NCBI GenBank assembly: GCA_014905635.1
Contig: JABVCE010000019.1
Location: 558,001-622,000 of the forward strand
Direction: 5' to 3'
DNA length: 64,000 nucleotides
Source of the DNA: Scenedesmus sp. PABB004
Lineage: Eukaryota
Shown here: piece after piece, positions 1 to 64,000 of the stretch
How the letters are laid out: each line of letters starts with the position of its first letter
Position numbering within the stretch: position 1 is the stretch's first letter
The notes under the pieces: generated by a model
Told to the model about the DNA's origin: nothing
Database searches by the model: none
What the model saw: only the letters and a program-made list of their open reading frames with translations
Position numbers and translations under genes: made by a program

Positions 1-914
1 AGGTGTACGAGCCGCTGCTGCTGGAGGGGAACGTTGACATTGTGATTGTGGGGCACGTGCACGCTTACGAGCGCACCAAGCCGCTCGCAGACTTTCAGGT
101 GGCGCCGCCGCGCGGCAGCTCACGCGGCTCCGTCGACAGAGTGCACTCGGCCGCTCAGCAGCGCGCGGCGCGTGGCAGGCACAGCCGAGCAGTCCTTGAC
201 GCCGCCACCGCCGTCGCCGCCGCTGCCGTGCAGGCGGATAACACTGGCTGCGCGCCAATGCACGTCACGATTGGTGATGGCGGCAACGTGGAGGGCATGG
301 CTGAGAGCTTCATCACAGGTGTGGGAGGGGTCGTGGAGGCGCGAGGCAGCTACAAAGGCAGTGACCCAGGCGCTTGCTCTCAGCCACGGCCTTGCGCTGG
401 GCGGCCTCACCGACGCCCGCCCGCGCCCGCCCCGCCCGCGCGCCCCACGCGCCATGCTGGTGCCCATGGCAGCCAACGGTAGCACCCCGAACTACAATTG
501 TTCCACGCCCGAGACTTACGCGTTTCCCTCGTACCAGCCACAGAGCTGCCTCACCTACCAGTCGGGCCCCGGCAGCGGCTGCGCTAACGACGCGCGCTGC
601 TTCTGCTACGCCAGCCAGGTGCGGCGCGCTCGCGCGGGCATGGGCTGGGGCCAGGCGGGGTGGCTGGCCGCCTGCGCCCGCCGCCCACCGCCCCACTCAC
701 ACCTCACCCCGCATCTCCCCCAACCCCTCGCCCACCTCCCAATTCCAAGCCGGCGTGGAGCGCATACCGCGAGCCGAGCTTTGGGCACGCCCGGCTGTAC
801 CTCAACAGCGCGACGAGCGCGGTATGGCAGTGGTTCCGCAACGACGGCGGCGTCATGACGCTGACAGATGAGGTGACCATCACGCGCGACCCGCGCTGCT
901 CCACTTCTGCCTAG
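1..914 (+). CDS. Purple acid phosphatase (PAP15/phytase-like), tandem copy 1; 3' exons only, 5' part outside the window
   Basis: Spliced exons read VYEPLL..GHVHAYER, HVTIGDGGNVEG, FCYASQ|PAWSAYREPSFGH; stop TAG 912-914; near-identical to copies 2 and 3. Confidence 0.9.
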
Positions 915-1624
915 CTCCCATCTGCCCGTCCACCCACATCACTGACTGTTACGGCAGACCATCAGGGGTGCTGTCGGGGCTTGTGAGGCCCGGCTCGTGG
1001 GGGGGGGGCATGGGTGGGGCTGCCGACGGGCTGCCTTGACAGGGCTTTGCACACCACGCAATATTATTGCGCGGCTCCCTCCCTTCCAGCTTGCTGCGCA
1101 CTTGCCTGGGGGCTGGCGGCATGTCCGGCCCAGGGCCCGGCCGCTTGAGGCCCGCGCGCTGATTTACGCACGCCGCAGCCGCACTCACGCGCGGGCTGTG
1201 ATTGGAGCGGAATCTGATCTTCTCTCCACGTCAAGCACTTGACACATCCGGATAGCTTGTGTAACAATGAACTCGTTGCTCGAGGGTCTGTGGCGGCGGC
1301 GGCGGCGGCAGCGGCAGAGGCGCAACGAGTCGCGCCGCGGCCGTCAACTCAGGCCCTGCGGTGACCCCTCCCGGCTGTGGTGCGCTCCTACCTCCCTCCT
1401 CCGGCGCCGTTGCTCACTCCCGCACCTCTGAACGCTGCACAGGCCGCGCACACGGCAGCGGCGCGGCAGCAGCGGCGACAGCTCACTCTTGCAATCCCTG
1501 CACGCCACAGCGTCCGGCCTGGCACGCCCGGCGCTGCACCTCAAAGATCATCGCGGTTGGCGCTTGGTGGCGCAGCTTGCGCAGCTAGCGCCGCAGCTGG
1601 AGCGTCGTGCTCACCGTCAGCAAG

Positions 1625-4600
1625 ATGCCGAGGGCCGCGGTGGCGGGCCCGAGCGTGCTCCTGGTCGCCCTGGCGGCGCTCTCTCTGGCGGGTGCCGTGA
1701 CCATCTCCCCCGACGGCCCACCGGCGCAGCGCGTGTACAACCAGAGCGGCGAGGTGTCGGGCGCTGTCCCCGAGCTCCCGTTCAACTACACGCAGACGCT
1801 GCCCAACGGCGTGACGCTGACCACCGTCAAGACCGCGCCCGGCTGCTCGCCCGAACAGGCGCGCTGGCCCCCCCGGAGCTGCGCGGCGCCGGGGGCGGCC
1901 GGTGACGCTGCTGCTGCTGCTGCTGCCGCTGCCGCCGCTGGCTGATGCGCGCCCCTGCTCTTGTGCAGGTGAGCGTGACGTTCTACGGCATTGACAAGAA
2001 CGGCTACGCCTCGGTGCTGGTGTCGTGGGCGACGTGCGACGCGGTGGTGAGCGGCTGGGCGTGGCGCGCGTGCGGCCGGCGGCGGCGGCAGCTGCTGCAG
2101 GCCGCACCTGCAGGCCGCGCAGGCGACTCCCCTGGCGCGCCGTGTCCCCGCATCCAGGTGCAAACCACGGCGACGTCTGCCAACTGCACGGGCCCAGCCA
2201 AGCCGGGCACAGTGACGGGGCCGCTGTCGACGCGCGGCCTCACGTCGCAGGTGCGCCTCCCCGGCATTGCGCGTTCTGCCGCTTGCGCCACCGCTGCAGA
2301 GGCAACCAGTAAGCGCACGGACCTTGCCGCTCACCGTGCCTGCCTGCCGGCACCTTTCCGCCCTCGCCGCCAGGTCTACTGGGTGGCCGCCGCATCCAGC
2401 CACGGCAAGACGCGGCTCTCGCAGGGCAACTGCACCTCCTACGTGACACGCTATGCTCCGCAGTATGATGCGATGGTGTACGCCAGCCCGCTGCTGCACC
2501 ACGTGCTGCTCGTCGGTGCGGCGCCTGCGCAGCGGGCGGCGCAGCGTGCGACGCATCGTCGCCCTCCGAGCGCGTGCTGCGCTTGGCCGCCGCGCCCCCT
2601 GCTGAGCCCCTGCTGCACCTCCATGCTCGCCCAGGCCTCAAGCCCGGCGTGCGCTACAACTACACCGTGGTGGACAGCGTGCTCGCGGCCAGCTCGAGCG
2701 GCAGCACGCCGCGCCCGCTCGCGCCGGGCGAGACCGGGCCACACCCCTTCTCTGGCCAGTTCATTGTGCGCAGCGCTGCGGGGGCCGGGCTGGGGCGCGC
2801 CCATGTCCCGCCGCGCCAGGTCGCCCGGTCGGCCGCGCGCACGCCAGCGCAATGCTCTCACTTGCTGCCGCCGCCGCTGTGCGCGCTCACCGTGCGGCCG
2901 CAGGCGCCCGGTGCTGCGCCCGGGGAGAGTCCCTTTCCCTTCCAGATTGGGGTCATTGGTGCGGGGCCGGGGGCTGGGGCTGCATGGGTTTGCAGCGCAA
3001 GCGGCTCGGCTCTGCGCCGCCGCTCGCGCTGCCCCACACTGCCGCTGCGCCACGCTGGCGCCGCAGGCGACCCCGGGCAGACCGCCAACACGACCACCGT
3101 GATGCAGCACCTGATGGCGCCGTGGGGCCTCACGGCACCGCGTCGCGCGTGGAACAAGGGTGGCATGGATCTGCTGATGATCCAGGGCGACCTCAGGTGA
3201 GGGGCATGGGCTCCACACACTACCGCGCTGTGCCGCTGGTCACGAGCACGCCTGCACACCAACCTGACCACCCGCCGCCGCCCACGTGCCGAACCGCAGC
3301 TACGCAGATCGCTCAGACCTGCCAGGAGTCACGCCGGCGGGTTGCAAGATGTGCAACGCCAGCGACACTCACGAGTTTGACTATGGCCCCAGGTGCGGCT
3401 GCCACGATTCACCTCAGCCTGCGCCGGCATGCGCGCTGTGCGCCGCTGCAGCCGGGGTCGTCGCGCCACGGACAAGAGGGTGCCCGCGCCGCGTCGCAGG
3501 TGGGACACGTGGGGCCGGCTGTTCCAGCCGCTGCTGTCGGCGGTGCCAACAATCGTGATTCCCGGCAACCACGAGGTCGCCTTTGAGCCCGACCCGCTGG
3601 TTGCGCCGATCGACATCCCTCTGCGCCAGGTCTGAGGGTGCTGGGGGCACAGGGTGTTTGCTGTTGTACCTCAAATCACAGCAGTCTCAGCGCTCAATCC
3701 TGTCTGCACTCCGCCACGCAGGCGACCTACAATGCACGCTACCCACAGGCGGTGCGCGGGCCACGCAACGCACCCGACGCAACGACGCTCGGCCCCGCGA
3801 CCTCCGCGACGCCCTGGGCCAACGCGTATTACTCGGTCTCCGTGCCGGGCGTCGCGACCTGGATCGGGCTCTCCAGCTACAGCCCTGCGGAGATTGCCAA
3901 CAGCAGCACCAGCAATGGCTTCACGAAGAACAGCGCGCAGTTCAAGTGGCTCCAGCGCACGCTCGCGGTGCGGCACACGCAGGGGGCTTTGACCCAGGGC
4001 GCCGCGCATTCGCTCGCGCCCCCGCCCCGCCCGCGCCCGCCGTGGCTGACCGGGTCAACCGCCGCCGCCGGGCGCGCCAGGCGGTCAACCGCACCGCGAC
4101 GCCGTGGGTGATTGTGAGCTTCCATGCGCCCTGGTTCAACACGTATGCCAACCACTTTAAAGAGAATGAGTGCATGCGCCAGGCGAGCGCACATGCGGCG
4201 TGGCCAGCGCGCTGAGGCCTGCACTGGCACGACCTGCTCAGCGCTCACCCCGTGTGCGCCGCGCCGCAGGTGTACGAGCCGCTGCTGCTGGAGGGGAACG
4301 TTGACATTGTGATTGTGGGACACGTGCACGCGTACGAGCGCACCAAGCCGCTCGCCAACTTCCAGGTGGCGCCGCGCGGCAGCTCACGCGGCTCCGTCGA
4401 CAGAGGGCACTCGGCCACTCAGCAGCGCACGGCGCGTGGCAGGCACAGCCGAGCAGTCCTTGACGCCGCCACCGCCGTCGCCGCCGCTGCCGTGCAGGCG
4501 GATAACACTGGCTGCGCGCCAATGCATGTCACGATTGGTGATGGCGGCAACGTGGAGGGCATGGCTGAGAGCTTCATCACAGGTGTGGGAGGGGTCGTGG

Positions 4601-5191
4601 AGGCGCGAGGCAGCACCAAAGGCAGACCCAGGCGCTTGCTCTCAGCCACGGCCTTGCGCTGGCCGACGCCCGCCTGTGCCCGCCCTGCCCGCGCGCCCCA
4701 CGCGCCTTGTTGGCTGCCATGGGCACATGGCAGCCAACGGTAGCACCCCGGACTACAATTGCTCCACGCCCGAGACGTACGCGTTTCCCTCGTACCAGCC
4801 GCAGAGCTGCCTCAGCTTCCAGTCGGGCCCCGGCAGCGGCTGCGCGGGCGGCACGCGTTGCTTCTGCTACGCCAGCCAGGTGCGGAGCGCTCGCGCGGGC
4901 TTGGCTCGGGCTGGGGCCAGGCGGGGTGGCTGGCCGCCTGCGCCTGCCGCCCCCCGCCCCACTCACACCTCACCCCGCGTCTCCCCCAACCCCGCCACCG
5001 CCCCCCAAATCCAACGCCCCCACCAGCCGGCGTGGAGCGCATACCGCGAGCCGAGCTTTGGGCACGCCCGGCTGTACCTCAACAGCGCGACGAGCGCGGT
5101 CTGGCAGTGGTTCCGCAACGACGGCGGCGTCATGACGCTGACAGATGAGGTGACCATCACGCGCGACCCGCGCTGCTCCACTTCTGCCTAG
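1625..5191 (+). CDS. Secreted purple acid phosphatase (PAP15/phytase-like), tandem copy 2, about 15 introns
   Basis: Signal peptide MPRAAVAGPSVLLVALAALSLAGA. All five PAP metal-ligand motifs appear after splicing: GDPG, GDLSY, GNHE, VSFH, GHVH. Also PEQ|VSVT and RWDTWGR; stop TAG 5189-5191. Confidence 0.93.
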
Positions 5192-5906
5192 CTTCCATCT
5201 GCCCGTCCACCCACATCACTGACAGTTGCGGCAGACCATCAGGGGTGCTGTCGGGGCTTGTGAGGCCCGGCTCATGGGGGGGGGGGGGGGATGGGTGGGG
5301 CTGCCGACGGGCTGCCTTGACAGGGCTTTGCACACCACGCAATTTTATTGCGCGGCTCCCTCCCTTCCAGCTTGCTGCGCACTTGCCTGGGGGCTCGCGG
5401 CATGTCCGGCCCAGGGCCCCGGCCGGTTGAGGCCCGCGCGCTGATTTACGCACGCCGCAGCCGCACTCACGCGCGGGCTGTGATTGGAGCGGAATCTGAT
5501 CTTCTCTCCACATCAAGCACTTGACACATCCGGATAGCTTGTGTAACAATGAACTCGTTGCTCGAGGGTCTGTGGCGGCGGCGGCGGCGGCAGCGGCAGA
5601 GGCGCAACGAGTCGCGCCGCGGCCGTCAACTCAGGCCCTGCGGTGACCCCTCCCGGCTGTGGTGCGCTCCTACCTCCCTCCTCCGGCGCCGTTGCTCACT
5701 CCCGCACCTCTGAACGCTGCACAGGCCGCGCACACGGCAGCGGCGCGGCAGCAGCGGCGACAGCTCAATCTTGCAATCCCTGCACGCCACAGCGTCCGGC
5801 CTGGCACGCCCGGCGCTGCACCTCAAAGATCATCGCGGTTGGTGCTTGGTAGCGCAGCTTGCGCAGCTAGCGCCGCAGCTGGAGCGTCGTGCTCACCTTC
5901 AGCAAG

Positions 5907-8900
5907 ATGCCGAGGGCCGCGGTGGCGGGCCCGGGCGCGCTCCTGGTCGCCCTGGCGGCGCTCTCGCTGGCGGGTGCCGTGACCATCTCCCCCGACGGCC
6001 CACCAGCGCAGCGCGTGTACAACCAGAGCGGCGAGGTATCGGGCGCTGTCCCCGAGCTCCCGTTCAACTACACGCAGACGCTGCCCAACGGCGTGACGCT
6101 GACCACCGTCAAGACCGCGCCCGGCTGCTCGCCCGAGCAGGCGCGCTGGCCCCGGAGCAGCGCGGCGCCGGGGGCGGCCGGTGACGCTGCTGCTGCCGCT
6201 GCTGCCGCTCGCCGCTGGCTGATGCGCGCCCCTGCTCTTGTGCAGGTGAGCGTGACGTTCTACGGCATTGACAAGAACGGCTACGCCTCGGTGCTGGTGT
6301 CGTGGGCGACGTGCGACGCGGTGGTGAGCGGCTGGGCGTGGGCGCGTGTGCGGCCGGCGGCGGCGGCAGCTGCAGGCCGCACCTGCAGGCCGCACCTGCA
6401 GGCCGCGCAGGCGACTCCCCTGGCGCGCCGCGTCCCCGCACCCAGGTGCAAACCACGGCGACGTCTGCCAACTGCACGGGCCCAGCCAAGCCGGGCACCG
6501 TGACGGGGCCGCTGTCGACGCGCGGCCTCACGTCGCAGGTGCGCCTGCCCGCCTTCTGCGTTCTGCCGCTTGCGCCACTGCTGCAGAGGCAACCAGTAAG
6601 ATCATGGACCGCGCCGCTTACCGCGCCTGCCTGCCGGCGCCTCCCCGCCCTCGCCGCCAGGTCTACTGGGTGGCCGCCGCATCCAGCCACGGCAAGACGC
6701 GGCTCTCGCAGGGCAACTGCACCTCCTACGTCACACGCTATGCTCCGCAGTATGATGCGATGGTGTACGCCAGCCCGCTGCTGCACCACGTGCTGCTCGT
6801 CGGTGCGGCGCCTGCGCAGCGGGCGGCGCAGCGTGCGACGCATCGTCGCCCTTTGAGCGCGTGCTGCGCTTGGCCGCCGCGCCGCCTGCTGAGCCCCTGC
6901 TGCACCTCCATGCTCGCCCAGGCCTCAAGCCCGGCGTGCGCTACAACTACACCGTGGTGGACAGCGTGCTCGCGGCCAGCTCGAGCGGCAGCACGCCGCG
7001 CCCGCTCGCGCCGGGCGAGACCGGGCCACACCCCTTCTCTGGCCAGTTCATTGTGCGCAGCGCCGCTGCGGGGGCCGGGCTGGGGCGCGCCCATGTCCCG
7101 CCGCGCCAGGTCGCCCGGTCGCCCGCGTGCGCGCCAGCGCGGCACTCACTTGCTGCCGCCGCCGCCGTGCGCGCTCACTGTGCGGCCGCAGGCGCCCGGT
7201 GCTGCGCCCGAGCAGAGTCCCTTTCCCTTCCAGATTGGGGTCATTGGTGCGGGGTCGGGGGCTGGGGCTGCATGGGTTTGCAGCGCAAGCGGCTCGGCTC
7301 TGCGCCGCCGCTCGCGCTGCCCCACACTGCCGCTGCGCCACGCTGGCGCCGCAGGCGACCCCGGGCAGACCGCCAACACGACCACCGTGATGCAGCACCT
7401 GATGGCGCCGTGGGGCCTCACGGCACCGCGTCGCGCGTGGAACAAGGGTGGCATGGATCTGCTGATGATCCAGGGCGACCTCAGGTGAGGGGCATGGGCT
7501 CCACACACTACCGCGCTGTGCCGCTGGTCACGAGCACGCCTGCACACCAACCTGACCACCCGCCGCCGCCCACGTGCCGAACCGCAGCTACGCAGATCGC
7601 TCAGACCTGCCAGGAGTCACGCCGGCGGGGTGCAAGATGTGCAACGTCAGCAACACGCAAGAGTTTGACTATAGCCCCAGGTGCGGCTGCCACGATTCAC
7701 CTCAGCCTGCGCCGGCATGCGCGCTGTGCGCCGCTGCAGCCGGGGTCGTCGCGCCACGGACAAGAGGGTGCCCGCGCCGCGTCGCAGGTGGGACACGTGG
7801 GGCCGGCTGTTCCAGCCGCTGCTGTCGGCGGTGCCAACAATCGTGATTCCCGGCAACCACGAGGTCGCCTTTGAGCCCGACCCGCTGGTTGCGCCGATCG
7901 ACATCCCTCTGCGCCAGGTCTGAGGGTGCTGGGGGCACAGGGTGTTTGCTGTTGTACCTCAAATCACAGCAGTCTCAGCGCTCAATCCTGTCTGCACTCC
8001 GCCACGCAGGCGCACTACAATGCACGCTACCCACAGGCGGTGCGCGGGCCTCGCAACGCGCCCGACGCAACGACGCTCGGCCCCGCGACCTCCGCGACGC
8101 CCTGGGCCAACGCGTATTACTCGGTCTCCGTGCCGGGCGTCGCGACCTGGATTGCGCTGTCCAGCTACAGCCCTGCGGAGATTGCCAACAGCAGCACCAG
8201 CAATGGCTTCACGAAGAACAGCGCGCAGTTCAAGTGGCTCCAGCGCACGCTCGCGGTGCGGCACACGCAGGGGGCTTTGACCCAGGGCGCCGCGCTGCCG
8301 CCCGTGCTCGCGCCCGCGCCCGCCTCCCACGCCCGCTGAACGCCGCGGTTGACCGCGTCAACCGCCGCCGGGCGCGCCAGGCGGTCAACCGCACCGCAAC
8401 GCCGTGGGTGATTGTGAGCTTCCATGCGCCGTGGTACAACACCTATGTTAGCCACTTCAAAGAGAATGAGTGCATGCGCCAGGCGAGCACGCACGCTGCA
8501 GAGCCAGCCAGAAGCTGCTGCTAACAGGCAGCTTGCACTGGCACGGCCTGCTCAGCGCTCACCCCGTGTGCGCCGAGCCGCAGGTGTACGAGCCGCTGCT
8601 GCTGGAGGGGAACGTTGACATTGTGCTCCTGGGCCACGTGCACGCGTACGAGCGCACCAAGCCGCTCGCAGACTTTCAGGTGCGCGACAACTCGCGCGAC
8701 GCTGCCGTCCGGTCGCACTGGGCCGCTCAGCGCGCGGCGAGCAGCAGGCAAGGGTGAGCTGCCTCGTTGACGCCGTTGCCACCGCCGCTGCGCAGGTGGA
8801 CAGGGGGGGCTGCGCGCCGATGCACGTCACAATCGGTGACGCCGGCAACGTGGAGGGCGTCGCGAGTGCTTTCATCACAGGTGAGGAGGCTCGCAAGGGG

Positions 8901-9456
8901 CCTGCCGCTGCTCTTAGCCGCGGCCTGGCGCCGGCCGCCCAACCAAAATCCCCCCTGCGCCCGTCGCCCGCCTCCGCCCTCGCTGCTCACACCGACGACC
9001 GCCGTGATGCAGCCAACGTGACCGGCCCGTATCTCAATTGTTCGACGCCCGAGACGTACTCCTTCCCCCCCTTCCAGCCGCAGCAGTGCTTCACCTATCA
9101 GTCGGGCCCCGGCAGCGGCTGCGCCGCCGACGCGCGCTGCTTCTGCTACGCCAGCCAGGTGCGGAGTGCTCGCGTGGGCTTGGCTCGGGCTGGGGCCGGG
9201 CGGGCGGGCGGCCGCCTGCGCCTGCCGCCCACCGCCCCCCTCACACCACCCCGCATCTCCCCCAACCCCTCGCCCACCTCCCAATTCCAAGCCGGCGTGG
9301 AGCGCGTACCGCGAGCCGAGCTTTGGGCACGGCCGGCTGTACCTCAACAGCGCGACGAGCGCGGTCTGGCAGTGGTTCCGCAACAATGGCGGCGTCATGA
9401 CGCTGACAGATGAGGTGACCATCACGCGCGACCCGCGCTGCTCCGCTTCTGCCTAG
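5907..9456 (+). CDS. Secreted purple acid phosphatase, tandem copy 3 (more diverged 3' half)
   Basis: Same exon structure and five motifs; ATG 4282 bp after the copy 2 ATG; stop TAG 9454-9456. Confidence 0.93.
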
Positions 9457-9648
9457 CTCCCATCTGCCCGTGCACCCACATCACTGACTGTTACGGGCTG
9501 TGATTCAAGCGGGCTGTGATTGGAGCTGATGCCGACCTTCTCGCAACAGCGAGTGCTTGCTGTTATTGTGTCAAGAGCTACCTGGCCGTTCGCAACCGGC
9601 TAGTGTGTGTGTGTGAAAAGACAAAGACAAAGATAGTTACACCACAGG

Positions 9649-9794
<146 letters not shown>

Positions 9795-10124
9795 TAAACT
9801 TGGCGCGTCCCGGACGGGACCACTCAGCATAAGATCACAGGAGCAACAGACCACGCGCAGGGCTCGAGATCAGAGAAGGCTGCATGCAGCCACCGATCGC
9901 GTCAGCATGTCCCCAGCGCGTTCAGTCAAAAAGCGCCCCATATTGACGGAGCCAGACAGGAGTCTATCAAAGCATCCGATCCCAAAAAATCTGCCCAGCT
10001 GCTGCCGCCAACGCCGCCGCCCGGCGAGCTCCCCCCGGGCGTCGCCGCCTGCCCGCGATTGCCGCGCGTGGCAGCGCCGGCTGGCCTCACCCCAGCTCGA
10101 GGTGGCGTCCCGGACGGCGCGGCC

Positions 10125-11759
10125 TCAGCGCTCGACACGCTCGGACGCGCCGGTGGGCGCGCCGCGGATCGCGTCGGCGGCGGCAAGGTGCTCCAGCAGC
10201 ACCGCGTGGTAGCGCCGCGCCCAGGGCAGCAGGCCCATGTGACCTGGCGCCGCGGCGGCGCGCGTCGGGGCGCGCGTGCGAGCGGCGGGCGCGCGCCCTT
10301 GCAGCGGCGCGGCCCGCCCACCGCGCGCCGTTTGAATTCACACCTGAGGGGAAGGTGACCGTGCGGGCGCGGAGCTTGGCGGCGAGCTCGAGCTGCATCG
10401 CGGGCGGGATGAGCCGGTCCTGCTCCGCCACCAGGCAGAGGATCGGCGCGCCGCCGTCGCGCAGCAGCGCGAGCTGCCGCGCGCTCAGCCAGTGGCGCAG
10501 CGCGACGCAAGCGTGGCACGCGCCGGCGGCGTGGTCGGAGAAGGTCCACAGCAAGTCAAAGTTGGCAAGCCAGGCGCGGCTGTACACCTGTGCACACGGC
10601 GGCCGCCGCGGTTTCTGGGGGGGGGGGGTGAGCGGCGGCGCTCGCCCGCTGGCGGAGCAGGGGCGGCGCCGCGCCCCCCACCTGCTCGTACGTCTCCCCG
10701 CACGGGTGCAGCGACGCGAGCAGCCCTCGGCTGAGCAGCAGGCGCGTCAGCCGCCGCACGAGCGCGGGGCGGGGGCCGGCGTACCACGCGGCCAGCAGCG
10801 GCCGCAGCACCTGTGCAGCGGCGGCGGCGCGGCGATGCTCGCCACGCGTGCGCGGGCGCGTGCGCGCGCGTGGGCCACGCGCCGCCGCGCGCCTGCGCGC
10901 ACCCAGGGCTGGATCAGCGGGGCGAGCAGCCCGCCCATGGGGCGCAGGCCGCGGCACGTGACGCCGAGGCTCAGCGACGCGAGCCGCCCCGCGGCCAGGA
11001 GCAGCAGCGCCAGCTCCTGGGCGACCATGCCGCCCATGCTGACCCTGCGGGGACGGGGCGACGGCAGGGCGCGCGCGGTCGGCGCGGCGTCGCCGGCGTC
11101 ACTGGCGCGCGCGGCGCGCAGCGCGCCAGGCCCCGCCGCGCAGCGCGCTCGCCACCGCCGCCGCCGCCGGGGAGCCGCCGCCGCCGCGCCGCACCCGTAC
11201 ACGTGTAGCGCCGCGGCGGGGCCCCACAGCGCGTCGGCGACCGCCAGCGCGTCGCGCGCCAGCAGCTCGCTGCTCTGCGGCGCGAGGCTGGGCGGCCCGC
11301 TCTTGCCGACGCCCCTGTGGTCGTACGTGGCGACCTCGCGGCCCCCCTCGTCGGCCAGGTGCCGGGCCGTGCTGGAAAAGTGGGCCTGCGCGAGAGGGAG
11401 CGAGCGATTAATCGGGGGCCGGGCCGGGGCGGGCGGCGTGAGCCGCTGGCAGCGGGCGCGCGGGCCCTGCAGGCGGCGCGGGTGATGCGCCGTTGGGCGA
11501 CGCCGGCGGCGCGGGTGACGCCGGCGGCGCGGGTGATGCGCCGCGCCGCCGTCGCTGGGGCTGCGCGAGGGAGCTCCCCGGGACCGCCAGAGCGCGCCGC
11601 GGCTCGCGCCTTGGTGCCAAACGCGCCCATGATGATGAGCACCGGCGCGCCGCTGCCCGCGCCGCACGGCGGCCGATACCGCTCAAAGTGGACCGCGACC
11701 CCCGGCTCCACCTCCACGTGCCCTTCCGCGTCGGGGAACGCGACTGCGAGCGGGTCCAT
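10125..11759 (-). CDS. Alpha/beta-hydrolase fold protein (Abhydrolase_1 type), multi-exon
   Basis: MDPLAVAF..PVLIIMGAFGTK|AHF..YDHRGVGKS; nucleophile elbow HVYG|VSMGG; acid AEQDRLIPP; His SGHMG; stop TGA 10125-10127. Confidence 0.88.
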
Positions 11760-12134
11760 GCGGGCCCTGGAGCGGCGTCGGTGCCTCAACGGCGCGCGCG
11801 GCCGCCGCGCGGCGCAGGGGCCCTGGCGGGGCGCCGCTGCGACGGGGAGAGAGGCAATGCGTGATCAGTCGATGTGCCGCGCCCGCGCGGAGACATCTCG
11901 CGCTGGTTGCGGAGCGGCCGCCGCGCGGTTCGGGCGCGCGTCACTGACGGCGCGCCTTTGAAGGCGGAGTGACTGTCGTGTTTGTCCCGTGTGAGCGCCT
12001 GAGAGTTCTGGCACCGAACAATCTGAGTGCTGCGGGGCGGCCGCGGGTTACGCAGCCCTGCAGCCCCTCCCGCCGCGCAGCGCCGCTTGCGCAGCGGCGG
12101 CCGCGCGGCGGCCCCCAGCCCCGCGCCGCGCCGG

Positions 12135-13843
12135 TCACACGCGGTTGAGGCGCGTGATGCGGCCGAGCGCCTCGCCCAGCGTCTCGTCGCGCGCCTTGGG
12201 CACCTGCGCGGGCGGCGGCGGCGCGCGTGCGACGGCTGGAGCAGCGGGGCCGCGCCGCGCCGGGCGGCGCCGTCCGTCACTGCGCGCAGCACGCTCCGAG
12301 GCGGAGGGGCTGTCAAAGGAGCCGGCAGCCCACCCACCCTGAGCGACTCTTTGAGGTATTTGCTCGCGGCGTGGTCCGCCCTGCCGGCCGGGGCGGGCGC
12401 GCGCCGGGGAGCGGCGGCGTGGGCGGAGGCCGCGGCGGCGCCGCACGGCGGCGCAGGGGCGCCCCGTGCCCACCTGTGGCACAGCACGCGGAGCAGCACG
12501 TGCTCCGCCTCGCCCACGTCGCCTCCCGCCGCGACGATGGCCGCGGCGCTGGGCGGCGGCGACGCCGCCGCGCCGCGCCCGCCGGCGGACGCGCCGCGCG
12601 GGCTCGCGCCCCCGCCGCTCGCGCCGGCAGCCCCGCGAGGGCGGCCGCGGCGGCGCCGCCGCTGCCCCCGCCGCCGCCGCTGCCGGTCGGCCGGTGGCGC
12701 GCGCCGGCGAGCGGGCCCAGCTGCTGCTGCGGCGCCGCCGCGCCGCGCGGGCTGCCGCCCGGCGCCGCGGCAGCAGGCCCAAGTCCCGACAACAGCAGCG
12801 CATGCCGCGCCGCGCGGTGCGCGTCCAAGAGGTCCGGGGTGGCGCGGCGCATCACGACCAGCAGCGCCGACACGCCCGCCAGCGCGGCCGTGATGTCCTG
12901 CGCGCGGCGGCGGCGCGGCGCGCGGCGCGGGCGTGGTCCTGTGCGCGGCGGGGCCGGCGTGCGGCGGCCGGCCGCGCAGCGCTGCCCGGCAGCTGCGGGG
13001 GCCGGCCGCGGGGCTGGGCCCTCGCCCCGCGCGCCGCCCGCCTGCATACTCACCTGCATGGCCAGGCCGTCGCCGTCGGCAAAGAAGAGGCGCCGCAGGC
13101 CGTCCAGGTCCTCCTCCAGCGCCGCCACGTCAGCGGGGACGTACCTGTCAGGGGGGAAGGCACGGCGCGCGGTGAGAGCGCGGCGCCACGCGCCGCCGCG
13201 CGGTGAGAGCGCGCGCCGCCGCGCGCGCCGCCCGGCCGTCGCGCGCCACCGCGCACCAGCGGCAGGGCCCGCCGTCCAGCAGCGCGCGCTCGAGCGCGGC
13301 CGCCGCCTCGCGCAGCAGCGCGCCCGCCGCGGCGAGGCGCGGCCCGTGCGGCAGCAGGCTGAGGGGGCCGGCCAGCGTGGCGCCGAGCCCCTCCAGCAGC
13401 CAGTCGATACGGCAGCGTGTCACGCGGTGCCTGAGCCACGCGGCGGGCGGCGCGGGGCGGCGGTCGGAATGCGGCGGGCGAGCGTGCCGCCGCGCCGTGC
13501 CGCGCCGGGCCGCGCCGCGCCGCGCCGCCGCCGGCGCACCTGTACAGCAGCTCGCACCAGCCGGCGCGCTGCTCCCACCACACCAGGCGCGCCGCCAGCC
13601 AGCGCATCACGCCCGCGGCGCCGACGCGCAGCGACTGCCCCGCCGCCTCGAGCAGCGCAGCAAACACCTCCTCCTGCCCGCGCCCCGCGCCGCCGCCGCT
13701 GAGCAGCCCCGCGCCGCGCGGCGCGCCGGGCGGCGGCGCGCCGCCCGCGCCCCAGCCGCCGCCCCAGGCGCCCGCGCCGCCGGCGCTCGCCGGCGCCGGG
13801 CCGCCGGCGCTGGGGGTGGGGCTGCGAAAGGGGTTGTCGTAGC

Positions 13844-13890
<47 letters not shown>

Positions 13891-14471
13891 GAGAGGAACG
13901 GGTTGCTGCCGCCGCCGCTGCTGCTGCTGTGCGCGGGGCTGCGCCGCTCGGCGGCGCCGGCGCCGCCGCCGCTGCTGCAGCTGCGGCACTCCTCCTCCCA
14001 CTTGGCCGCGACCGTGGCGGCGATGGACTGGCGGCCGGGCGGGCGGGGGGGGCGCGCGGTGGGCAGCACGCGGGCCTGAGCCGGTGCAGGGCGCGGCCGA
14101 CGCGCAATTCGAGCAACCGCATTTCTAACAGCATTTGAACAGCGTTTTGAACAGCGCACCGGCAGCGTGTCGAGCAGGTAGCCGAGGCTGGCCATCATCA
14201 CCACCAGCGCCCGCGGCGGCAGCGCCTCCACCGCGGCGCGGCAGGGCCTGCGCGTGTGGCGGCGGGCCGCGCGGCGGCGCGCGGGGGCTGCGTGGGCGGC
14301 GCGCGCGCGTGCGCGCGTGCGCCGTGCGCCGTGCGGCGCGCCGACTCACTCTGCCTCGACGCGCGGCACGCTCTCGAGGAGCGGCGTGCCGCGCCGCCCG
14401 AGCGCGCCCGGCGGCGGTAGCGCGCGCGGCAGGCCGGGCAGGCCCGCCTCGCCCTCCTCCTGGCGCGCCGC

Positions 14472-14529
<58 letters not shown>

Positions 14530-14977
14530 GCAGGCGTGGGCACGCGCGAGCGTCGGCGCAGCGCCGGCGCGGCCCCCGCAGTCGCGGTGCTGGGGCCCAC
14601 GCCCCGGGCCCCGTGCGCCTAACGCCCCAGCCTGAACGCACCTGCTTGACCGCGACCTCGCGCTTGTAGCGTGCGAGCGGCGGCAGCGCCGGCACGAGCG
14701 CGGCCACAGGGCCGAGCCGCGCCGTGACGCCCGCCAAGTACCTGCGGCGCGGCGCGCGAAGCGCGGCGGGGCGGCACGCGTCGGGCGGCGCGGGGCTGTG
14801 GCCTCGCGGCGGCAGCGCGCGTCCGCCGACTCGGGCCGCACCGGTGCAGCATGGTGTCGACGCCCTCCATGTGCATGCCCACGACTGCGCCCGGCAGCGG
14901 CAGCCCCAGCCCGAACAGCGCCTCCAGGCTCTCCAGGATGATGCGCCGCACCTCGCGCGCGCTCGCAGAGTGCGGCT

Positions 14978-15020
<43 letters not shown>

Positions 15021-18000
15021 GCGGCGGCGGGCGGCGGCGGCGGCGGCGGAGGCGGCGCAGGGAGGTTGGCGGCTGCGGCGAGCGGGGCCTGGCACCCAGC
15101 GGCGCCCCCGGCGCCGCGCGCGCGCGTGCCTGGCCCTCGCCAAGCGGCGCCCAGGTCTCCTGCTGCAGCTGGCGGTCGACCCAGACACCAAAGCCGCTGA
15201 TCTGCTTGGCCACCCAGCCCGCCAGCACGGGCTGCAGCTGCTCCTTGAGCTCCCAGGGCCGCGCCGCCTCTGTCGCGCGTTGCAGCACGGCGCGGACGGC
15301 GGGCGGGTTCGGGGCGCGGCGGGGGGCTCTGCCGGGCGGCGAGCGGGCCGGCCGCGGCGCGGCGCGGCGCGCCCCGCCGCGCAAGGCGCACCCAGCGCGC
15401 GGCGCGCGACGTCCTGGCCGCAGGCTGCCACGGCGGCCGCGGCAGGACCCAGCAGCCGCGGCTCCAGCTCCATGGCAGACCGCAGCGCCTGGCGGCGCGG
15501 CGGCGGCGCGGCGGCGGCGCGGCGGCGGCGCGGCGGCAGCGCGGCGATCAGGCGGCGGCGCCGCGGCGGCGGCAGCTGGAGCCAGACATGACCCCGGCAT
15601 CAAGCCGCGCAGCGCCGCGCACCCGGCACGTGCGATCGTCCAAGCCGTCCAGGCTCGCGACCCAGGGCAGCAGCCGCGTGCCGGCCGCGCCATGCAGCGC
15701 CGCGAGCGCGAGAGGCACCGCCTCGGGCAGCTGGCCGGAGAAGCCGCTGGCAGCGAGCGGGCGGGAGCGGCGCGGCGCAGGGACGTCAGCCGCCTCAGCA
15801 CGGGGCCCAGCGACGCGGCGGCGCCGCACGCCGCGGCGGCCGCTGACCGCCGGCGCCCCCCGCGGCGCCGCGCTGCGCACCGCGCCCAGGTGTCCGTCTC
15901 CTCACGCGCCAGCTCCCGCACCACGGCGCAAAGCGTGGCCGCCGCGTCGGCCTCGTCCACCGGGGCGCCCGCAGCGGCGAGGCGGCGCCCCAGCTCTGCG
16001 CGACGGGGCGGGCGCGGGGGCCGCGGTCTCAGGCCGGCTGGCGCCGCACCGTGCGGCGCGCGCGCAGGCGTGGGCGGCGCGCACCCTTGTCGACGCTGGC
16101 GCGCACGGCGTCGCCGAGCAGCGCGGCGACGTCGCCGCCGCCCGCGCCGCTCGAGAGCGCGGCAAAGGCGAGCACATCCACCAGCCCCGGCAGCGCGTCG
16201 GGCCCGCCCACGCCGCCCAGGCTGCGCGGCGCCACGCGGCGCGGCGCGGCGGGCGTGAGCGGCACGGCGCGGCGCGGCGCGGCAGGCACGCTGCTGGGGC
16301 ACCGGCCGGCGGCCCCTGTGAGGTGCTGGGGCCCTGATGGCGCAGGCAGGCCGCCTCAAACCTGAACCCTGAGCCCTGAATCCTAGGGCTCACCGGGCAT
16401 GGTAGTCGGAGAGGCGCTCAGAGATCCAAGAGATCACGGCCCCACCGACCTCGCGCGTCAGCGCCGCGTCCTCGGGCGCGCCGGCGCCGGCGGCGCTGCG
16501 CGGCGGCCGCGGCCGCGGCATGGGCGGGCACGGCGCGGGGCTCGGGGGCGGCGCGGCGGCCGCGGCGCTCGCCTCGGCGCGGCGCGGCGCGGCGCGCGCA
16601 CCCCTGCTGCTGCTGCTGCGCCGCGAGCGCGGCGAGTCGCTTGAGGAGCGCCTTGGTCTTGCTGACCAGGCTCGGGTGCCGCGTCAGCACAAACTGCGCC
16701 GCGGTGCGTTGCGCGGCGGCACCGGAGGTGGTGGGCGGCGCCGCGCGCAAGCGCGCGCGCGCGTGGCCGGCGGCGGGCCGGCCACGGCGCGGGCACCTGG
16801 CGAAAGTGTATCCAGGCAAAGCCGGCGTTGTGCATCGCCGGCGAGACGCCCAGCAGCGGCCACAGGCGCGACTGCGCCGCGGGCGGGCGGGCGGGCGGGC
16901 GGGGCCGCTTCGGGCGGCGCGCGCCGGGGTGCCGCCGCCGCCCTGGCCGCCGCTCGCGCCCCCGGCCGCCGCTCGTGCCCCCGGCCGCGGCCGGGCCCAC
17001 GGTCGCAGCCGCGCCCGCGGTCGCAGCCGCGCCAGGGTGCCGCCGCTCGCGCCCCCCCGCAGCCGCGCCGGCCCGATGACAGCCGCCGCCGGCCCTCAAG
17101 ATCATTGCCGCCGGCGCACCTGCAGCAGCGCGAGGTACTCGTCCGCGCCCTCCACGTAGGTCGACTCCTCGAGCGCGTCAAACACGCCGCGCAGCAGCAT
17201 CTCACACACCCGCACGCGCAGGCCCCACGGCAGCCGCCACCCCGCGGCCGTGCGCTGCGGCGGGCGCGGCGGCACGACCTCCGCTCAGCCCGCCGCGCTC
17301 GTCGGCCGCAGCAGGGGGCGCAAACCCCGCGGCGCGTCACGCAGCGCCGCGCCGGTGGAGCTGGGAGCGCCGCGCCCCCACATTACCTTGACCAGCGCGT
17401 GCGCGTGCTCCCCGACCGCGCGCGCCGCGGCGCGGTACTCCGTCTCGTCAAAGTCGTCCGCGCCGCGCACGTCGCAGCGCCGCAGCGCCGACTTGAGCCT
17501 GCGGCGCGGGCCGCCCGCGCGCGCCGGCCGCGGGCGTGGGCGCGGCTGCTGTGCGCGGGGGCGCGCGGGCGCGGCTGCTGGGCGCGCGGGAGCGGCGGGG
17601 CCGGGCGCGCGGGCGGCGCGCACCTAGCCATGAGCTGCTGCGCGCTGGCGTCCGTGGCGGGCGCGCACCAGCCGTCCCGCACGCTCTGCGGCGCGGCGCG
17701 GCCGGATGAGGGGGACCTTGGGCGCGCAGGCAGCCTCGCCGCCGCCGCCGCTGCCGCCACCGCCGTCGCCGCCGCCGCACCTGCGCCAGCGTCGCCAGCA
17801 GCACGTGCGAGAGCGTGTCGCGCCACACGACAAAGCTGCGGAACCTGCGGGCGCGGGCGCGGCGCCCGCAGCGGGCGGGCGCGGGCGTGTGGCGATCGGG
17901 CGGGGCGGGGCGCGGCGTGCGCGCTGCGCTTTTGTCACAACTCGCCTGCTGAAGTCCTTGGGCAGCACCACGCCCAGCAGGCACACCGGTAGCTCCAGGT

Positions 18001-18958
18001 TCGCCGTCCAGTGCTCGCTCACAGGGAGAGCCCCTGGCCGGGTGGGGCGGCGGCGGCGTCGGCGGCAGCGTCGGCGGCGTCGGCGGTGCGCGCTGCCACG
18101 GGCAGCGCCGCGGCGGCCGCGCACGCACCCGTGGCCTCCTGCACGTGCTCAAACGTCGACTGCACGAGCGCCAGCAGCCGCTCCGCCTCGGCCGCGCGCG
18201 CGGCGTCGACGCCGAGCTGGCTGCGCACCGTGGCCAGCAGGTCCTCTGCGCCGCGGGCGCGCGGGCGGCGGCGGTGAGCCCGGCGGCAGGGCGGCAGCGG
18301 GCGGCGCCCGAGCTTGCGCGCGCGCACCGTCGGCGGCGCTGCTGCAGTTGGCGGCGAAGACCAGATAGGCCAAGTCCTGGATCTCACACTCCGCCAGCCC
18401 CGTGGCCAGCTGCGGCAGGCGCAGCGACGGGCCCTCGCCCTCGCCGGCGCCGGCCGCGCACGCCTCGGGCGCGGCGCCCTGCAGCGCCAGGAGCGGCGCC
18501 GGCGCGCCGGCCGCGCCCGCGGGGCTGCGCGGCGGCGGCGGCGGCGGAGGTTGCGCGCGGCGCGGGCGCGCGGCGCGGGGAGCGCTCAGCGCCGCGGTGT
18601 GCCGCTCGCGGCTGGGGCGCACCGCGGCGCCCTGCGGCAGTAGGCCATCAGGTCGAGCGTGCCCTTGGCGCCGCTGCTGTGGTGCAGGCCGGCGAGCAGC
18701 GCCTGCACGTCGAGCGAATCGAGCAGCCACGGCTCCGGCGACGACATCCCGACCGGCAGCTGGAGCCGCCCCCCACGCGCCCGGTGCGCCTGCGGCACGG
18801 TGGGGATCATCCTGGGCCAGCTGCAGCTGCTGGATCGCGAGCCGGCGCGGCGGTTGCGGCGGGTGCGCCGCCCGCTGCTGCGCGCGGCGCACCTCCAGCA
18901 CGTGCTCCAGCAGCCGGCGCCGGTCATCAGCCAGGTCCGAAGCGGCCTGACCCGCCAT
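12135..18958 (-). CDS. PATROL1/Munc13-like DUF810 protein, many exons
   Basis: N-terminal DDRRRLLEHVL..LDSLDV; LPQLATGLAECEIQDLAYLVFAA; HWTANLELPVCLL; WVDRQLQQETW; ALLDGGPCR; C-terminal LLRVLCHR|ADHAASKYLKESLR|VPK matches the plant DUF810 end. Internal exon borders not all resolved. Confidence 0.8.
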
Positions 18959-19330
18959 CCGGGCAGCTCTGCGACGCTCCCCGCCCCTGAGTGGCCCTTC
19001 CGCGAGCGCGCGCTGGCGGGCCCGCTCCCCGGCCAGCCGCCTGCGCTCGCTGCCCGTGCACAGCTCAGTCACGTGAGGAAAGGCGATTTGCGTTTCACGG
19101 CGTCGCCAGGCACTCACAGGCCCGTTGTTGCGTCCGGGCCACCAGCGGCGGCAGCGGCGCCAGCCGGCAGCGCTGCCAGCACCGCGAGCGCGACCGGGGG
19201 GTGCGGATTCTGTCGGCGAGTGGGCAGCCGGGCGGCGACCGGGCGGCGCGCAACGCCCTGGTGTTGCACCGCCACGGCGGCTCTGCCGGCGCAACGTCGC
19301 CGCTCGCCGCGTCGCGCGCGCCCGGCTCCC

Positions 19331-21294
19331 TCAGAACCCGCCCTTGTGCTTGCGCTTGCGCCCCGTGTACTTGGTGTCCACCGGGATGGCCGTGTAGCCC
19401 TTGCCGCGCATCTGGGCCTTCTTCTTCAGAATCCAGCCCTGCGCGACCGGCCAGCGGCGCGTGGTGCGCAGGGCCGCCCGGGCGCGCCGCGCCGCCACCG
19501 CCGCCGCCGCCACGGTCGCCGGCGCGCGCACCTTGGTCTTGAGCTGCGCGTCGCTCTTGTGTTGCTTCGGCTTCTTGCCGCGCCGCTGCCGCGCCTCCAG
19601 CCGCACCTCGCCCATCTCCTCGTCCTCGCTCTCTGCGCCGCGCGGCGGCGGCGTGGCGCGCGGCGCGCTCGACAACCCGTGGTGCACGTGACACACGCCG
19701 CCCCGCGCGCCGCCCCCTCTCGCCCCGCGCCGCGCGCCGCGTTCCGCCGCGCCGCCGCACCCGAGCCGGCGCCGTCGGCGCCGCGCGCCGCAGGCACGTA
19801 TGAGCTGGGGCCGACCATGAGTACGAGGAAGTACTTTTTGGCGCGCGTGGAGTGCGGGTAGTCAACGACCAGGCCGCCGGAGAAGCCGACCTGGGTTTGT
19901 GTGTGGGTGTGTGGGTGTGTGAGTGGGCGCGGCGTGGGCGCGGTGCGAGTGCGGTGTGGGCGGCACGGTGTCGGCGGCGGCGTGGGCGCGGCGCGCGCGG
20001 CGGCGGGTGCGGCGGGTGCGGCGGCGGACCTTCATCGCCGCGCCGACCATCATCTCCGCCTGCGCCGCGTTCTCAGGGTAAACCTGGGGGCGGGGGGGGG
20101 GGACCGGGGCGGGGACGGCGTGAGGCGGGACCGAGACCCCGGGCGCCACGCGCCTGCCCCTCGCCCTCCCCCTCCCGCCGCGGCCCAGCGCGGCGCGGCG
20201 CAGCGTCGGGGGCACGCGCCTGCAGCACCGCGCGCGCGCCGCGCGCGAGGCAGCGGTAGAGGCTCTCGAAGAACGCCTTGAGCCGGCGCCGCGGCTCGTG
20301 GCCGGTGCGGTCGGCGTTGCAGAGCCACTGCACAGCGGAGATGCTGATCGCGCCGTCAAACACGCCCTGCGCGGTTGGGGAGAAGGTGGGTGGAGGGAGG
20401 GAGAGGGGGGGGGGGTGCGAGCAAAGGTGGTGGGCCGCGGGCGGCGGCGGAGGGCCGCTCGACGGGCGCGCCGCGCCGCAGCCGGCGCCGGCGCCGCGCC
20501 GCACCGCACCTGGCGCAGCGGCAGGCCGTGGCCCATGTCCCCTAGCAGCACGTCGCCCTCGACCTGCCGGCGCGGCGGGCGCGGTCAGTGTTGCGCTGCC
20601 GCGCGGCGTGCCGCCGCGCGGCCGTCCCAGGCAGCCGCCGCGCCGCCTTGGGCAGCCCCCCCCCCCCCCCCCGCCCCGGGCAGCCGCCCCGCCACCCTGG
20701 GCAGCCGCCCCGCCGCCCTGGGCAGCCGCCGCGCCGCCCCGGGCAGCCGCCGCGCCGCCCCCCGCAGCCGCCGCGCCGCGCCGCGCCGCGACGCACCTCG
20801 CGCTCGACTGCGACGTCGAGCATCGCTGCGCTGATGTCCAGTCCCACCCACGCGTGCCCCGCGTCGGTCAGCGCCTCGCCGCTGAGGCCGCTGCCGCAGC
20901 CGATGTCCAGCAGCAGCCGCGGCGCCCCGTCCGGCGGCAGCGCGAGCAGCTCCAGCGCGCGCTGCGGGCGCGGCGGCGGCGCGCGGGGGCGTGCGCGAGT
21001 CGGCGCCGCACGCGCTGCGCTCCACGCCCTGCGCCGCACGCGCCGCGCCGCACGCGCTGCGCCCACGCCCTGCACCGCACGCGGCGCGCCCCGCGTGCGC
21101 CCTGCGCCCTGCAAGCCCTGTGCCCCCCTGCAAGCCCTGTGCCCCCTGCAAGCCCTGTGCGCCCGCGGCCGCGCCTGTGTGAGCTTCTCCTGAATCTCAA
21201 TCATGCGCGTGTTGCCGGTGTACTTTGCCGCCTCGGCCTCATTGTAAAAGATGTCCGGCGGCGCCGTGTGCTCCGGCCGCTCGCCCTTCCCCAT
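19331..21294 (-). CDS. BUD23: 18S rRNA (guanine-N7)-methyltransferase BUD23/WBSCR22
   Basis: [87 protein letters not shown]. Confidence 0.95.
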
Positions 21295-21332
21295 CGCGCC
21301 GCCGTGCCGCGCGGGCGGGGGCCCCTGGGCGC

Positions 21333-21850
21333 TCAGCTGCCGACGCGCGGCGCGGTGCCGGGGCGCGCCGCCTGCTGCGCCTGCTGCGCCTGCTGCGCCT
21401 GCGCGAGCGCTGCGGCCCGGGCCTGCGCGCGGCGGCGGCGGCGGCGGCGGCGGCGGGCCCGGCGCGGTGAGCCGCGCTGCGGCTGCTCGGCCGAGCGCGC
21501 AGCAAGCAGCAGCGGCGCGCGCCGCGTCGCCGCCGCTGGCTGTGCGCGGGCCGCCGCCGGCGGCACCTCTATCTCCTCGAGCTTCTGCAGCGTCACCGAC
21601 TTGAGGGGCAGGATCTTGGGCTTGCAGAGGAGCTCGGGCAGCCCGCCGACCTCGCTGACCACCAGGCCCGCCTTTGGCAGCACCTCCTGCAGCTGCGGCG
21701 CCGTCTGCGCGCCCCGCAGCGCGCCCCGCGGCACGGCTGAGATACGGGCCGGCCGCTGGAGGGCGCGCCGACGCGCCAGGGCCGCGCCGCGCGCGCCGGG
21801 GCGGGCCGCCGACGGCCTGCCCGCGCGCCGCGGCGCACCTGCTCAGTCAT
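21333..21850 (-). CDS. BBIP1: BBSome-interacting protein 1 (BBIP10/BBS18), 3 exons
   Basis: EVLPKAGLVVSEVGGLPELLCKPKILPLKSVTLQKLEEIE matches the BBIP10 signature EVLPKxG..LCKPKLLPLKSxTLEKLE; exon 1 MTEQ|GT; stop TGA 21333-21335. Confidence 0.85.
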
Positions 21851-22305
21851 GGCGCGCGCGCGGCGCGGGGACGATCATCGGGGCGTGGGGCAGCTGTCGG
21901 CGGGGCCTGCGAGGGGCCTGCGAGAGGGGCGCTGCTCCCGCTGCTGCTGCGCCGCCGTCGTGGTCTGTGGCGGCTGGGCTGCTGGTCGGGCTGGGCAGGA
22001 GAGGAGGCTCTGGTGGCGGGGACTGCGCTGCATACGCTCGCGCTGTTGCGCCGCCCGTGGCCGCCAGCCGGCAGCGTGTTGCAGCTGCCTGAGCCCCGAC
22101 CGCACCCCCGCACCGAGCGTTGAATCGCGCCGCCGCCCCGCACTGCTGCCGCCTACGCTAAAAAGAACACGGCCGCCGCCACTGCCGCTGCTCGGCCGTT
22201 CGCGCCGCCGCCGCCCCCGCCAGCGCCCCGCCTGCTGCGCCCCGCCTGCTGCGCCGCCGCCCCCGCCAGCGCCCCGCCGTCCTGCTGCGTCGCCGTGCTG
22301 AGAGC

Positions 22306-23529
22306 TCAGATGATCTGCTTGGCGCGCAGGTACTCCAGGATCTTGGCCGCCGAGACCTGCGGCCACACGCGGCGCGGCACACGACACATTAACACACGGC
22401 GCCGCCCGCGGCGGCGCGGCGCGGCGCGGCGCGGCGCTGGCCGTCGAACATGCCCCGTGCGCGCCCCTCTCCCTCCGCACCCACCTGGGGCGTGACCATC
22501 TTGCCGCTCTGGTCCACCGCCTCCAGCACCAGCTCCGCGTTGGGCGGCTCCTCGTACGGGTCGTCGATGCCTGCGGCGTCCGAGGGCGAGGGCGGGGGGT
22601 CCGGCGCGGGTCGGCGGGCGCCGCCGGCGCCAGCGCCGCGCACGCCCTCTCGCGCGTGGCGGCCGTGGCGCCCTGGCCCTGAACCCTGCCCGCGCGCCGC
22701 GGCGCGCCGCACCGGTGAAGCCCTTGATCTTGCCCGCGCGCGCCTTCTTGTAGAGGCCCTTGGGGTCGCGCTCCTCGCAGATCGCGATCGGGACCTGGGC
22801 GCCGCAGCGGCCGGGAGGGACGTCGGAGGGCCGTTGGAGGGGGCTTGCGGCTGGCGCACGCGCGCGCTGACGTCAGCCGCGCAAGTCGGGCGGCCCGGCC
22901 ACCCACCTTCATGTAGACCTCCACAAACTTGCCCGGCGGCAGCAGCGCGCGCGCGGCCTCGCGGTCCTTCCTGCGCCACGCGCGCGGCGGTGGCGGCGGC
23001 GGCGCGCGCGTGGGCGGCCGGCCGCGCGCGCCGCTGCTCGCGCGCGCCGCTGCTCGCGCCGCCGCCTCCGCCCCGCCGCCGCGCCCCGCACGCCTCACTT
23101 GTAGGGGGAGATGAAGGAGACGAGCGTGATGACGCCCTGGTCGGCAAAGAGCTTGCCGACCTCGCCGATGCGGCGGATGTTCTCCTCGCGGTCCTCGGAC
23201 GTGAAGCCGAGGTTTTTGTTGAGCCCGTGGCGCACGTTGTCGCCGTCGAGCAGCGCCGTGAGGCGCCCCCGCTCCAGCAGCGCGTGCTCCAGCGTGCAGG
23301 CGACCGTGGACTTGCCCGAGCCGGAGAGGCCCGTGAACCAGAGCACGCAGCCCTTCTGCTCCAGCAGCTGCTCCTTCTGCTCCGTGCTCACGCCGCCCTC
23401 GTGCCACTTGATGTTGGTGCTGCTGCCGACGTCGTAGTGCGCCTGGTAGGCGCGCGACGACGCGGCGCTGGCCTGCAGCGCGAACGGCATCGCCGCGCGC
23501 AGCAGAGAGGCGCCGCTGGCGGCGAGCAT
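22306..23529 (-). CDS. APK: Adenylyl-sulfate (APS) kinase with N-terminal transit peptide
   Basis: [14 protein letters not shown]-loop; [53 protein letters not shown]; stop TGA 22306-22308. Confidence 0.95.
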
Positions 23530-23735
23530 GGTGGCGGTTGGGCGGGCCTGCGCAGTCGGGGGACGACTCTCCGACGTGTGGAGCGCACGGGGGGGCGGCG
23601 GAGCAATTGGACGGCCCGAGACGTGCAGTGCAGTGCCCGCGTTTTTCGAGCCCCCAACCGCCCGTCGTTATCAGGCCGCAGCCCGCGGGCGCCGCTTCCC
23701 ACGCGTAGCACGGCGCCCCCGCACCGCACCGCGCC

Positions 23736-24665
23736 ATGCAGCCGCGCGACACGCCGCGCTGCAGCGGCGCCGCGCGCGGCGCGCTGCTGCTGCCGCAGCC
23801 GCCGCCGCCGCTCGATCCCTGGGCCGCCGCGAGCGCCCTGATCGCACACCCCTGCCCCGACGTGCGCCTGGGAGCGGTGGGTCTGCTGGGCGTGCTGGCG
23901 GGCGGGCGCGGCGGGCCCGGCGCGGCGCCGGCGGAGCAGCAGGCGCGGCTCGACGGCGCGTTCCTGGCCCTCTGCAGCGCCCTCGCCACGGAGCCGCTCA
24001 CCGCGTTACGCCTGGAGGCCCTGGGCGCGCTGTCGGGTGCGACCGGGCGCAGGCAGCGCCGCTGGGCGGTGGCGGCGCTCCGAGCGCGCCGCGCGCCGAG
24101 CCAGCCTGGCGCCGCCGAAGCCGCGCCGCGCGCTGCGCCGCAGGCCTGCACCGGGCCAGCCTCGCCGTGCGGCTGCAGGCGCTGAGCAAGCGCGCGACGC
24201 TGCGCGCGGCGGCGCCGGCCGGCGGCGGGGCGCTGCTCGACAGCGCGACCGGCGCCTTCGTGCACGCGCTGGAGGACGACTCCGCCCAGGTGCGTGCGCC
24301 GCGGGCGCGCAGCCCCAGCGAGCGCCGGCACGGCGGCAGCGGCGCCACGCCGGGCGGGCGCGCGGCCGAGCGCCGTGCGCGACGCCCCGCCGCAGGTGCG
24401 GCTCGCGGCCGTGGCGGCGCTGATGTCGCTCGGCCGCGCCGACCGCGCGTTTGCGGACGCGGCGGCGGCCCTGCTGGTCGACGCCGCGGCGGATGAGCTC
24501 GTGCCGGTGCGGCTCGCGGGGCTGCGCGGGCTGGTCGAGTGGGCGGCCGCGTTCGCGCAGGCCCGCGCGGCAGCGCAGGCGGCGGCGCCGGGGCAGGCGG
24601 CGCAGCCGCAGGCGCCAGGGCAGCGCGGCGAGCAGCCGCCGGCCCCGCAGAAGCAGCAGCAATGC

Positions 24666-24700
<35 letters not shown>

Positions 24701-25544
24701 CGAGCAGCACGAGCAGCAGCAGTGCGTGGAGCAGCAGCAGGGCGTGGCCTTGGAAGAGGAGCGAGAGGAGGGGCAGCTGAGCCAGGAGGAGGAGGAGGAG
24801 GAGGAGGAGGAGGGGCAGTGGGTGCTGGAGGCAGGAGCAGCACCAGCAGAGCAGGCGGAGCTGCCCGGCGCGCCGCCCGGCCAGCCGCGACCAGGCGACG
24901 CGCGGCGTGGCGGGGGCAACGGGGGCGGCCGGCGACCGCAGCCGCCGCTGCAGCAGGGCGCCAGCGGCCAGCAGCAGCAGCAGCAGCAGAAGCGGCGCGC
25001 CGCCAAGCGCAAGGCGGACCTGCCCCCCTGGGGCGTGGATGCGCTGGCGGCGGCGGTCGCGGCGCTGTGTGACGTCAACGCGCCCGTGCGCGCTGAGGCG
25101 CTGCGCCTGGCGGCGCTGTTGCCACCGAGCGGCCCGCCGGCGGTGGGCTCGCTGCTGGCGGCGCTGGCGGACTGCTGCGAGCGCCACCCTGGGCAGCACC
25201 TGGGCGGCGCGCGGGCCGCGGCCGAAGCGGCCGTCACGGCGCGGCCGGCGCTGGTTGCGCAGGCCGCGCCGCAGCTCGCCAAGCTGCTGGGTCGTGTGGC
25301 GGGCGCGGGCGCCGGGGCGCCCGGCGGCGGCGAGGGGCTTGCGCTGGTGCAGGCGGCGGTGCTGGCCGCCGCCGCGGCGCGGCCGCGCATGCTGCCCGCG
25401 CTTCTGGGCCACCTGGAGCGTGGCGGGCTCTGCGCGCTGCCGGCGCTGGCGCCGCTGGTCGTGCAGCTGCGCGCGGCGGCGCCGCCGGGCGACGCCGCGT
25501 GCGACGACGCGCGCGGCAGAGCGGCGCGAGGTCACGAGCCGTAA
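23736..25544 (+). CDS. HEAT-repeat protein, Integrator subunit 4 / SIEL-like, with a Q/E-rich insert
   Basis: GAFVHALEDDSAQ|VRLAAVAAL..FADAAAALLVDAAADELVPVRL resembles INTS4 GAFVHGLEDE..VRxAAV..FLVDMFNDE..VRL; start codon tentative; divergent from APK with a 206 nt gap. Confidence 0.65.
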
Positions 25545-25755
25545 CCGGGCTGCGCTCAGGCTGCCCGCGCTCCCCTCTCGCACGCTCGCGCACTGCGCGC
25601 CCCCGCCGCTCACCCGACGCGGGGGGGGGGGGGGGGGAGTGCGCGGGTGCGTGGGTTGGTTGTGGCGGGGGCTCTCAAGCAGCGCGTGCGCGGCAAAGAG
25701 TGCGCGGCGCTCGGCGCTGCTGCGCCTCCCCGCGCGCGTTGATGCGCAGCCGCAC

Positions 25756-27971
25756 CTCGCCCCAGCTGGTGCCCCAGCTGTTGCGCACGAGCCAGTACCC
25801 TGCGGGCGGCCCGGCGCGGTGTCGGTCGGCTGGCCCTTGAGGTCGGTGTCAAAGCCGGCGCCGACGATGACGATCGCGTGGTTGACCTCGCAGTCGCAGC
25901 TCGGGGAGCTGAAGATGCCGCCGACGTAGTCTGGTGCGCGCGGCGGGCACGGCACGGCGCGGCGGGCGGGCGGTGCAGGTGTGTGGGTGGGCGGGGGGAC
26001 CAGGGCCGGTCTGGCAGGGCTCAAACGGGGGCAAACTTCGGCTCGTTCAACCCTCGAGCCCCAGCGCCTAAACCCTCGAGCCCCAGCGCCTGAAACCCTG
26101 GAGCCACCAACGGGCACAGTGACACTCACTGAAAAAGGCAAAGTCCATGCAGATCGCGGACGCGATGGGGCCGCGCTTCAGCGCCTCCAGCATCGCAGCC
26201 TCGTCGCCCGACGGCAGCGCCTGCGCCGGCGGCGACGCCGGCGGCGGGGCGGCGGCGGCGTGGGCGCGCGCGCCCCGCCGCCCGCGCGGTGCGGCTGCAC
26301 GCCCCCAGCGCGCGCGCGCCTCGGCCCCCAGCCCCCTCCTGCGCACCGTGTAGCTCGCCAGGCGCGACATCGAGGTGAGGCTGGCCGCGGGGCACGACGA
26401 CTGCGGCGGCGGCACGGGTGCGTGAGCGCCCGCGCGCGCCCCCCGCCGCGCGCGGCACGCCGCCCCGCCCCATTCAGGGTTTAGCCCTGCCCGCCCGCCG
26501 CCTAAAGCCTTACCTGGGCCGCGACGTAGGGGTAGAGCGAGCTGAGCGCCACGCCCTTTGAGATCAGGTAGTCAAACGCGCCGTTGTAGAAGCCGCCCTT
26601 GCAGCCGCCGGGGAAGGTGTCGGTCGCGCAGTCGACCAGCTCCTTCTCGCTCAGGCTCACCTGGGAGTGTGGGTGTAAGGTTTAAGGGTTTAGTTGGTTG
26701 GTGTGCGCGTGTGGATGGGTGCGTGCCCGGGCCGGCGGCGGCGCGGCATACGGAGGGGCGCGGCCGGCGCGCGGCGCCGCAGCGCGGATTGGCGGTCACC
26801 GCGCCGCCCGGCCGTGCCGCACCACGGCGCGCTTGCGGCGGAAGCTCGCCGCCTCGGTGAGCGCGATGGAGGCAGACGCCCAGCAGCTGTTGCACGCGCC
26901 CTGGTCCTTGGGCGACGGCAGCACCGAGGTCCTGCCGGGCGCGACGGCGCGACGCGGCGCGGCGCTCGGCGCGGCGCGCTCGGCGGCGGCGCACGGTGCG
27001 CCGCGCGCCATGCAGAGAGCCTCGCTGGGCCCACAATGCAGCGCGGCGCGGCGCTGTGCGCGGCGCGCGCACCAGTCAGGGATGCCCTTGAGCGCGGCGG
27101 GGCGCAGCGCGGCGCGCAGCCGCGCGGCCGCGGCGGGGTCCGCCGCCGCCGCGGCCGTCGCGAGGCCCGCCGCCGCGGCCTCGACCTCGGCCACCTCGGC
27201 GAGCACCGCGGGCGCGCGGAACGTCGCCTCGGCGTGCGTCTCCATTGCGGCGACGCTCACGCGCGACGTCGCCTCGAGGTGCCTTGCGCGCGCCGCGGCG
27301 AGCGCCGCGCCGCCGGCCGCGCCGGGCGGCACCAGGCCCAGGAACGCCGCGCGCTCGGCGGCGGGCATCTCGGTGAAGCGGTTGACCACGCGCTTCAGCT
27401 TCTTAGCTGCCGCGTTCTGCGCCGCCAGCGCAGCGAGGTTCTTCCGCAGCGCCGCGCGCCCCGCCTTGGTCATCTGACGCCGCGGCGCGCGGCGGGCGGC
27501 GCGCGGGGCGCGGGGCAGAGCGCGGGGCGCGGGGCGCGGGGCGCGGGGCGCGGGGCGGGGCGGGGCGGGGCGGGGCGGCCGCATCCACGTCGCGTCACGC
27601 GCCGTGGCGGCGGCGGCGCTGCTGCCGGGCGAGCCCGCGTGCAGCCGGGCGGGCCACGCGCCGCGCGGTGCCGCGCCGCGGCGCCGCCGGCCCACCTTGA
27701 CCACCGGGTTGCGCACGCTCTTCTGGTAGCGCGCCGCCGCGTCCTCCGACGGCGACCTGGCAAGGTCCGCCGCCACCGCTGTGCTGGCGGCCTTAAAGCT
27801 CCTGAACTCGGTCACGGGCGCCAAGTAGTCGTCCACAGGCGGCAGGGCGTCGTCAGCGTCGGCCGCCGCGGTCAGCGCGGCGGCGTCGGCCTGGGCGTGG
27901 GCGCCGTGCGTGCCGGCCGCGAGCAGGACCAGCAGCGAGACGGCCCAGGGCGCACGGCTCCCGTTCGCCAT
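25756..27971 (-). CDS. Papain-family (C1A) cysteine protease, secreted; last exon not identifiable
   Basis: Signal peptide; prodomain VNRFTEM; KDQGACNSCWA (catalytic Cys); SLSEKELVDC; GCKGG; VNHAIVIVG (His); YWLVRNSWGTSWGE (Asn). Confidence 0.88.
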
Positions 27972-30149
27972 GGCGGCTGCGGGCAGGATCAGGGCGGGTT
28001 GTGAGGAGCGACTGCGACTGGCTGCAGCACTACGCCCTGGCGGTCGCCGCCGCGCAGCAGGAGCAGCAGCTGCGCGGCGGCGCGGTCCCGGACGTCCTGC
28101 CCACGGGCGCGGAGCTGGCGCTGGCGCTGCACAGCGAGGCGCGCGCAGGCGCCGGCCTCGGGCCGGCACGCGCGTCGGGCGCCTCCAGCGCGGCCACGGC
28201 GTTTGCGGCGCCGCTGCGCGATGAGCTCGAGGCGTCGCAGTCGTCGGGCGGGCCGCTGCGGGGCAGGCCGGCCGGCGCCAGCGCGGCGGCGAGGCCCGCG
28301 CCGCCGCCGCCCGTGGCGGACTGCGGCGGCCGCGCCGCGTCTGCGCGCCGGCCTCGCCCGACCCGGTAGGAGACGCCAGCGACGACGACTGGCTGGAGCG
28401 CCTGATTGCCATCGTCGAGGGAGAGGGCAGCGACGACGGCGGCGACGTCGCGCTGCTGCACTTGCTCGCCTAGGCGCCGCGGCCGCTGCGCCGAGAGAGG
28501 ACGGAGAGGGGAGCACGCGCGCGTGCATGTGGGTGGCCGAGCGCCTCTGCACGTGGGGTGGGGAGCGGGGCGACACGCCCCACGCTGATGCCCTTTGAGT
28601 GATGCCTTTGCTTGACTCTCAATCTCTTGCACATGGATTGCAGAGAGCATGAATGACGACATAGCAGACAGACACTCACAAGCGCGCCTCATCTGGCACG
28701 GCGGCTCTGCTCGCGGCAGCTGCTTAGGCTGAGTGTGGCCTGGTTGCGCGGATTCGCCGATTAGGTGCCAGTGAATGACAGACAGCACTGCTTCTCCCGC
28801 TGGAGCAACCAACCAGCAGGCTTTTGGCCGGGATCTGGCCACCGCGGCGGCCGCTCTGTCGCGTCGCCTGCGTGCACGCAGCGAGAGGGATCTGGTGCCT
28901 CGCAATTGCTGGGCCAACCTAATAAAGGTCAAGAGACTGATTTGCCACAGCTGGCGCGCTGCGCTCACGTGCCGCCTGCTGATGAGGGGCATTCGCACGT
29001 GCGCCTTGTGCCCGCGCCCCTGCACACTGATGCTCGCAGCGGCCTGACGGCCAGCGGGGTGCCCCAATCTTATATCGACGCATTGGCATGAGTGCCAGCA
29101 TGTGTGCGTGAATGAATGTGCCAACCCTGCGCGCCCTGCATGCGGGGCTGCCCCGCGCGAGGCGCCGCAGCTGCGGCGAGGCGCCGCAGGTCTGCGCCAC
29201 TCCACCGCGTCGGCGGCGCGCGCCTGACCGCGCGCCGTTGACAGCGGGCTGCGCGAGGTCGCGGAGCGGCTGTATGCTGCGTGTGACACACATCCCGGCG
29301 CCGCCTCCCCGGCGCTGCCCGGCCACAGGCCGCGCGCTCCGCGCATGGTCCGCGGCGCCGCCCTGCGGCACCGCGCGACCCTGAAAGCTCGCAGGCGCTG
29401 GCGCGTGGGCTCGCGCGCAACGCTCTCGTCCTCCCCCGCCGCACGCTCAGTGCGGGCGCCGTGCAGCGCGACGATTATGCGCGGGAGAACCCGACCTCGC
29501 CCCGCGCCCTTCCTGCTGCCGCTTTGGACGCGCAGGTATGTAAGCGCACCCCGGGCCTCCAGCGCAGGTACCACCGCGGCGCGACCGCCAGCAGCGCCCC
29601 ACACGCTGCGCGCCGGCCGCCCCGCGGCAAGCCACGGCCGCGCCCCGAAGCGCCCCGTACGCGTGGCCCTTCAGGCGGCAGAGCTGCTCACTCCAGGAAG
29701 GAGGGGTGTTGTCAACCAACGGCGCAGCCCGCGCGGGACGTGCTGCGCGCACCGCGCACCGACAGGCGCGGAACCGCCGCCGCCGCTGCCGCCACGCGCC
29801 GCCCTTGGGTGTGTGGCCCTTCAGTCGTGTGAGCGCTGCGTACCAGGTGAGGGCATGCCACCCGCACCAACGAAGCGCCTGGGCGCGCATGGCTGCGGGC
29901 TGTGCGCTGCGGCGGTCGCAGCTGCTGCTCCTGCTGCGCGGCGGCGACCGCCAGGGCGTAGTGCTGCAGCCAGTCGCAGTCGCCCCTCACAACCCGCCCT
30001 GATCCTGCCCGCAGCCGCCATGGCGAGCGGGAGCCGTGCGCCCTGGGCCGTCTCGCTGCTGGTCCTGCTCGCGGCCGGCACGTACGGCGCCCACGCCCAG
30101 GCCGACGCCGCCGACGCCGCCAACACGGCTGTGCTGACCGCGGCGGCCG
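27860..30149. repeat. Inverted duplication, arms 27860-28074 and 29917-30149 (5'UTR plus signal-peptide exon)
   Basis: Reverse-complement match; MANGSRAPWAVSLLVLLAAGTHGAHAQADAA versus MASGSRAPWAVSLLVLLAAGTYGAHAQADAA. Confidence 0.92.
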
Positions 30150-30791
30150 GTGCGCGCGCGGCAGCGCCTCGCGTGCGCGCAGCCCGCCCAGCGCCGCCAC
30201 TGACCCGCCGCGCCTCACCAGCAGCCCGCGGCCGGCGCGCGGCGCAGAGCCCTCCGGCAAGAAGGGCGACTGCGTGGGCGGGTGGAGCAAGGGCGCCTGC
30301 ATCTGCAGCGCCACTGCCGGGCGCCGCATCGACACCTACGTAATCAAGACCCCCGCGGCGACGGGCGGCAAGGCGTGCGAGGCCGCCGACGGCGCGACGC
30401 GCAAGGCCAGCTGCAAGCAGGATTGCAAGGCCGTCGCTGGTGGGCTGCGGCGGCGCACGCCGCGCGCCGGCGGCCTGCCCGCCGCCTGCCGCCCCTGCCA
30501 GACGACCGAGCCCGCCGCTGCCGCGCGCCGCCGCGCGCCGTCGCAGGCCTTAAGGGCGGGTACCCCAAGTCCGGTTCCGACCTCATCACCGGCGCAAGCT
30601 TCGACGGCGCCGACTACTGCGAGCCCGGCAGCTACGTCAAGGCCAAGGCCTGCACGCAGGGCAGGGGGGCTGTGATCGCATCGCTTTGCAGCCGCATCGC
30701 GGGCTGGGCACGAGGGCGGCGCGCTGGATCGATCAAACGGGCACACGCTGTCGGCGAGCATGCTCCCACGTGCATGCTGAGCCCGCGATGA
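30020..30791 (+). CDS. Putative secreted Cys-rich protein with a thrombospondin/spondin-like module; 3' end uncertain, possibly a pseudogene
   Basis: Exon 1 is the duplicated signal peptide; exon 2 (30248-30438) DCVGGWSKGACIC..TYVIKTPAATGGKACE..SCKQDC; exon 3 GGYPKSG..FDGADYCEPGSYVK. Confidence 0.5.
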
Positions 30792-31659
30792 CCGCAACAT
30801 CCTTAAGGCGGCGCCGTCGCGAGAGCGGGGCGCCGGTTACAGGCGTTTGGGGGAAAAACGCGACCGCGAGGTCAGGTCAGGGAGCGCAAATGCGGCCGTC
30901 GGGCTGCTGATGGTACACACGCGCAGGGGTCAGGCACACACTGGGAGGGAAAATGGACGGCCGCCACCGCAGCCAGCGAGCTCAGCTCGAGCTCGCCTGG
31001 CCCAGCGCGCCCGCCCGGTGAGCCGAGCCAGTTCACGCGCGCGTCAGCATCCTGCGCCCTGCAGGGCGGGGCCGGCGCACACGCTCCGCCGCGCACCCCA
31101 GCAGCTGAGGGTGGCTGCGCGGCGCGGCGCCGGCGGGCCGCCAGTGACAGATCAGTCTACGGTGCGATGGCTGGCCAAGCAGCAGCGGTGCGTGCGCGAG
31201 CGGCGCGGCAGCAGCCGGCACGGCGCGCAGCAGCCAACCTGAGCTGGTCAGGCGCGAACAAGCCAGCCAGCCGTGTCAAGCGGACGGCGCGCCGTGCCGG
31301 CGCGGCGCACACGCGGCGCCTGGCGCAGTGCGGCAGCAGCAGTGCCCCCCCGGCCCGCTCAGCGATGCGCCAGAGCCAGGCCCGCTAGCCAAAAACCACC
31401 CTGCCCCTCGCAAGGCCCCAACGCTGGCGATTTGCAGCCAGCCCCACCTGCAGCAACACACGTGTGCGCGCGCACACACACGTCCCGCGCAATTCCAAGC
31501 GCACGCAGCGCGTGTGCACCTCGCGGCGCCACGCCAATCTTGGAAGCGCGTTCCAGCGCCCGGCGTGCAGTCCTCGATACCCAAGACCCGCAGCATCAGC
31601 AAGCAAGCCCGCGCACTGCCAGGTGCGGCAGCCGCGCCAGTCGTCGCGGCGCCCGCTGG

Positions 31660-33737
31660 CTACTGCGGGCCGTCGGCGCTGCTCGCGCGGCCGTTGAGGG
31701 CGCGCAGCAGCTCAAAGGTGGGGCCCATGCCGCCCAGCGCGCCCGCCATTTGGCGCACCAGCTCCAGCACGTCGCTCGGCGCCTCGCCGCAGGCGGCGGG
31801 CGGCGCCAGCTGCGCGCCGCCCGCGAGCGACAGCGGCGACGGCCCGTGCGCGCCGGCCTGGTGGTGCGCCGCGCCGCCGTGCAGCGCCGCCGCGGCGGCG
31901 AGCTGCTGCTGCTGCTGCGCGAGCAGGAACCCCGTGAGCTGCTGCCCCGCGGCCGCAGGGCCGCACCCCGGCGCGCTCGTCGCGCCCAGCAGCAGCGGGC
32001 TGCCCGGCGGCGACGCGCCGGTCGCGGCGCTGAAGCACTCGCTCGCCTCGCGCCCGGCCAGGGCAAAGGCCGTGGCGTGGCTCATGGGGCTGCCGCACGC
32101 GGCGGCGGCGAGCAGCGGCGCGCCGCCGGCCTTGCTGGGGCTGCCCGGCGCGCCGCCGCCGCTGGCAGCGGCGCCCGCGCCCGCGAACGCCTGCTGCTGC
32201 TGGTGCAGCGCCAGCGCGAGCGCGAGGCTGTGGTTGTGCGGCAGCCGCGCGCCGGCGCCGAGCAGCACGTGCCGGCTGCCCGTCGCGAGCGGCTGCTGGT
32301 GGTGCGCGGCGGCGGCGGCGCCGCCCGCCGCCAGCAGCGCGCCCGCGTCGCCGCCCGCCGCCACGTAGTCGCCGTGCGGCGCCGCGCCGGCCGCATAGTC
32401 GCCGTGGCCCGCGCCGCTCGCGACGGCGAGGCGGCTGAGCGGCATGCAGTGCGGCGCGGCGGGGGCCTCGGCCTGGTGGTGGTGCAGCGCGCCGGGGCCG
32501 CTGTGCGCCTCCTCGTCGTAGCAGCCGTCGTCGGTGTCCTCCGTGGGCACCACCTCGCTCGTGTCCTGCGCGCGGGGCGCGGCCGGGCGGGGTTTGATAA
32601 TGCGGGGCTGAGCGCGGCGCCGCCGCCCGCCCGGGGGCCTGCCTGCCGCGCCGCGGGGCGGCGCCGCGAGCTGCGCACCTCGGTGGCGGGCTCGTCGCCG
32701 CGCATGCGCTTGGCGCTGTTGTTCGCGGTGTCGTGCCCGACGCGGCGCTTCTTGGGCTGCGGCGCGCGGCAGGCGGGGGGCGGCGTCAGCAGGGGCGCGC
32801 CACGCGCGGCCGGCTGGGTCCCGAGCCCGGCTCCGGCTGCCGGCGCCGCCCGCGCCGCCGCACCATGGCCTTGCCGAGCGTGCGCGTGCGCAGGAAGCGG
32901 ATGCCGCAGGCGTTGCACAGGATCGGCTTTCCCTTGGGGCCCTTGCGCCACTGCGGGCTGCTCGTCGCGCTGCAGTGGCAGCAGGGGCCCGCGAGGTCCT
33001 GCCGCGCCTTGCGCCGCCCGCCGGGCGTGGCCGCGCCGCCGCCGCTGCCCGCGGGCGCGGGGCTGCCGCCGCGCGCGAGGCTCGGGCTGCCGCAGGCCAC
33101 GGCGTTGTTGCCGCACAGGCCCAGCCGGCTCGGCGGGGCCAGGCAGGCGGCGGGGCAGTAGTCGGTCACCACGCCTGCGCGCGGCGGCGGGCGGGGCGGG
33201 CAGCCGGCGTCAGCCGGCTGGTTTCCCGCGCTGGCAGCTCAGCCCCGCGCGCCAAGCTGGTTAGCGGCTGCTCAACACTGCGGTAGCATCATGGCCGAGC
33301 GCTGCAGCGATCCCGCAGCTGCTGGGTGCCGCGCGCGAGCGCCGCGGCCTTGTAGTGCCGGCCGCATGCCACGGCCGAGCAACGCCCGCGCGCTCAGGGC
33401 CCGCTTGCCCTGCCGCCGCCTCCCAGGGCCGGGGATCGTCAGCTCCGAGCCGCCCCCGCCCCGCCGGACCCGCGTGCGCGCTCACTGGCGTCCCAGGGCG
33501 AGCGCCAGGGCAGCGTTTGCTTGCGTCGCCCGCTGCCCGGCCGGCGCTGGAAGAGGCTCCCCGTCTCGCTGATGTCGCTGCGAGTGCTCTCGCTGTCGCT
33601 GTCCGCGCCGCCGTAGCCGTGCGCGAGCAGGAACTGCGCCGTAACAGCACGATGGGGCGGGCGCGCCGCGTGAGCGCTCGCCGCACGCGCGCCGGCGCTG
33701 GCGCAGCGCTCAGCCACCGCACGCGACCCACCTCCAT
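31660..33737 (-). CDS. GATA zinc-finger transcription factor A
   Basis: [34 protein letters not shown] (CX2CX18CX2C); stop TAG 31660-31662; start tentative (ME|intron). Confidence 0.85.
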
Positions 33738-34282
33738 GCTGCCGCCGGCGCCGCGCGGCTCGTGGCTGCGATCGCGCGGGCGGCGAGGGGGAAACGGAAT
33801 GTGGCGCCGGGCCGCGATCGGCGCTCGCGAGCTGGACGTGAGTTGAAGGAGCGGGGCTGTGAGGAATGGCGAGCTGCGGGGGCCTGGGCGGGGCTAGTGC
33901 GGGCGACAATCACCTGGCGGCAGCTGGGCGGGCAGGCGTACCAGCTGGCCGCGGGGCTGCTGGGCGCCTGGAGCGGGTCGAGAGCTCTGTCCGAGACCCG
34001 GGGGAGCTCCCGCCAGAGCTGAGCGGCTGCGGGCCGAGCCGGCAGAGAGCGTTGCCCTCCGGCCGGCCGGGCGGCGCGCCGCACGGGCGGCGTCCGCCGG
34101 CCGCGCCGCCTGCCCGCACACACGCCTGCCTGCGACGCACCACACTCTTCACCGCCGCCAACGCTGCTGCCGCTGCGTCACACGCGCCACAACCACGCCG
34201 CCGCGGCGCGCCAAAACTGTGCGCTCCCGTCGTCCGCCGCCGGGTCTCGGAACGCCCGCGAGCCGCCGCCGCGAGGGCGCGC

Positions 34283-36228
34283 TCACTTCTCGTCGAGGGC
34301 GGCCACGCCGGGCAGCACCTTGCCCTCCAGCAGCTCCAGGGAGGCGCCGCCGCCTAAAGGGAGGGGGCGCGGGGCGCGGGCGCGGCGGACGTGTGAGCGC
34401 GCGCGGCGCCGGGGCGCGGGCGGCGCCGCCCTTCTCTACCCCCCGCCCCGGCCCCTCCCTCCCCCTGCGCCGACTGAGCCCTGGTCCCTGGTCCCTGGGC
34501 CCTAAACCCTGTGCCCTGCGCCCTAAACCCCGCACCGGTGGAGATGTGGCTCATCTTCTCCGCCACGCCGGCCTTCTCGACCGCGGCCACGGAGTCGCCG
34601 CCGCCGATGATGGTGATGCAGCCGGTCGGCGTGAGCTCCGCGAGCGTGGCGGCGATGGACTGCGGCGGGGACGGCGCGGCGGGCGCGGCGGACGCGGATG
34701 CGGCGCGGGCGCGGTGAGCTGGGCCGCTGCGCGGGAAGGAGGTCGCCGCGGGCGCGCCGCGCCGCGCTCCCCGCCCCCCACAGCACGGCACGCGCCGCGC
34801 GGCCCCCACAGCCCCGCAGCGCCCCCGCGGCGCCCGGCTGCGGCCCCGCACCATGGTGCCCTTGGCGAACTTGTCAAACTCAAACACGCCCATGGGGCCG
34901 TTCCACACGACCGTCTTGCACTCCTTGAGCGCGTCGTTGAAGGTCTTGATGCTGTCCGGGCCGATGTCCAGGCCCTGCAAGGGTTAAGCGCGCGCGGGCG
35001 GCGGGCGGCAGGCAGCGGGGTTCAGCGGGTGGCAGGGTCAGGGCGGCGGCGGGGCGTCGGGCGAGCGGAGGCGAGCGGGGGAGGGCACGAGCTCCGCGTG
35101 CGCAGGGGAGCGCGCCGGGAGGGCGGCGCGGCGCAGCGCGGCGCGGCGGCGGCGCGGCGGCGCGCGGGGGCGCCCGCACCATCCAGCCGTCGGGGATGGC
35201 GTCGGCGGACACGGTCTGGGTGTTGGCCTCGGGGTCAAACTTGTCGGCGACGACGACGTCGGTGGGCAGCAGCAGCTTGACGCCCTTGGCCTGCAGCGCG
35301 GGCGGCCGGGGCGGTGTGGGCGTGTGTGTGGATATATGTGTGGCCGTGCGCGGGCGCGTGGCGAAGCCCGCCCGCCCGCCGGCGCGCCGCCGTCTCTCAG
35401 CAGCGCGCACGCCTCTCGGCGCATTCCCTCTGGCCCCGTCCCAGCGCCCCCCGCCCACCTTGGCCATCTCCTCCAGCTTCTTGGCCAGGTCCAGCTTGTC
35501 CTCCTCCACCAGGGAGCTGCCGACCTTGAGGCCGCGGGCCTTGTAGAAGGTGAACACCATGCCGCCGCTGAGCAGAGGAGAGGGGGGGGGAGTGCGCGGG
35601 GGCGGGTGGCGGGTGTGGGCGGGCGTGGGCGCGGGTGTGGGGGGCGGGCGAGGGAGGCAGGCAGCGAGGGCGACGGGCGCGGCCCTCGTCAGCCCCGCAC
35701 GGCGCCCCGCGCGCGCTCCCGGGCTGCTCCTCCGACCCCCCGCCGGGGCAAACCCCGACCCCCGGCCAGCCCAAACCCAGCCTGAACCCAGCCTAAACCC
35801 TCCCACGTGCCGCGCCGCCGCGTGCGCCGCGCCGCGTGCCCAGCCTAAACCCAAGCGCACCCGATGATGAGCACGTCGACCTTGTCCAGCAGGGACTCGA
35901 TGACCGTGATCTTGCTGCTCACCTGGGGTTTAGGGGGGGACGCGGGGACGGCGGTTTAGTGGCGCGCAGCGTTGGCGGCGGCGGGGAGCGTCGCGCGTCG
36001 CCGGCAGGCGCGCGTGCGTGCGTGCGGGCGGCGGCGGCGGCGCGGCGCGCGGGCGCCGCCCGCGCGGCGCGCCGCCCGGCGGCCGGCGGGGGCGACGCGG
36101 CGCGCGCTGCCGGCGCTCTGCCCGCAGCAGCGCCTCTCACCTTGCTGCCGCCCACGATCGCGGCAAAGGGCTTCTTGGGGTTGGACACGGCGCCGTCGAG
36201 GTAGTCCAGCTCCTGCGTGGGGGTGGGG

Positions 36229-36310
<82 letters not shown>

Positions 36311-37985
36311 GGGGGGGGGGGCGCTGAGAGTCGGGCGCGGGGCAGGGCGGCCACGCGTCCCCGGCTGCCCCCTGCGCGGCGGGCGGCCGCCGCGGCCGCC
36401 GCGCGCACGGGGTCCCGCCCCCGCCCCCGCCCCCGCCCCGGCGCCGGCGCAGGCCCTCAGCGCGCAGGCTCCCAGCGCGCCTTCTGCAGCAGGAAGCCGG
36501 CGACGCTGGGCTTGAGGAACTTGGTCACGCCCTCGGTCGACGCGTGCGCGCGGTGCGCGGTGCCAAACGCGTCGTTCACGTACAGGTCGGCGTTGGCCGC
36601 GAGCTGCGGAGAGGGACGGGAGGGGCAGAGGGAGCGGAGGGGGAGGAGGGAGGAGGGAGGCGGGGGGAGGGAGGGCAGCGGGGTGTGAGGGCGGCGCGGC
36701 GGCGCGCGGCGTGCGGACGACGCGCGCGGACGCGCGGGAACGCGCGGCTCTGCCTGCCCCTCTCTCCCGTCCGCGCACCTTCTTGGCGAACTCGGGCTCG
36801 TTCTTCTCCTCCTCCTTGTAGAAGCGGACGTTCTCGAGCAGCAGCAGCTGCCGGCGAGCAGCGGGGCGAGTGTGGCGGGCAGCGGGGCGGGCGGCGGTGA
36901 GCCGGCGCCGGCGCCGCCGCGTGGCGCACATCTGCGCTTCCCGCTCCAGTTGTGGCCGCGGGGCCCTCCCGCCCGCCCGGCGCGCGCCGCTGCGAGGGGC
37001 CGCGCGGCAAAGGCGGTTGCGGGAGCGCCCGCGCCCCCGCAGGGCCGCGCCGGGCCGGCGCATTGGCCCACGCCGGCGCGCGTCGCGCCCGCGAGGGCGA
37101 TCGACGGCGCGGGGCGGCGCGCCGCGGCCCCGCGTGCGCGGGGGCCCCCGCGGTGCGTGCATGCATCCGCACCTCGCCGTTCTTGGCGTCCGCCACGGCC
37201 TTCTCGACGGTCTCGCCGATGCAGTCGTCCAGCTTCTTCACCTGCGCGGCGCCACGGCGCGCGAGAGCGCTCAATGCGCGGCCCTGGGGGCGGCGGCGGG
37301 CGGCAGCGCCAACGCGCCGCGCGCGCGTGCGCCGCCGCACCGGCTTGCCCAGCAGCTCGGCGAGGCGGGGCGCCACGGGCGTCAGCCTGAACTTGTCCTC
37401 GGGGCCCGACTTCGGGCGGCCCTGCGGCGCGCCGGGGCCGCAGCGGGGGCCGCGTGGGGGGGCGTGCGGCGGGCGCGCCGCGCGCGCCGACCCGGCGCCG
37501 CGCCCCGCCCGCGCCCCGCGGCTCGCACCAGGTGGGAGGTCAGCAGCACCTTGGCGCCGTTGTCCAGCAGGTACTTGAGCGTGGGCACCGCCGCGCGGAT
37601 GCGGGTGTCGTCGGTGATCTTCTGCTCCTGCTCGGGCGCGCGCGGCGGCGGGGAGCAGCGGGCGGCGTCGGGCGCGCGCCGCGCGCCGCCGCCGCGCCGC
37701 GCCGGCGCGGGGCCGCACCCACGGGCGCCCGGGCCGGGGCTGCGGGGGCGTGGGGGGCAATGGGGCGTCGGCGGGCCCGCAATTGCGCACCTTGTCGAGC
37801 GGGACGTTGAGATCGGCGCGCACGAACACCTTCTTGCCCTCGAGATCGGCCTTCTTGAGGTCGCCGACGCTCTTCTTGGTGGCCTTGACCACCACCACGC
37901 GCGCGCGGCCCACGCGCGCGGCCGCGGCGCGGCGCTGCGCCAGCGCGGGGCGCGCAAAGGAGGAGCGCTGCATGGTCAGGGCCAT
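34283..37985 (-). CDS. PGK: Phosphoglycerate kinase, chloroplast, about 12 introns
   Basis: Transit peptide; [70 protein letters not shown]. Confidence 0.97.
36231..36306. repeat. (GT)n microsatellite in a PGK intron
   Basis: Direct reading. Confidence 0.95.
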
Positions 37986-38807
37986 GGCGGCTTGTGGTCA
38001 CACGGGGCGGCGCGGGGCAACGGCGGGCGCTTGAAAGGTGGCCGGGCGGGCGGGCGGCGCGCAATTGAGCGCGGCGGGCGCTGCGATGGCAGCGCTGCGG
38101 CTCAGCGCCCGGGCCCTGGGCGGCGTGGCGGGCAGGCGCGCCCCGTGCGCTTCACGACCAACGCGCACAACGCACGCATGCGCACGCGGCCGCGCCAGGC
38201 GACGGCGGCGCTGGCGGTGCGCGGCGCGCGCCGGGCAGCGCACGGCGCGCTGGCTGCGCCTGCGACGTGGCGCCTGCGGGGGCGGCGCAGCTGGCGGCGC
38301 CTGCCCTGACGACTGCCTCCAGGGCCGCAGCGCTGGCGGCGGACGGCGCCGGGCAGCGCGCGCGGCGCGCGGCGCCCGCACGTGTGGGAGCGGCTGCGCG
38401 CCCTGGGCGGCCGGCAGAGCCCTCTGCTCTGGCTGCCAGCAGCGCGGGGCTCGCCCCGGACCGCCGCGGGCGAGCACCGACCGCGCGGCGGTGCGCGGGA
38501 ACGGCGGCGCAGCTGGCGGCGCCTGCCGGCTGACGGCTGCCGCGCCGGGCCCCACTGCTCGCCTGCGCGACCGCCGCCCGCCAAAAACATCAGGACGCCA
38601 ACCGCGCCCGCTCCGCGCGATCCAGTGCGGTCGCCGCCAGCTGCTGCCCGCGCCTCTCTGCGCCCCCGCCCCTCGCACAGCCGCGCAGCTGCGTGGTCCT
38701 CCGCGGCCCGAGACTTGTCTGACTCACACGAGCAGCACGCGCGGCTCGCAGCGTGCCCTGAGCGCGGCGACCAGCTGCGCTGCGCCGCAGCGGCGTGCAG
38801 CTGCTCG

Positions 38808-40053
38808 ATGTGCCAGCACCGGCGCCGCGCCGCGCTCTCCCTGAGTGCGTGGCGTGCCTGACCGGCCGGCCAGCGCTCATTGGCGCGCTGGGGGCAGCGC
38901 GCTGGCGGCGCCACCGGCGCGCGCCGCTGCAGCCCGCCGCTGCTGCTGACGCCGCCCGTCGGTGACGCCCCGCCCGCAGTCGCCACGGCGATCATGGCTG
39001 CAGCCGCGGGCGCCACAATCCCAGCCGCGTATGCGCCGCAGCTGTCGGTCGTGGCGCTGACGCCGCTGGGCGCGACGCCGGTGGCCGGCGGGCACCTCCG
39101 GCTCACGCCGGCGGGCTGCGCCTCCAGCCCCAGGGCCGGCAGCCCGGGCAGCCCGGGCAGCCCTGCGGCCGGCTCCGGCGTCAAGCCCAAGGCCTGCAGC
39201 GGCTTTCAGGTCAGCAACGCGCCGGACTTCCCGCCCGCCCGGACCAACACCGCGGTCTTCACCCCGCCGCGGCAGCCCGTGATCGTCAACACGCTCGCGC
39301 GCGGTGACCAGCCCGTCACGCTCGGCACGGGTGCGCGCGCCGGCGGCACGAGGCGCGGCGGGGCCCGGGGGGCGCGCGCGGGGGTCGCCCGCCCGCCCGC
39401 CGCCGGCCACCGGCTCGCCCGCCGTCGTCCGCCGGCTCGCCCGCGGCTGACTGCGCCGCCGGCGTGCCACGCCGCAGTCACGCTGACCAACGGGGGCCTT
39501 ATGCAGCCGACAGGTGCGGGCATGGCCCTGGTGCGCATTGCGGCCAGCGTGCGGGTCGCCACGCCAGGGGTCAGCCGCCCCGTCACCGTGCCGCTCTCGT
39601 TCCAGGTGCGCGGCGCAGGGACCGCGGCGCGGCGCAGAGCCGCGGCGCGCGCGCACGTGCCGAGCCGCAGCGCGGCGGCGGCGGCGGCGGCGGCAGCGGC
39701 GCCGACCGCGCGGCCTCCCTGCGCCGCCCGTGCGCCGCGCGCGGCAGGTGATGTGGAGCCTGGGCTCGCCAGCGCCGCCAAACACGGCGGGCCTGCTTGT
39801 GCTCGTCACGCGCAACCCCGCGCCGGTGGTGGCCCTGAAGCTGGCCGTCGCGCCGGGCCTGCCGGACGCAGAGCTGCGGCTGCGCGTGGCTGGGTTTGTG
39901 CCAGACGGCGCCGCCGGAGCGGCGGTGACGCCGCTCGGGGACTGGGGCCAGGACGCGCCGGCGCCGGGGCAGCCCGCGCTGCGCGTGGCGGTGCAGCAGG
40001 GCGCGGGCCCGCAGACGGTGCGCCTGGTCGGCGTGCTGTCGCCGGCCGTGTGA
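38808..40053 (+). CDS. Uncharacterised, probably secreted, beta-strand-rich protein, 4 exons
   Basis: GT-AG introns join MCQHRRRAALSL|IATAIMAAAAGA..|VTLTNGG..PLSFQ|VMWSLG..LSPAV* in frame; coding-like codon usage; no family recognised. Confidence 0.6.
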
Positions 40054-40912
40054 GCGCGGCCGGCGGGCGAGCGGGGGCCTGGGGACCCAGCCGCCCACAG
40101 GCTGCCGGCTGCTGGCGCGGGGCGGCGGCGGCGGCGGCGTGCCGGGCGGCGCCGGCGGCAGCGCGCTGCGCCGCAGCTGCCACGCTGGCAGGCCCGCGGC
40201 GCGCTCAATTGCCGCGTGATCGCGGCCCCGGGGCGGGAAGGTTTAGGGTTGGCCCCTGGCACGTGCGGCGGGCCGCGGCGCGGCCGGGGCGGCGCGCTGG
40301 CGCGGGGGCGTTAGCTGCGATTCTACCGGCGGCCGCCCGCCGCGCCGGTGCAACCCCCGCGCCCGCCGCCGTGGCCCCCAGACCCGCGCCGTCCCTCACT
40401 CTAGCAAGCGACCACCGCGGCCGTGATCCAGCGCCGAATTGCGCAGCCCGCCAGCGCGCTGGCGCACAGGAGGCGGCCCGCGGGTCGGCGCCGCACGCGG
40501 CGCACCACACTCGCACCCTCGCAGGCACATGATGCCGGCATCATCGCAGCTGCAGCACTCAAGCGACGTCAGATCAGGGCCCAGCCTGGCCACCCTGCAG
40601 GTCAAAGGAATCATGCGTCGCGCGGCCCCACTCTGCCGCCGCGCGGTCTTGATGCGCGCCCGCGGGCGCGTGTCCGCGTGCGGTGGAGGGGAGCACCCCG
40701 TCCCGCCACCACCACGTTTGCTGCAAGCGCGCGGCTTATTCGCGTGCGCGCGCCGGCAGCAGCTCGCGCACAAGCACTCAGGGTGAGGGACCAAGGGTGA
40801 GGATACGAACTCGAGACAAGTCAGGGCATGGTCGCGCTCGAGCGCGCGGGTTTGCTGCGCTGGCCAGCAGCACACACCCAGCCCCGCTCGGGCGCGCGCG
40901 CCGCGCGCGGCG

Positions 40913-42445
40913 CTAGCGAGCACCGCCGCCCGCCGGGCTGGCGCCGTTGGCGCCGCGCAGCTGCTGCAGCATGCTCTGGTGCAGGGCGAGCGCCCGGTCC
41001 ATGCTGCCCAGCTTGTTGGCCAGCTGCTCCAGCACCGCCGGCAGCAGGGCCGCCGGCCCGGCCGCCGCGGCGACCGCAGGCGGCGCAGCGGGCGCAAAGC
41101 GCGTCGGCCGCGCGGGCTGCGCGGCCGCGCCCGGCGCGACAGACAGCGGCGAGGGGCCGTGGCGCCCGCCGCCGCCGCCGCGGCAGGCGCCGCGCTGGGC
41201 GCGCGGCGCGCAGTCGGGCGCCGGCGGCGCGTCGCCGCCGCCGCAGTCGGGCGCGTCCGCTGCGACCAGGTGGGGCTCCACCTCCTCCACGGCGTCCTCG
41301 CTCCACTCCATCATGTGCTGCGCAGGAGGGGGCGGAGAGGCACAGTGGGACGCCAGTCGGAGCTGCACGCGCTGGCAGCGCCGCGCAGCCTCCGCGGCAG
41401 GCACGGGCCCGCGCCGGCGCGGCCGGCTCGGCCGGCGCGGCGGCGGCGCAGCGCGCCCGGCGCGTCCCACCTCCGCCGACATCTCGGCCTCGCCCTCCTC
41501 CGACGCGCGCGCGCGCTTGGCAGCGCGCGCGCTGCCGCCGCAGCCGCCGCTGGCGCTCAGCACCGCGCTCGCCGCGCCGCCGCGGCGCTGGTTCTGCGGC
41601 GGGGGCGGCAGTGGCGGCGGGGAGGGAAGCAGCTCAGAGCTGCGCTGGCCGGCACGCGGGCCTGCGCCTGGCGCAGGGCTCTAGCTGGCCAGCTGAAGGT
41701 GCCATGGCACCTTCAAAAACGAGCCCGTGCGCAGGAAGCGGATGCCGCAGGCGTTGCAGAGCACCGGCGCGGCCTTGGGGCCGTGCCGCCACTGCAGAGC
41801 AGGCGCCGGCGGGGTGCCGGCGCGGGCGGGGTCAGCGCGGCGGCGGGCCGCCGCGCGGGGGCCTGCCGCCGGGCCTGCCAGCCGCCCCGCAGCAGCAGCG
41901 CCAGCAGCGGGGGCACCAGCACACCTGCGGTGACTCTGTCACGCCGCAGCCGTCGCAGGGCCCCGCCGTGACGGGGCAGCGCACCGCCTGCGCGGACGGG
42001 CGCCTCGCGGGCGCGGCGGGCAGCTGCTCCTGACGGTGCTGGTGGTGCTGCGCGCCCGCCCGCGCCGAGCGCCGCAGCGCCGCCGCGGCCCGGCTGCCGC
42101 TGAGCTCGGCGGCGGGCTGGTCGGCGGCAGGCACGTCGCTGTCGCTGTACATCGGGGCGCGGCGTGGGGCGCACGGCTTGCGCAGCCGCCTGCTGCTGGG
42201 CCAGGCGCTGGCGCGCCAGCTGCTGGTGCACGCCGGCAAGTCGGTCGTGCGGTCGCTCCAGGTGCTGGTGTTGTCAGAGGCGGCGGGGCCGTCGGACCAG
42301 GCCGCCACGATCGGGAGCCTGCGGCGGCGGGGGCCGGGTCGCGCGGTCCGAGCGCGCGGCGGCCGGCTGCTGCGCCGCGCGCGGGCCCTGCGCCAGGGCG
42401 AGGTCCGCACCAGCCGCCGGATGCTCCGTCAGGGTCGTGGGCCAT
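40913..42445 (-). CDS. GATA zinc-finger transcription factor B (divergent)
   Basis: [33 protein letters not shown] with an intron inside the finger; termini tentative. Confidence 0.78.
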
Positions 42446-44180
42446 GGCGGCGGCCGCGCGGAGCGGCTGGCGCGGCGGACTTTTTGAGCGCGCCGCGCAA
42501 CGCCGCCCGCGATCGCCGTACGCTGCTGCGCGTGGCGCCGGGGGGCTCGGGCGTCCCCGGGCGGGGCGCGGACGGGCTCGGCGCGAGGCCTGGCGGCGCC
42601 GCGCAGCGGCGCTGCACGGCGCGCGACTCGCGCTTGCGGGCACAGCGCCTGCTGCTGTGACAGAGCGCTGCGGGCGGTCGATCTGCGGCGGGAGAGGGCG
42701 ACGGCGATCGTGACGCGGCGGCACAGGGCATGTTAATCTTGACCGGCCGTTGACCGCTGCACTGACGCGTTGGTGGTGGTACATCGAAGCTCTCCGACTG
42801 CAAACCCCAACCGCAACCTCAACCTCCGCCCCCAGCAAACACACACACACACACACACGCGCGCGCGTGCGCAGGGCGCCAAGCCCAGCAAAGCAGGAGC
42901 CGCTGCGAGGTCGGTCGGCATCGGGGGGGCTGTCCCGTCACGTCGTCACGCACCACATAGCGCGAGGCAGTCATGCGGCCCGCGGCCCCGTCGTCGGTCA
43001 AGGGCGGCGCGCTGCCGCCAAGAGGCTGGCGCGGCCGCGATCGTCGAGCGTCCCCCCCCCCCCCCAACAACAACCAAAAACACGCTCCGGGCGGCCGCTG
43101 TGGCGGCGGGCCGCGCCGCGGTATGGCGACGGAGGGGCGGGCCGCCTGCTGGCCGGCGCCGCCCCCTCCCTCGGCGGTGTGTGCGTGTGACCCCAAGTGC
43201 AGGACGCTCGTGCACGCTGCAGCAGCTAATCGGCGCGTCGGCCGCACAAAAGAGGCAGACAAGTGCTGTTCGGGCTCGGGCGCGGCGGGGCGGCCCCGCC
43301 GCGCGCGCGCGGCGCGCGCCGGGAGCGGACGCGCACTCCACCGGCTGCCGCCCCGCCCCGTCCCTCCCTCCTGTCCGCGCGTATCCTGGTTTGAAATGGT
43401 TCTGCGCAGGTGACATGCATGCGCCGCCGCCGGCCGCCGGCAGGGGCCCGGCGCGTATCGAGCGGCGGCGGCGCATGATGGCCTGGCATGCAAGGCGTGG
43501 CATCAAAGCCCTGGCGAGTGCTGTTGTTGTTTGTGTGTGCGGGTGCGGGTGTGCGTTGTTTGTTTGTGTGCAGCGGCGCGCGCTCGGCGGTTTGCTCGTG
43601 CAAACGCGCGCGCCAGGGCACAGAGCAGCAGCAGCCACACACGCGCACACGGCCGCCGAAGAGATATCACAGCACTCCCCCTGCTGCCGCCGCTGGCAGC
43701 CAGCCGGCGCGCGCTCCGCTCTCTCGCAGCCCAACAACCAACGGCACCGCCGCAACTCCAGAGCCGCCCCCCCAGCGCTCATCCAGCCACCGCGTCGCCG
43801 CGCGCCTAGGCAGGCAAAAGCAAGCGTACTGATGCCGGCGCGGGCGGCCGCCGCCGCGCGCCGCCGCCGCAAGGCGTGAAATCGCTTGCGGCGGCGGGCG
43901 CCGTATGCGGAGGCGCGCCGCGCGCCGCCGCGTCGCACAGTGTTCGCTCCGCATCCAGCCGTCGGGCGCGCCGCCGCGGCCGCCGCAATAATGGGGCAGC
44001 GGGCGCGGCGGCGGCCCTGTTTATTGGGGGTGCCGAGGCGCCGCGCGGCGCCCCCCGGGTGGGAGGCGGCCCGGGCCGTCGCCGGACAGCATCGCGGCGC
44101 GCGGGCGCGCGCAAGAGCAGGGACGCCCACGATTCTTCGCCGCAGCCCTCCCTGGCCGCGCGGCGGCGCGCCGCGCGGGC

Positions 44181-44578
44181 TCACTGCGGGAGCAGCGCCG
44201 CCGCGCAGGGGCGGCCTGCGCCGCCGTGGGCGTGCATGGCCTTGATGAACTCGACGGCCGGCCCCACGCCGCCCAGCACGCTGGCGACCTGCTGCACCAG
44301 CTGCAGGATGTCGCCGCACGGCGCCGCGCCGGCGCCGCTGGCGAGCGACAGCGGCGCGGGCACCGGCAGCGCGCTCGTCGCGCCGAGCAGCAGCGGGCTG
44401 GCCGGCGGCGAGCCGCGCGAGCAGTCGCTGTGGCGCGGCGCATAGCCGGTGCTCTGGCTCACCGGGCTGCTCGCGTGCTGCTGCTGCTGCTGCTGGTGCA
44501 GCGCGAGCGCGAGCGCGAGGCTGGGGCTGGCCGCCGGGCCGCCGAGGCTGGGGCTCAGCGCGCCGTAGCTGCTGCAGC

Positions 44579-44609
<31 letters not shown>

Positions 44610-46057
44610 GCGGCCGACCGCCAGCAGCATGTCGGCGAGGCTCGCCGCGTGCTCCGCCTCCTCGGCAGCGGCGTCAGCCTCGGCCGCCGCGGCCGCGGCC
44701 GCGCGCGCCGACTTGCGGCGCGCGCCCAGCACGGGCGCGCCGCCCTGCCCGGCGCAGCGCGCCGCGGAGGCCTCCTGCGCCTCCTGCTGCTCCTCCTCGC
44801 CGCCCGGCTGGCTCTCCTCCGCCTGCATCGCCTCGCTGCCGGCCGGGTCGGCCTCCTCGTCCTGCAGTGTCGCGCGGCGCGGCGAGGCGGCGGATGTCGG
44901 CTGCTTGCGGCGCCCGTGGCGTCGCCGCCGCCGGCGCAGCGGCGGGTGGGAACGGGCGCCGCGCGGGCGGCGGCCGGGGCGGCGCACCTCGCTCGTCGCC
45001 TCGTCCGCGCGCGCGCGCTTTGCGGGGGGCGCGCCAAACTCGTCCGACGCGGCGGCCGCGCCCGCGGGGCCGCGGCGCTTCTTGGGCTGCGGCGCGCGGG
45101 CGGCCGGCGCGGCGGGGTGGGCGGCGTGCCGGCCGCCATGGGGCCGCGGCGCCGGCCGGCGGCGCGCGCACGCCTGCTGCCTTCTGCAGCAGCTGCTGCC
45201 TGCTGCTGCTCACCGCGACCTTGGTCAGCGTGCGGTTGCGCAGGAAGCGGATGCCGCAGGCGTTGCAGAGCACCGGCTTGCCCTTGGGGCCCTTGCGCCA
45301 CTGCGGGCTGCTCGTCGCGCTGCAGTGGCAGCAGGGGCCGGCGAGGTCCTGCTTCGCCTTCTTGCCGCGGCCGGGCGCCGCCGCGGGCGCCGCCGCGGGC
45401 GCCGCCGCGGGCGCCGCGGGCGGCGCGGGCGTCGCTGCAGTCGCCGCGGGCGCGGCGGGCGCGGGCGGCTGGGCCGCGCGCGGCGCGGCGACCGCCGCCC
45501 GCGGGCTGGCCGCCGGGCTGGCGGTGCCGCGCGGGGAGGCCTTGGTGCTGGCGGAGTCGCCTGCGGAGCGGCGGGTGCGGGCGGCGGCCGCGCGCTCAGC
45601 GTCGCCGGCGGCGCCGCGCCCGGCCCGCGCGCCGGTCAGCCGCCGCAACCCCCAGCTGCGCCCAGCGAGATCGCTGCCCCCGGCCGCGCGCGGGTCGCCA
45701 CGAGCTTGCCGGCACCCGGACCGGGCGTCCGCGCCCCCCGGCGCCGGCCCACGACCGCGCGCGCGCCCGCTTTTGGGGCGATGCCCTGCTTCCGCCGCGC
45801 CGCCCTCCGCGCGGCGCGGGCGCGCCGCGGGGCCGGCGCGGCATCGGGGCGGCCGCGGCTGCTCCCGGGGCGTCCAATCCGGTGCATGATCGCGCCCCGC
45901 GCCGCCGCTCACCCGCGCCCTCCGCATACATCGCCGCGCGCTTGGGCGCGTTCTGCTTGCGCCGGCCGCCGCCGGCGGCGACAACGCTCGACCCGGGCGC
46001 CGTGGCCGCGCCCGTGGTCTCGCTGCGCACGCTGTCGGTGTCGCTGCACTCCTCCAT
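44181..46057 (-). CDS. GATA zinc-finger transcription factor C
   Basis: [15 protein letters not shown]..; [35 protein letters not shown]-terminus paralogous to GATA A; stop TGA 44181-44183. Confidence 0.87.
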
Positions 46058-47556
46058 CGCGGCCGCCGTCGCTGCCGGCGCGCGCGCGGGCCGGGGGCGA
46101 GTTCGGAAGGGCACGGGCGTGCCGGGGGACGCGGCGGCGCCGATCGGGGGTCGCTCCCCTCGCACGGCGGGCGGTGGCGGGCCGGGCTGGCTGCGCGCGC
46201 AATTCGGGGCTGGATCACGGCCGCGGTGGTCGCTTGCTAGAGTGAGGGACGGCGCGGGTCTGGGGGCCACGGCGGCGGGCGCGGGGGTTGCACCGGCGCG
46301 GCGGGCGGCCGCCGGTAGAATCGCAGCTAACGCCCCCGCGCCAGCGCGCCGCCCCGGCCGCGCCACGGCCCGCCGCGCGCGCCAGGGGCCAACCCTAAAC
46401 CTTCCCGCCCCGGGGCCGCGATCACGCGGCAATTGAGCGCGCCGCGGGCCTGCCAGCGTGGCAGCTGGCGGCGCAGCGCGCTGCCGCCGGCGCCGCCCGG
46501 CGCGCTGCCGCCGCCGCTGCCGCGCGCCAGCTGCCGGCAGCCCGTGGGCGGCTGCCACCAGGCCCCCGCTCGCCCGCCGGCCGCGCTCACACGGCCGGCG
46601 ACAGCACGCCGGCCAGGCGCACCGTCTGCGGGCCCGCGCCTTGCTGCAACGTCACGCGCGGCGCGGGCTGCCCCGGCGCCGGCGCGTCCTGTCCTGGCCA
46701 GAGCGGCACCACCGCTGACTGGGTGTTACACACCGCTCCGCAGCTCCAACAGCCGGGAGAAAGCCCCGGTCAACTCCCGCGCTCGCGTGTGCCCCACCAT
46801 CCTCGCGCGCGGCCCTGCCCACCCCCATTTGACATGGCTGCATGTACCATCGTGCACGGAAACTCAGCGGGCTCTGCCCCCAGCTCTTGTTCTTTCGTTC
46901 GCGTTCTCGTGCGCGCGCGCGCTGCCCGCGTGCGTTGGCGAGCCCACACACAGGTCCGCCCACACACACCCGCCCGCGAGCCCTGCCGCTCAAGATGCAG
47001 CAGCACTCCCCGCGTCCCCCGGTCTCGAGCGCCCCAGAACACGTGGTGCGGCGCGGCACAGGACCCCGAGAGGCGCGGCCAGCCGGCCTGCGGGCGCTCG
47101 TGGGGCCCAGCGCGCGCCGCACTGTGGAGTGGAGTTATGGCCCACGTGTTCGGGGTGCAAAAGCGCGCTCGCTTGCTTAGGTCGCGGCAGAGCGCGCAAA
47201 CAACAAAAAACCATGCCAGGGGCTGCGCAGCGGCGCGCGCGCCGGCGCGCTGCCTCTGTCGCTGCCCCATCCGCGGCGTCGTATGCGACGCCGCGGGCTA
47301 CGTACTACGTAGGCGCCCCCGGGGGCAGAGTGGCTCTGTGTGGCGGTTGGCCATGCACGCCGCGGCGCAAGAAGGAAGTATGACAAAAGGGAATAAGGGA
47401 ACAAACAAACAAGGGAAGGCATAAAGAAGCGCATAAGCGCATGAGTGCACTGGCACAGGGCAAAGAGCATGGCACGCAAGCATGCGCTGCCGCGTCCACG
47501 CGGCACCATCCATGCCTAGGCGACGTAAAGCCAGAGTCAATGAAAAAAGCACGCTC

Positions 47557-48707
47557 TCACCACAACAGGGACTTGGTCAGCACCGAGCCCTGCACGTCCA
47601 GGGTGAACCCCGGCAGCGTCACGCCGCGCACGGTGAGCGTGCAGCCGCCCGCGCCGGCGGTGCCCGCGCCGCCCGCGCCGCGCGTGCGGAACACGGCGCT
47701 GCCGGCCGCGCCGGTCGCGAGCCCGACGTCGGTGCCGCCGGGGAGCGCCGCCGCGCCCGTGGCGCCGGCCGGCGCCCACGTCGCGGCGACGAGCGCGCGC
47801 GGCAGCGGCGCGCCGGCGGCCGACACGACCGTGACGACGGCCTTGCAGGACGGCACGCGCGCGCGCGCGGGCCCCGTCATCACGCGCACCAGCTCGATGC
47901 CCGCCACGCGCATGCCCGGCGCCGGCACCGACACCGGCACTGCCGGCGGCGCCGCGACCGGCGACGCCGCCGGCGGCGCCGGCGGCAGCGGCGGCTCCGC
48001 GGGCGCGAGGCTCGCGTCGGCCGTGAAGTTAAGGCTCAGCCGGAAGCCGCCGACGCTGCCGTACGCGCTGTAGCCGGTGGTCGCCGGGTCGCCCAGGCCC
48101 GCGCCGGACACCGTCAGGTAGTAGATGCCCGGCGCCGGCAGCGTGAGCGCTGTCGGCGGCACGCCGAGCGCGTCGGGCGGGTTGAGCTCCGCGACCACGG
48201 CGCCGCCCGCGTCGCGCAGCGTGAGCGCGGCGTCGAGGTTGCCCCGGTTCACGCCCGCCCACGGCGCCGCGACGTCGAGCGCCACGCTCGCCGGCCCCGC
48301 GCCCGCGGCGACCTTGAACCACTGCGCGCCGCCCGCGACCGCGCCCGCCGCGGCGCCGCTCGCGCCGTCGCCCGACAGCGCGAGCGGCACCGCCGACGCC
48401 GCGTCGGCGCCGCCAGACGGCGGCGCGCGGGGCAGGAAGGTACCGATAACCGCGAGGTCGTCCTGCGGGGGCGGGGCGGGGCGGGGCGGGGCGGGGGGCG
48501 TTATGTCATGTGTTATGTGTTGGGCGCCAAACACAGAACCAGCCCAGGGCGCCAGGCCCACCGAGCCGCGGCGGCGGCTGCGCGCTGCGCGCGGCGGCGC
48601 GCGGCGCACCTGCGCGTTGTTCGCGTGTGCAAACTCGCCGTGGTCAAACTGCGTGACCGACTTGTAGTAGCCGACGCCCTGACGCCGCAAGGCGGGCAGA
48701 CAGGGTT

Positions 48708-48772
<65 letters not shown>

Positions 48773-50714
48773 CGCGGCGGCCGGGGCGCAGGGGCGCCGC
48801 GGCGCGCGGGGCGCAGGGGCGGCGCGGCGCGCGGGGGCGGCGTGCGGGGGTTGCGAGGGCGCGCGGCGCGCACCATGATGGGCGCCCAGTCGCCCTGGCC
48901 GGTGTAGTAGCCGCTCGCGGGCGTGTCGCCGTCGGCCTTGACGCCGTCGTGCAGCAGGCCGAGCGTGTGCCCCACCTCGTGGCTCACCGCCTCCCACACA
49001 AACTGCGGGCGCGGACGCGGCGGCAGCAGCGGCGGGGTCAGCCGCGGTCGCGGCGGTTGCGGCGGGCGGGCCGCGCAGCGCCCTCCCGCTGCGCCCCCGG
49101 CCGCCGCGGCACGCCGCCCGCGCTGGCCCCGGCCGCCGCCGCCGCGTGGTGGGTGCGCGCGCGCGCGCACCTTGGGGAAGTTGGGGCCCAGGTTTTTGGG
49201 GAAGATGAAGCAGGGCGTGTTGTCGCGCCCAAACGTGCCCACGAGCGCGACGCCGCCGGCGGAGCCGTACCAGTCAGAGGCGGAGCCGCCGATGAGCACG
49301 CGCACGCCGCGCCCGACCAGGGCTGCGCCGGCGGCGGCGGCGGCGGCGGCGACAGGCGGCGGCGCGAGCGGAGCGGGGTGAGCCGGCCCGGGTGGGTGAG
49401 CGGGCATGGCGGCGGCGCGGCGGACGCGGCGGCGGCGCGCGGTCGGGGGCGCACCCGCGTTGCCGGGGTCGCGCGTCGTCACGTCGACGTCAAAGGCGGA
49501 ATAGTCCTCGGACACAGCGCGCCTGCGCGTTCCGGGGGGCGGCGGCGGCGGCGTCAGGAGGGCCGCGGCGGGCGGGGAGGAGGGGCGCTGCCCGCGGCGC
49601 TCGCGCCCGTGCGGGCTGGCGCCGGCGGCCCGGGCGCGCTGCCCGGGGTCGGGCGCGCGCGCTGCGCCCCCGGTCGGCGGCACCGTGCACTGCGGTCAGC
49701 GCACCAGATGGCGGCGATGTCGGCGAGCTCGTCCGCGTTGAAGGTCGTCTGGTCGCCGTCCTTGTCGTACGGCGGCGTGGAGATCACATCCAGGCCCTTG
49801 GCCTGCGCACCGGCGGCCGGCGCGGCGCGTGAGCGCGCGGCGCGCTACCGGCGGTGCGCTGTGCGGCGCGCAGGGCCGGCGGGCGCGGAGGGCGCCGCGG
49901 CGCCGCGCGACGCCGCGCCAGACGCCTACGCGCGGCGCGGACCTTGTTCCAGGCGCTGTCGGTGAGGTTGTGGCCGTCAAAGTCGAGCAGGATGGTGGTC
50001 GGCGCGCCGGGGCGGCTGCTGAGGGAAAACGTCTGCTCGAGGCTCAGCGGCGCGTCGGGCGCGGCGTCGGCCGCGGCCGCGGCCGCGATGTCGGCCTCGC
50101 TGGCGTTGGCCATGAGGCCCTGGCACTCGAACAGCAGCTCGTCCGTGGCCGTGTCGACGCCCTGCGGTGCGAGCGGGCGGGCGGGCGGCGGCGTGAGCAG
50201 CGCCCGGCGGCGGCGGCGGCTGTGCCAGCGCTCGCCCCTGCAGCCGACGCGCGGCGTCCAGAGGCCGAGACTGAGCTGCCTGGGCTCGATCACGGGCTGC
50301 TGCGCGGTCCGTGGCCCTGGCGGCCGCGCCGGCGCTGGCGACGACCGGGAGCGATGCTCGCGCGGCCGGCCGCCCCTCGGCGCGCACGCTGCCGCCGGGT
50401 CCGCTGCGCCGGGCCCCACGGGTCCTGCGCCGCGCCCTGGAGCTCCCAGGGCGGCCGCTCACCAGCTCCTTGTCCGTATCCAGCACGTGCGCGAGTGCAG
50501 CGATGTCGCCCCTGAACGCGGCGTTGTCGCGGATCCTGTGCAGCCGCGCCTCGCCCAGCGCCGCCAGGGCACCGCCATCGGCGCTAAAGTCGAACCGGAA
50601 CGCGTGCCCCGGCCTGCGCGGCGCCACGCCGGTGCCGCGCTGCGCGCCGAGCGGGCGGCCGGCCGCGCAGCCCGCCAGCAGCGCCGCCGCGAGCAGGAAC
50701 GCGACGGCACGCAT
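47557..50714 (-). CDS. Secreted metzincin zinc metalloprotease with a PPC-like C-terminal beta domain
   Basis: Signal peptide MRAVAFLLAAALLAG; HEVGHTLGLLHDG (HExxHxxGxxH); Met-turn WAPIM|GVGY; ILLDFDGH; VSEDYSAFDVDVTT; GYSAYGSVGGF. Confidence 0.88.
48713..48770. repeat. (GA)n microsatellite in a metalloprotease intron
   Basis: Direct reading. Confidence 0.95.
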
Positions 50715-51761
50715 GTCTGGGAGGTGGTGCTAAGTGCGCGTGCAGCTAAAGGGCTCGCTGGTGAGTCTGCTGCTGGCACACGGGCCCCCGCGTGTGGCGG
50801 TCCGCGCGCCGTCTATGGAGGCGCCTAGGTCACGTCGCTCTAGACACCGGATGCAATGGCGCCCGGTCCGGGCGGGCGCGACCCCGGGCTGCGCGGCACC
50901 GGCCGGCAAAGTCGGCAGGGCATCGTCCTGCCGGACACACCCCGCCCGCGCGCCCGCCGGGGCACGCCGGGCCGATCCGCTGCACCTGGTGAGGTTTAAG
51001 GCGCACTTCCGTGCCAACGCGCCCGTCCGAACGCGGCGCCCGTGCCCAGGTGGACCACAGTGCCCCCGCGCGGTGAGCGGCGCCGCGAGGGGCGAGCCGC
51101 CGCCTGGCGGTCCAGCGCGGGCTGCGGCGCTGGTGCGGGGCGGTCCTCGCGCCCACCACTGACCCCCGGCCTGCGCCGTGCAGCCCGCGGGTCAACGTGG
51201 CGCGCGCAGCAGCGGTGTGTTTGCAGCGGAGCGGCTGCCGGGAGCGGCGGCGGCGGCCGTCGCGGCGGCTTTGGTGGGACTTCGGTTTGTTAAGCTCAGC
51301 TCGGGCCGCCGGTCTGCCGCGCGTTGGCGGCGCCGGCCGGTCACGCAACGTGCTGCGGTGCAGCATCAAATCGACGATGCGGCAAACCCACCCCCCCCCC
51401 CACCGCTGGCGGGGCCCAGCCGGGGCCAGCCGTGCGCGCGCCGGCGGCGCCATGCGGCGCCGAACGCGGCGCGCGCGCTGCGGCCAGGCGGCGAGGGGCG
51501 GGGGCAAAAAAAGGACGACGGGGTCAACGACAGCGACACGCCGAGCCGCCACAGGCGGCAGTCAGGGAAATGGTGAGATGGCGTCTACACGCCCAGCAGG
51601 CGGCGTGCGCAGGTGTGCGGGTCGGGGCGCGGGCCGCGGCGCGGCGCGCCCCGCCGACACAAGGCTTGCCGGCGGGGGCGCGCCGGGCCGGTCGCCCGCG
51701 AGCCGCCACAGACGATGCGCTCTCAAAGGGATATGCGGCACACTCATTCGGGGGCGGCCGC

Positions 51762-53338
51762 TCACGCGGTGGCCTCGGCGCCCTGCACCTGCGCGACGAG
51801 CGCGTCGACCGCGTCGCTGCTGTCGTCGATGAGCTGGCGCGTGCCCTCCACGGCGAGGAAGATGGCGGCGTTGACGGGGATCGCGCGCCAGAGCGCCGCG
51901 GTGACGCCGCGCCACATGCCGGCGGCGCCCTCGACCTTGAGCGACTGGCGGATGCAGTCCATGGTGCCCTTGAACTGGGGCTTGGACAGCGAGTCGGCCT
52001 GGATCTTGGACTTGATGGTGTCGATGGGGAACATGGAGCCCCACAGACCAAAGCCCGCCATCACGCCCGCCAGCATGACCTGCAGAGAGCGGTGCGCGGG
52101 CGCGGGGAGGCGTCAGGGGGCCGGCGCGTGCGCCGGCAGCAGGGCGAGGCGGCGCTGCCCCGTACGCGTGCGCGCGCGCGCGCGCGCGCGCTCAGCAGCT
52201 GCGCGCACCTGGCTGTAATGGAGGTCGGCCTTGGTCTTGCCCGGGCCCGCCAGGTAGTGGACGGTGGCCTCATAGCCGAAGAAGAACTGGGAGGCAGGGG
52301 TGCGGCAGCGGGCAGGGTCAGCAGGAGGCGCAGGGGGGCGAGCGGCGGGCGGCGCGGCGCGGCGCGGCGGCGCGTGCCGTGGCGCTGGCAGCGACAGCGC
52401 GCGGCGCGCACCCAGGCGTAGCCCTGCATGTCGCGGGCGAGCGTGCTGAGGTAGCCTGAGTACATGCCACGCAGGCCGTGGTTGCGGAAGATCTTCTTGG
52501 CGCAGTCCCAGTTGCCCTTGTAGTTCTCCTCGGGGTTGAGCCCGCCCGCGGCGGCGCCCTTCATCTGCGCGAGGATGTTGTTCTTGCGCACCATCTGCAT
52601 CTTGGTGCGGATGAGCTCGGTGGGGCTGGACACCACGGAGCCCGCCGCGCCGGCGGCGGCGCCCGAGGCGAGGATCTTCCAGGGCGTGAAGGTGCCCGGC
52701 GCGTCGCCGGCCTCCAGGTAGTCGCGGGTCTTGTGGAAGGTGGGGAAGTGGATGCCCAGCAGCAGCATGTTGCCCAGGAGCGGCGCGACGGTGCCCTTGT
52801 AGAGGGACAGCGGGCCCTCGGCCTTGAACTGCGGGGGGCAGCGGCCGGCGCGGGCTCAGCGCGCGCACGCGGGGGCGAGGGCGGCGCCGCCTGCGCGCGC
52901 GCGCGCGCGCGCGAGCGAGCGAGCTCCGGCGCCCCGGCAGCGCGCGCGGCGCGCGGGCTCACCATCTTGCGCACGCAGTCCATGCCGCCGTTGTAGACCA
53001 TCTCCGGGGGCATGCCGGCGGCACCGATGGTGCCCTTGCCCAGCACCTGGAGGCGCGTCTTGATGGTGTCAAAGGGCTGGCCCACCATGATGCGCGCCAC
53101 GCCGCCGGACACGCCCGGCAGGATGTCCAGGATCTTCTTGTGCACCGGAGGGGTGTGCTCCACCTCCATCAGGGTCTGCGCCGGCCGGCGGGGCGCGTGG
53201 TGAGCGCCCGGCGCGGCGCGCAGTCGGCGCGGCGCGGCGCGCGCGGCGGCGGCGGCGCGCAGGCGGGCCGCGCCGGCGGTCGCGCGCGCTCGCGCGGTGG
53301 CCACGCACCTCGTTCTGCATCTGGCCGAGGGCAGGCAT
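51762..53338 (-). CDS. CCP1/2: Low-CO2-inducible mitochondrial-carrier-family protein (CCP1/CCP2, LIP-36-like), left copy, 5 exons
   Basis: LMEVEHTPPVHKKILDILPGVSGGVAR; three carrier signatures PFDTIK, PTELIR, PIDTIK; RDMQGYAW|FFFGYEATV; RAIPVNAAIFLAVEGTRQ, all closely resembling Chlamydomonas CCP1/2. Confidence 0.9.
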
Positions 53339-54663
53339 GGTGGCTGCTTGGTGTGGGAGCGGCGGGGGATGGGAGGCCTGCGCGCAGCAAGGGGTTGCAG
53401 AGCCGTCAGAGGGACGAGCTGCTGGGGTGCTCCTGGGGCTCAGAACGCTGGTGCGAGCGTGACTGGAGCTGCCGCGAGTGTTGGCGCTGCCCGGGCGCGC
53501 GCCGGCGGGCAAGGCCAACCACGATGGGCCGGCGCCCGGCCGCACGCGCAGGGGCCGCGCCGGGCTCTGCGCCGGCGCCAGCTGCATGAAATCGGCGCTG
53601 CGTCGCGCTGGCCGGCGCCGCTAGCTGCAACACTCACCGGCTGGAGCGCGGCCGATGTAGGAGAGCGAACGCAGGTGGGGCCTGGCTCAGGGAGCGCAGA
53701 CGATGAACTGCGGCAGCAGGTATGGAGCGGCGAGGGCGGGGATGCGAACTGGGGGGCGAGCGAGCGCTCTAATAAGCCGGAGGCGACGCCGCAGGCATGT
53801 GTTAGCCTCCGTTGTAGACCTCGCCAGCCCGCCGGTGCGCCGCGCCCCCGGTCTGGCGCTGCGCGACGGGGCTAGCCTCACCACGCGCTACGTCTCGGGG
53901 GCGTCGGCCGACCGATAGCGGGCGCGGGCGCGCGGGGTGCCCGTGACCTACTCGCCGTCGCAACCGCCGCGCGCGGTCAGGGCTGGGCGTGCGCTTCAAT
54001 TGCCCCAAGGAGCGATCGGACACTGTCTGCGGGCTGCGGCGGGCTGCAGCCCACGGGCGAGCGAGCGGGTCAGCAGCCTGGCGCCGCGCTGGATCGGCAG
54101 GCACGCCCGGGCTCCAGGCGCGCCCGGAGCGTGCGCAGCGGTCAGATGAAGCACAAAAAGCGCACCCCAAGGCGCGCTGCTGCGCTCCGCTGCTGCCGGC
54201 AGCGCCGCGCGCGGTGCGCGGCCACGCGCGCGGCGGCGGCTGCCGCGCGCGGCGGAGGGTGAGCGCTCTGGTGCGTGCCGTTGCGCGCTCCCTGCCACTC
54301 CCTGGCACCAGGAGCGAGCTGCTGCAGCGTGCGCCAGGCCTTGCGCTGGCCGCGAGCAGCTGGGGCGCGCCGCGCGCGGCGAGGGCCCGCATGGTGTGCG
54401 CGCGCGCGCCCGGCGCGCCCGGCGGCCGCGCACGCGGGCGGCAGCTTCGCTGGAGTGGGCTGCTGGTGGGTGACCGGCCGGTGGGTATCGAGCCCCTGGC
54501 CCTGTGCGCCTTTGGGCAGTGGTCCAGCGCGGCGCCGCGCTGCGCCGCGCGCCGTCCCAAGGCGGCCACCCACGCGCAGCGCAGCACGGCCACCTCCGCG
54601 GCCTCGAGGCCGAGCTGGGCTTCGTGCTGCAGGCCACCGGAGAGCTGTGCGCGTCGCCGCTGC

Positions 54664-54852
54664 CTCCCGGGCGCCCAATCCGGTGCATGATCGCGCCCCG
54701 CGCCGCCGCTCACCCACGCCCTCCGCATACATCGCCGCGCGCTTGGGCGCGTTCTGCTTGCGCCGGCCGCCGCCGGCGGCGACAACGCTCGACCCGGGCG
54801 CCGTGGCCGCGCCCGTGGTCTCGCTGCGCACGCTGTCGGTGTCGCTGCACTC
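54664..54852 (-). pseudogene. Captured fragment of GATA C exon 1 (without ATG) plus the start of intron 1
   Basis: Near-identical to 45862-46051; reads [45 protein letters not shown]. Confidence 0.92.
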
Positions 54853-56221
54853 GGCGGCGCGGGGCGCGATCATGCACCGGATTGGGCGCCCGGGAGGCAG
54901 CGGCGACGCGCACAGCTCTCCGGTGGCCTGCAGCACGAAGCCCAGCTCGGCCTCGAGGCCGCGGAGGTGGCCGTGCTGCGCTGCGCGTGGGTGGCCGCCT
55001 TGGGACGGCGCGCGGCGCAGCGCGGCGCCGCGCTGGACCACTGCCCAAAGGCGCACAGGGCCAGGGGCTCGATACCCACCGGCCGGTCACCCACCAGCAG
55101 CCCACTCCAGCGAAGCTGCCGCCCGCGTGCGCGGCCGCCGGGCGCACCGGGCGCGCGCGCGCACACCATGCGGGCCCTCGCCGCGCGCGGCGCGCCCCAG
55201 CTGCTCGCGGCCAGCGCAAGGCCTGGCGCACGCTGCAGCAGCTCGCTCCTGGTGCCAGGGAGTGGCAGGGAGCGCGCAACGGCACGCACCAGAGCGCTCA
55301 CCCTCCGCCGCGCGCGGCAGCCGCCGCCGCGCGCGTGGCCGCGCACCGCGCGCGGCGCTGCCGGCAGCAGCGGAGCGCAGCAGCGCGCCTTGGGGTGCGC
55401 TTTTTGTGCTTCATCTGACCGCTGCGCACGCTCCGGGCGCGCCTGGAGCCCGGGCGTGCCTGCCGATCCAGCGCGGCGCCAGGCTGCTGACCCGCTCGCT
55501 CGCCCGTGGGCTGCAGCCCGCCGCAGCCCGCAGACAGTGTCCGATCGCTCCTTGGGGCAATTGAAGCGCACGCCCAGCCCTGACCGCGCGCGGCGGTTGC
55601 GACGGCGAGTAGGTCACGGGCACCCCGCGCGCCCGCGCCCGCTATCGGTCGGCCGACGCCCCCGAGACGTAGCGCGTGGTGAGGCTAGCCCCGTCGCGCA
55701 GCGCCAGACCGGGGGCGCGGCGCACCGGCGGGCTGGCGAGGTCTACAACGGAGGCTAACACATGCCTGCGGCGTCGCCTCCGGCTTATTAGAGCGCTCGC
55801 TCGCCCCCCAGTTCGCATCCCCGCCCTCGCTGCTCCATACCTGCTGCCGCAGTTCATCGTCTGCGCTCCCTGAGCCAGGCCCCACCTGCGTTCGCTCTCC
55901 TACATCGGCCGCGCTCCAGCCGGTGAGTGTTGCAGCTAGCGGCGCCGGCCAGCGCGACGCAGCGCCGATTTCATGCAGCTGGCGCCGGCGCAGAGCCCGG
56001 CGCGGCCCCTGCGCGTGCGGCCGGGCGCCGGCCCATCGTGGTTGGCCTTGCCCGCCGGCGCGCGCCCGGGCAGCGCCAACACTCGCGGCAGCTCCAGTCA
56101 CGCTCGCACCAGCGTTCTGAGCCCCAGGAGCACCCCAGCAGCTCGTCCCTCTGACGGCTCTGCAACCCCTTGCTGCGCGCAGGCCTCCCATCCCCCGCCG
56201 CTCCCACACCAAGCAGCCACC

Positions 56222-57795
56222 ATGCCTGCCCTCGGCCAGATGCAGAACGAGGTGCGTGGCCACCGCGCGAGCGCGCGCGACCGCCGGCGCGGCCCGCCTG
56301 CGCGCCGCCGCCGCCGCGCGCGCCGCGCCGCGCCGACTGCGCGCCGCGCCGGGCGCTCACCACGCGCCCCGCCGGCCGGCGCAGACCCTGATGGAGGTGG
56401 AGCACACCCCTCCGGTGCACAAGAAGATCCTGGACATCCTGCCGGGCGTGTCCGGCGGCGTGGCGCGCATCATGGTGGGCCAGCCCTTTGACACCATCAA
56501 GACGCGCCTCCAGGTGCTGGGCAAGGGCACCATCGGTGCCGCCGGCATGCCCCCGGAGATGGTCTACAACGGCGGCATGGACTGCGTGCGCAAGATGGTG
56601 AGCCCGCGCGCCGCGCGCGCTGCCGGGGCGCCGGAGCTCGCTCGCTCGCGCGCGCGCGCGCGCGCGCAGGCGGCGCCGCCCTCGCCCCCGCGTGCGCGCG
56701 CTGAGCCCGCGCCGGCCGCTGCCCCCCGCAGTTCAAGGCCGAGGGCCCGCTGTCCCTCTACAAGGGCACCGTCGCGCCGCTCCTGGGCAACATGCTGCTG
56801 CTGGGCATCCACTTCCCCACCTTCCACAAGACCCGCGACTACCTGGAGGCCGGCGACGCGCCGGGCACCTTCACGCCCTGGAAGATCCTCGCCTCGGGCG
56901 CCGCCGCCGGCGCGGCGGGCTCCGTGGTGTCCAGCCCCACCGAGCTCATCCGCACCAAGATGCAGATGGTGCGCAAGAACAACATCCTCGCGCAGATGAA
57001 GGGCGCCGCCGCGGGCGGGCTCAACCCCGAGGAGAACTACAAGGGCAACTGGGACTGCGCCAAGAAGATCTTCCGCAACCACGGCCTGCGTGGCATGTAC
57101 TCAGGCTACCTCAGCACGCTCGCCCGCGACATGCAGGGCTACGCCTGGGTGCGCGCCGCGCGCTGTCGCTGCCAGCGCCACGGCACGCGCCGCCGCGCCG
57201 CGCCGCGCCGCCCGCCGCTCGCCCCCTGCGCCTCCTGCTGACCCTGCCCGCTGCCGCACCCCTGCCTCCCAGTTCTTCTTCGGCTATGAGGCCACCGTCC
57301 ACTACCTGGCGGGCCCGGGCAAGACCAAGGCCGACCTCCATTACAGCCAGGTGCGCGCAGCTGCTGAGCGCGCGCGCGCGCGCGCGCACGCGTACGGGGC
57401 AGCGCCGCCTCGCCCTGCTGCCGGCGCACGCGCCGGCCCCCTGACGCCTCCCCGCGCCCGCGCACCGCTCTCTGCAGGTCATGCTGGCGGGCGTGATGGC
57501 GGGCTTTGGTCTGTGGGGCTCCATGTTCCCCATCGACACCATCAAGTCCAAGATCCAGGCCGACTCGCTGTCCAAGCCCCAGTTCAAGGGCACCATGGAC
57601 TGCATCCGCCAGTCGCTCAAGGTCGAGGGCGCCGCCGGCATGTGGCGCGGCGTCACCGCGGCGCTCTGGCGCGCGATCCCCGTCAACGCCGCCATCTTCC
57701 TCGCCGTGGAGGGCACGCGCCAGCTCATCGACGACAGCAGCGACGCGGTCGACGCGCTCGTCGCGCAGGTGCAGGGCGCCGAGGCCACCGCGTGA
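56222..57795 (+). CDS. CCP1/2: CCP1/CCP2-like carrier, right copy (coding sequence apparently identical to the left copy)
   Basis: Mirror image of 51762-53338; ATG 56222, TGA 57793-57795. Confidence 0.9.
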
Positions 57796-58284
57796 GCGGC
57801 CGCCCCCGAATGAGTGTGCCGCATGTCCCTTTGAGAGCGCATCGTGTGCGGCGGGCGCGCGGACGGCCGGCCGCGGCGCGCGCCGCCCGTGCTGCTCGAT
57901 TTTGAGGGCGGGCGCCCGCAGCGCGCGTGCGTCCGGCTCTGGCGGCGGCAGGTGTGCGCGGGGCTGTCAGGCCCCCGCTGATGAGAGCGCATGTGGCGTC
58001 TGGGCGCGCCGGCGCGCGCCGCCACCCGTGTGTGCGGCACTCATAACTCCCCCGGCAGCCCGCCGCAGCTGCGTCGGCGTGTACAGCAGAGGACGGGGGC
58101 TGCGGAACTTTGCGTTTGGTCGGTCGGCGGGCCGCCGCAGCGGCGGCGGCGCCCCGAGGGTGGGGACTGAACTCTGTCGAGGTATGTAGCGAGAGGGTCG
58201 GAGAGTGAGAGCTTGACAACCTGTTCCGGGTCCCAGCGGCACCCTGTGCGTAACGCCGCGTCGTGACGCCCCCCAACGCCCCGC

Positions 58285-58652
58285 TCAGCCCGCCGGCGCG
58301 TCCGCCGCAGCTGCGACGCCGCCCCCGCTGCCCTGCGCCTCAGTGCCGCCGCCCTGCGCCTCAGTGCCGCCGCTCCGCTCCTCGGCGCCGTCCCGCGCCT
58401 CTGCGCCGCCCTGCGCCTCGGCGCCGCCGTCGTCGCCAGGCAGGCTGGCTGCATCCGCGGCGGCGAGCGCGGCCGCCTCCCCGCCGCTGGCTGCTGTCGG
58501 GTCGCCTGCGGGCAGGCAGCCCGCCGCGGGCTCGCGCGAGCACGGCTCCCACTCAGCGGCGGCGTCCGCGATCGGCGACTGGGAGTCCTGCTGCTGCGCC
58601 GGCGCAGACGCTGCGTCTGCCGCCGCCCCGAGCTCGGGCTCGCCGTCCGGCA

Positions 58653-58684
<32 letters not shown>

Positions 58685-59601
58685 GCCGCGCCGTCCAGCG
58701 GCTGCTGCGCCGCCGCGCCGTCCAGCGGCTGCTGCGCGGCCGCGGCGTCCGGCAGCTGCTGCGCGGCCGCGCCGTCCGGCGGCTGCTGCGCGGCCGCGGC
58801 GTCCGGCAGCTGCTGCGCGGCCGCGCCGTCCGGCGGCTGCTGCTGCGCGTCCGCGCCGTCCGGCACGCCGTCGCCCATCGCTGCGAGCGCCGCCGCCGCC
58901 GCCTGCTCCGCCGCAGCCCTGGCCTCGTCGTCGTCGGTGCCGCCGCCGCGCTGCGCCCGGCCCGCGCGCCGCGGGCCCCTGCCGCCGCGCGGCGCGGGGC
59001 CGCCGTCGCCGCGCGGCGGCAGCACAAACACCTCGTCCCGCCCGCTGAAGCGCACGCGCTTGGCGCCGCCCGCGCGCGCCGGCGAGCGCGCGCGCTTCGC
59101 GGGCGCGCCCGCCGCGACCGGCACCCAGCCGCCGGGCCCGCCCGCGCCGCGGCCGGGCGGCGGGGCGCGCGCCAGCAGGCGCCAGTCGGTCGGCGCGCCG
59201 CCGCCCGGCGGCGGCGACGGGGGCGCCGGCGAAGGCGTGCGGTCGGGCGAGCCGCACTCCCAGTCGCCGCCCGGCTCCCAGCCGCTCGGCAGCCGCCCGC
59301 CCCACGCGCCCCGGCCGAGGCCCGGCGGCGCCGCCAGGCCGCGCAGGCGCTTGCCGCCGCCGCCGCGGGGCGCGGCGGGCGCCGCCAGCTGCAGCGGCGG
59401 CAGCAGCGGCAGCACCGCCACGAGCGCCGGCGGCGCCGGCGCCGGCGCCTCGCGCTCCGCTTGGCCGTCCGTCGCCAGGGCGCCGGCGTCGGCCTCGCCG
59501 CCCGCGGTGGGGCTCGCGCGGCCGCCGCCAGCGCGCGCAGCGGCGCGCTCGGCCGCCGCGCCGCAGTCGTCGCCGCCGCGCCACGCCTGCTCGGCGTCCA
59601 T
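58285..59601 (-). CDS. Intronless low-complexity 438 aa protein with an RVxF motif and QQP(P/L)DGAAA repeats
   Basis: ATG 59601 in good context; open frame to TGA 58285-58287; KRVRFSGRDEVFVLP; in-frame 27 nt repeats. Confidence 0.55.
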
Positions 59602-60017
59602 GCCGTGGCACCGGCGCTGACCCCGGAAGGCGGGCCCGGGCGCGCCTCGCTGCGCGAGCGGGCGACGGGTCGCCCGCGACCGGCAGCAGGCCGGGGCGTC
59701 TCTGCGCCGCGGTGCGGGGCGCGGGTGTGAGCGACGAGTGCGCGCCTGGCCGGCGTGGCGACCCAGCCGGCGCGCCGCTGCGCCCAGCGCGCCTTGCGAC
59801 CCGCGGCACAATCGTTCAACCCTTGCGCCGCGCTCGAGCGCCGCGGCGCGCCATCGCGACGCCCACCGATGGGAGCGCGCTCCCACGCACACCTCCGCAG
59901 CGGCTGTGGCCGCCTAGCCTCGCCCGAGTGCTGCTGCTGCTGCCGCCGCTGCTCCCGCGTGCTGCTGCCGCGTGCTCGCCCACGAACCCGCGCCTCAGGC
60001 TCTCCCGCCACAGCAGC

Positions 60018-61626
60018 ATGGCCTGGGCGCTGGCCCAGCGCCCGCAGCAGGCGCCCCGGCCAGGCTGCGCCGGCAGCAGCAGGAGGGCCGGCGTCGCCGC
60101 GGCGCTGCGCCCGCTGCTGCTGCCGCCGCCGGGCCGCCGTTGCTCGCCGCCGCCGCCCGCCGCGGCGGCGCGCAACGAGCCGGGCGCGCGCGGTGGCCGG
60201 TGCAGCGGCGGCGGCGCCGCCGCGGCCGCGGGCGCCGCGGCGCTGCTGCAGGGCGTCGAGCTCGCGGCCGTCTCCCTCGCCGCCGCCTGCCAGGCGGCGG
60301 CGCTCGCCGGCGCCGCGGCTGTCCAGGCGCAGGCGGCGCTCGGCCAGCAGGCGCCAGAGGCGGCCGCCAGCGCGCGCGCCGCGCCCGCGCGGCGGCAGGC
60401 GGCGCAGGTGCACGCGTCGGTGGCGCCTCTGCCGCCGCCGGGGCCGTGGCCGGGCCTCGCGGCGGCCGTGGGCGGGGGGCAGGTGCAGGGCGCGGCGCTG
60501 CTGGTGGCGCTGATGTGCGGCGTGGCGCTGCGCTACCTGCAGCGCCCCGGGTGCGGCGCGCTGGGCGGCGCAGCGGCCGGGCGGCGGCCGCTGCGGCAGC
60601 GGGGCGCGCCCCCGGCGCAGCAGGCGCCAGCTTGCGACCTGCGGGGGCCGCCTGCCGTGCCGCGCCCGCCGCGCCGCAGGCTGCTGGCGCCGGGCGGCAG
60701 CCCCTCGGCCGACGCAGCGGTGCGGCTGGTCGCGCTCGAGGCCGTCGCCGCGCAGCAGGCGGGCCAGGTCGCCACGCTGGCCCGCCACCTCGACAAGCTC
60801 CAGGCCCGGGTGGGGCGGCGCGACGGCACCCATGCACCCGCTCGCGCGCCGGCGCTTCGCGCGCCGGCAGCTCACGCGCCGGCTCACGCACCGGCTCGCG
60901 CGCCGCCGCCGCGGGCGCCGCAGGTGCGCGTGGCCACGGGTGACCTCAAGGCGCCGCTGCGCGCGGCGCAGGGCAGCGCCGCGCAGGCCGCGGAGGCGAT
61001 GGCCGCGCTCGCGGCGCAGCAGGCGGCGCAGCAGCGCCAGCTCGACGGCGCCACGGAGCTCATCGCCGCGCTGCAGGGCGTCGCGGCGAAGCAGTTCAAG
61101 GTGCGGCGCCGCCCGAGGGCCAACCTCGGCCCGCGCCCCGTGCGCCGTGCCGCGCGCGCAGCGCCCCCGCCATGGCGGCGCGGCGGCCACGAGCCTTGTG
61201 TGCGCGCGCCCACCAGGCCGCCGCGGCACGCGTGCCGCCCCGCGCCCCCGCGCCCGCCGCCCGTGCCGCGCGCAGGTGTCCGCCGACGCGCTGCAGCAGC
61301 TGCGGCAGGGCCAGGCGGCGCTCGGCGCAACCACCGGCGCGGCGCTGGCGCGGCTGCAGCAGCAGCAGGCGGACGCGCAGCGCGCGCTCGACGCTGCACA
61401 GCAGCGCATCGCGGCGCTGGACCTGCAGTGCCTGAGCCTGCAGCAGCAGCACCACTTTGGCGGCACCGGCGGGAGCACCGCCGGCGGCAGCGACGCCGGC
61501 AGCGACGGCAGCGCGGCGCCCGACCCGTGGCGGGCGGCGCCGGCGCGCGGCGGCAACGGCGCGGCTGCGGCGCTGGCCGCTGCCGGTGGCGGCAGCGGCG
61601 ACGACGGCCGCGGCGATGTCGCGTGA
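60018..61626 (+). CDS. Uncharacterised membrane-anchored coiled-coil protein, probably plastid-targeted, 3 exons
   Basis: Transit-peptide-like N-terminus; two hydrophobic segments; heptads LARHLDKLQAR|VRVATGDLKAPL..AAKQFK|VSADAL; TGTAA at 61664. Confidence 0.6.
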
Positions 61627-61743
61627 GCGGCGCGGTCTTGAGTTACACCGCCTCTCGACCGAGTGTAAGCGAGTTACGCCGCAACTGCAACACCCCGGGC
61701 CGCCCCCCGCGGGGGCCTCAAACTGGACGACGGCCGAGCTCTC

Positions 61744-62474
61744 TCAGGCGGCGGCGCACGAGGCGCGCTGCACGTCCACCGCGTCGCCGGGCCACCAGGT
61801 GTCGGTCGCGCGCTTGATCTCGCTCTCCGCCGGCGATGAGCGCAGCCCGAGCAGCCGGCCGCGCGTGTTGGCCTGGGGGGGCGCGGGGCGCGCGCGGCGC
61901 GCGCTGGGCGCCGCGGTGCCGACGCTCCGCATGCGCGGCGCGCGCGCGCGCCTGGCAGTTGGCGAGCACGGTCTGCCCGTTGGTGGTGGGCCCCACAGCG
62001 CGGTAGGTGACGACGGCCTGGCTGGTGAGGAGGCCGCTCTGGTCAATGCCGCCGACCAGCGCCACCTGGCCCGGCGGGACGAGGAAAACGTAGCGGGCAA
62101 GGGCGTTGATCACCCGCGCGTTGACCTGGGCGTTCACGACAGACCTGCGCGCGCGGCGGGCAGCGGCGGCGGTGCCGCGCTCCGCGCGCGGCGGGCGGCG
62201 GCGGCGGTGCCGCGCTCCGCGCGCGGCGGCAGCGGCGGCGGTGCCTCGCACTGCGCGCGCTGCGCGCCGCGCAGCAGCAGCGGCGCGCAGCAGCAGCGGC
62301 GGTGTCGGCGCGCGCGGCCAGCTCGCGGCCGCACCGCTTGGAGTTGTCAAACTGGATCGTCAGCGTGGCAGCGTTGCCGGCAGCGGCGCGCGGCGCCGTG
62401 GCGGCCGGCTGCGCGCGCGCAGCGGCGAGCGCCGCGAGCGCTGCGATGGCGAGGAACACGTTGCGGGCGGCCAT
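61744..62474 (-). CDS. Small secreted protein of unknown function, 3 exons
   Basis: Signal peptide MAARNVFLAIAALAALAAARA; in-frame splicing DNSKR|SVVNAQ..LANCQ|ANTRG..SCAAA*; TGTAA on the minus strand at 61643-61647. Confidence 0.65.
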
Positions 62475-63043
62475 GGCGGCGGGGCTGGGCGGGCGGGCTG
62501 GGGGGAGCGAGCGGAGGGTGTGGCGAGCGGCGCGGCGGGCGCCGGGTGTCGATGTGCGCGCGGGCGGCTTTGCAGCGTGACGGCGCCCGCCCCGGCGCGC
62601 CGCGCGGCGAGCAACACTCCCGCCCTCCCGGCGGCGTGCGCGGTGCAGGCGCTTCCGGCAGCCTTCGGCGCGAAGCCGAGGCCGCGGCGGCGGCCGTGCG
62701 GGGCGTGTGCGCCGGGCGGCCGCTCCTCGGCGGCGGGGCGCGCTGTGCTGCGGCGCTGCGGGCCTCCGGCCCGCTGGTCAGGCCAGGCAGGACGGAGATC
62801 ACAGCAGCCCGCCGCCGTTTGCCGCCGCCGCTCTGCGCACCGCGAGACCTGAACCGCTCGCTGCTGCTCGTCGAATGCTCGGCGCCCGCCCGCGACACGT
62901 CCTTTTTCACGGACCTCCTGAGTGCAGCGACCGCAGGTGAGGGCCGCGCTGGGCAGGCGCGGCGCGGCGCCGGGGGCTCGCCGCCCGCCGGCCCATCAGC
63001 ACGAGCGCCGGGGCGCGCCGCCGCAGGCGGCAGCGTCGGCACC

Positions 63044-64000
63044 ATGGCCGCCATTCCCTCCGCGCTGGTCTGGGAGTGCGTGAAGGGCCACAACTCGTTC
63101 GTGCGCAAGAACCTGAACGGCGCCATCTTCAGCGCCGAGCCGGGCAACCTGTACAACAAGCACAGCTACAAGTACAGCGGTGCGCCCGCTGGGGCCGCGG
63201 CCGGCGCGGCGGCGGCAGCGCAGCAGCAGCGGCGGCGGCGGCGCGTCGGCAGCAGCGGCGGCAGCAGCGGCGGCCGGCGGCCGCCGCCGCCGCCGCCCTC
63301 TCGCGCGTGCGCCGCCCCACCGCGGATCGGCGCGCTGGCTGGAGCACACGCCGGAGCGACAGCGGGCGGCGCGTGCCGGGGCCGGAGCGCACGGCTGCTC
63401 GCAGCAGCAGCGGCAGCGGCCGGAGCTGCAGCAGCGTCGGCGCGGGACGGCGCCCGTCGCTGATCTGCGCAGCTGGTGGCGCGCACGGCGGCGCCGCCGC
63501 CGACGCGCGCGCACGCGCCGCACGCCGCAGGCGTGGCCAACGCCAAGACCGTCGACATCACCGCCGAGGGCGACGCCGTCAAGGTGGGTCGAGGAGGGCC
63601 GGGCCGGATAAGGGGCCTCGCCGGGCTGCTGGACGGAGCAGACCCGGCTGGCGACGGCAGCACGGCGGCTGGCTGGCGGCGCGCGGCACGCGGCACGCCA
63701 GCAGCCCGGCGCCGGCGCCGCCGCCCGCGCGCGGCCGCGGCGGGCGCCGGATCCTCTGCCCGCGCCGGCCGGCAGCCGGGCCGGCCGGCCGCCAGGTGCC
63801 GGGCGCCGCTGCCCCAACACGCCGCTGCGGCCGCCCGCGCCCGCGCCTGCCGCAGGTGAGCAAGAAGCGGTCCAAGACGGCGCAGCAGCCGGCCAAGGGC
63901 CTGGCGGTGAGCGCGTCGAAGAAGCCCGGGCGCCGCGTGCTCAAGGCGGTGGCCAAGGACGTGGGCAGCTACCGCCCCGACCTCAAGGTGGGAGGGTTTG
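63044..64000 (+). CDS. RPL28: 60S ribosomal protein L28 (eL28), 3' end outside the window
   Basis: LVWECVKGHNSFVRK..FSAEPGNLYNKHSYKYSG|VANAKTV..YRPDLK; likely 5'UTR intron 62937-63026; pyrimidine tract at ~62900. Confidence 0.95.

Follow-up and report, generated by a model that had tools for sequence, protein, structure and literature searches.

Two genes that lie almost head to tail on the minus strand of the window (the whole 64,000-nt stretch of DNA analysed here) raise the question of whether they share a single messenger and, if so, how ribosomes would gain access to the second coding sequence. The upstream gene encodes a predicted subunit of the BBSome, BBIP1, and the downstream gene a putative 18S rRNA methyltransferase, BUD23. 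The first-pass annotation had proposed a candidate bicistronic mRNA for this pair, leaving it undecided whether the combination had been described before. It has been, in the supplementary tables of a 2021 study (PMC7896298), and the window holds another copy of this known arrangement, in print since that year. Our analysis supports the bicistronic proposal: judged by its sequence and by analogy with other algae, the locus is probably the ortholog of a conserved green-algal BBIP1/BUD23 bicistronic locus, transcribed into one mRNA from which BUD23 would be translated by leaky scanning.

Gene models and identities of the two reading frames

BBIP1 precedes BUD23, both being on the minus strand with their ORF frames offset from one another. 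The model of the first gene consists of three exons, and is followed by a very short spacer.

21850-21839, minus strand: BBIP1 exon 1, a micro-exon (12 nt, four codons from the ATG), followed by a GT donor
21838-21705, minus strand: BBIP1 intron 1, 134 nt, GT-AG
21704-21567, minus strand: BBIP1 exon 2, 46 codons, holding the conserved BBIP10 core
21566-21423, minus strand: BBIP1 intron 2, 144 nt, GT-AG
21422-21333, minus strand: BBIP1 exon 3, 29 codons and the stop codon TGA (21335-21333)
21332-21295, minus strand: inter-ORF spacer, 38 nt, with neither ATG nor TGTAA and of a length that is not a multiple of three

The three exons join into an ORF of 240 nt with a predicted product of 79 aa. 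The BBIP10 profile (PF14777) matched this product with 60.3 bits (E=1.4e-16; cut-off 26), positions 7-48 of the 64 in the profile corresponding to residues 4-46, encoded in exon 2, and an alignment of 25 sequences, with that of the window included, contained 17 invariant columns. A protein of 79 aa whose conserved core lies in the N-terminal half also fits the very small size of this family (about 55-130 aa), as most of the 424 homologues recovered at E<=1e-3 fall within 55-130 aa. A C. reinhardtii BBIP10 homologue of roughly 9 kDa was tabulated in 2009 (PMC2806276). The four-codon first exon with its GT donor recurs in three environmental loci (L001, L005 and L012). Intron 2 is divisible by three in length and contains no stop codon; in 41 of 150 BBIP1 homologues the ..ME motif is followed by V, which may represent read-through of a GT donor at the position of this intron. 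By family, ORF1 of the window is BBIP1/BBIP10, a BBSome subunit whose membership of the complex is predicted.

The second gene was modelled with eight exons.

21294-21175, minus strand: BUD23 exon 1, beginning with the start codon ATG (21294-21292) and followed by a GC donor
20961-20797, minus strand: BUD23 exon 2, with the SAM-binding motif of the methyltransferase fold
20563-20510, minus strand: BUD23 exon 3
20366-20220, minus strand: BUD23 exon 4, followed by a GC donor
20083-20030, minus strand: BUD23 exon 5
19890-19761, minus strand: BUD23 exon 6
19632-19532, minus strand: BUD23 exon 7
19438-19331, minus strand: BUD23 exon 8, encoding the C-terminal WBS_methylT domain and ending in the stop codon TGA (19333-19331)

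This model includes two GC-AG introns and gives an ORF of 879 nt with a predicted product of 292 aa. Exon 2 by itself matched Methyltransf_25 (31.2 bits; cut-off 27) and Methyltransf_11 (27.6 bits; cut-off 21.2), while exon 8 matched WBS_methylT (PF12589) with 45.1 bits (cut-off 21; E=1.8e-11). Furthermore, residues 1-287/289 of the 292 were colinear with annotated members of the family at 71-85% identity, the values being 85% for Tetradesmus deserticola, 81% for Hariotina reticulata, and 71% for both Cz16g20060 (P0160) and CHLRE_09g398104 (P0176). T. deserticola and H. reticulata are Scenedesmaceae, in the order Sphaeropleales, to which Chromochloris zofingiensis also belongs, and the 81-85% identity to these two species sets the window close to that family. 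ORF2 is BUD23/WBSCR22/RID2, a putative 18S rRNA guanine-N7 methyltransferase with a role in 40S maturation that is predicted from its family. The gene identities proposed in the first-pass annotation are thus borne out by the domain matches and the full-length identity, and the two gene models confirm the coordinates of the 38-nt spacer and the placement of both genes on the same strand.

On its upstream side, the BBIP1 ATG is separated by 455 nt from an APS-kinase gene on the same strand, and the spacer between BBIP1 and BUD23 is about a tenth of that distance. Apart from this APS kinase, a Pfam scan of nearby ORFs, the neighbour downstream of BUD23 included, gave no match.

The same pair in other green algae

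The spacing of 38 nt agrees with the close spacing of green-algal polycistronic loci, for which median inter-ORF distances of 212-260 nt are tabulated, other colinear pairs having a median of about 3,300 nt (PMC7896298). The most informative counterpart is in C. zofingiensis, where Cz16g20050 (BBIP1) and Cz16g20060 (BUD23) are entered as exclusively polycistronic in the 'C. zofingiensis full' sheet, with 231 nt between ORFs of 225 and 876 nt that are not in frame (2021, PNAS; PMC7896298). The supplementary tables of that study also record the colinear pair with Iso-Seq support in C. reinhardtii (Cre09.g398102/Cre09.g398104) and D. salina and with EST support in V. carteri, give no pair matches for Coccomyxa, Micromonas and Ostreococcus, and include a BBIP1/BUD23 construct among those used for in-vitro translation (PMC7896298). 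The adjacency in other chlorophytes, which had been suggested as a check on the bicistronic proposal, is thereby documented in C. zofingiensis and in three more chlorophyceans.

The window and C. zofingiensis share the same genes in the same order and on the same strand, ORFs of similar length (225/876 nt in C. zofingiensis and 240/879 nt in the window) that are not in frame, and a TGA stop in BUD23. They differ in the inter-ORF distance (231 nt and 38 nt, respectively) and in the stop codon of ORF1, which is TAG in C. zofingiensis but TGA in the window. In addition, the start of the C. zofingiensis construct, as tabulated, shows ATG triplets inside ORF1 (PMC7896298), whereas the BBIP1 of the window has none. 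Co-transcription was measured in C. zofingiensis, whereas in the window it is predicted from orthology and from the 38-nt spacing. C. reinhardtii, which has the same pair in the same order, belongs to a different order of algae, and its locus is only partly polycistronic: it appears in the 'partial' polycistronic sheet, with an inter-ORF distance of 113 nt and ORFs of 258 and 873 nt (PMC7896298). A 2025 study counts both C. reinhardtii genes as monocistronic in its tabulated data and assigns a 5′ UTR of 56 nt to Cre09.g398104 (PMC11892635). Since a 5′ UTR of this length fits inside the 113-nt inter-ORF region, BUD23 has an independent start in at least one relative.

Among 80 environmental BBIP1 loci, BBIP1 was followed by BUD23 on one strand in three, L001, L005 and L012, of which L001 is the top tblastn match to the BBIP1 core of the window. 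Their inter-ORF distances (about 301 nt in L001, 107 nt in L005 and 74 nt in L012) are all ATG-free, and the internal ATGs of their ORF1 are in every case in-frame Met codons. Compared to the range of 74-301 nt in four other BBIP1-BUD23 loci, the spacer of the window is the most compact. The linkage is not general among BBIP1 loci: BUD23 was absent from 55 of the 58 environmental loci that have at least 1000 nt of downstream sequence. There was also no alternative recurrent partner downstream of BBIP1, as the 22 downstream same-strand ORFs at environmental loci without BUD23 included no methyltransferase; 19 had no Pfam match and the matches found were to amidohydrolase (two ORFs) and EamA (one ORF). 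The sequence-archive representatives P0008 (BBIP1) and P0163 (BUD23) share one value, 1323 nt, for their longest contig; if both lay on a single contig without introns, it would represent a bicistronic transcript from a further species. In the full-text literature, BBIP1 and BUD23 were mentioned together only in an unrelated clinical context, the pair itself being present only in the supplementary tables of PMC7896298, and 'polycistronic' was absent among the matches listed for the BBSome, BBIP10 and Chlamydomonas literature.

In the window, BBIP1 and BUD23 stand in the order seen in Cz16g20050/60 and in the colinear loci of the other species. A bicistron is the best account of the locus because this ordered pair has been validated as polycistronic in C. 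zofingiensis, a member of the same algal order.

Possible routes to the BUD23 start codon

Transcription would most likely start in the 455-nt interval that separates the BBIP1 ATG from the APS-kinase gene, and would then traverse both genes to terminate past BUD23, giving one capped, polyadenylated mRNA. A scanning 40S subunit would meet the BBIP1 AUG first, and some of these subunits would initiate there to produce the 79-aa BBSome subunit, while the remaining ones would scan past it to the BUD23 AUG and yield the 18S rRNA m7G methyltransferase. With no other AUG in the spliced ORF1 or in the 38-nt spacer, nothing would hinder their arrival at this second AUG. Separate BUD23-only or BBIP1-only transcripts may coexist with the bicistron, as in Chlamydomonas.

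The leaky-scanning step is borrowed from experiments on other algal bicistrons, for which the published mutational data describe a lower ORF2 output in vivo when Kozak/AUG mutations strengthen the ORF1 context or place an additional AUG before ORF2 (PMC11892635). The same study reports that such loci have short 5′ UTRs, ORF1 starts in weak contexts and a low number of AUGs before ORF2. The TOM22, OST4 and REX1S_REX1B bicistrons of Auxenochlorella protothecoides resemble the window in having a small ORF1 and a short inter-ORF distance (14 nt in REX1), and the output of ORF2 in these bicistrons is set by the start context of ORF1; in TOM22, the ORF and the inter-ORF region lack an AUG, as in the window (PMC11892635). 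Unlike the window, they involve other genes in another algal class, and no overlapping upstream ORF is described for them in the sections of that paper devoted to these loci.

The ATG content of the locus is consistent with such a mechanism. Between 21850 and 21294, the only ATG triplets are the start codons of BBIP1 and BUD23, so that the claim in the first-pass annotation that no ATG follows the BBIP1 start in the spliced ORF and spacer is correct, and applies equally to the unspliced sequence. The start contexts, gccATGA and gcgATGG, were likewise given correctly: BBIP1 reads ..GCGCC ATG A (G at -3, A at +4) and BUD23 reads ..GCGCG ATG G (G at -3, G at +4), and with G at -3 in both, any contrast between a weaker ORF1 and a stronger ORF2 context would lie at +4 alone. 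We rejected ATG depletion as statistical proof, however, because comparable stretches arise by chance. The window DNA is ~80% G+C, and zero ATG was obtained in 17% of mononucleotide shuffles of the unspliced 553 nt and in 23% of those of the spliced 275 nt. Moreover, where the window is rich in G+C, 5-7% of all ATG-to-ATG gaps span at least 556 nt (minus strand, 19 of 270; plus strand, 16 of 300). Support for a depletion of ATG comes instead from non-Met residues at two positions that are usually Met. At the ..ME motif that ends exon 2, where 91 of 111 matched homologues have Met, the window has Ile (ATA), and at another position, where Met occurs in 78 of 141 homologues, it has Leu. Replacement of Met is also seen elsewhere in the family: 13 homologues have Leu and 7 have Ile among the 111 matched at the ..ME position, and of the 141 at the other, 59 have Leu and 4 have Ile.

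Another argument for the bicistron had been that the spacer contains no TGTAA-like signal. TGTAA is indeed absent from the spacer, but this is uninformative, since the signal is rare across the window (12 copies in 64 kb; the minus strand has none from 9641 to 30841) and is also missing from the 3′ flank of BUD23. With the signal nearly missing from the whole window, we rejected its absence as evidence for a bicistron.

The pair could also represent two overlapping transcription units brought together by compact-genome packing, with BUD23 transcripts starting from the spacer, BBIP1 exon 3 or intron 2, polyadenylation of BBIP1 inside the 5′ part of BUD23, and bicistronic RNA that is absent or minor. 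We consider this unlikely. It would accord with the tabulated status of the C. reinhardtii locus as only partly polycistronic (PMC7896298), with the later treatment of that pair as monocistronic and the placement of a 56-nt BUD23 5′ UTR within 113 nt (PMC11892635), and with an ATG-free stretch that is compatible with chance. On the other hand, a poly(A) site, a promoter and a 5′ UTR could hardly be accommodated in a spacer of 38 nt, and the pair is tabulated as exclusively polycistronic in C. zofingiensis, which is of the order of the nearest relatives of the window, and is supported by Iso-Seq or EST molecules in three other species (PMC7896298). The gene order and the ATG-free inter-ORF regions are, in addition, kept in the three environmental relatives. 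Far less probable still is a fused protein, made either by read-through of the BBIP1 stop or by a splice from the phase 0 donor at 21566, after BBIP1 exon 2, to the phase 0 acceptor at 20962, before BUD23 exon 2. Such an alternative splice would keep the frame, and the high G+C content leaves many frames open; it would nevertheless remove the conserved first 40 residues of BUD23. Read-through cannot yield BUD23, since the frames differ across the 38-nt spacer and the BBIP1 frame meets a stop at 21201-21203. No BUD23 part was found in any of the 150 best BBIP1 homologues, and no BBIP1 part in any of 8 BUD23 homologues, among them the longest from green algae, P0152 (397 aa) and P0215 (353 aa), whose excess length is due to intron read-through and to an N-terminal extension, respectively.

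A candidate upstream ORF across the BBIP1 start, and what the locus would mean

Two ATGs that the first-pass annotation does not mention lie upstream of the BBIP1 start, at 22033 (-183) and at 21878 (-28), and the nearer one opens a short reading frame.

21878-21843, minus strand: candidate upstream ORF, 11 codons, out of frame with BBIP1; stop codon TGA (21845-21843)

This ORF stops 8 nt into BBIP1, and it would be of no relevance unless transcription begins upstream of 21878; should ATG 21878 lie within the 5′ UTR, plain leaky scanning would not be the whole story. An out-of-frame upstream ORF extends across the BBIP1 start in all four BBIP1-BUD23 loci compared (the window, L001, L005 and L012), and in both the window and L001 its ATG is exactly at -28 and its length is 11 codons. 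At BBIP1 loci without BUD23, an overlapping upstream ORF was present in 2 of 33 (Fisher p=2.3e-4 versus 4 of 4), in a comparison that is post hoc and based on small numbers from distant lineages, with control ORF1 starts that were called automatically. The product of the four shuffle expectations for such an ORF is 0.0025. As far as the accessible literature shows, the overlapping upstream ORF is apparently the only element of this locus that is not in print.

In eukaryotic translational control, a short out-of-frame ORF overlapping a main AUG can divert ribosomes past that AUG. The situation in the window would differ from that of regulatory overlapping upstream ORFs in that the diverted ribosomes would reach a second, unrelated coding ORF. 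One mRNA could thus serve BUD23 mainly through reinitiation, either after termination at the end of BBIP1 or after the 11-codon upstream ORF (21878-21843). In favor of this route are the presence of the overlapping ORF in 4 of 4 BBIP1-BUD23 loci against 2 of 33 controls and the AUG-free stretch of about 270 nt of spliced RNA between the upstream-ORF stop and BUD23, a spacing that favors reinitiation after a short ORF. Reinitiation after the 79-codon BBIP1 is by contrast expected to be inefficient, as ribosomes would have only 38 nt to reload, and in L001, L005 and L012 resumed scanning would meet the internal Met codons of BBIP1 before BUD23. Against it stand also the post hoc nature of the upstream-ORF comparison, with its small numbers and distant lineages, and the short 5′ UTRs tabulated for algal bicistrons (medians of 83 and 54 nt; PMC11892635), which mean that the upstream ATG may fall outside the mRNA. 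The in vivo tests reported for other algal bicistrons likewise argue against reinitiation as the main route (PMC11892635). We regard it as quite improbable in that role, and leaky scanning past the BBIP1 AUG remains the reading we prefer.

A third, regulatory frame, which we rate as rather unlikely, would give the upstream ORF the part of a switch, with ribosomes bypassing BBIP1 and reinitiating at BUD23. If this were true, the ratio of BBIP1 to BUD23 would be set by leaky scanning together with upstream-ORF bypass, and it might respond to conditions that change the efficiency of reinitiation. The window would then be the cleanest case, because its ORF1 and spacer have lost every other AUG.

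The locus also bears on annotation. A 79-aa upstream ORF is prone to be missed by automated gene calling, and the Chlamydomonas copy of BBIP1 is marked as 'added in v5.7' in the supplementary tables (PMC7896298). In DNA this rich in G+C, automated models of both genes also tend to be wrongly spliced, and recognition of the bicistron would lead to correct models, including the two GC-AG introns of BUD23. The combination of the shortest spacer with the absence of internal AUGs is consistent with selection on leaky scanning. The locus would add one more lineage that keeps two unrelated functions, cargo transport by the BBSome and maturation of the 40S subunit, on one messenger.

Gene models of the BBIP1-BUD23 locus

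We assembled the gene models for BBIP1, which encodes a BBSome subunit, and BUD23, which encodes the 18S rRNA methyltransferase, from the minus strand between 22400 and 18800.

21850-21839, 21704-21567 and 21422-21333, minus strand: the three exons of BBIP1, separated by two GT-AG introns of 134 and 144 nt
21294 (ATG) to 19333-19331 (TGA), minus strand: BUD23, eight exons
20962-21174 and 20084-20219, minus strand: GC-AG introns with CAG/GCGCG.. donors, two of the seven introns of BUD23

The BBIP1 product is 79 aa long and ends at a TGA (21335-21333), and its exon 2 alone matched the Pfam family BBIP10 (PF14777; 60.3 bits, cut-off 26, E=1.4e-16). The coding length of BUD23 is 879 nt (292 aa); its exon 2 scored above the cut-offs of Methyltransf_25 and Methyltransf_11, while exon 8 matched WBS_methylT (45.1 bits, cut-off 21). 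The spliced BUD23 model could be aligned to full-length homologues across residues 1-287/289, with identities of 85% (Tetradesmus deserticola, a transcript-derived protein), 81% (Hariotina reticulata) and 71% (both Cz16g20060 and CHLRE_09g398104). These full-length alignments (84-85% for the best, one of which is transcript-derived) fix the exon boundaries, including those of the two GC-AG introns, near which no GT donor giving the conserved BUD23 protein was found. In a genome this rich in G+C, GC donors may occur unusually often.

BBIP1 intron 2 (21423-21566, minus strand, 144 nt) and BUD23 intron 1 (20962-21174, minus strand, 213 nt) each have a length that is a multiple of three and contain no stop codon, so that retention would keep the frame. 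Two database homologues (P0152 and P0155) are clear intron read-through predictions, and we grouped with such predictions the V that directly follows the exon-2 end in 41 of 150 BBIP1 database matches. By eye, short direct repeats rich in G+C fill most of BUD23 introns 1 and 2 (repeats at 21020-21170 and 20610-20790, minus strand; unit length roughly 19-25 nt), and a run of about 17 G lies near 20655-20672 on the same strand. The upstream same-strand neighbour of BBIP1 is an APS (adenylylsulfate) kinase gene (22306 to about 23667, minus strand; Pfam PF01583, E=1.3e-37 and 3.4e-10 for two ORF pieces), whose TGA (22308-22306) lies 455 nt from the BBIP1 ATG.

Spacing and ATG content between the two starts

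The same-strand arrangement with 38 nt between the BBIP1 stop and the BUD23 ATG (21332-21295), reported in the first-pass annotation, is borne out by both gene models, and the start contexts it gave (gccATGA and gcgATGG) agree with the sequence. Its claim that no ATG lies between the two starts also holds, spliced or unspliced, since the only ATG triplets in 21850-21294 are the start codons themselves. In this region of about 80% G+C, the ATG-free stretch exceeds chance only weakly on sequence alone: shuffles were free of ATG in 17% of cases for the unspliced 553-nt stretch and in 23% for the spliced 275-nt stretch, and ATG-to-ATG gaps at least this long made up 19/270 on the minus strand and 16/300 on the plus strand in the window's G+C-rich part. 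The G+C content of the window rises in a step, from 66-72% in 1-10000 to 73-83% in 10001-64000.

The spacer was also said to lack TGTAA, described as the usual chlorophyte poly(A) signal (PMC7896298). This is true but carries no weight as evidence, because TGTAA occurs only 12 times in the 64 kb on both strands, is missing from the minus strand throughout 9641-30841 and is likewise absent 3' of BUD23; this alga may use an alternative poly(A) signal. The weight is carried by two features, the 38-nt spacing (compared with 455 nt to the APS kinase gene) and the comparison with relatives.

The gene pair in other algae and in environmental sequences

Whether the pair had been described was left in doubt by the first reading; it is already in print, in tables that supplement 'Widespread polycistronic gene expression in green algae' (PMC7896298). 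These tables place Cz16g20050, with a BBSome subunit 10 domain (BBIP1), and Cz16g20060 (BUD23) of Chromochloris zofingiensis in the 'C. zofingiensis full' polycistronic sheet, with ORFs of 225 and 876 nt in different reading frames and an inter-ORF of 231 nt, compared with 38 nt in the window. The adjacency proposed as a check was found in further chlorophytes, Iso-Seq being listed for the colinear pairs of C. reinhardtii (Cre09.g398102/Cre09.g398104) and Dunaliella salina and EST for that of Volvox carteri (BBIP1 ORF unannotated), and the conservation table has no entry for the pair in Coccomyxa, Micromonas or Ostreococcus. The C. reinhardtii locus, with an inter-ORF of 113 nt against 38 nt in the window, stands in the 'partial' sheet as partly polycistronic, and a later mechanistic paper lists both Chlamydomonas genes in its monocistronic sets, with a 56-nt 5' UTR for Cre09.g398104 (PMC11892635). 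A BBIP1/BUD23 construct appears among the in-vitro translation constructs of PMC7896298, the locus being unnamed in the main text, and full-text literature searches returned nothing relevant on the pair in article main texts. Since the closest BUD23 proteins with a named source come from Scenedesmaceae (Sphaeropleales, Chlorophyceae) and C. zofingiensis belongs to the same order, the simplest view is that the window holds the ortholog of a known locus in another sphaeroplealean alga, one with very high G+C, and this orthology supports the bicistronic interpretation.

Scanning metagenome contigs with a BBIP1 alignment matched 247 stretches. Confirmation succeeded for 197, the best 80 were retained, and BUD23 was sought around the latter by tblastn with the window's model. 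It lay downstream on BBIP1's strand in 3 of the best 80 loci (L001, L005 and L012) and never on the opposite strand; among the 58 with at least 1000 nt downstream (a manual table count), 55 lacked it. These data indicate that the linkage, as judged from these loci, is lineage-restricted. All three loci contain introns, have a G+C content of 57-61% and share a four-codon first exon with the window; their inter-ORFs of about 301, 107 and 74 nt, respectively (301 and 74 by manual reading), are all ATG-free, and the only ATGs inside their ORF1 encode Met in frame. The ..ME motif at the end of exon 2 has Met in 91/111 matched homologues and Ile (ATA) in the window, and a second BBIP1 position has Met in 78/141 and Leu in the window. 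A loss of ORF1 Met codons in the window is suggestive only, as both variants are also found elsewhere. The window holds the most compact, AUG-free form among the BBIP1-BUD23 loci compared.

In three environmental BBIP1 loci without BUD23 (L021, 1584-3899; L060, 4362-6713; L032, 739-1839), 183-299 nt separate BBIP1 from the following ORF on its strand, which codes for a protein with an amidohydrolase domain in two cases and for an EamA transporter in the remaining one, so that the close neighbours of BBIP1 differ between lineages. For a 75-aa BBIP1 (P0008) and a 284-aa BUD23 (P0163) from Logan assemblies, the longest contig is 1323 nt in each case, which would fit a single intron-free bicistronic transcript.

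Translation of BUD23 and a candidate upstream ORF

We consider it probable that the window locus gives a bicistronic mRNA translated by leaky scanning, with room for extra monocistronic transcripts as in Chlamydomonas; co-transcription in this organism would follow from orthology. A single mRNA would be produced from both genes. Part of the 40S subunits would initiate at the AUG of BBIP1, which has G at -3 and A at +4, and the remainder would scan on through 278 nt lacking any AUG until they reach that of BUD23, with G at both -3 and +4. In other algal bicistrons, ORF2 output moved inversely when the ORF1 start context was mutated in vivo and fell when an AUG was added upstream of ORF2, which points to leaky scanning as the main route and away from IRES activity and reinitiation (PMC11892635). 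Reinitiation at BUD23, including bypass through an upstream ORF, is accordingly improbable in our estimate.

Independent overlapping transcription units, for which the Chlamydomonas data speak, are somewhat less improbable but still unlikely given the short distance of 38 nt, the data from C. zofingiensis and the conservation of inter-ORFs free of ATG. A fused BBIP1-BUD23 protein is very improbable. Read-through cannot produce one, since the two ORFs are in different frames and that of BBIP1 meets another stop at 21201-21203.

The leader of the putative bicistronic mRNA may hold a further element. An ATG at 21878, 28 nt 5' of the BBIP1 start, begins an ORF of 11 codons in another frame (21843-21878, minus strand) that stops 8 nt inside BBIP1. 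In L001 (465-500), an upstream ATG likewise lies at exactly -28 and opens 11 codons that end at the same place, with no relation between the encoded peptides, and out-of-frame ORFs crossing the ORF1 start begin at -65 in L005 (about 3801) and at -61 and -91 in L012 (about 72-102). An overlapping upstream ORF was thus present in 4/4 BBIP1-BUD23 loci compared with 2/33 distinct single-exon BBIP1 ORFs without BUD23 (Fisher's exact test, p=2.3e-4), a post hoc comparison in which the controls come from distant lineages with automatically called starts. Shuffles of the upstream 70 nt gave such an ORF in 10-35% of cases per locus (product 0.0025). As far as could be seen, this ORF is absent from print. 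Should this candidate ORF prove genuine, BUD23 could also be reached by a bypass-and-reinitiate route.

Follow-up and report, generated by a model that had tools for sequence, protein, structure and literature searches.

How a piece of the first exon of a GATA factor gene, here called GATA C, came to lie at the centre of a long palindrome that carries two CCP1/2-like carrier genes in its arms, and whether this piece has any role there, is the question raised by the locus described in the following. The window, i.e. the whole stretch of 64,000 nucleotides of Scenedesmus sp. PABB004 DNA that was analysed, is extremely GC-rich (0.66-0.83 per 2 kb) and belongs to a genome described as 39.8 Mb in 77 contigs, with 78.5% GC and 1.31% repeats (PMC12571836). 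The palindrome is interior to the window, with ~51 kb to its left and 6 kb to its right, and both flanks are unique and different from each other. In a Pfam search, the flanks yielded only a sub-threshold Reprolysin_5 (left) and Ribosomal_L28e at ~63 kb (right) and, therefore, no further CCM-type genes.

Other repeated structures of the window are a tandem array at 1-9600 with a period of ~4.27-4.31 kb (two complete units and a partial third one, 77-100% identity; GC ~0.70 versus ~0.78 elsewhere), to the right of which a long (GT)n run occupies 9649-9790; an inverted repeat, the third of the window, at 27878-28074/29917-30113 (197-nt arms at 98%, 1842 nt between them), around which the ORFs gave no Pfam match; and, just to the right of the palindrome, a 27-nt unit repeated seven times in tandem (58644-58886). 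The copies of the latter fall inside a stretch (58590-58920) which is coding-like on the plus strand by a codon-position GC scan and is without a Pfam match.

The arms were placed by the repeat finder at 52334-54708 and 54852-57226, with 143 nt between them, and were extended by global alignment to ~3.0 kb, with outer limits at ~51705 and 57853 (table 1), as found for adjacent inverted copies of one segment. The mirror arms of the original prediction are thus confirmed as inverted, but they are not perfect: their first 2976 nt differ by two substitutions (54414/55146 and 53729/55831), one 1-nt indel and one GC indel, and the two indels sit in a C run and in a (GC)n run, respectively. The (GC)n run lies within a CCP intron (52171-52190/57368-57392), and the change of one GC unit between the arms is one of only four differences in these 2976 nt. 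Further out, arm identity fades over ~40 nt, leaving a ragged outer boundary, and no alignable homology was found past the arm ends. At the inner end, the mirroring of the intron-derived stretch 54664-54708 at 54852-54896 was confirmed, while the spacer, which had been taken for the captured exon 1, does hold 138 nt of it but also 5 nt of the adjoining intron.

Table 1. Features of the palindrome and of the GATA C gene (positions in the window).
Feature	Position	Strand	Content and basis
Left arm of the inverted duplication	51705..54708	-	whole CCP1/2-like carrier gene and 1.37 kb upstream; arm alignment
Left CCP-like gene, ATG to stop with introns	51762..53338	-	mirror of right copy; Mito_carr domains
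Spacer (palindrome loop), single-copy	54709..54851		intron with its GTGAG donor (5 nt) and exon 1 (138 nt)
Right arm	54852..57853	+	second whole CCP1/2-like gene; arm alignment and polarity argument
Innermost right arm	54852..54896	+	mirror of 54664-54708 (intron-derived part and ragged junction)
Right CCP-like gene, ATG to stop	56222..57795	+	Mito_carr domains; 100% match to P0001
Right CCP-like exons 2-5	~56385-56597, 56731-57148, 57272-57337, 57474-57795	+	limits from cDNA-like metagenome contig L001
GATA C-derived block	54655..54852	-	54676-54852 clean (176/177), 54655-54675 ragged (16/21)
Copy of GATA C exon 1 without ATG GAG	54714..54852	-	codons 3-48 and 1 nt; base-by-base alignment, tblastn
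Donor segment in GATA C	45854..46051	-	repeat finder and base-by-base alignment
GATA C exon 1 (putative)	45913..46057	-	ATG at 46057, 48 codons and 1 nt, donor GT 45912-45911
GATA zinc-finger exon of GATA C	45218..45304	-	PF00320, E 1.3e-11

The gene carried by the arms has PF00153 (Mito_carr) matches on three exon ORFs, i.e. three mitochondrial-carrier repeats, and a carrier exon is 100% identical to a deposited protein labelled Scenedesmus sp. PABB004 (P0001). Two further proteins, P0002 and P0003, are 92-95% identical. Among named proteins, its nearest relatives are one of Scenedesmus sp. NREL 46B-D3, named 'low-CO2-inducible chloroplast envelope protein' (86% identity), and Chlamydomonas CHLRE_04g223300, which is CCP1 (Cre04.g223300), with 53% identity. 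The designation of the arm genes as CCM genes, made in the original prediction, is a fair one in view of the homology to Chlamydomonas CCP1, but the function of CCP1/2 is unsettled in papers, and these proteins are presented in reviews as low-CO2-induced carriers. The two genes diverge from the centre, with 1.37 kb of upstream sequence between it and either ATG. The arms end only 58 nt beyond the stop codon, so that the 3' regions of the two copies differ; the copies are distinguishable only by these 3' ends, the two substitutions and the two small indels. TGTAA is a polyadenylation motif; it was not found within 2 kb downstream of either copy, which says nothing about their 3' ends.

A scan of metagenomes for CCP proteins led from 112 pattern matches to three loci, two of them cDNA-like and one genomic with 1 kb of upstream sequence, and none of the three showed upstream similarity to the window. 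When 22 CCP-like proteins were placed in a tree, pairs of paralogues clustered within species (with support of 87/97 for 002769/002770 of Tetradesmus obliquus and 91/93 for the E. debaryana pair), and, therefore, CCP genes would seem to have been either repeatedly duplicated or homogenized by concerted evolution; the PABB004 palindrome may be the youngest case of such duplication. The T. obliquus pair has neighbouring locus tags, and in Edaphochlamys two CCP-like genes are found on one contig (P0006/P0013, P0030/P0036, P0028).

The central claim of the original prediction, namely that the centre of the palindrome copies GATA C exon 1 from ~8.8 kb away with few differences, was borne out. A direct repeat of 198 nt (45854-46051/54655-54852) at 97% identity was returned by the repeat finder, within which a base-by-base comparison of 54676-54852 with 45875-46051 gave identity at 176 of 177 positions, in direct orientation and at a copy-to-donor offset of 8801 nt. 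The sole mismatch (54716 A versus 45915 G) changes codon 48 of the copied exon from GCG to GTG, and by tblastn the peptide of the copied exon agrees with the GATA C exon 1 peptide at 45/45 residues. The leftmost part, 54655-54675, is ragged, the 16/21 identical positions having a chance probability of ~5e-5 at this base composition. At the right end, exactly the first 6 nt of the GATA C coding sequence are missing from the copy, in agreement with the predicted absence of ATG GAG. What was copied is, in all, codons 3-48 of GATA C (plus 1 nt), the splice donor and 38-59 nt of intron, the intron portion running from 54655 or 54676 to 54713.

The GATA-derived block is one unbroken copy in the same orientation as its donor, and its collinearity with GATA C holds only in continuity with the left arm; on the right-arm side, what comes after the intron piece is the exon in reverse complement. 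Where the left arm departs from GATA C in this stretch, the mirrored 45 nt do so in the same way. Copies of the fragment in the 64-kb window are limited to the donor, the central copy and the mirrored piece, so that the dispersed high-copy repeat which the original prediction had considered as an objection to itself is not seen within this range. No homology was found past either end of the 198-nt block; a local score of 24 to the left of it (shuffles up to 18.5) was rejected as real homology, being due to off-register low complexity.

As to the donor, GATA C exon 1 opens with ATG on the minus strand and reads through 48 codons into GTGAGC. A search with the zinc-finger exon gave 44 matches, with Scenedesmaceae GATA factors, some of them complete transcript-derived ORFs, among them; the N-terminal motif of GATA C is visible in several of the 12 that were inspected out of these 44, and the exon-1 peptide aligns to the N-terminus in all three relatives compared, matching residues 1-40 of P0050 (E 2e-7), 13-48 of P0057 (E 1e-6) and 12-49 of P0048 (E 6e-7). 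The GC content by codon position is 0.67/0.67/0.96 in GATA C exon 1, and that of the carrier exon (0.60/0.50/0.99) resembles it, unlike the carrier introns. Because the N-termini of relatives match and the base periodicity is of the coding type, exon 1 is, as judged from sequence, real coding DNA of this GATA lineage, and the comparison supports GATA C as the donor of the central block and not its recipient. The 48-residue exon-1 peptide had no match among 179 candidates, taken from deposited proteins of 85-2000 residues (weak evidence), and no 100% match to GATA C was present in the zinc-finger-exon protein search; GATA C, therefore, appears to be unannotated and absent from the public protein set.

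The surroundings of GATA C are themselves rearranged. The window contains three GATA zinc-finger exons on the minus strand (32868-32954, 41709-41795 and 45218-45304), which are 79-83% alike, and the GATA B and GATA C genes lie between the arms of a second inverted repeat (39922-40499/46130-46715; ~580 nt, ~90% identity with gaps, cores at 93-97%). In the left arm lies the final part of a coding-like ORF on the plus strand, with its stop at 40053, and the right arm reaches to 73 nt upstream of the GATA C ATG, less than 80 nt from where the donor segment stops (46051). Two rearrangements of different ages, therefore, have a breakpoint at the start of GATA C.

The locus is probably the outcome of a recent head-to-head inverted duplication of the whole CCP1/2-like gene, carried out by one 3' end through several template switches, and the GATA piece would be a filler of the junction with no role of its own. 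The 3' end would have been broken or stalled before switching template several times. A top-strand 3' end near 54675, ~1.33 kb upstream of the left CCP gene, may have paired with the 16/21-similar site that lies 8.8 kb away in GATA C intron 1, and copying would then have proceeded to the right for 177 nt, past the splice donor and across exon 1, up to 6 nt before the ATG. After release, the strand may have folded back on itself with a 1-nt overlap, C 54852 on G 54708, leaving a 143-nt loop, and, by copying ~3.0 kb of its own sequence, it would have generated both the second gene and the 45 nt in mirror image before being rejoined to the right flank near 57853. According to this scheme, the left gene would be the parental copy and the right gene the derived fold-back copy, because the block is collinear with GATA C only via the left arm and one extending 3' end explains the order of the pieces.

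Several features of the sequence fit this course of events. The block must have been present at fold-back, since the mirrored 45 nt carry the left arm's differences from GATA C, and the template must have been DNA, not spliced RNA, since the block includes intron. The original prediction of a template-switch origin, with capture before or during fold-back, is in keeping with this anatomy, in which the block stands in continuity with the left arm. The junctions look like template switches: that between spacer and right arm is sharp, with one shared base (C at 54852), and the left edge of the block and the outer arm end are ragged. The 1-base overlap at 54851/54852 is, as a limit on the model, no more than chance would give, and the ragged edges could be those of conversion tracts rather than of template-switch homeology. 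A 16/21 match is estimated to occur about once per 20 kb at this base composition, so that a guide site nearby is unsurprising. The divergence between the arms (2/2976) and that between block and donor (1/177) do not differ significantly (Fisher p = 0.16), and the ages of the duplication and of the capture are, for this reason, compatible.

The same final sequence would be expected if a fragment of GATA C, as filler at an older break repair, had been inserted ~1.3 kb upstream of a single CCP gene, and an unrelated fold-back had later taken place there. The presence of the block before the fold-back, to which the shared differences of the mirrored 45 nt testify, is required by either course of events. 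However, two independent breaks within ~190 nt would be needed, and there is no sign of differing ages in the divergence values just given, which makes such a succession unlikely, if still to be reckoned with. The near-identical arms could also derive from gene conversion of an older pair: in this case, an old head-to-head CCP pair would have had its arms homogenized, as happens in other long palindromes, and the centre would have been kept matched to GATA C by occasional ectopic conversion. The ragged arm edges would suit such a history, and the grouping of paralogues within species fits concerted evolution as well as repeated duplication, but two conversion systems would have to operate simultaneously; the spacer, single-copy in the palindrome and 8.8 kb from its donor, is still 176/177 identical, and no weaker homology extends past the arm ends. 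Little probability is, therefore, left to an old pair. Retroposition was rejected, as the block lacks poly(A) and includes intron sequence, and so was transposon capture, no terminal repeats or target duplication being present; no flanking target-site duplication was found at the block.

A further explanation does away with the second arm as a biological entity, in that a chimeric fold-back long read or a misjoin would have created it in the assembly. Near-perfect long palindromes are a familiar artefact of long-read libraries, and the indels between the arms, being located in the C run and in the (GC)n run, look like consensus errors. Evidence on the joins comes from a 151-letter contig of a freshwater metagenome run, X1 (share 0.19; the one run, and no RNA run, listed as sharing sequence with the window), which matches 54579-54716 with no differences and bridges CCP-upstream DNA to the GATA-derived block, with 85 and 53 letters around 54663/54664; its depth is 3.7, and it may not be independent of the assembly. 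The read support for the junctions on which the original prediction was made to depend is, thus, given at the left join by this one contig, but not at the fold-back junction 54851/54852, which lies in the stretch 54744-54912 left bare by the X1 matches. One more match (record 8) reaches 8 letters past 54708, too few to count as a bridge from arm to spacer, and the remaining X1 pieces shown are low-complexity matches of 34-36 letters at 52350-52384. Against an artefact, a fold-back read would not include a 143-nt spacer from elsewhere and then regain a unique flank, and the palindrome is placed well within the window between distinct unique flanks. Because of these different flanks and of the bridged left join, the structure is probably real, and its creation by the assembly is very unlikely.

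With the template-switch duplication as the preferred reading, the second part of the question is whether the centre has acquired a function. It could be the source of a hairpin or small RNA with a GATA C loop, or else an element of joint control by which the CCP pair would be linked to GATA C. The single strand of 54640-54920 is predicted to fold into a long stem with the spacer as the loop (-153.5 kcal/mol, z = -16.5), a strong structure that follows from the inverted repeat itself, and the exon piece with its donor site points toward the left CCP gene; no promoter is apparent upstream of the retained donor site. On the other side, both arm genes are transcribed outward, from starts at 53338 (minus strand) and 56222 (plus strand), so that their transcripts do not cross the centre, and the read-through hairpin RNA that had been envisaged is doubtful. 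In a relative, the cDNA-like contig L001 has at least 167 nt upstream of the ATG and, with the centre at 1.37 kb, the latter is well upstream of the likely transcription starts. The idea that 'GATA regulatory DNA' had been placed between two CCM genes fares no better: the fragment begins within the coding sequence, at 6 nt from its start, and, therefore, brings along neither the GATA C promoter nor its 5' UTR, nor does it have the start codon; it contains no GATA core, and no WGATAR site is present in 53300-56300. Scans of 45000-58500 against Rfam and for tRNAs gave no match.

A regulatory or hairpin-RNA role of the centre thus finds no support, and either form of a functional centre is highly improbable. 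An even bolder proposal would have the palindrome selected and maintained, with low-level transcription of the centre giving a hairpin with a GATA C exon 1 loop, small RNAs or chromatin marks coupling the two CCP copies with one another and with GATA C, and the recurrence of species-specific CCP pairs among green algae reflecting selection for inverted pairs; it must be regarded as the most improbable of all. An asymmetric centre stabilizes a long palindrome, and the only likely effect of the 143-nt asymmetric centre is, plausibly, a passive one of this kind, by which the long palindrome is easier to keep.

The locus offers a base-resolved natural example of a whole-gene head-to-head duplication, in which the sequence itself gives the order of the template switches. 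It also suggests that, in a very GC-rich and repeat-poor genome, imperfect matches of 20 nt occur often enough for template switching to be guided by them, given the expected frequency of a 16/21 match. For annotation, the exon-like centre is not to be taken as a gene. No new biological question is opened by the case, which is a new example, in an alga, of a known rearrangement type.

The carrier genes themselves are like CCP1 and CCP2 of Chlamydomonas reinhardtii in having three Mito_carr repeats, in their 53% identity to CCP1 and in their occurrence as a pair; low-CO2 induction of the PABB004 arm genes is putative. In Chlamydomonas, CCP2-LCID and LCIE-CCP1 would, going by locus numbers, follow each other in mirror order, whereas the PABB004 genes sit close together in a 3-kb palindrome of near-identical arms, and these arms contain no LCID/E-like partner.

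As to the rearrangement, FoSTeS/MMBIR is a replication-based template switching that produces templated insertions and complex rearrangements. The PABB004 locus resembles it in having several junctions in a small region, a nearby template in cis (8801 nt away, in direct orientation), and an insert orientation that fits one extending 3' end. Micro- or imperfect homology at the junctions may be a further point of resemblance, with 16/21 at the left edge, a ragged outer edge and 1 nt at the centre, as compared within the derived sequence. It differs from FoSTeS/MMBIR cases in that the event is deduced from finished sequence and was not seen de novo. The insert of 177-198 nt is longer than the templated inserts described in yeast, which are very short (~5-34 bp; PMC11724301).

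The closest parallel is given by human fold-back inverted duplications, for which a single-copy spacer is reported at 21/21 sequenced junctions; repeat homology was absent from 18 of them, which showed either 2-8 bp of microhomology (13) or an inserted sequence (five) (PMC3907307). Fold-back inversions are also described in yeast and cancer (PMC10622511). The PABB004 locus shares with the human duplications, as described in that report, the inverted copies, a short single-copy spacer continuous with one arm (the 143-nt spacer extends the GATA block begun inside the non-inverted left arm) and little or no homology at the junction, insertions being present at some human junctions as well (PMC3907307). 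Unlike the human cases reported there, its arms are of 3 kb and its spacer of 143 nt versus 766-70,466 bp, its junction overlap is only 1 nt (C at 54852) rather than 2-8 bp, the duplication is interstitial, with unique flanks kept on both sides and no terminal deletion or dicentric sign, and the DNA of the loop is itself foreign to the locus (PMC3907307). In a literature search on natural inverted duplications with microhomology in Chlamydomonas, no natural algal case was found among the papers listed. The PABB004 palindrome is best read as an inverted duplication of the fold-back/template-switch type with a templated filler, a known kind of scar, here in a green alga.
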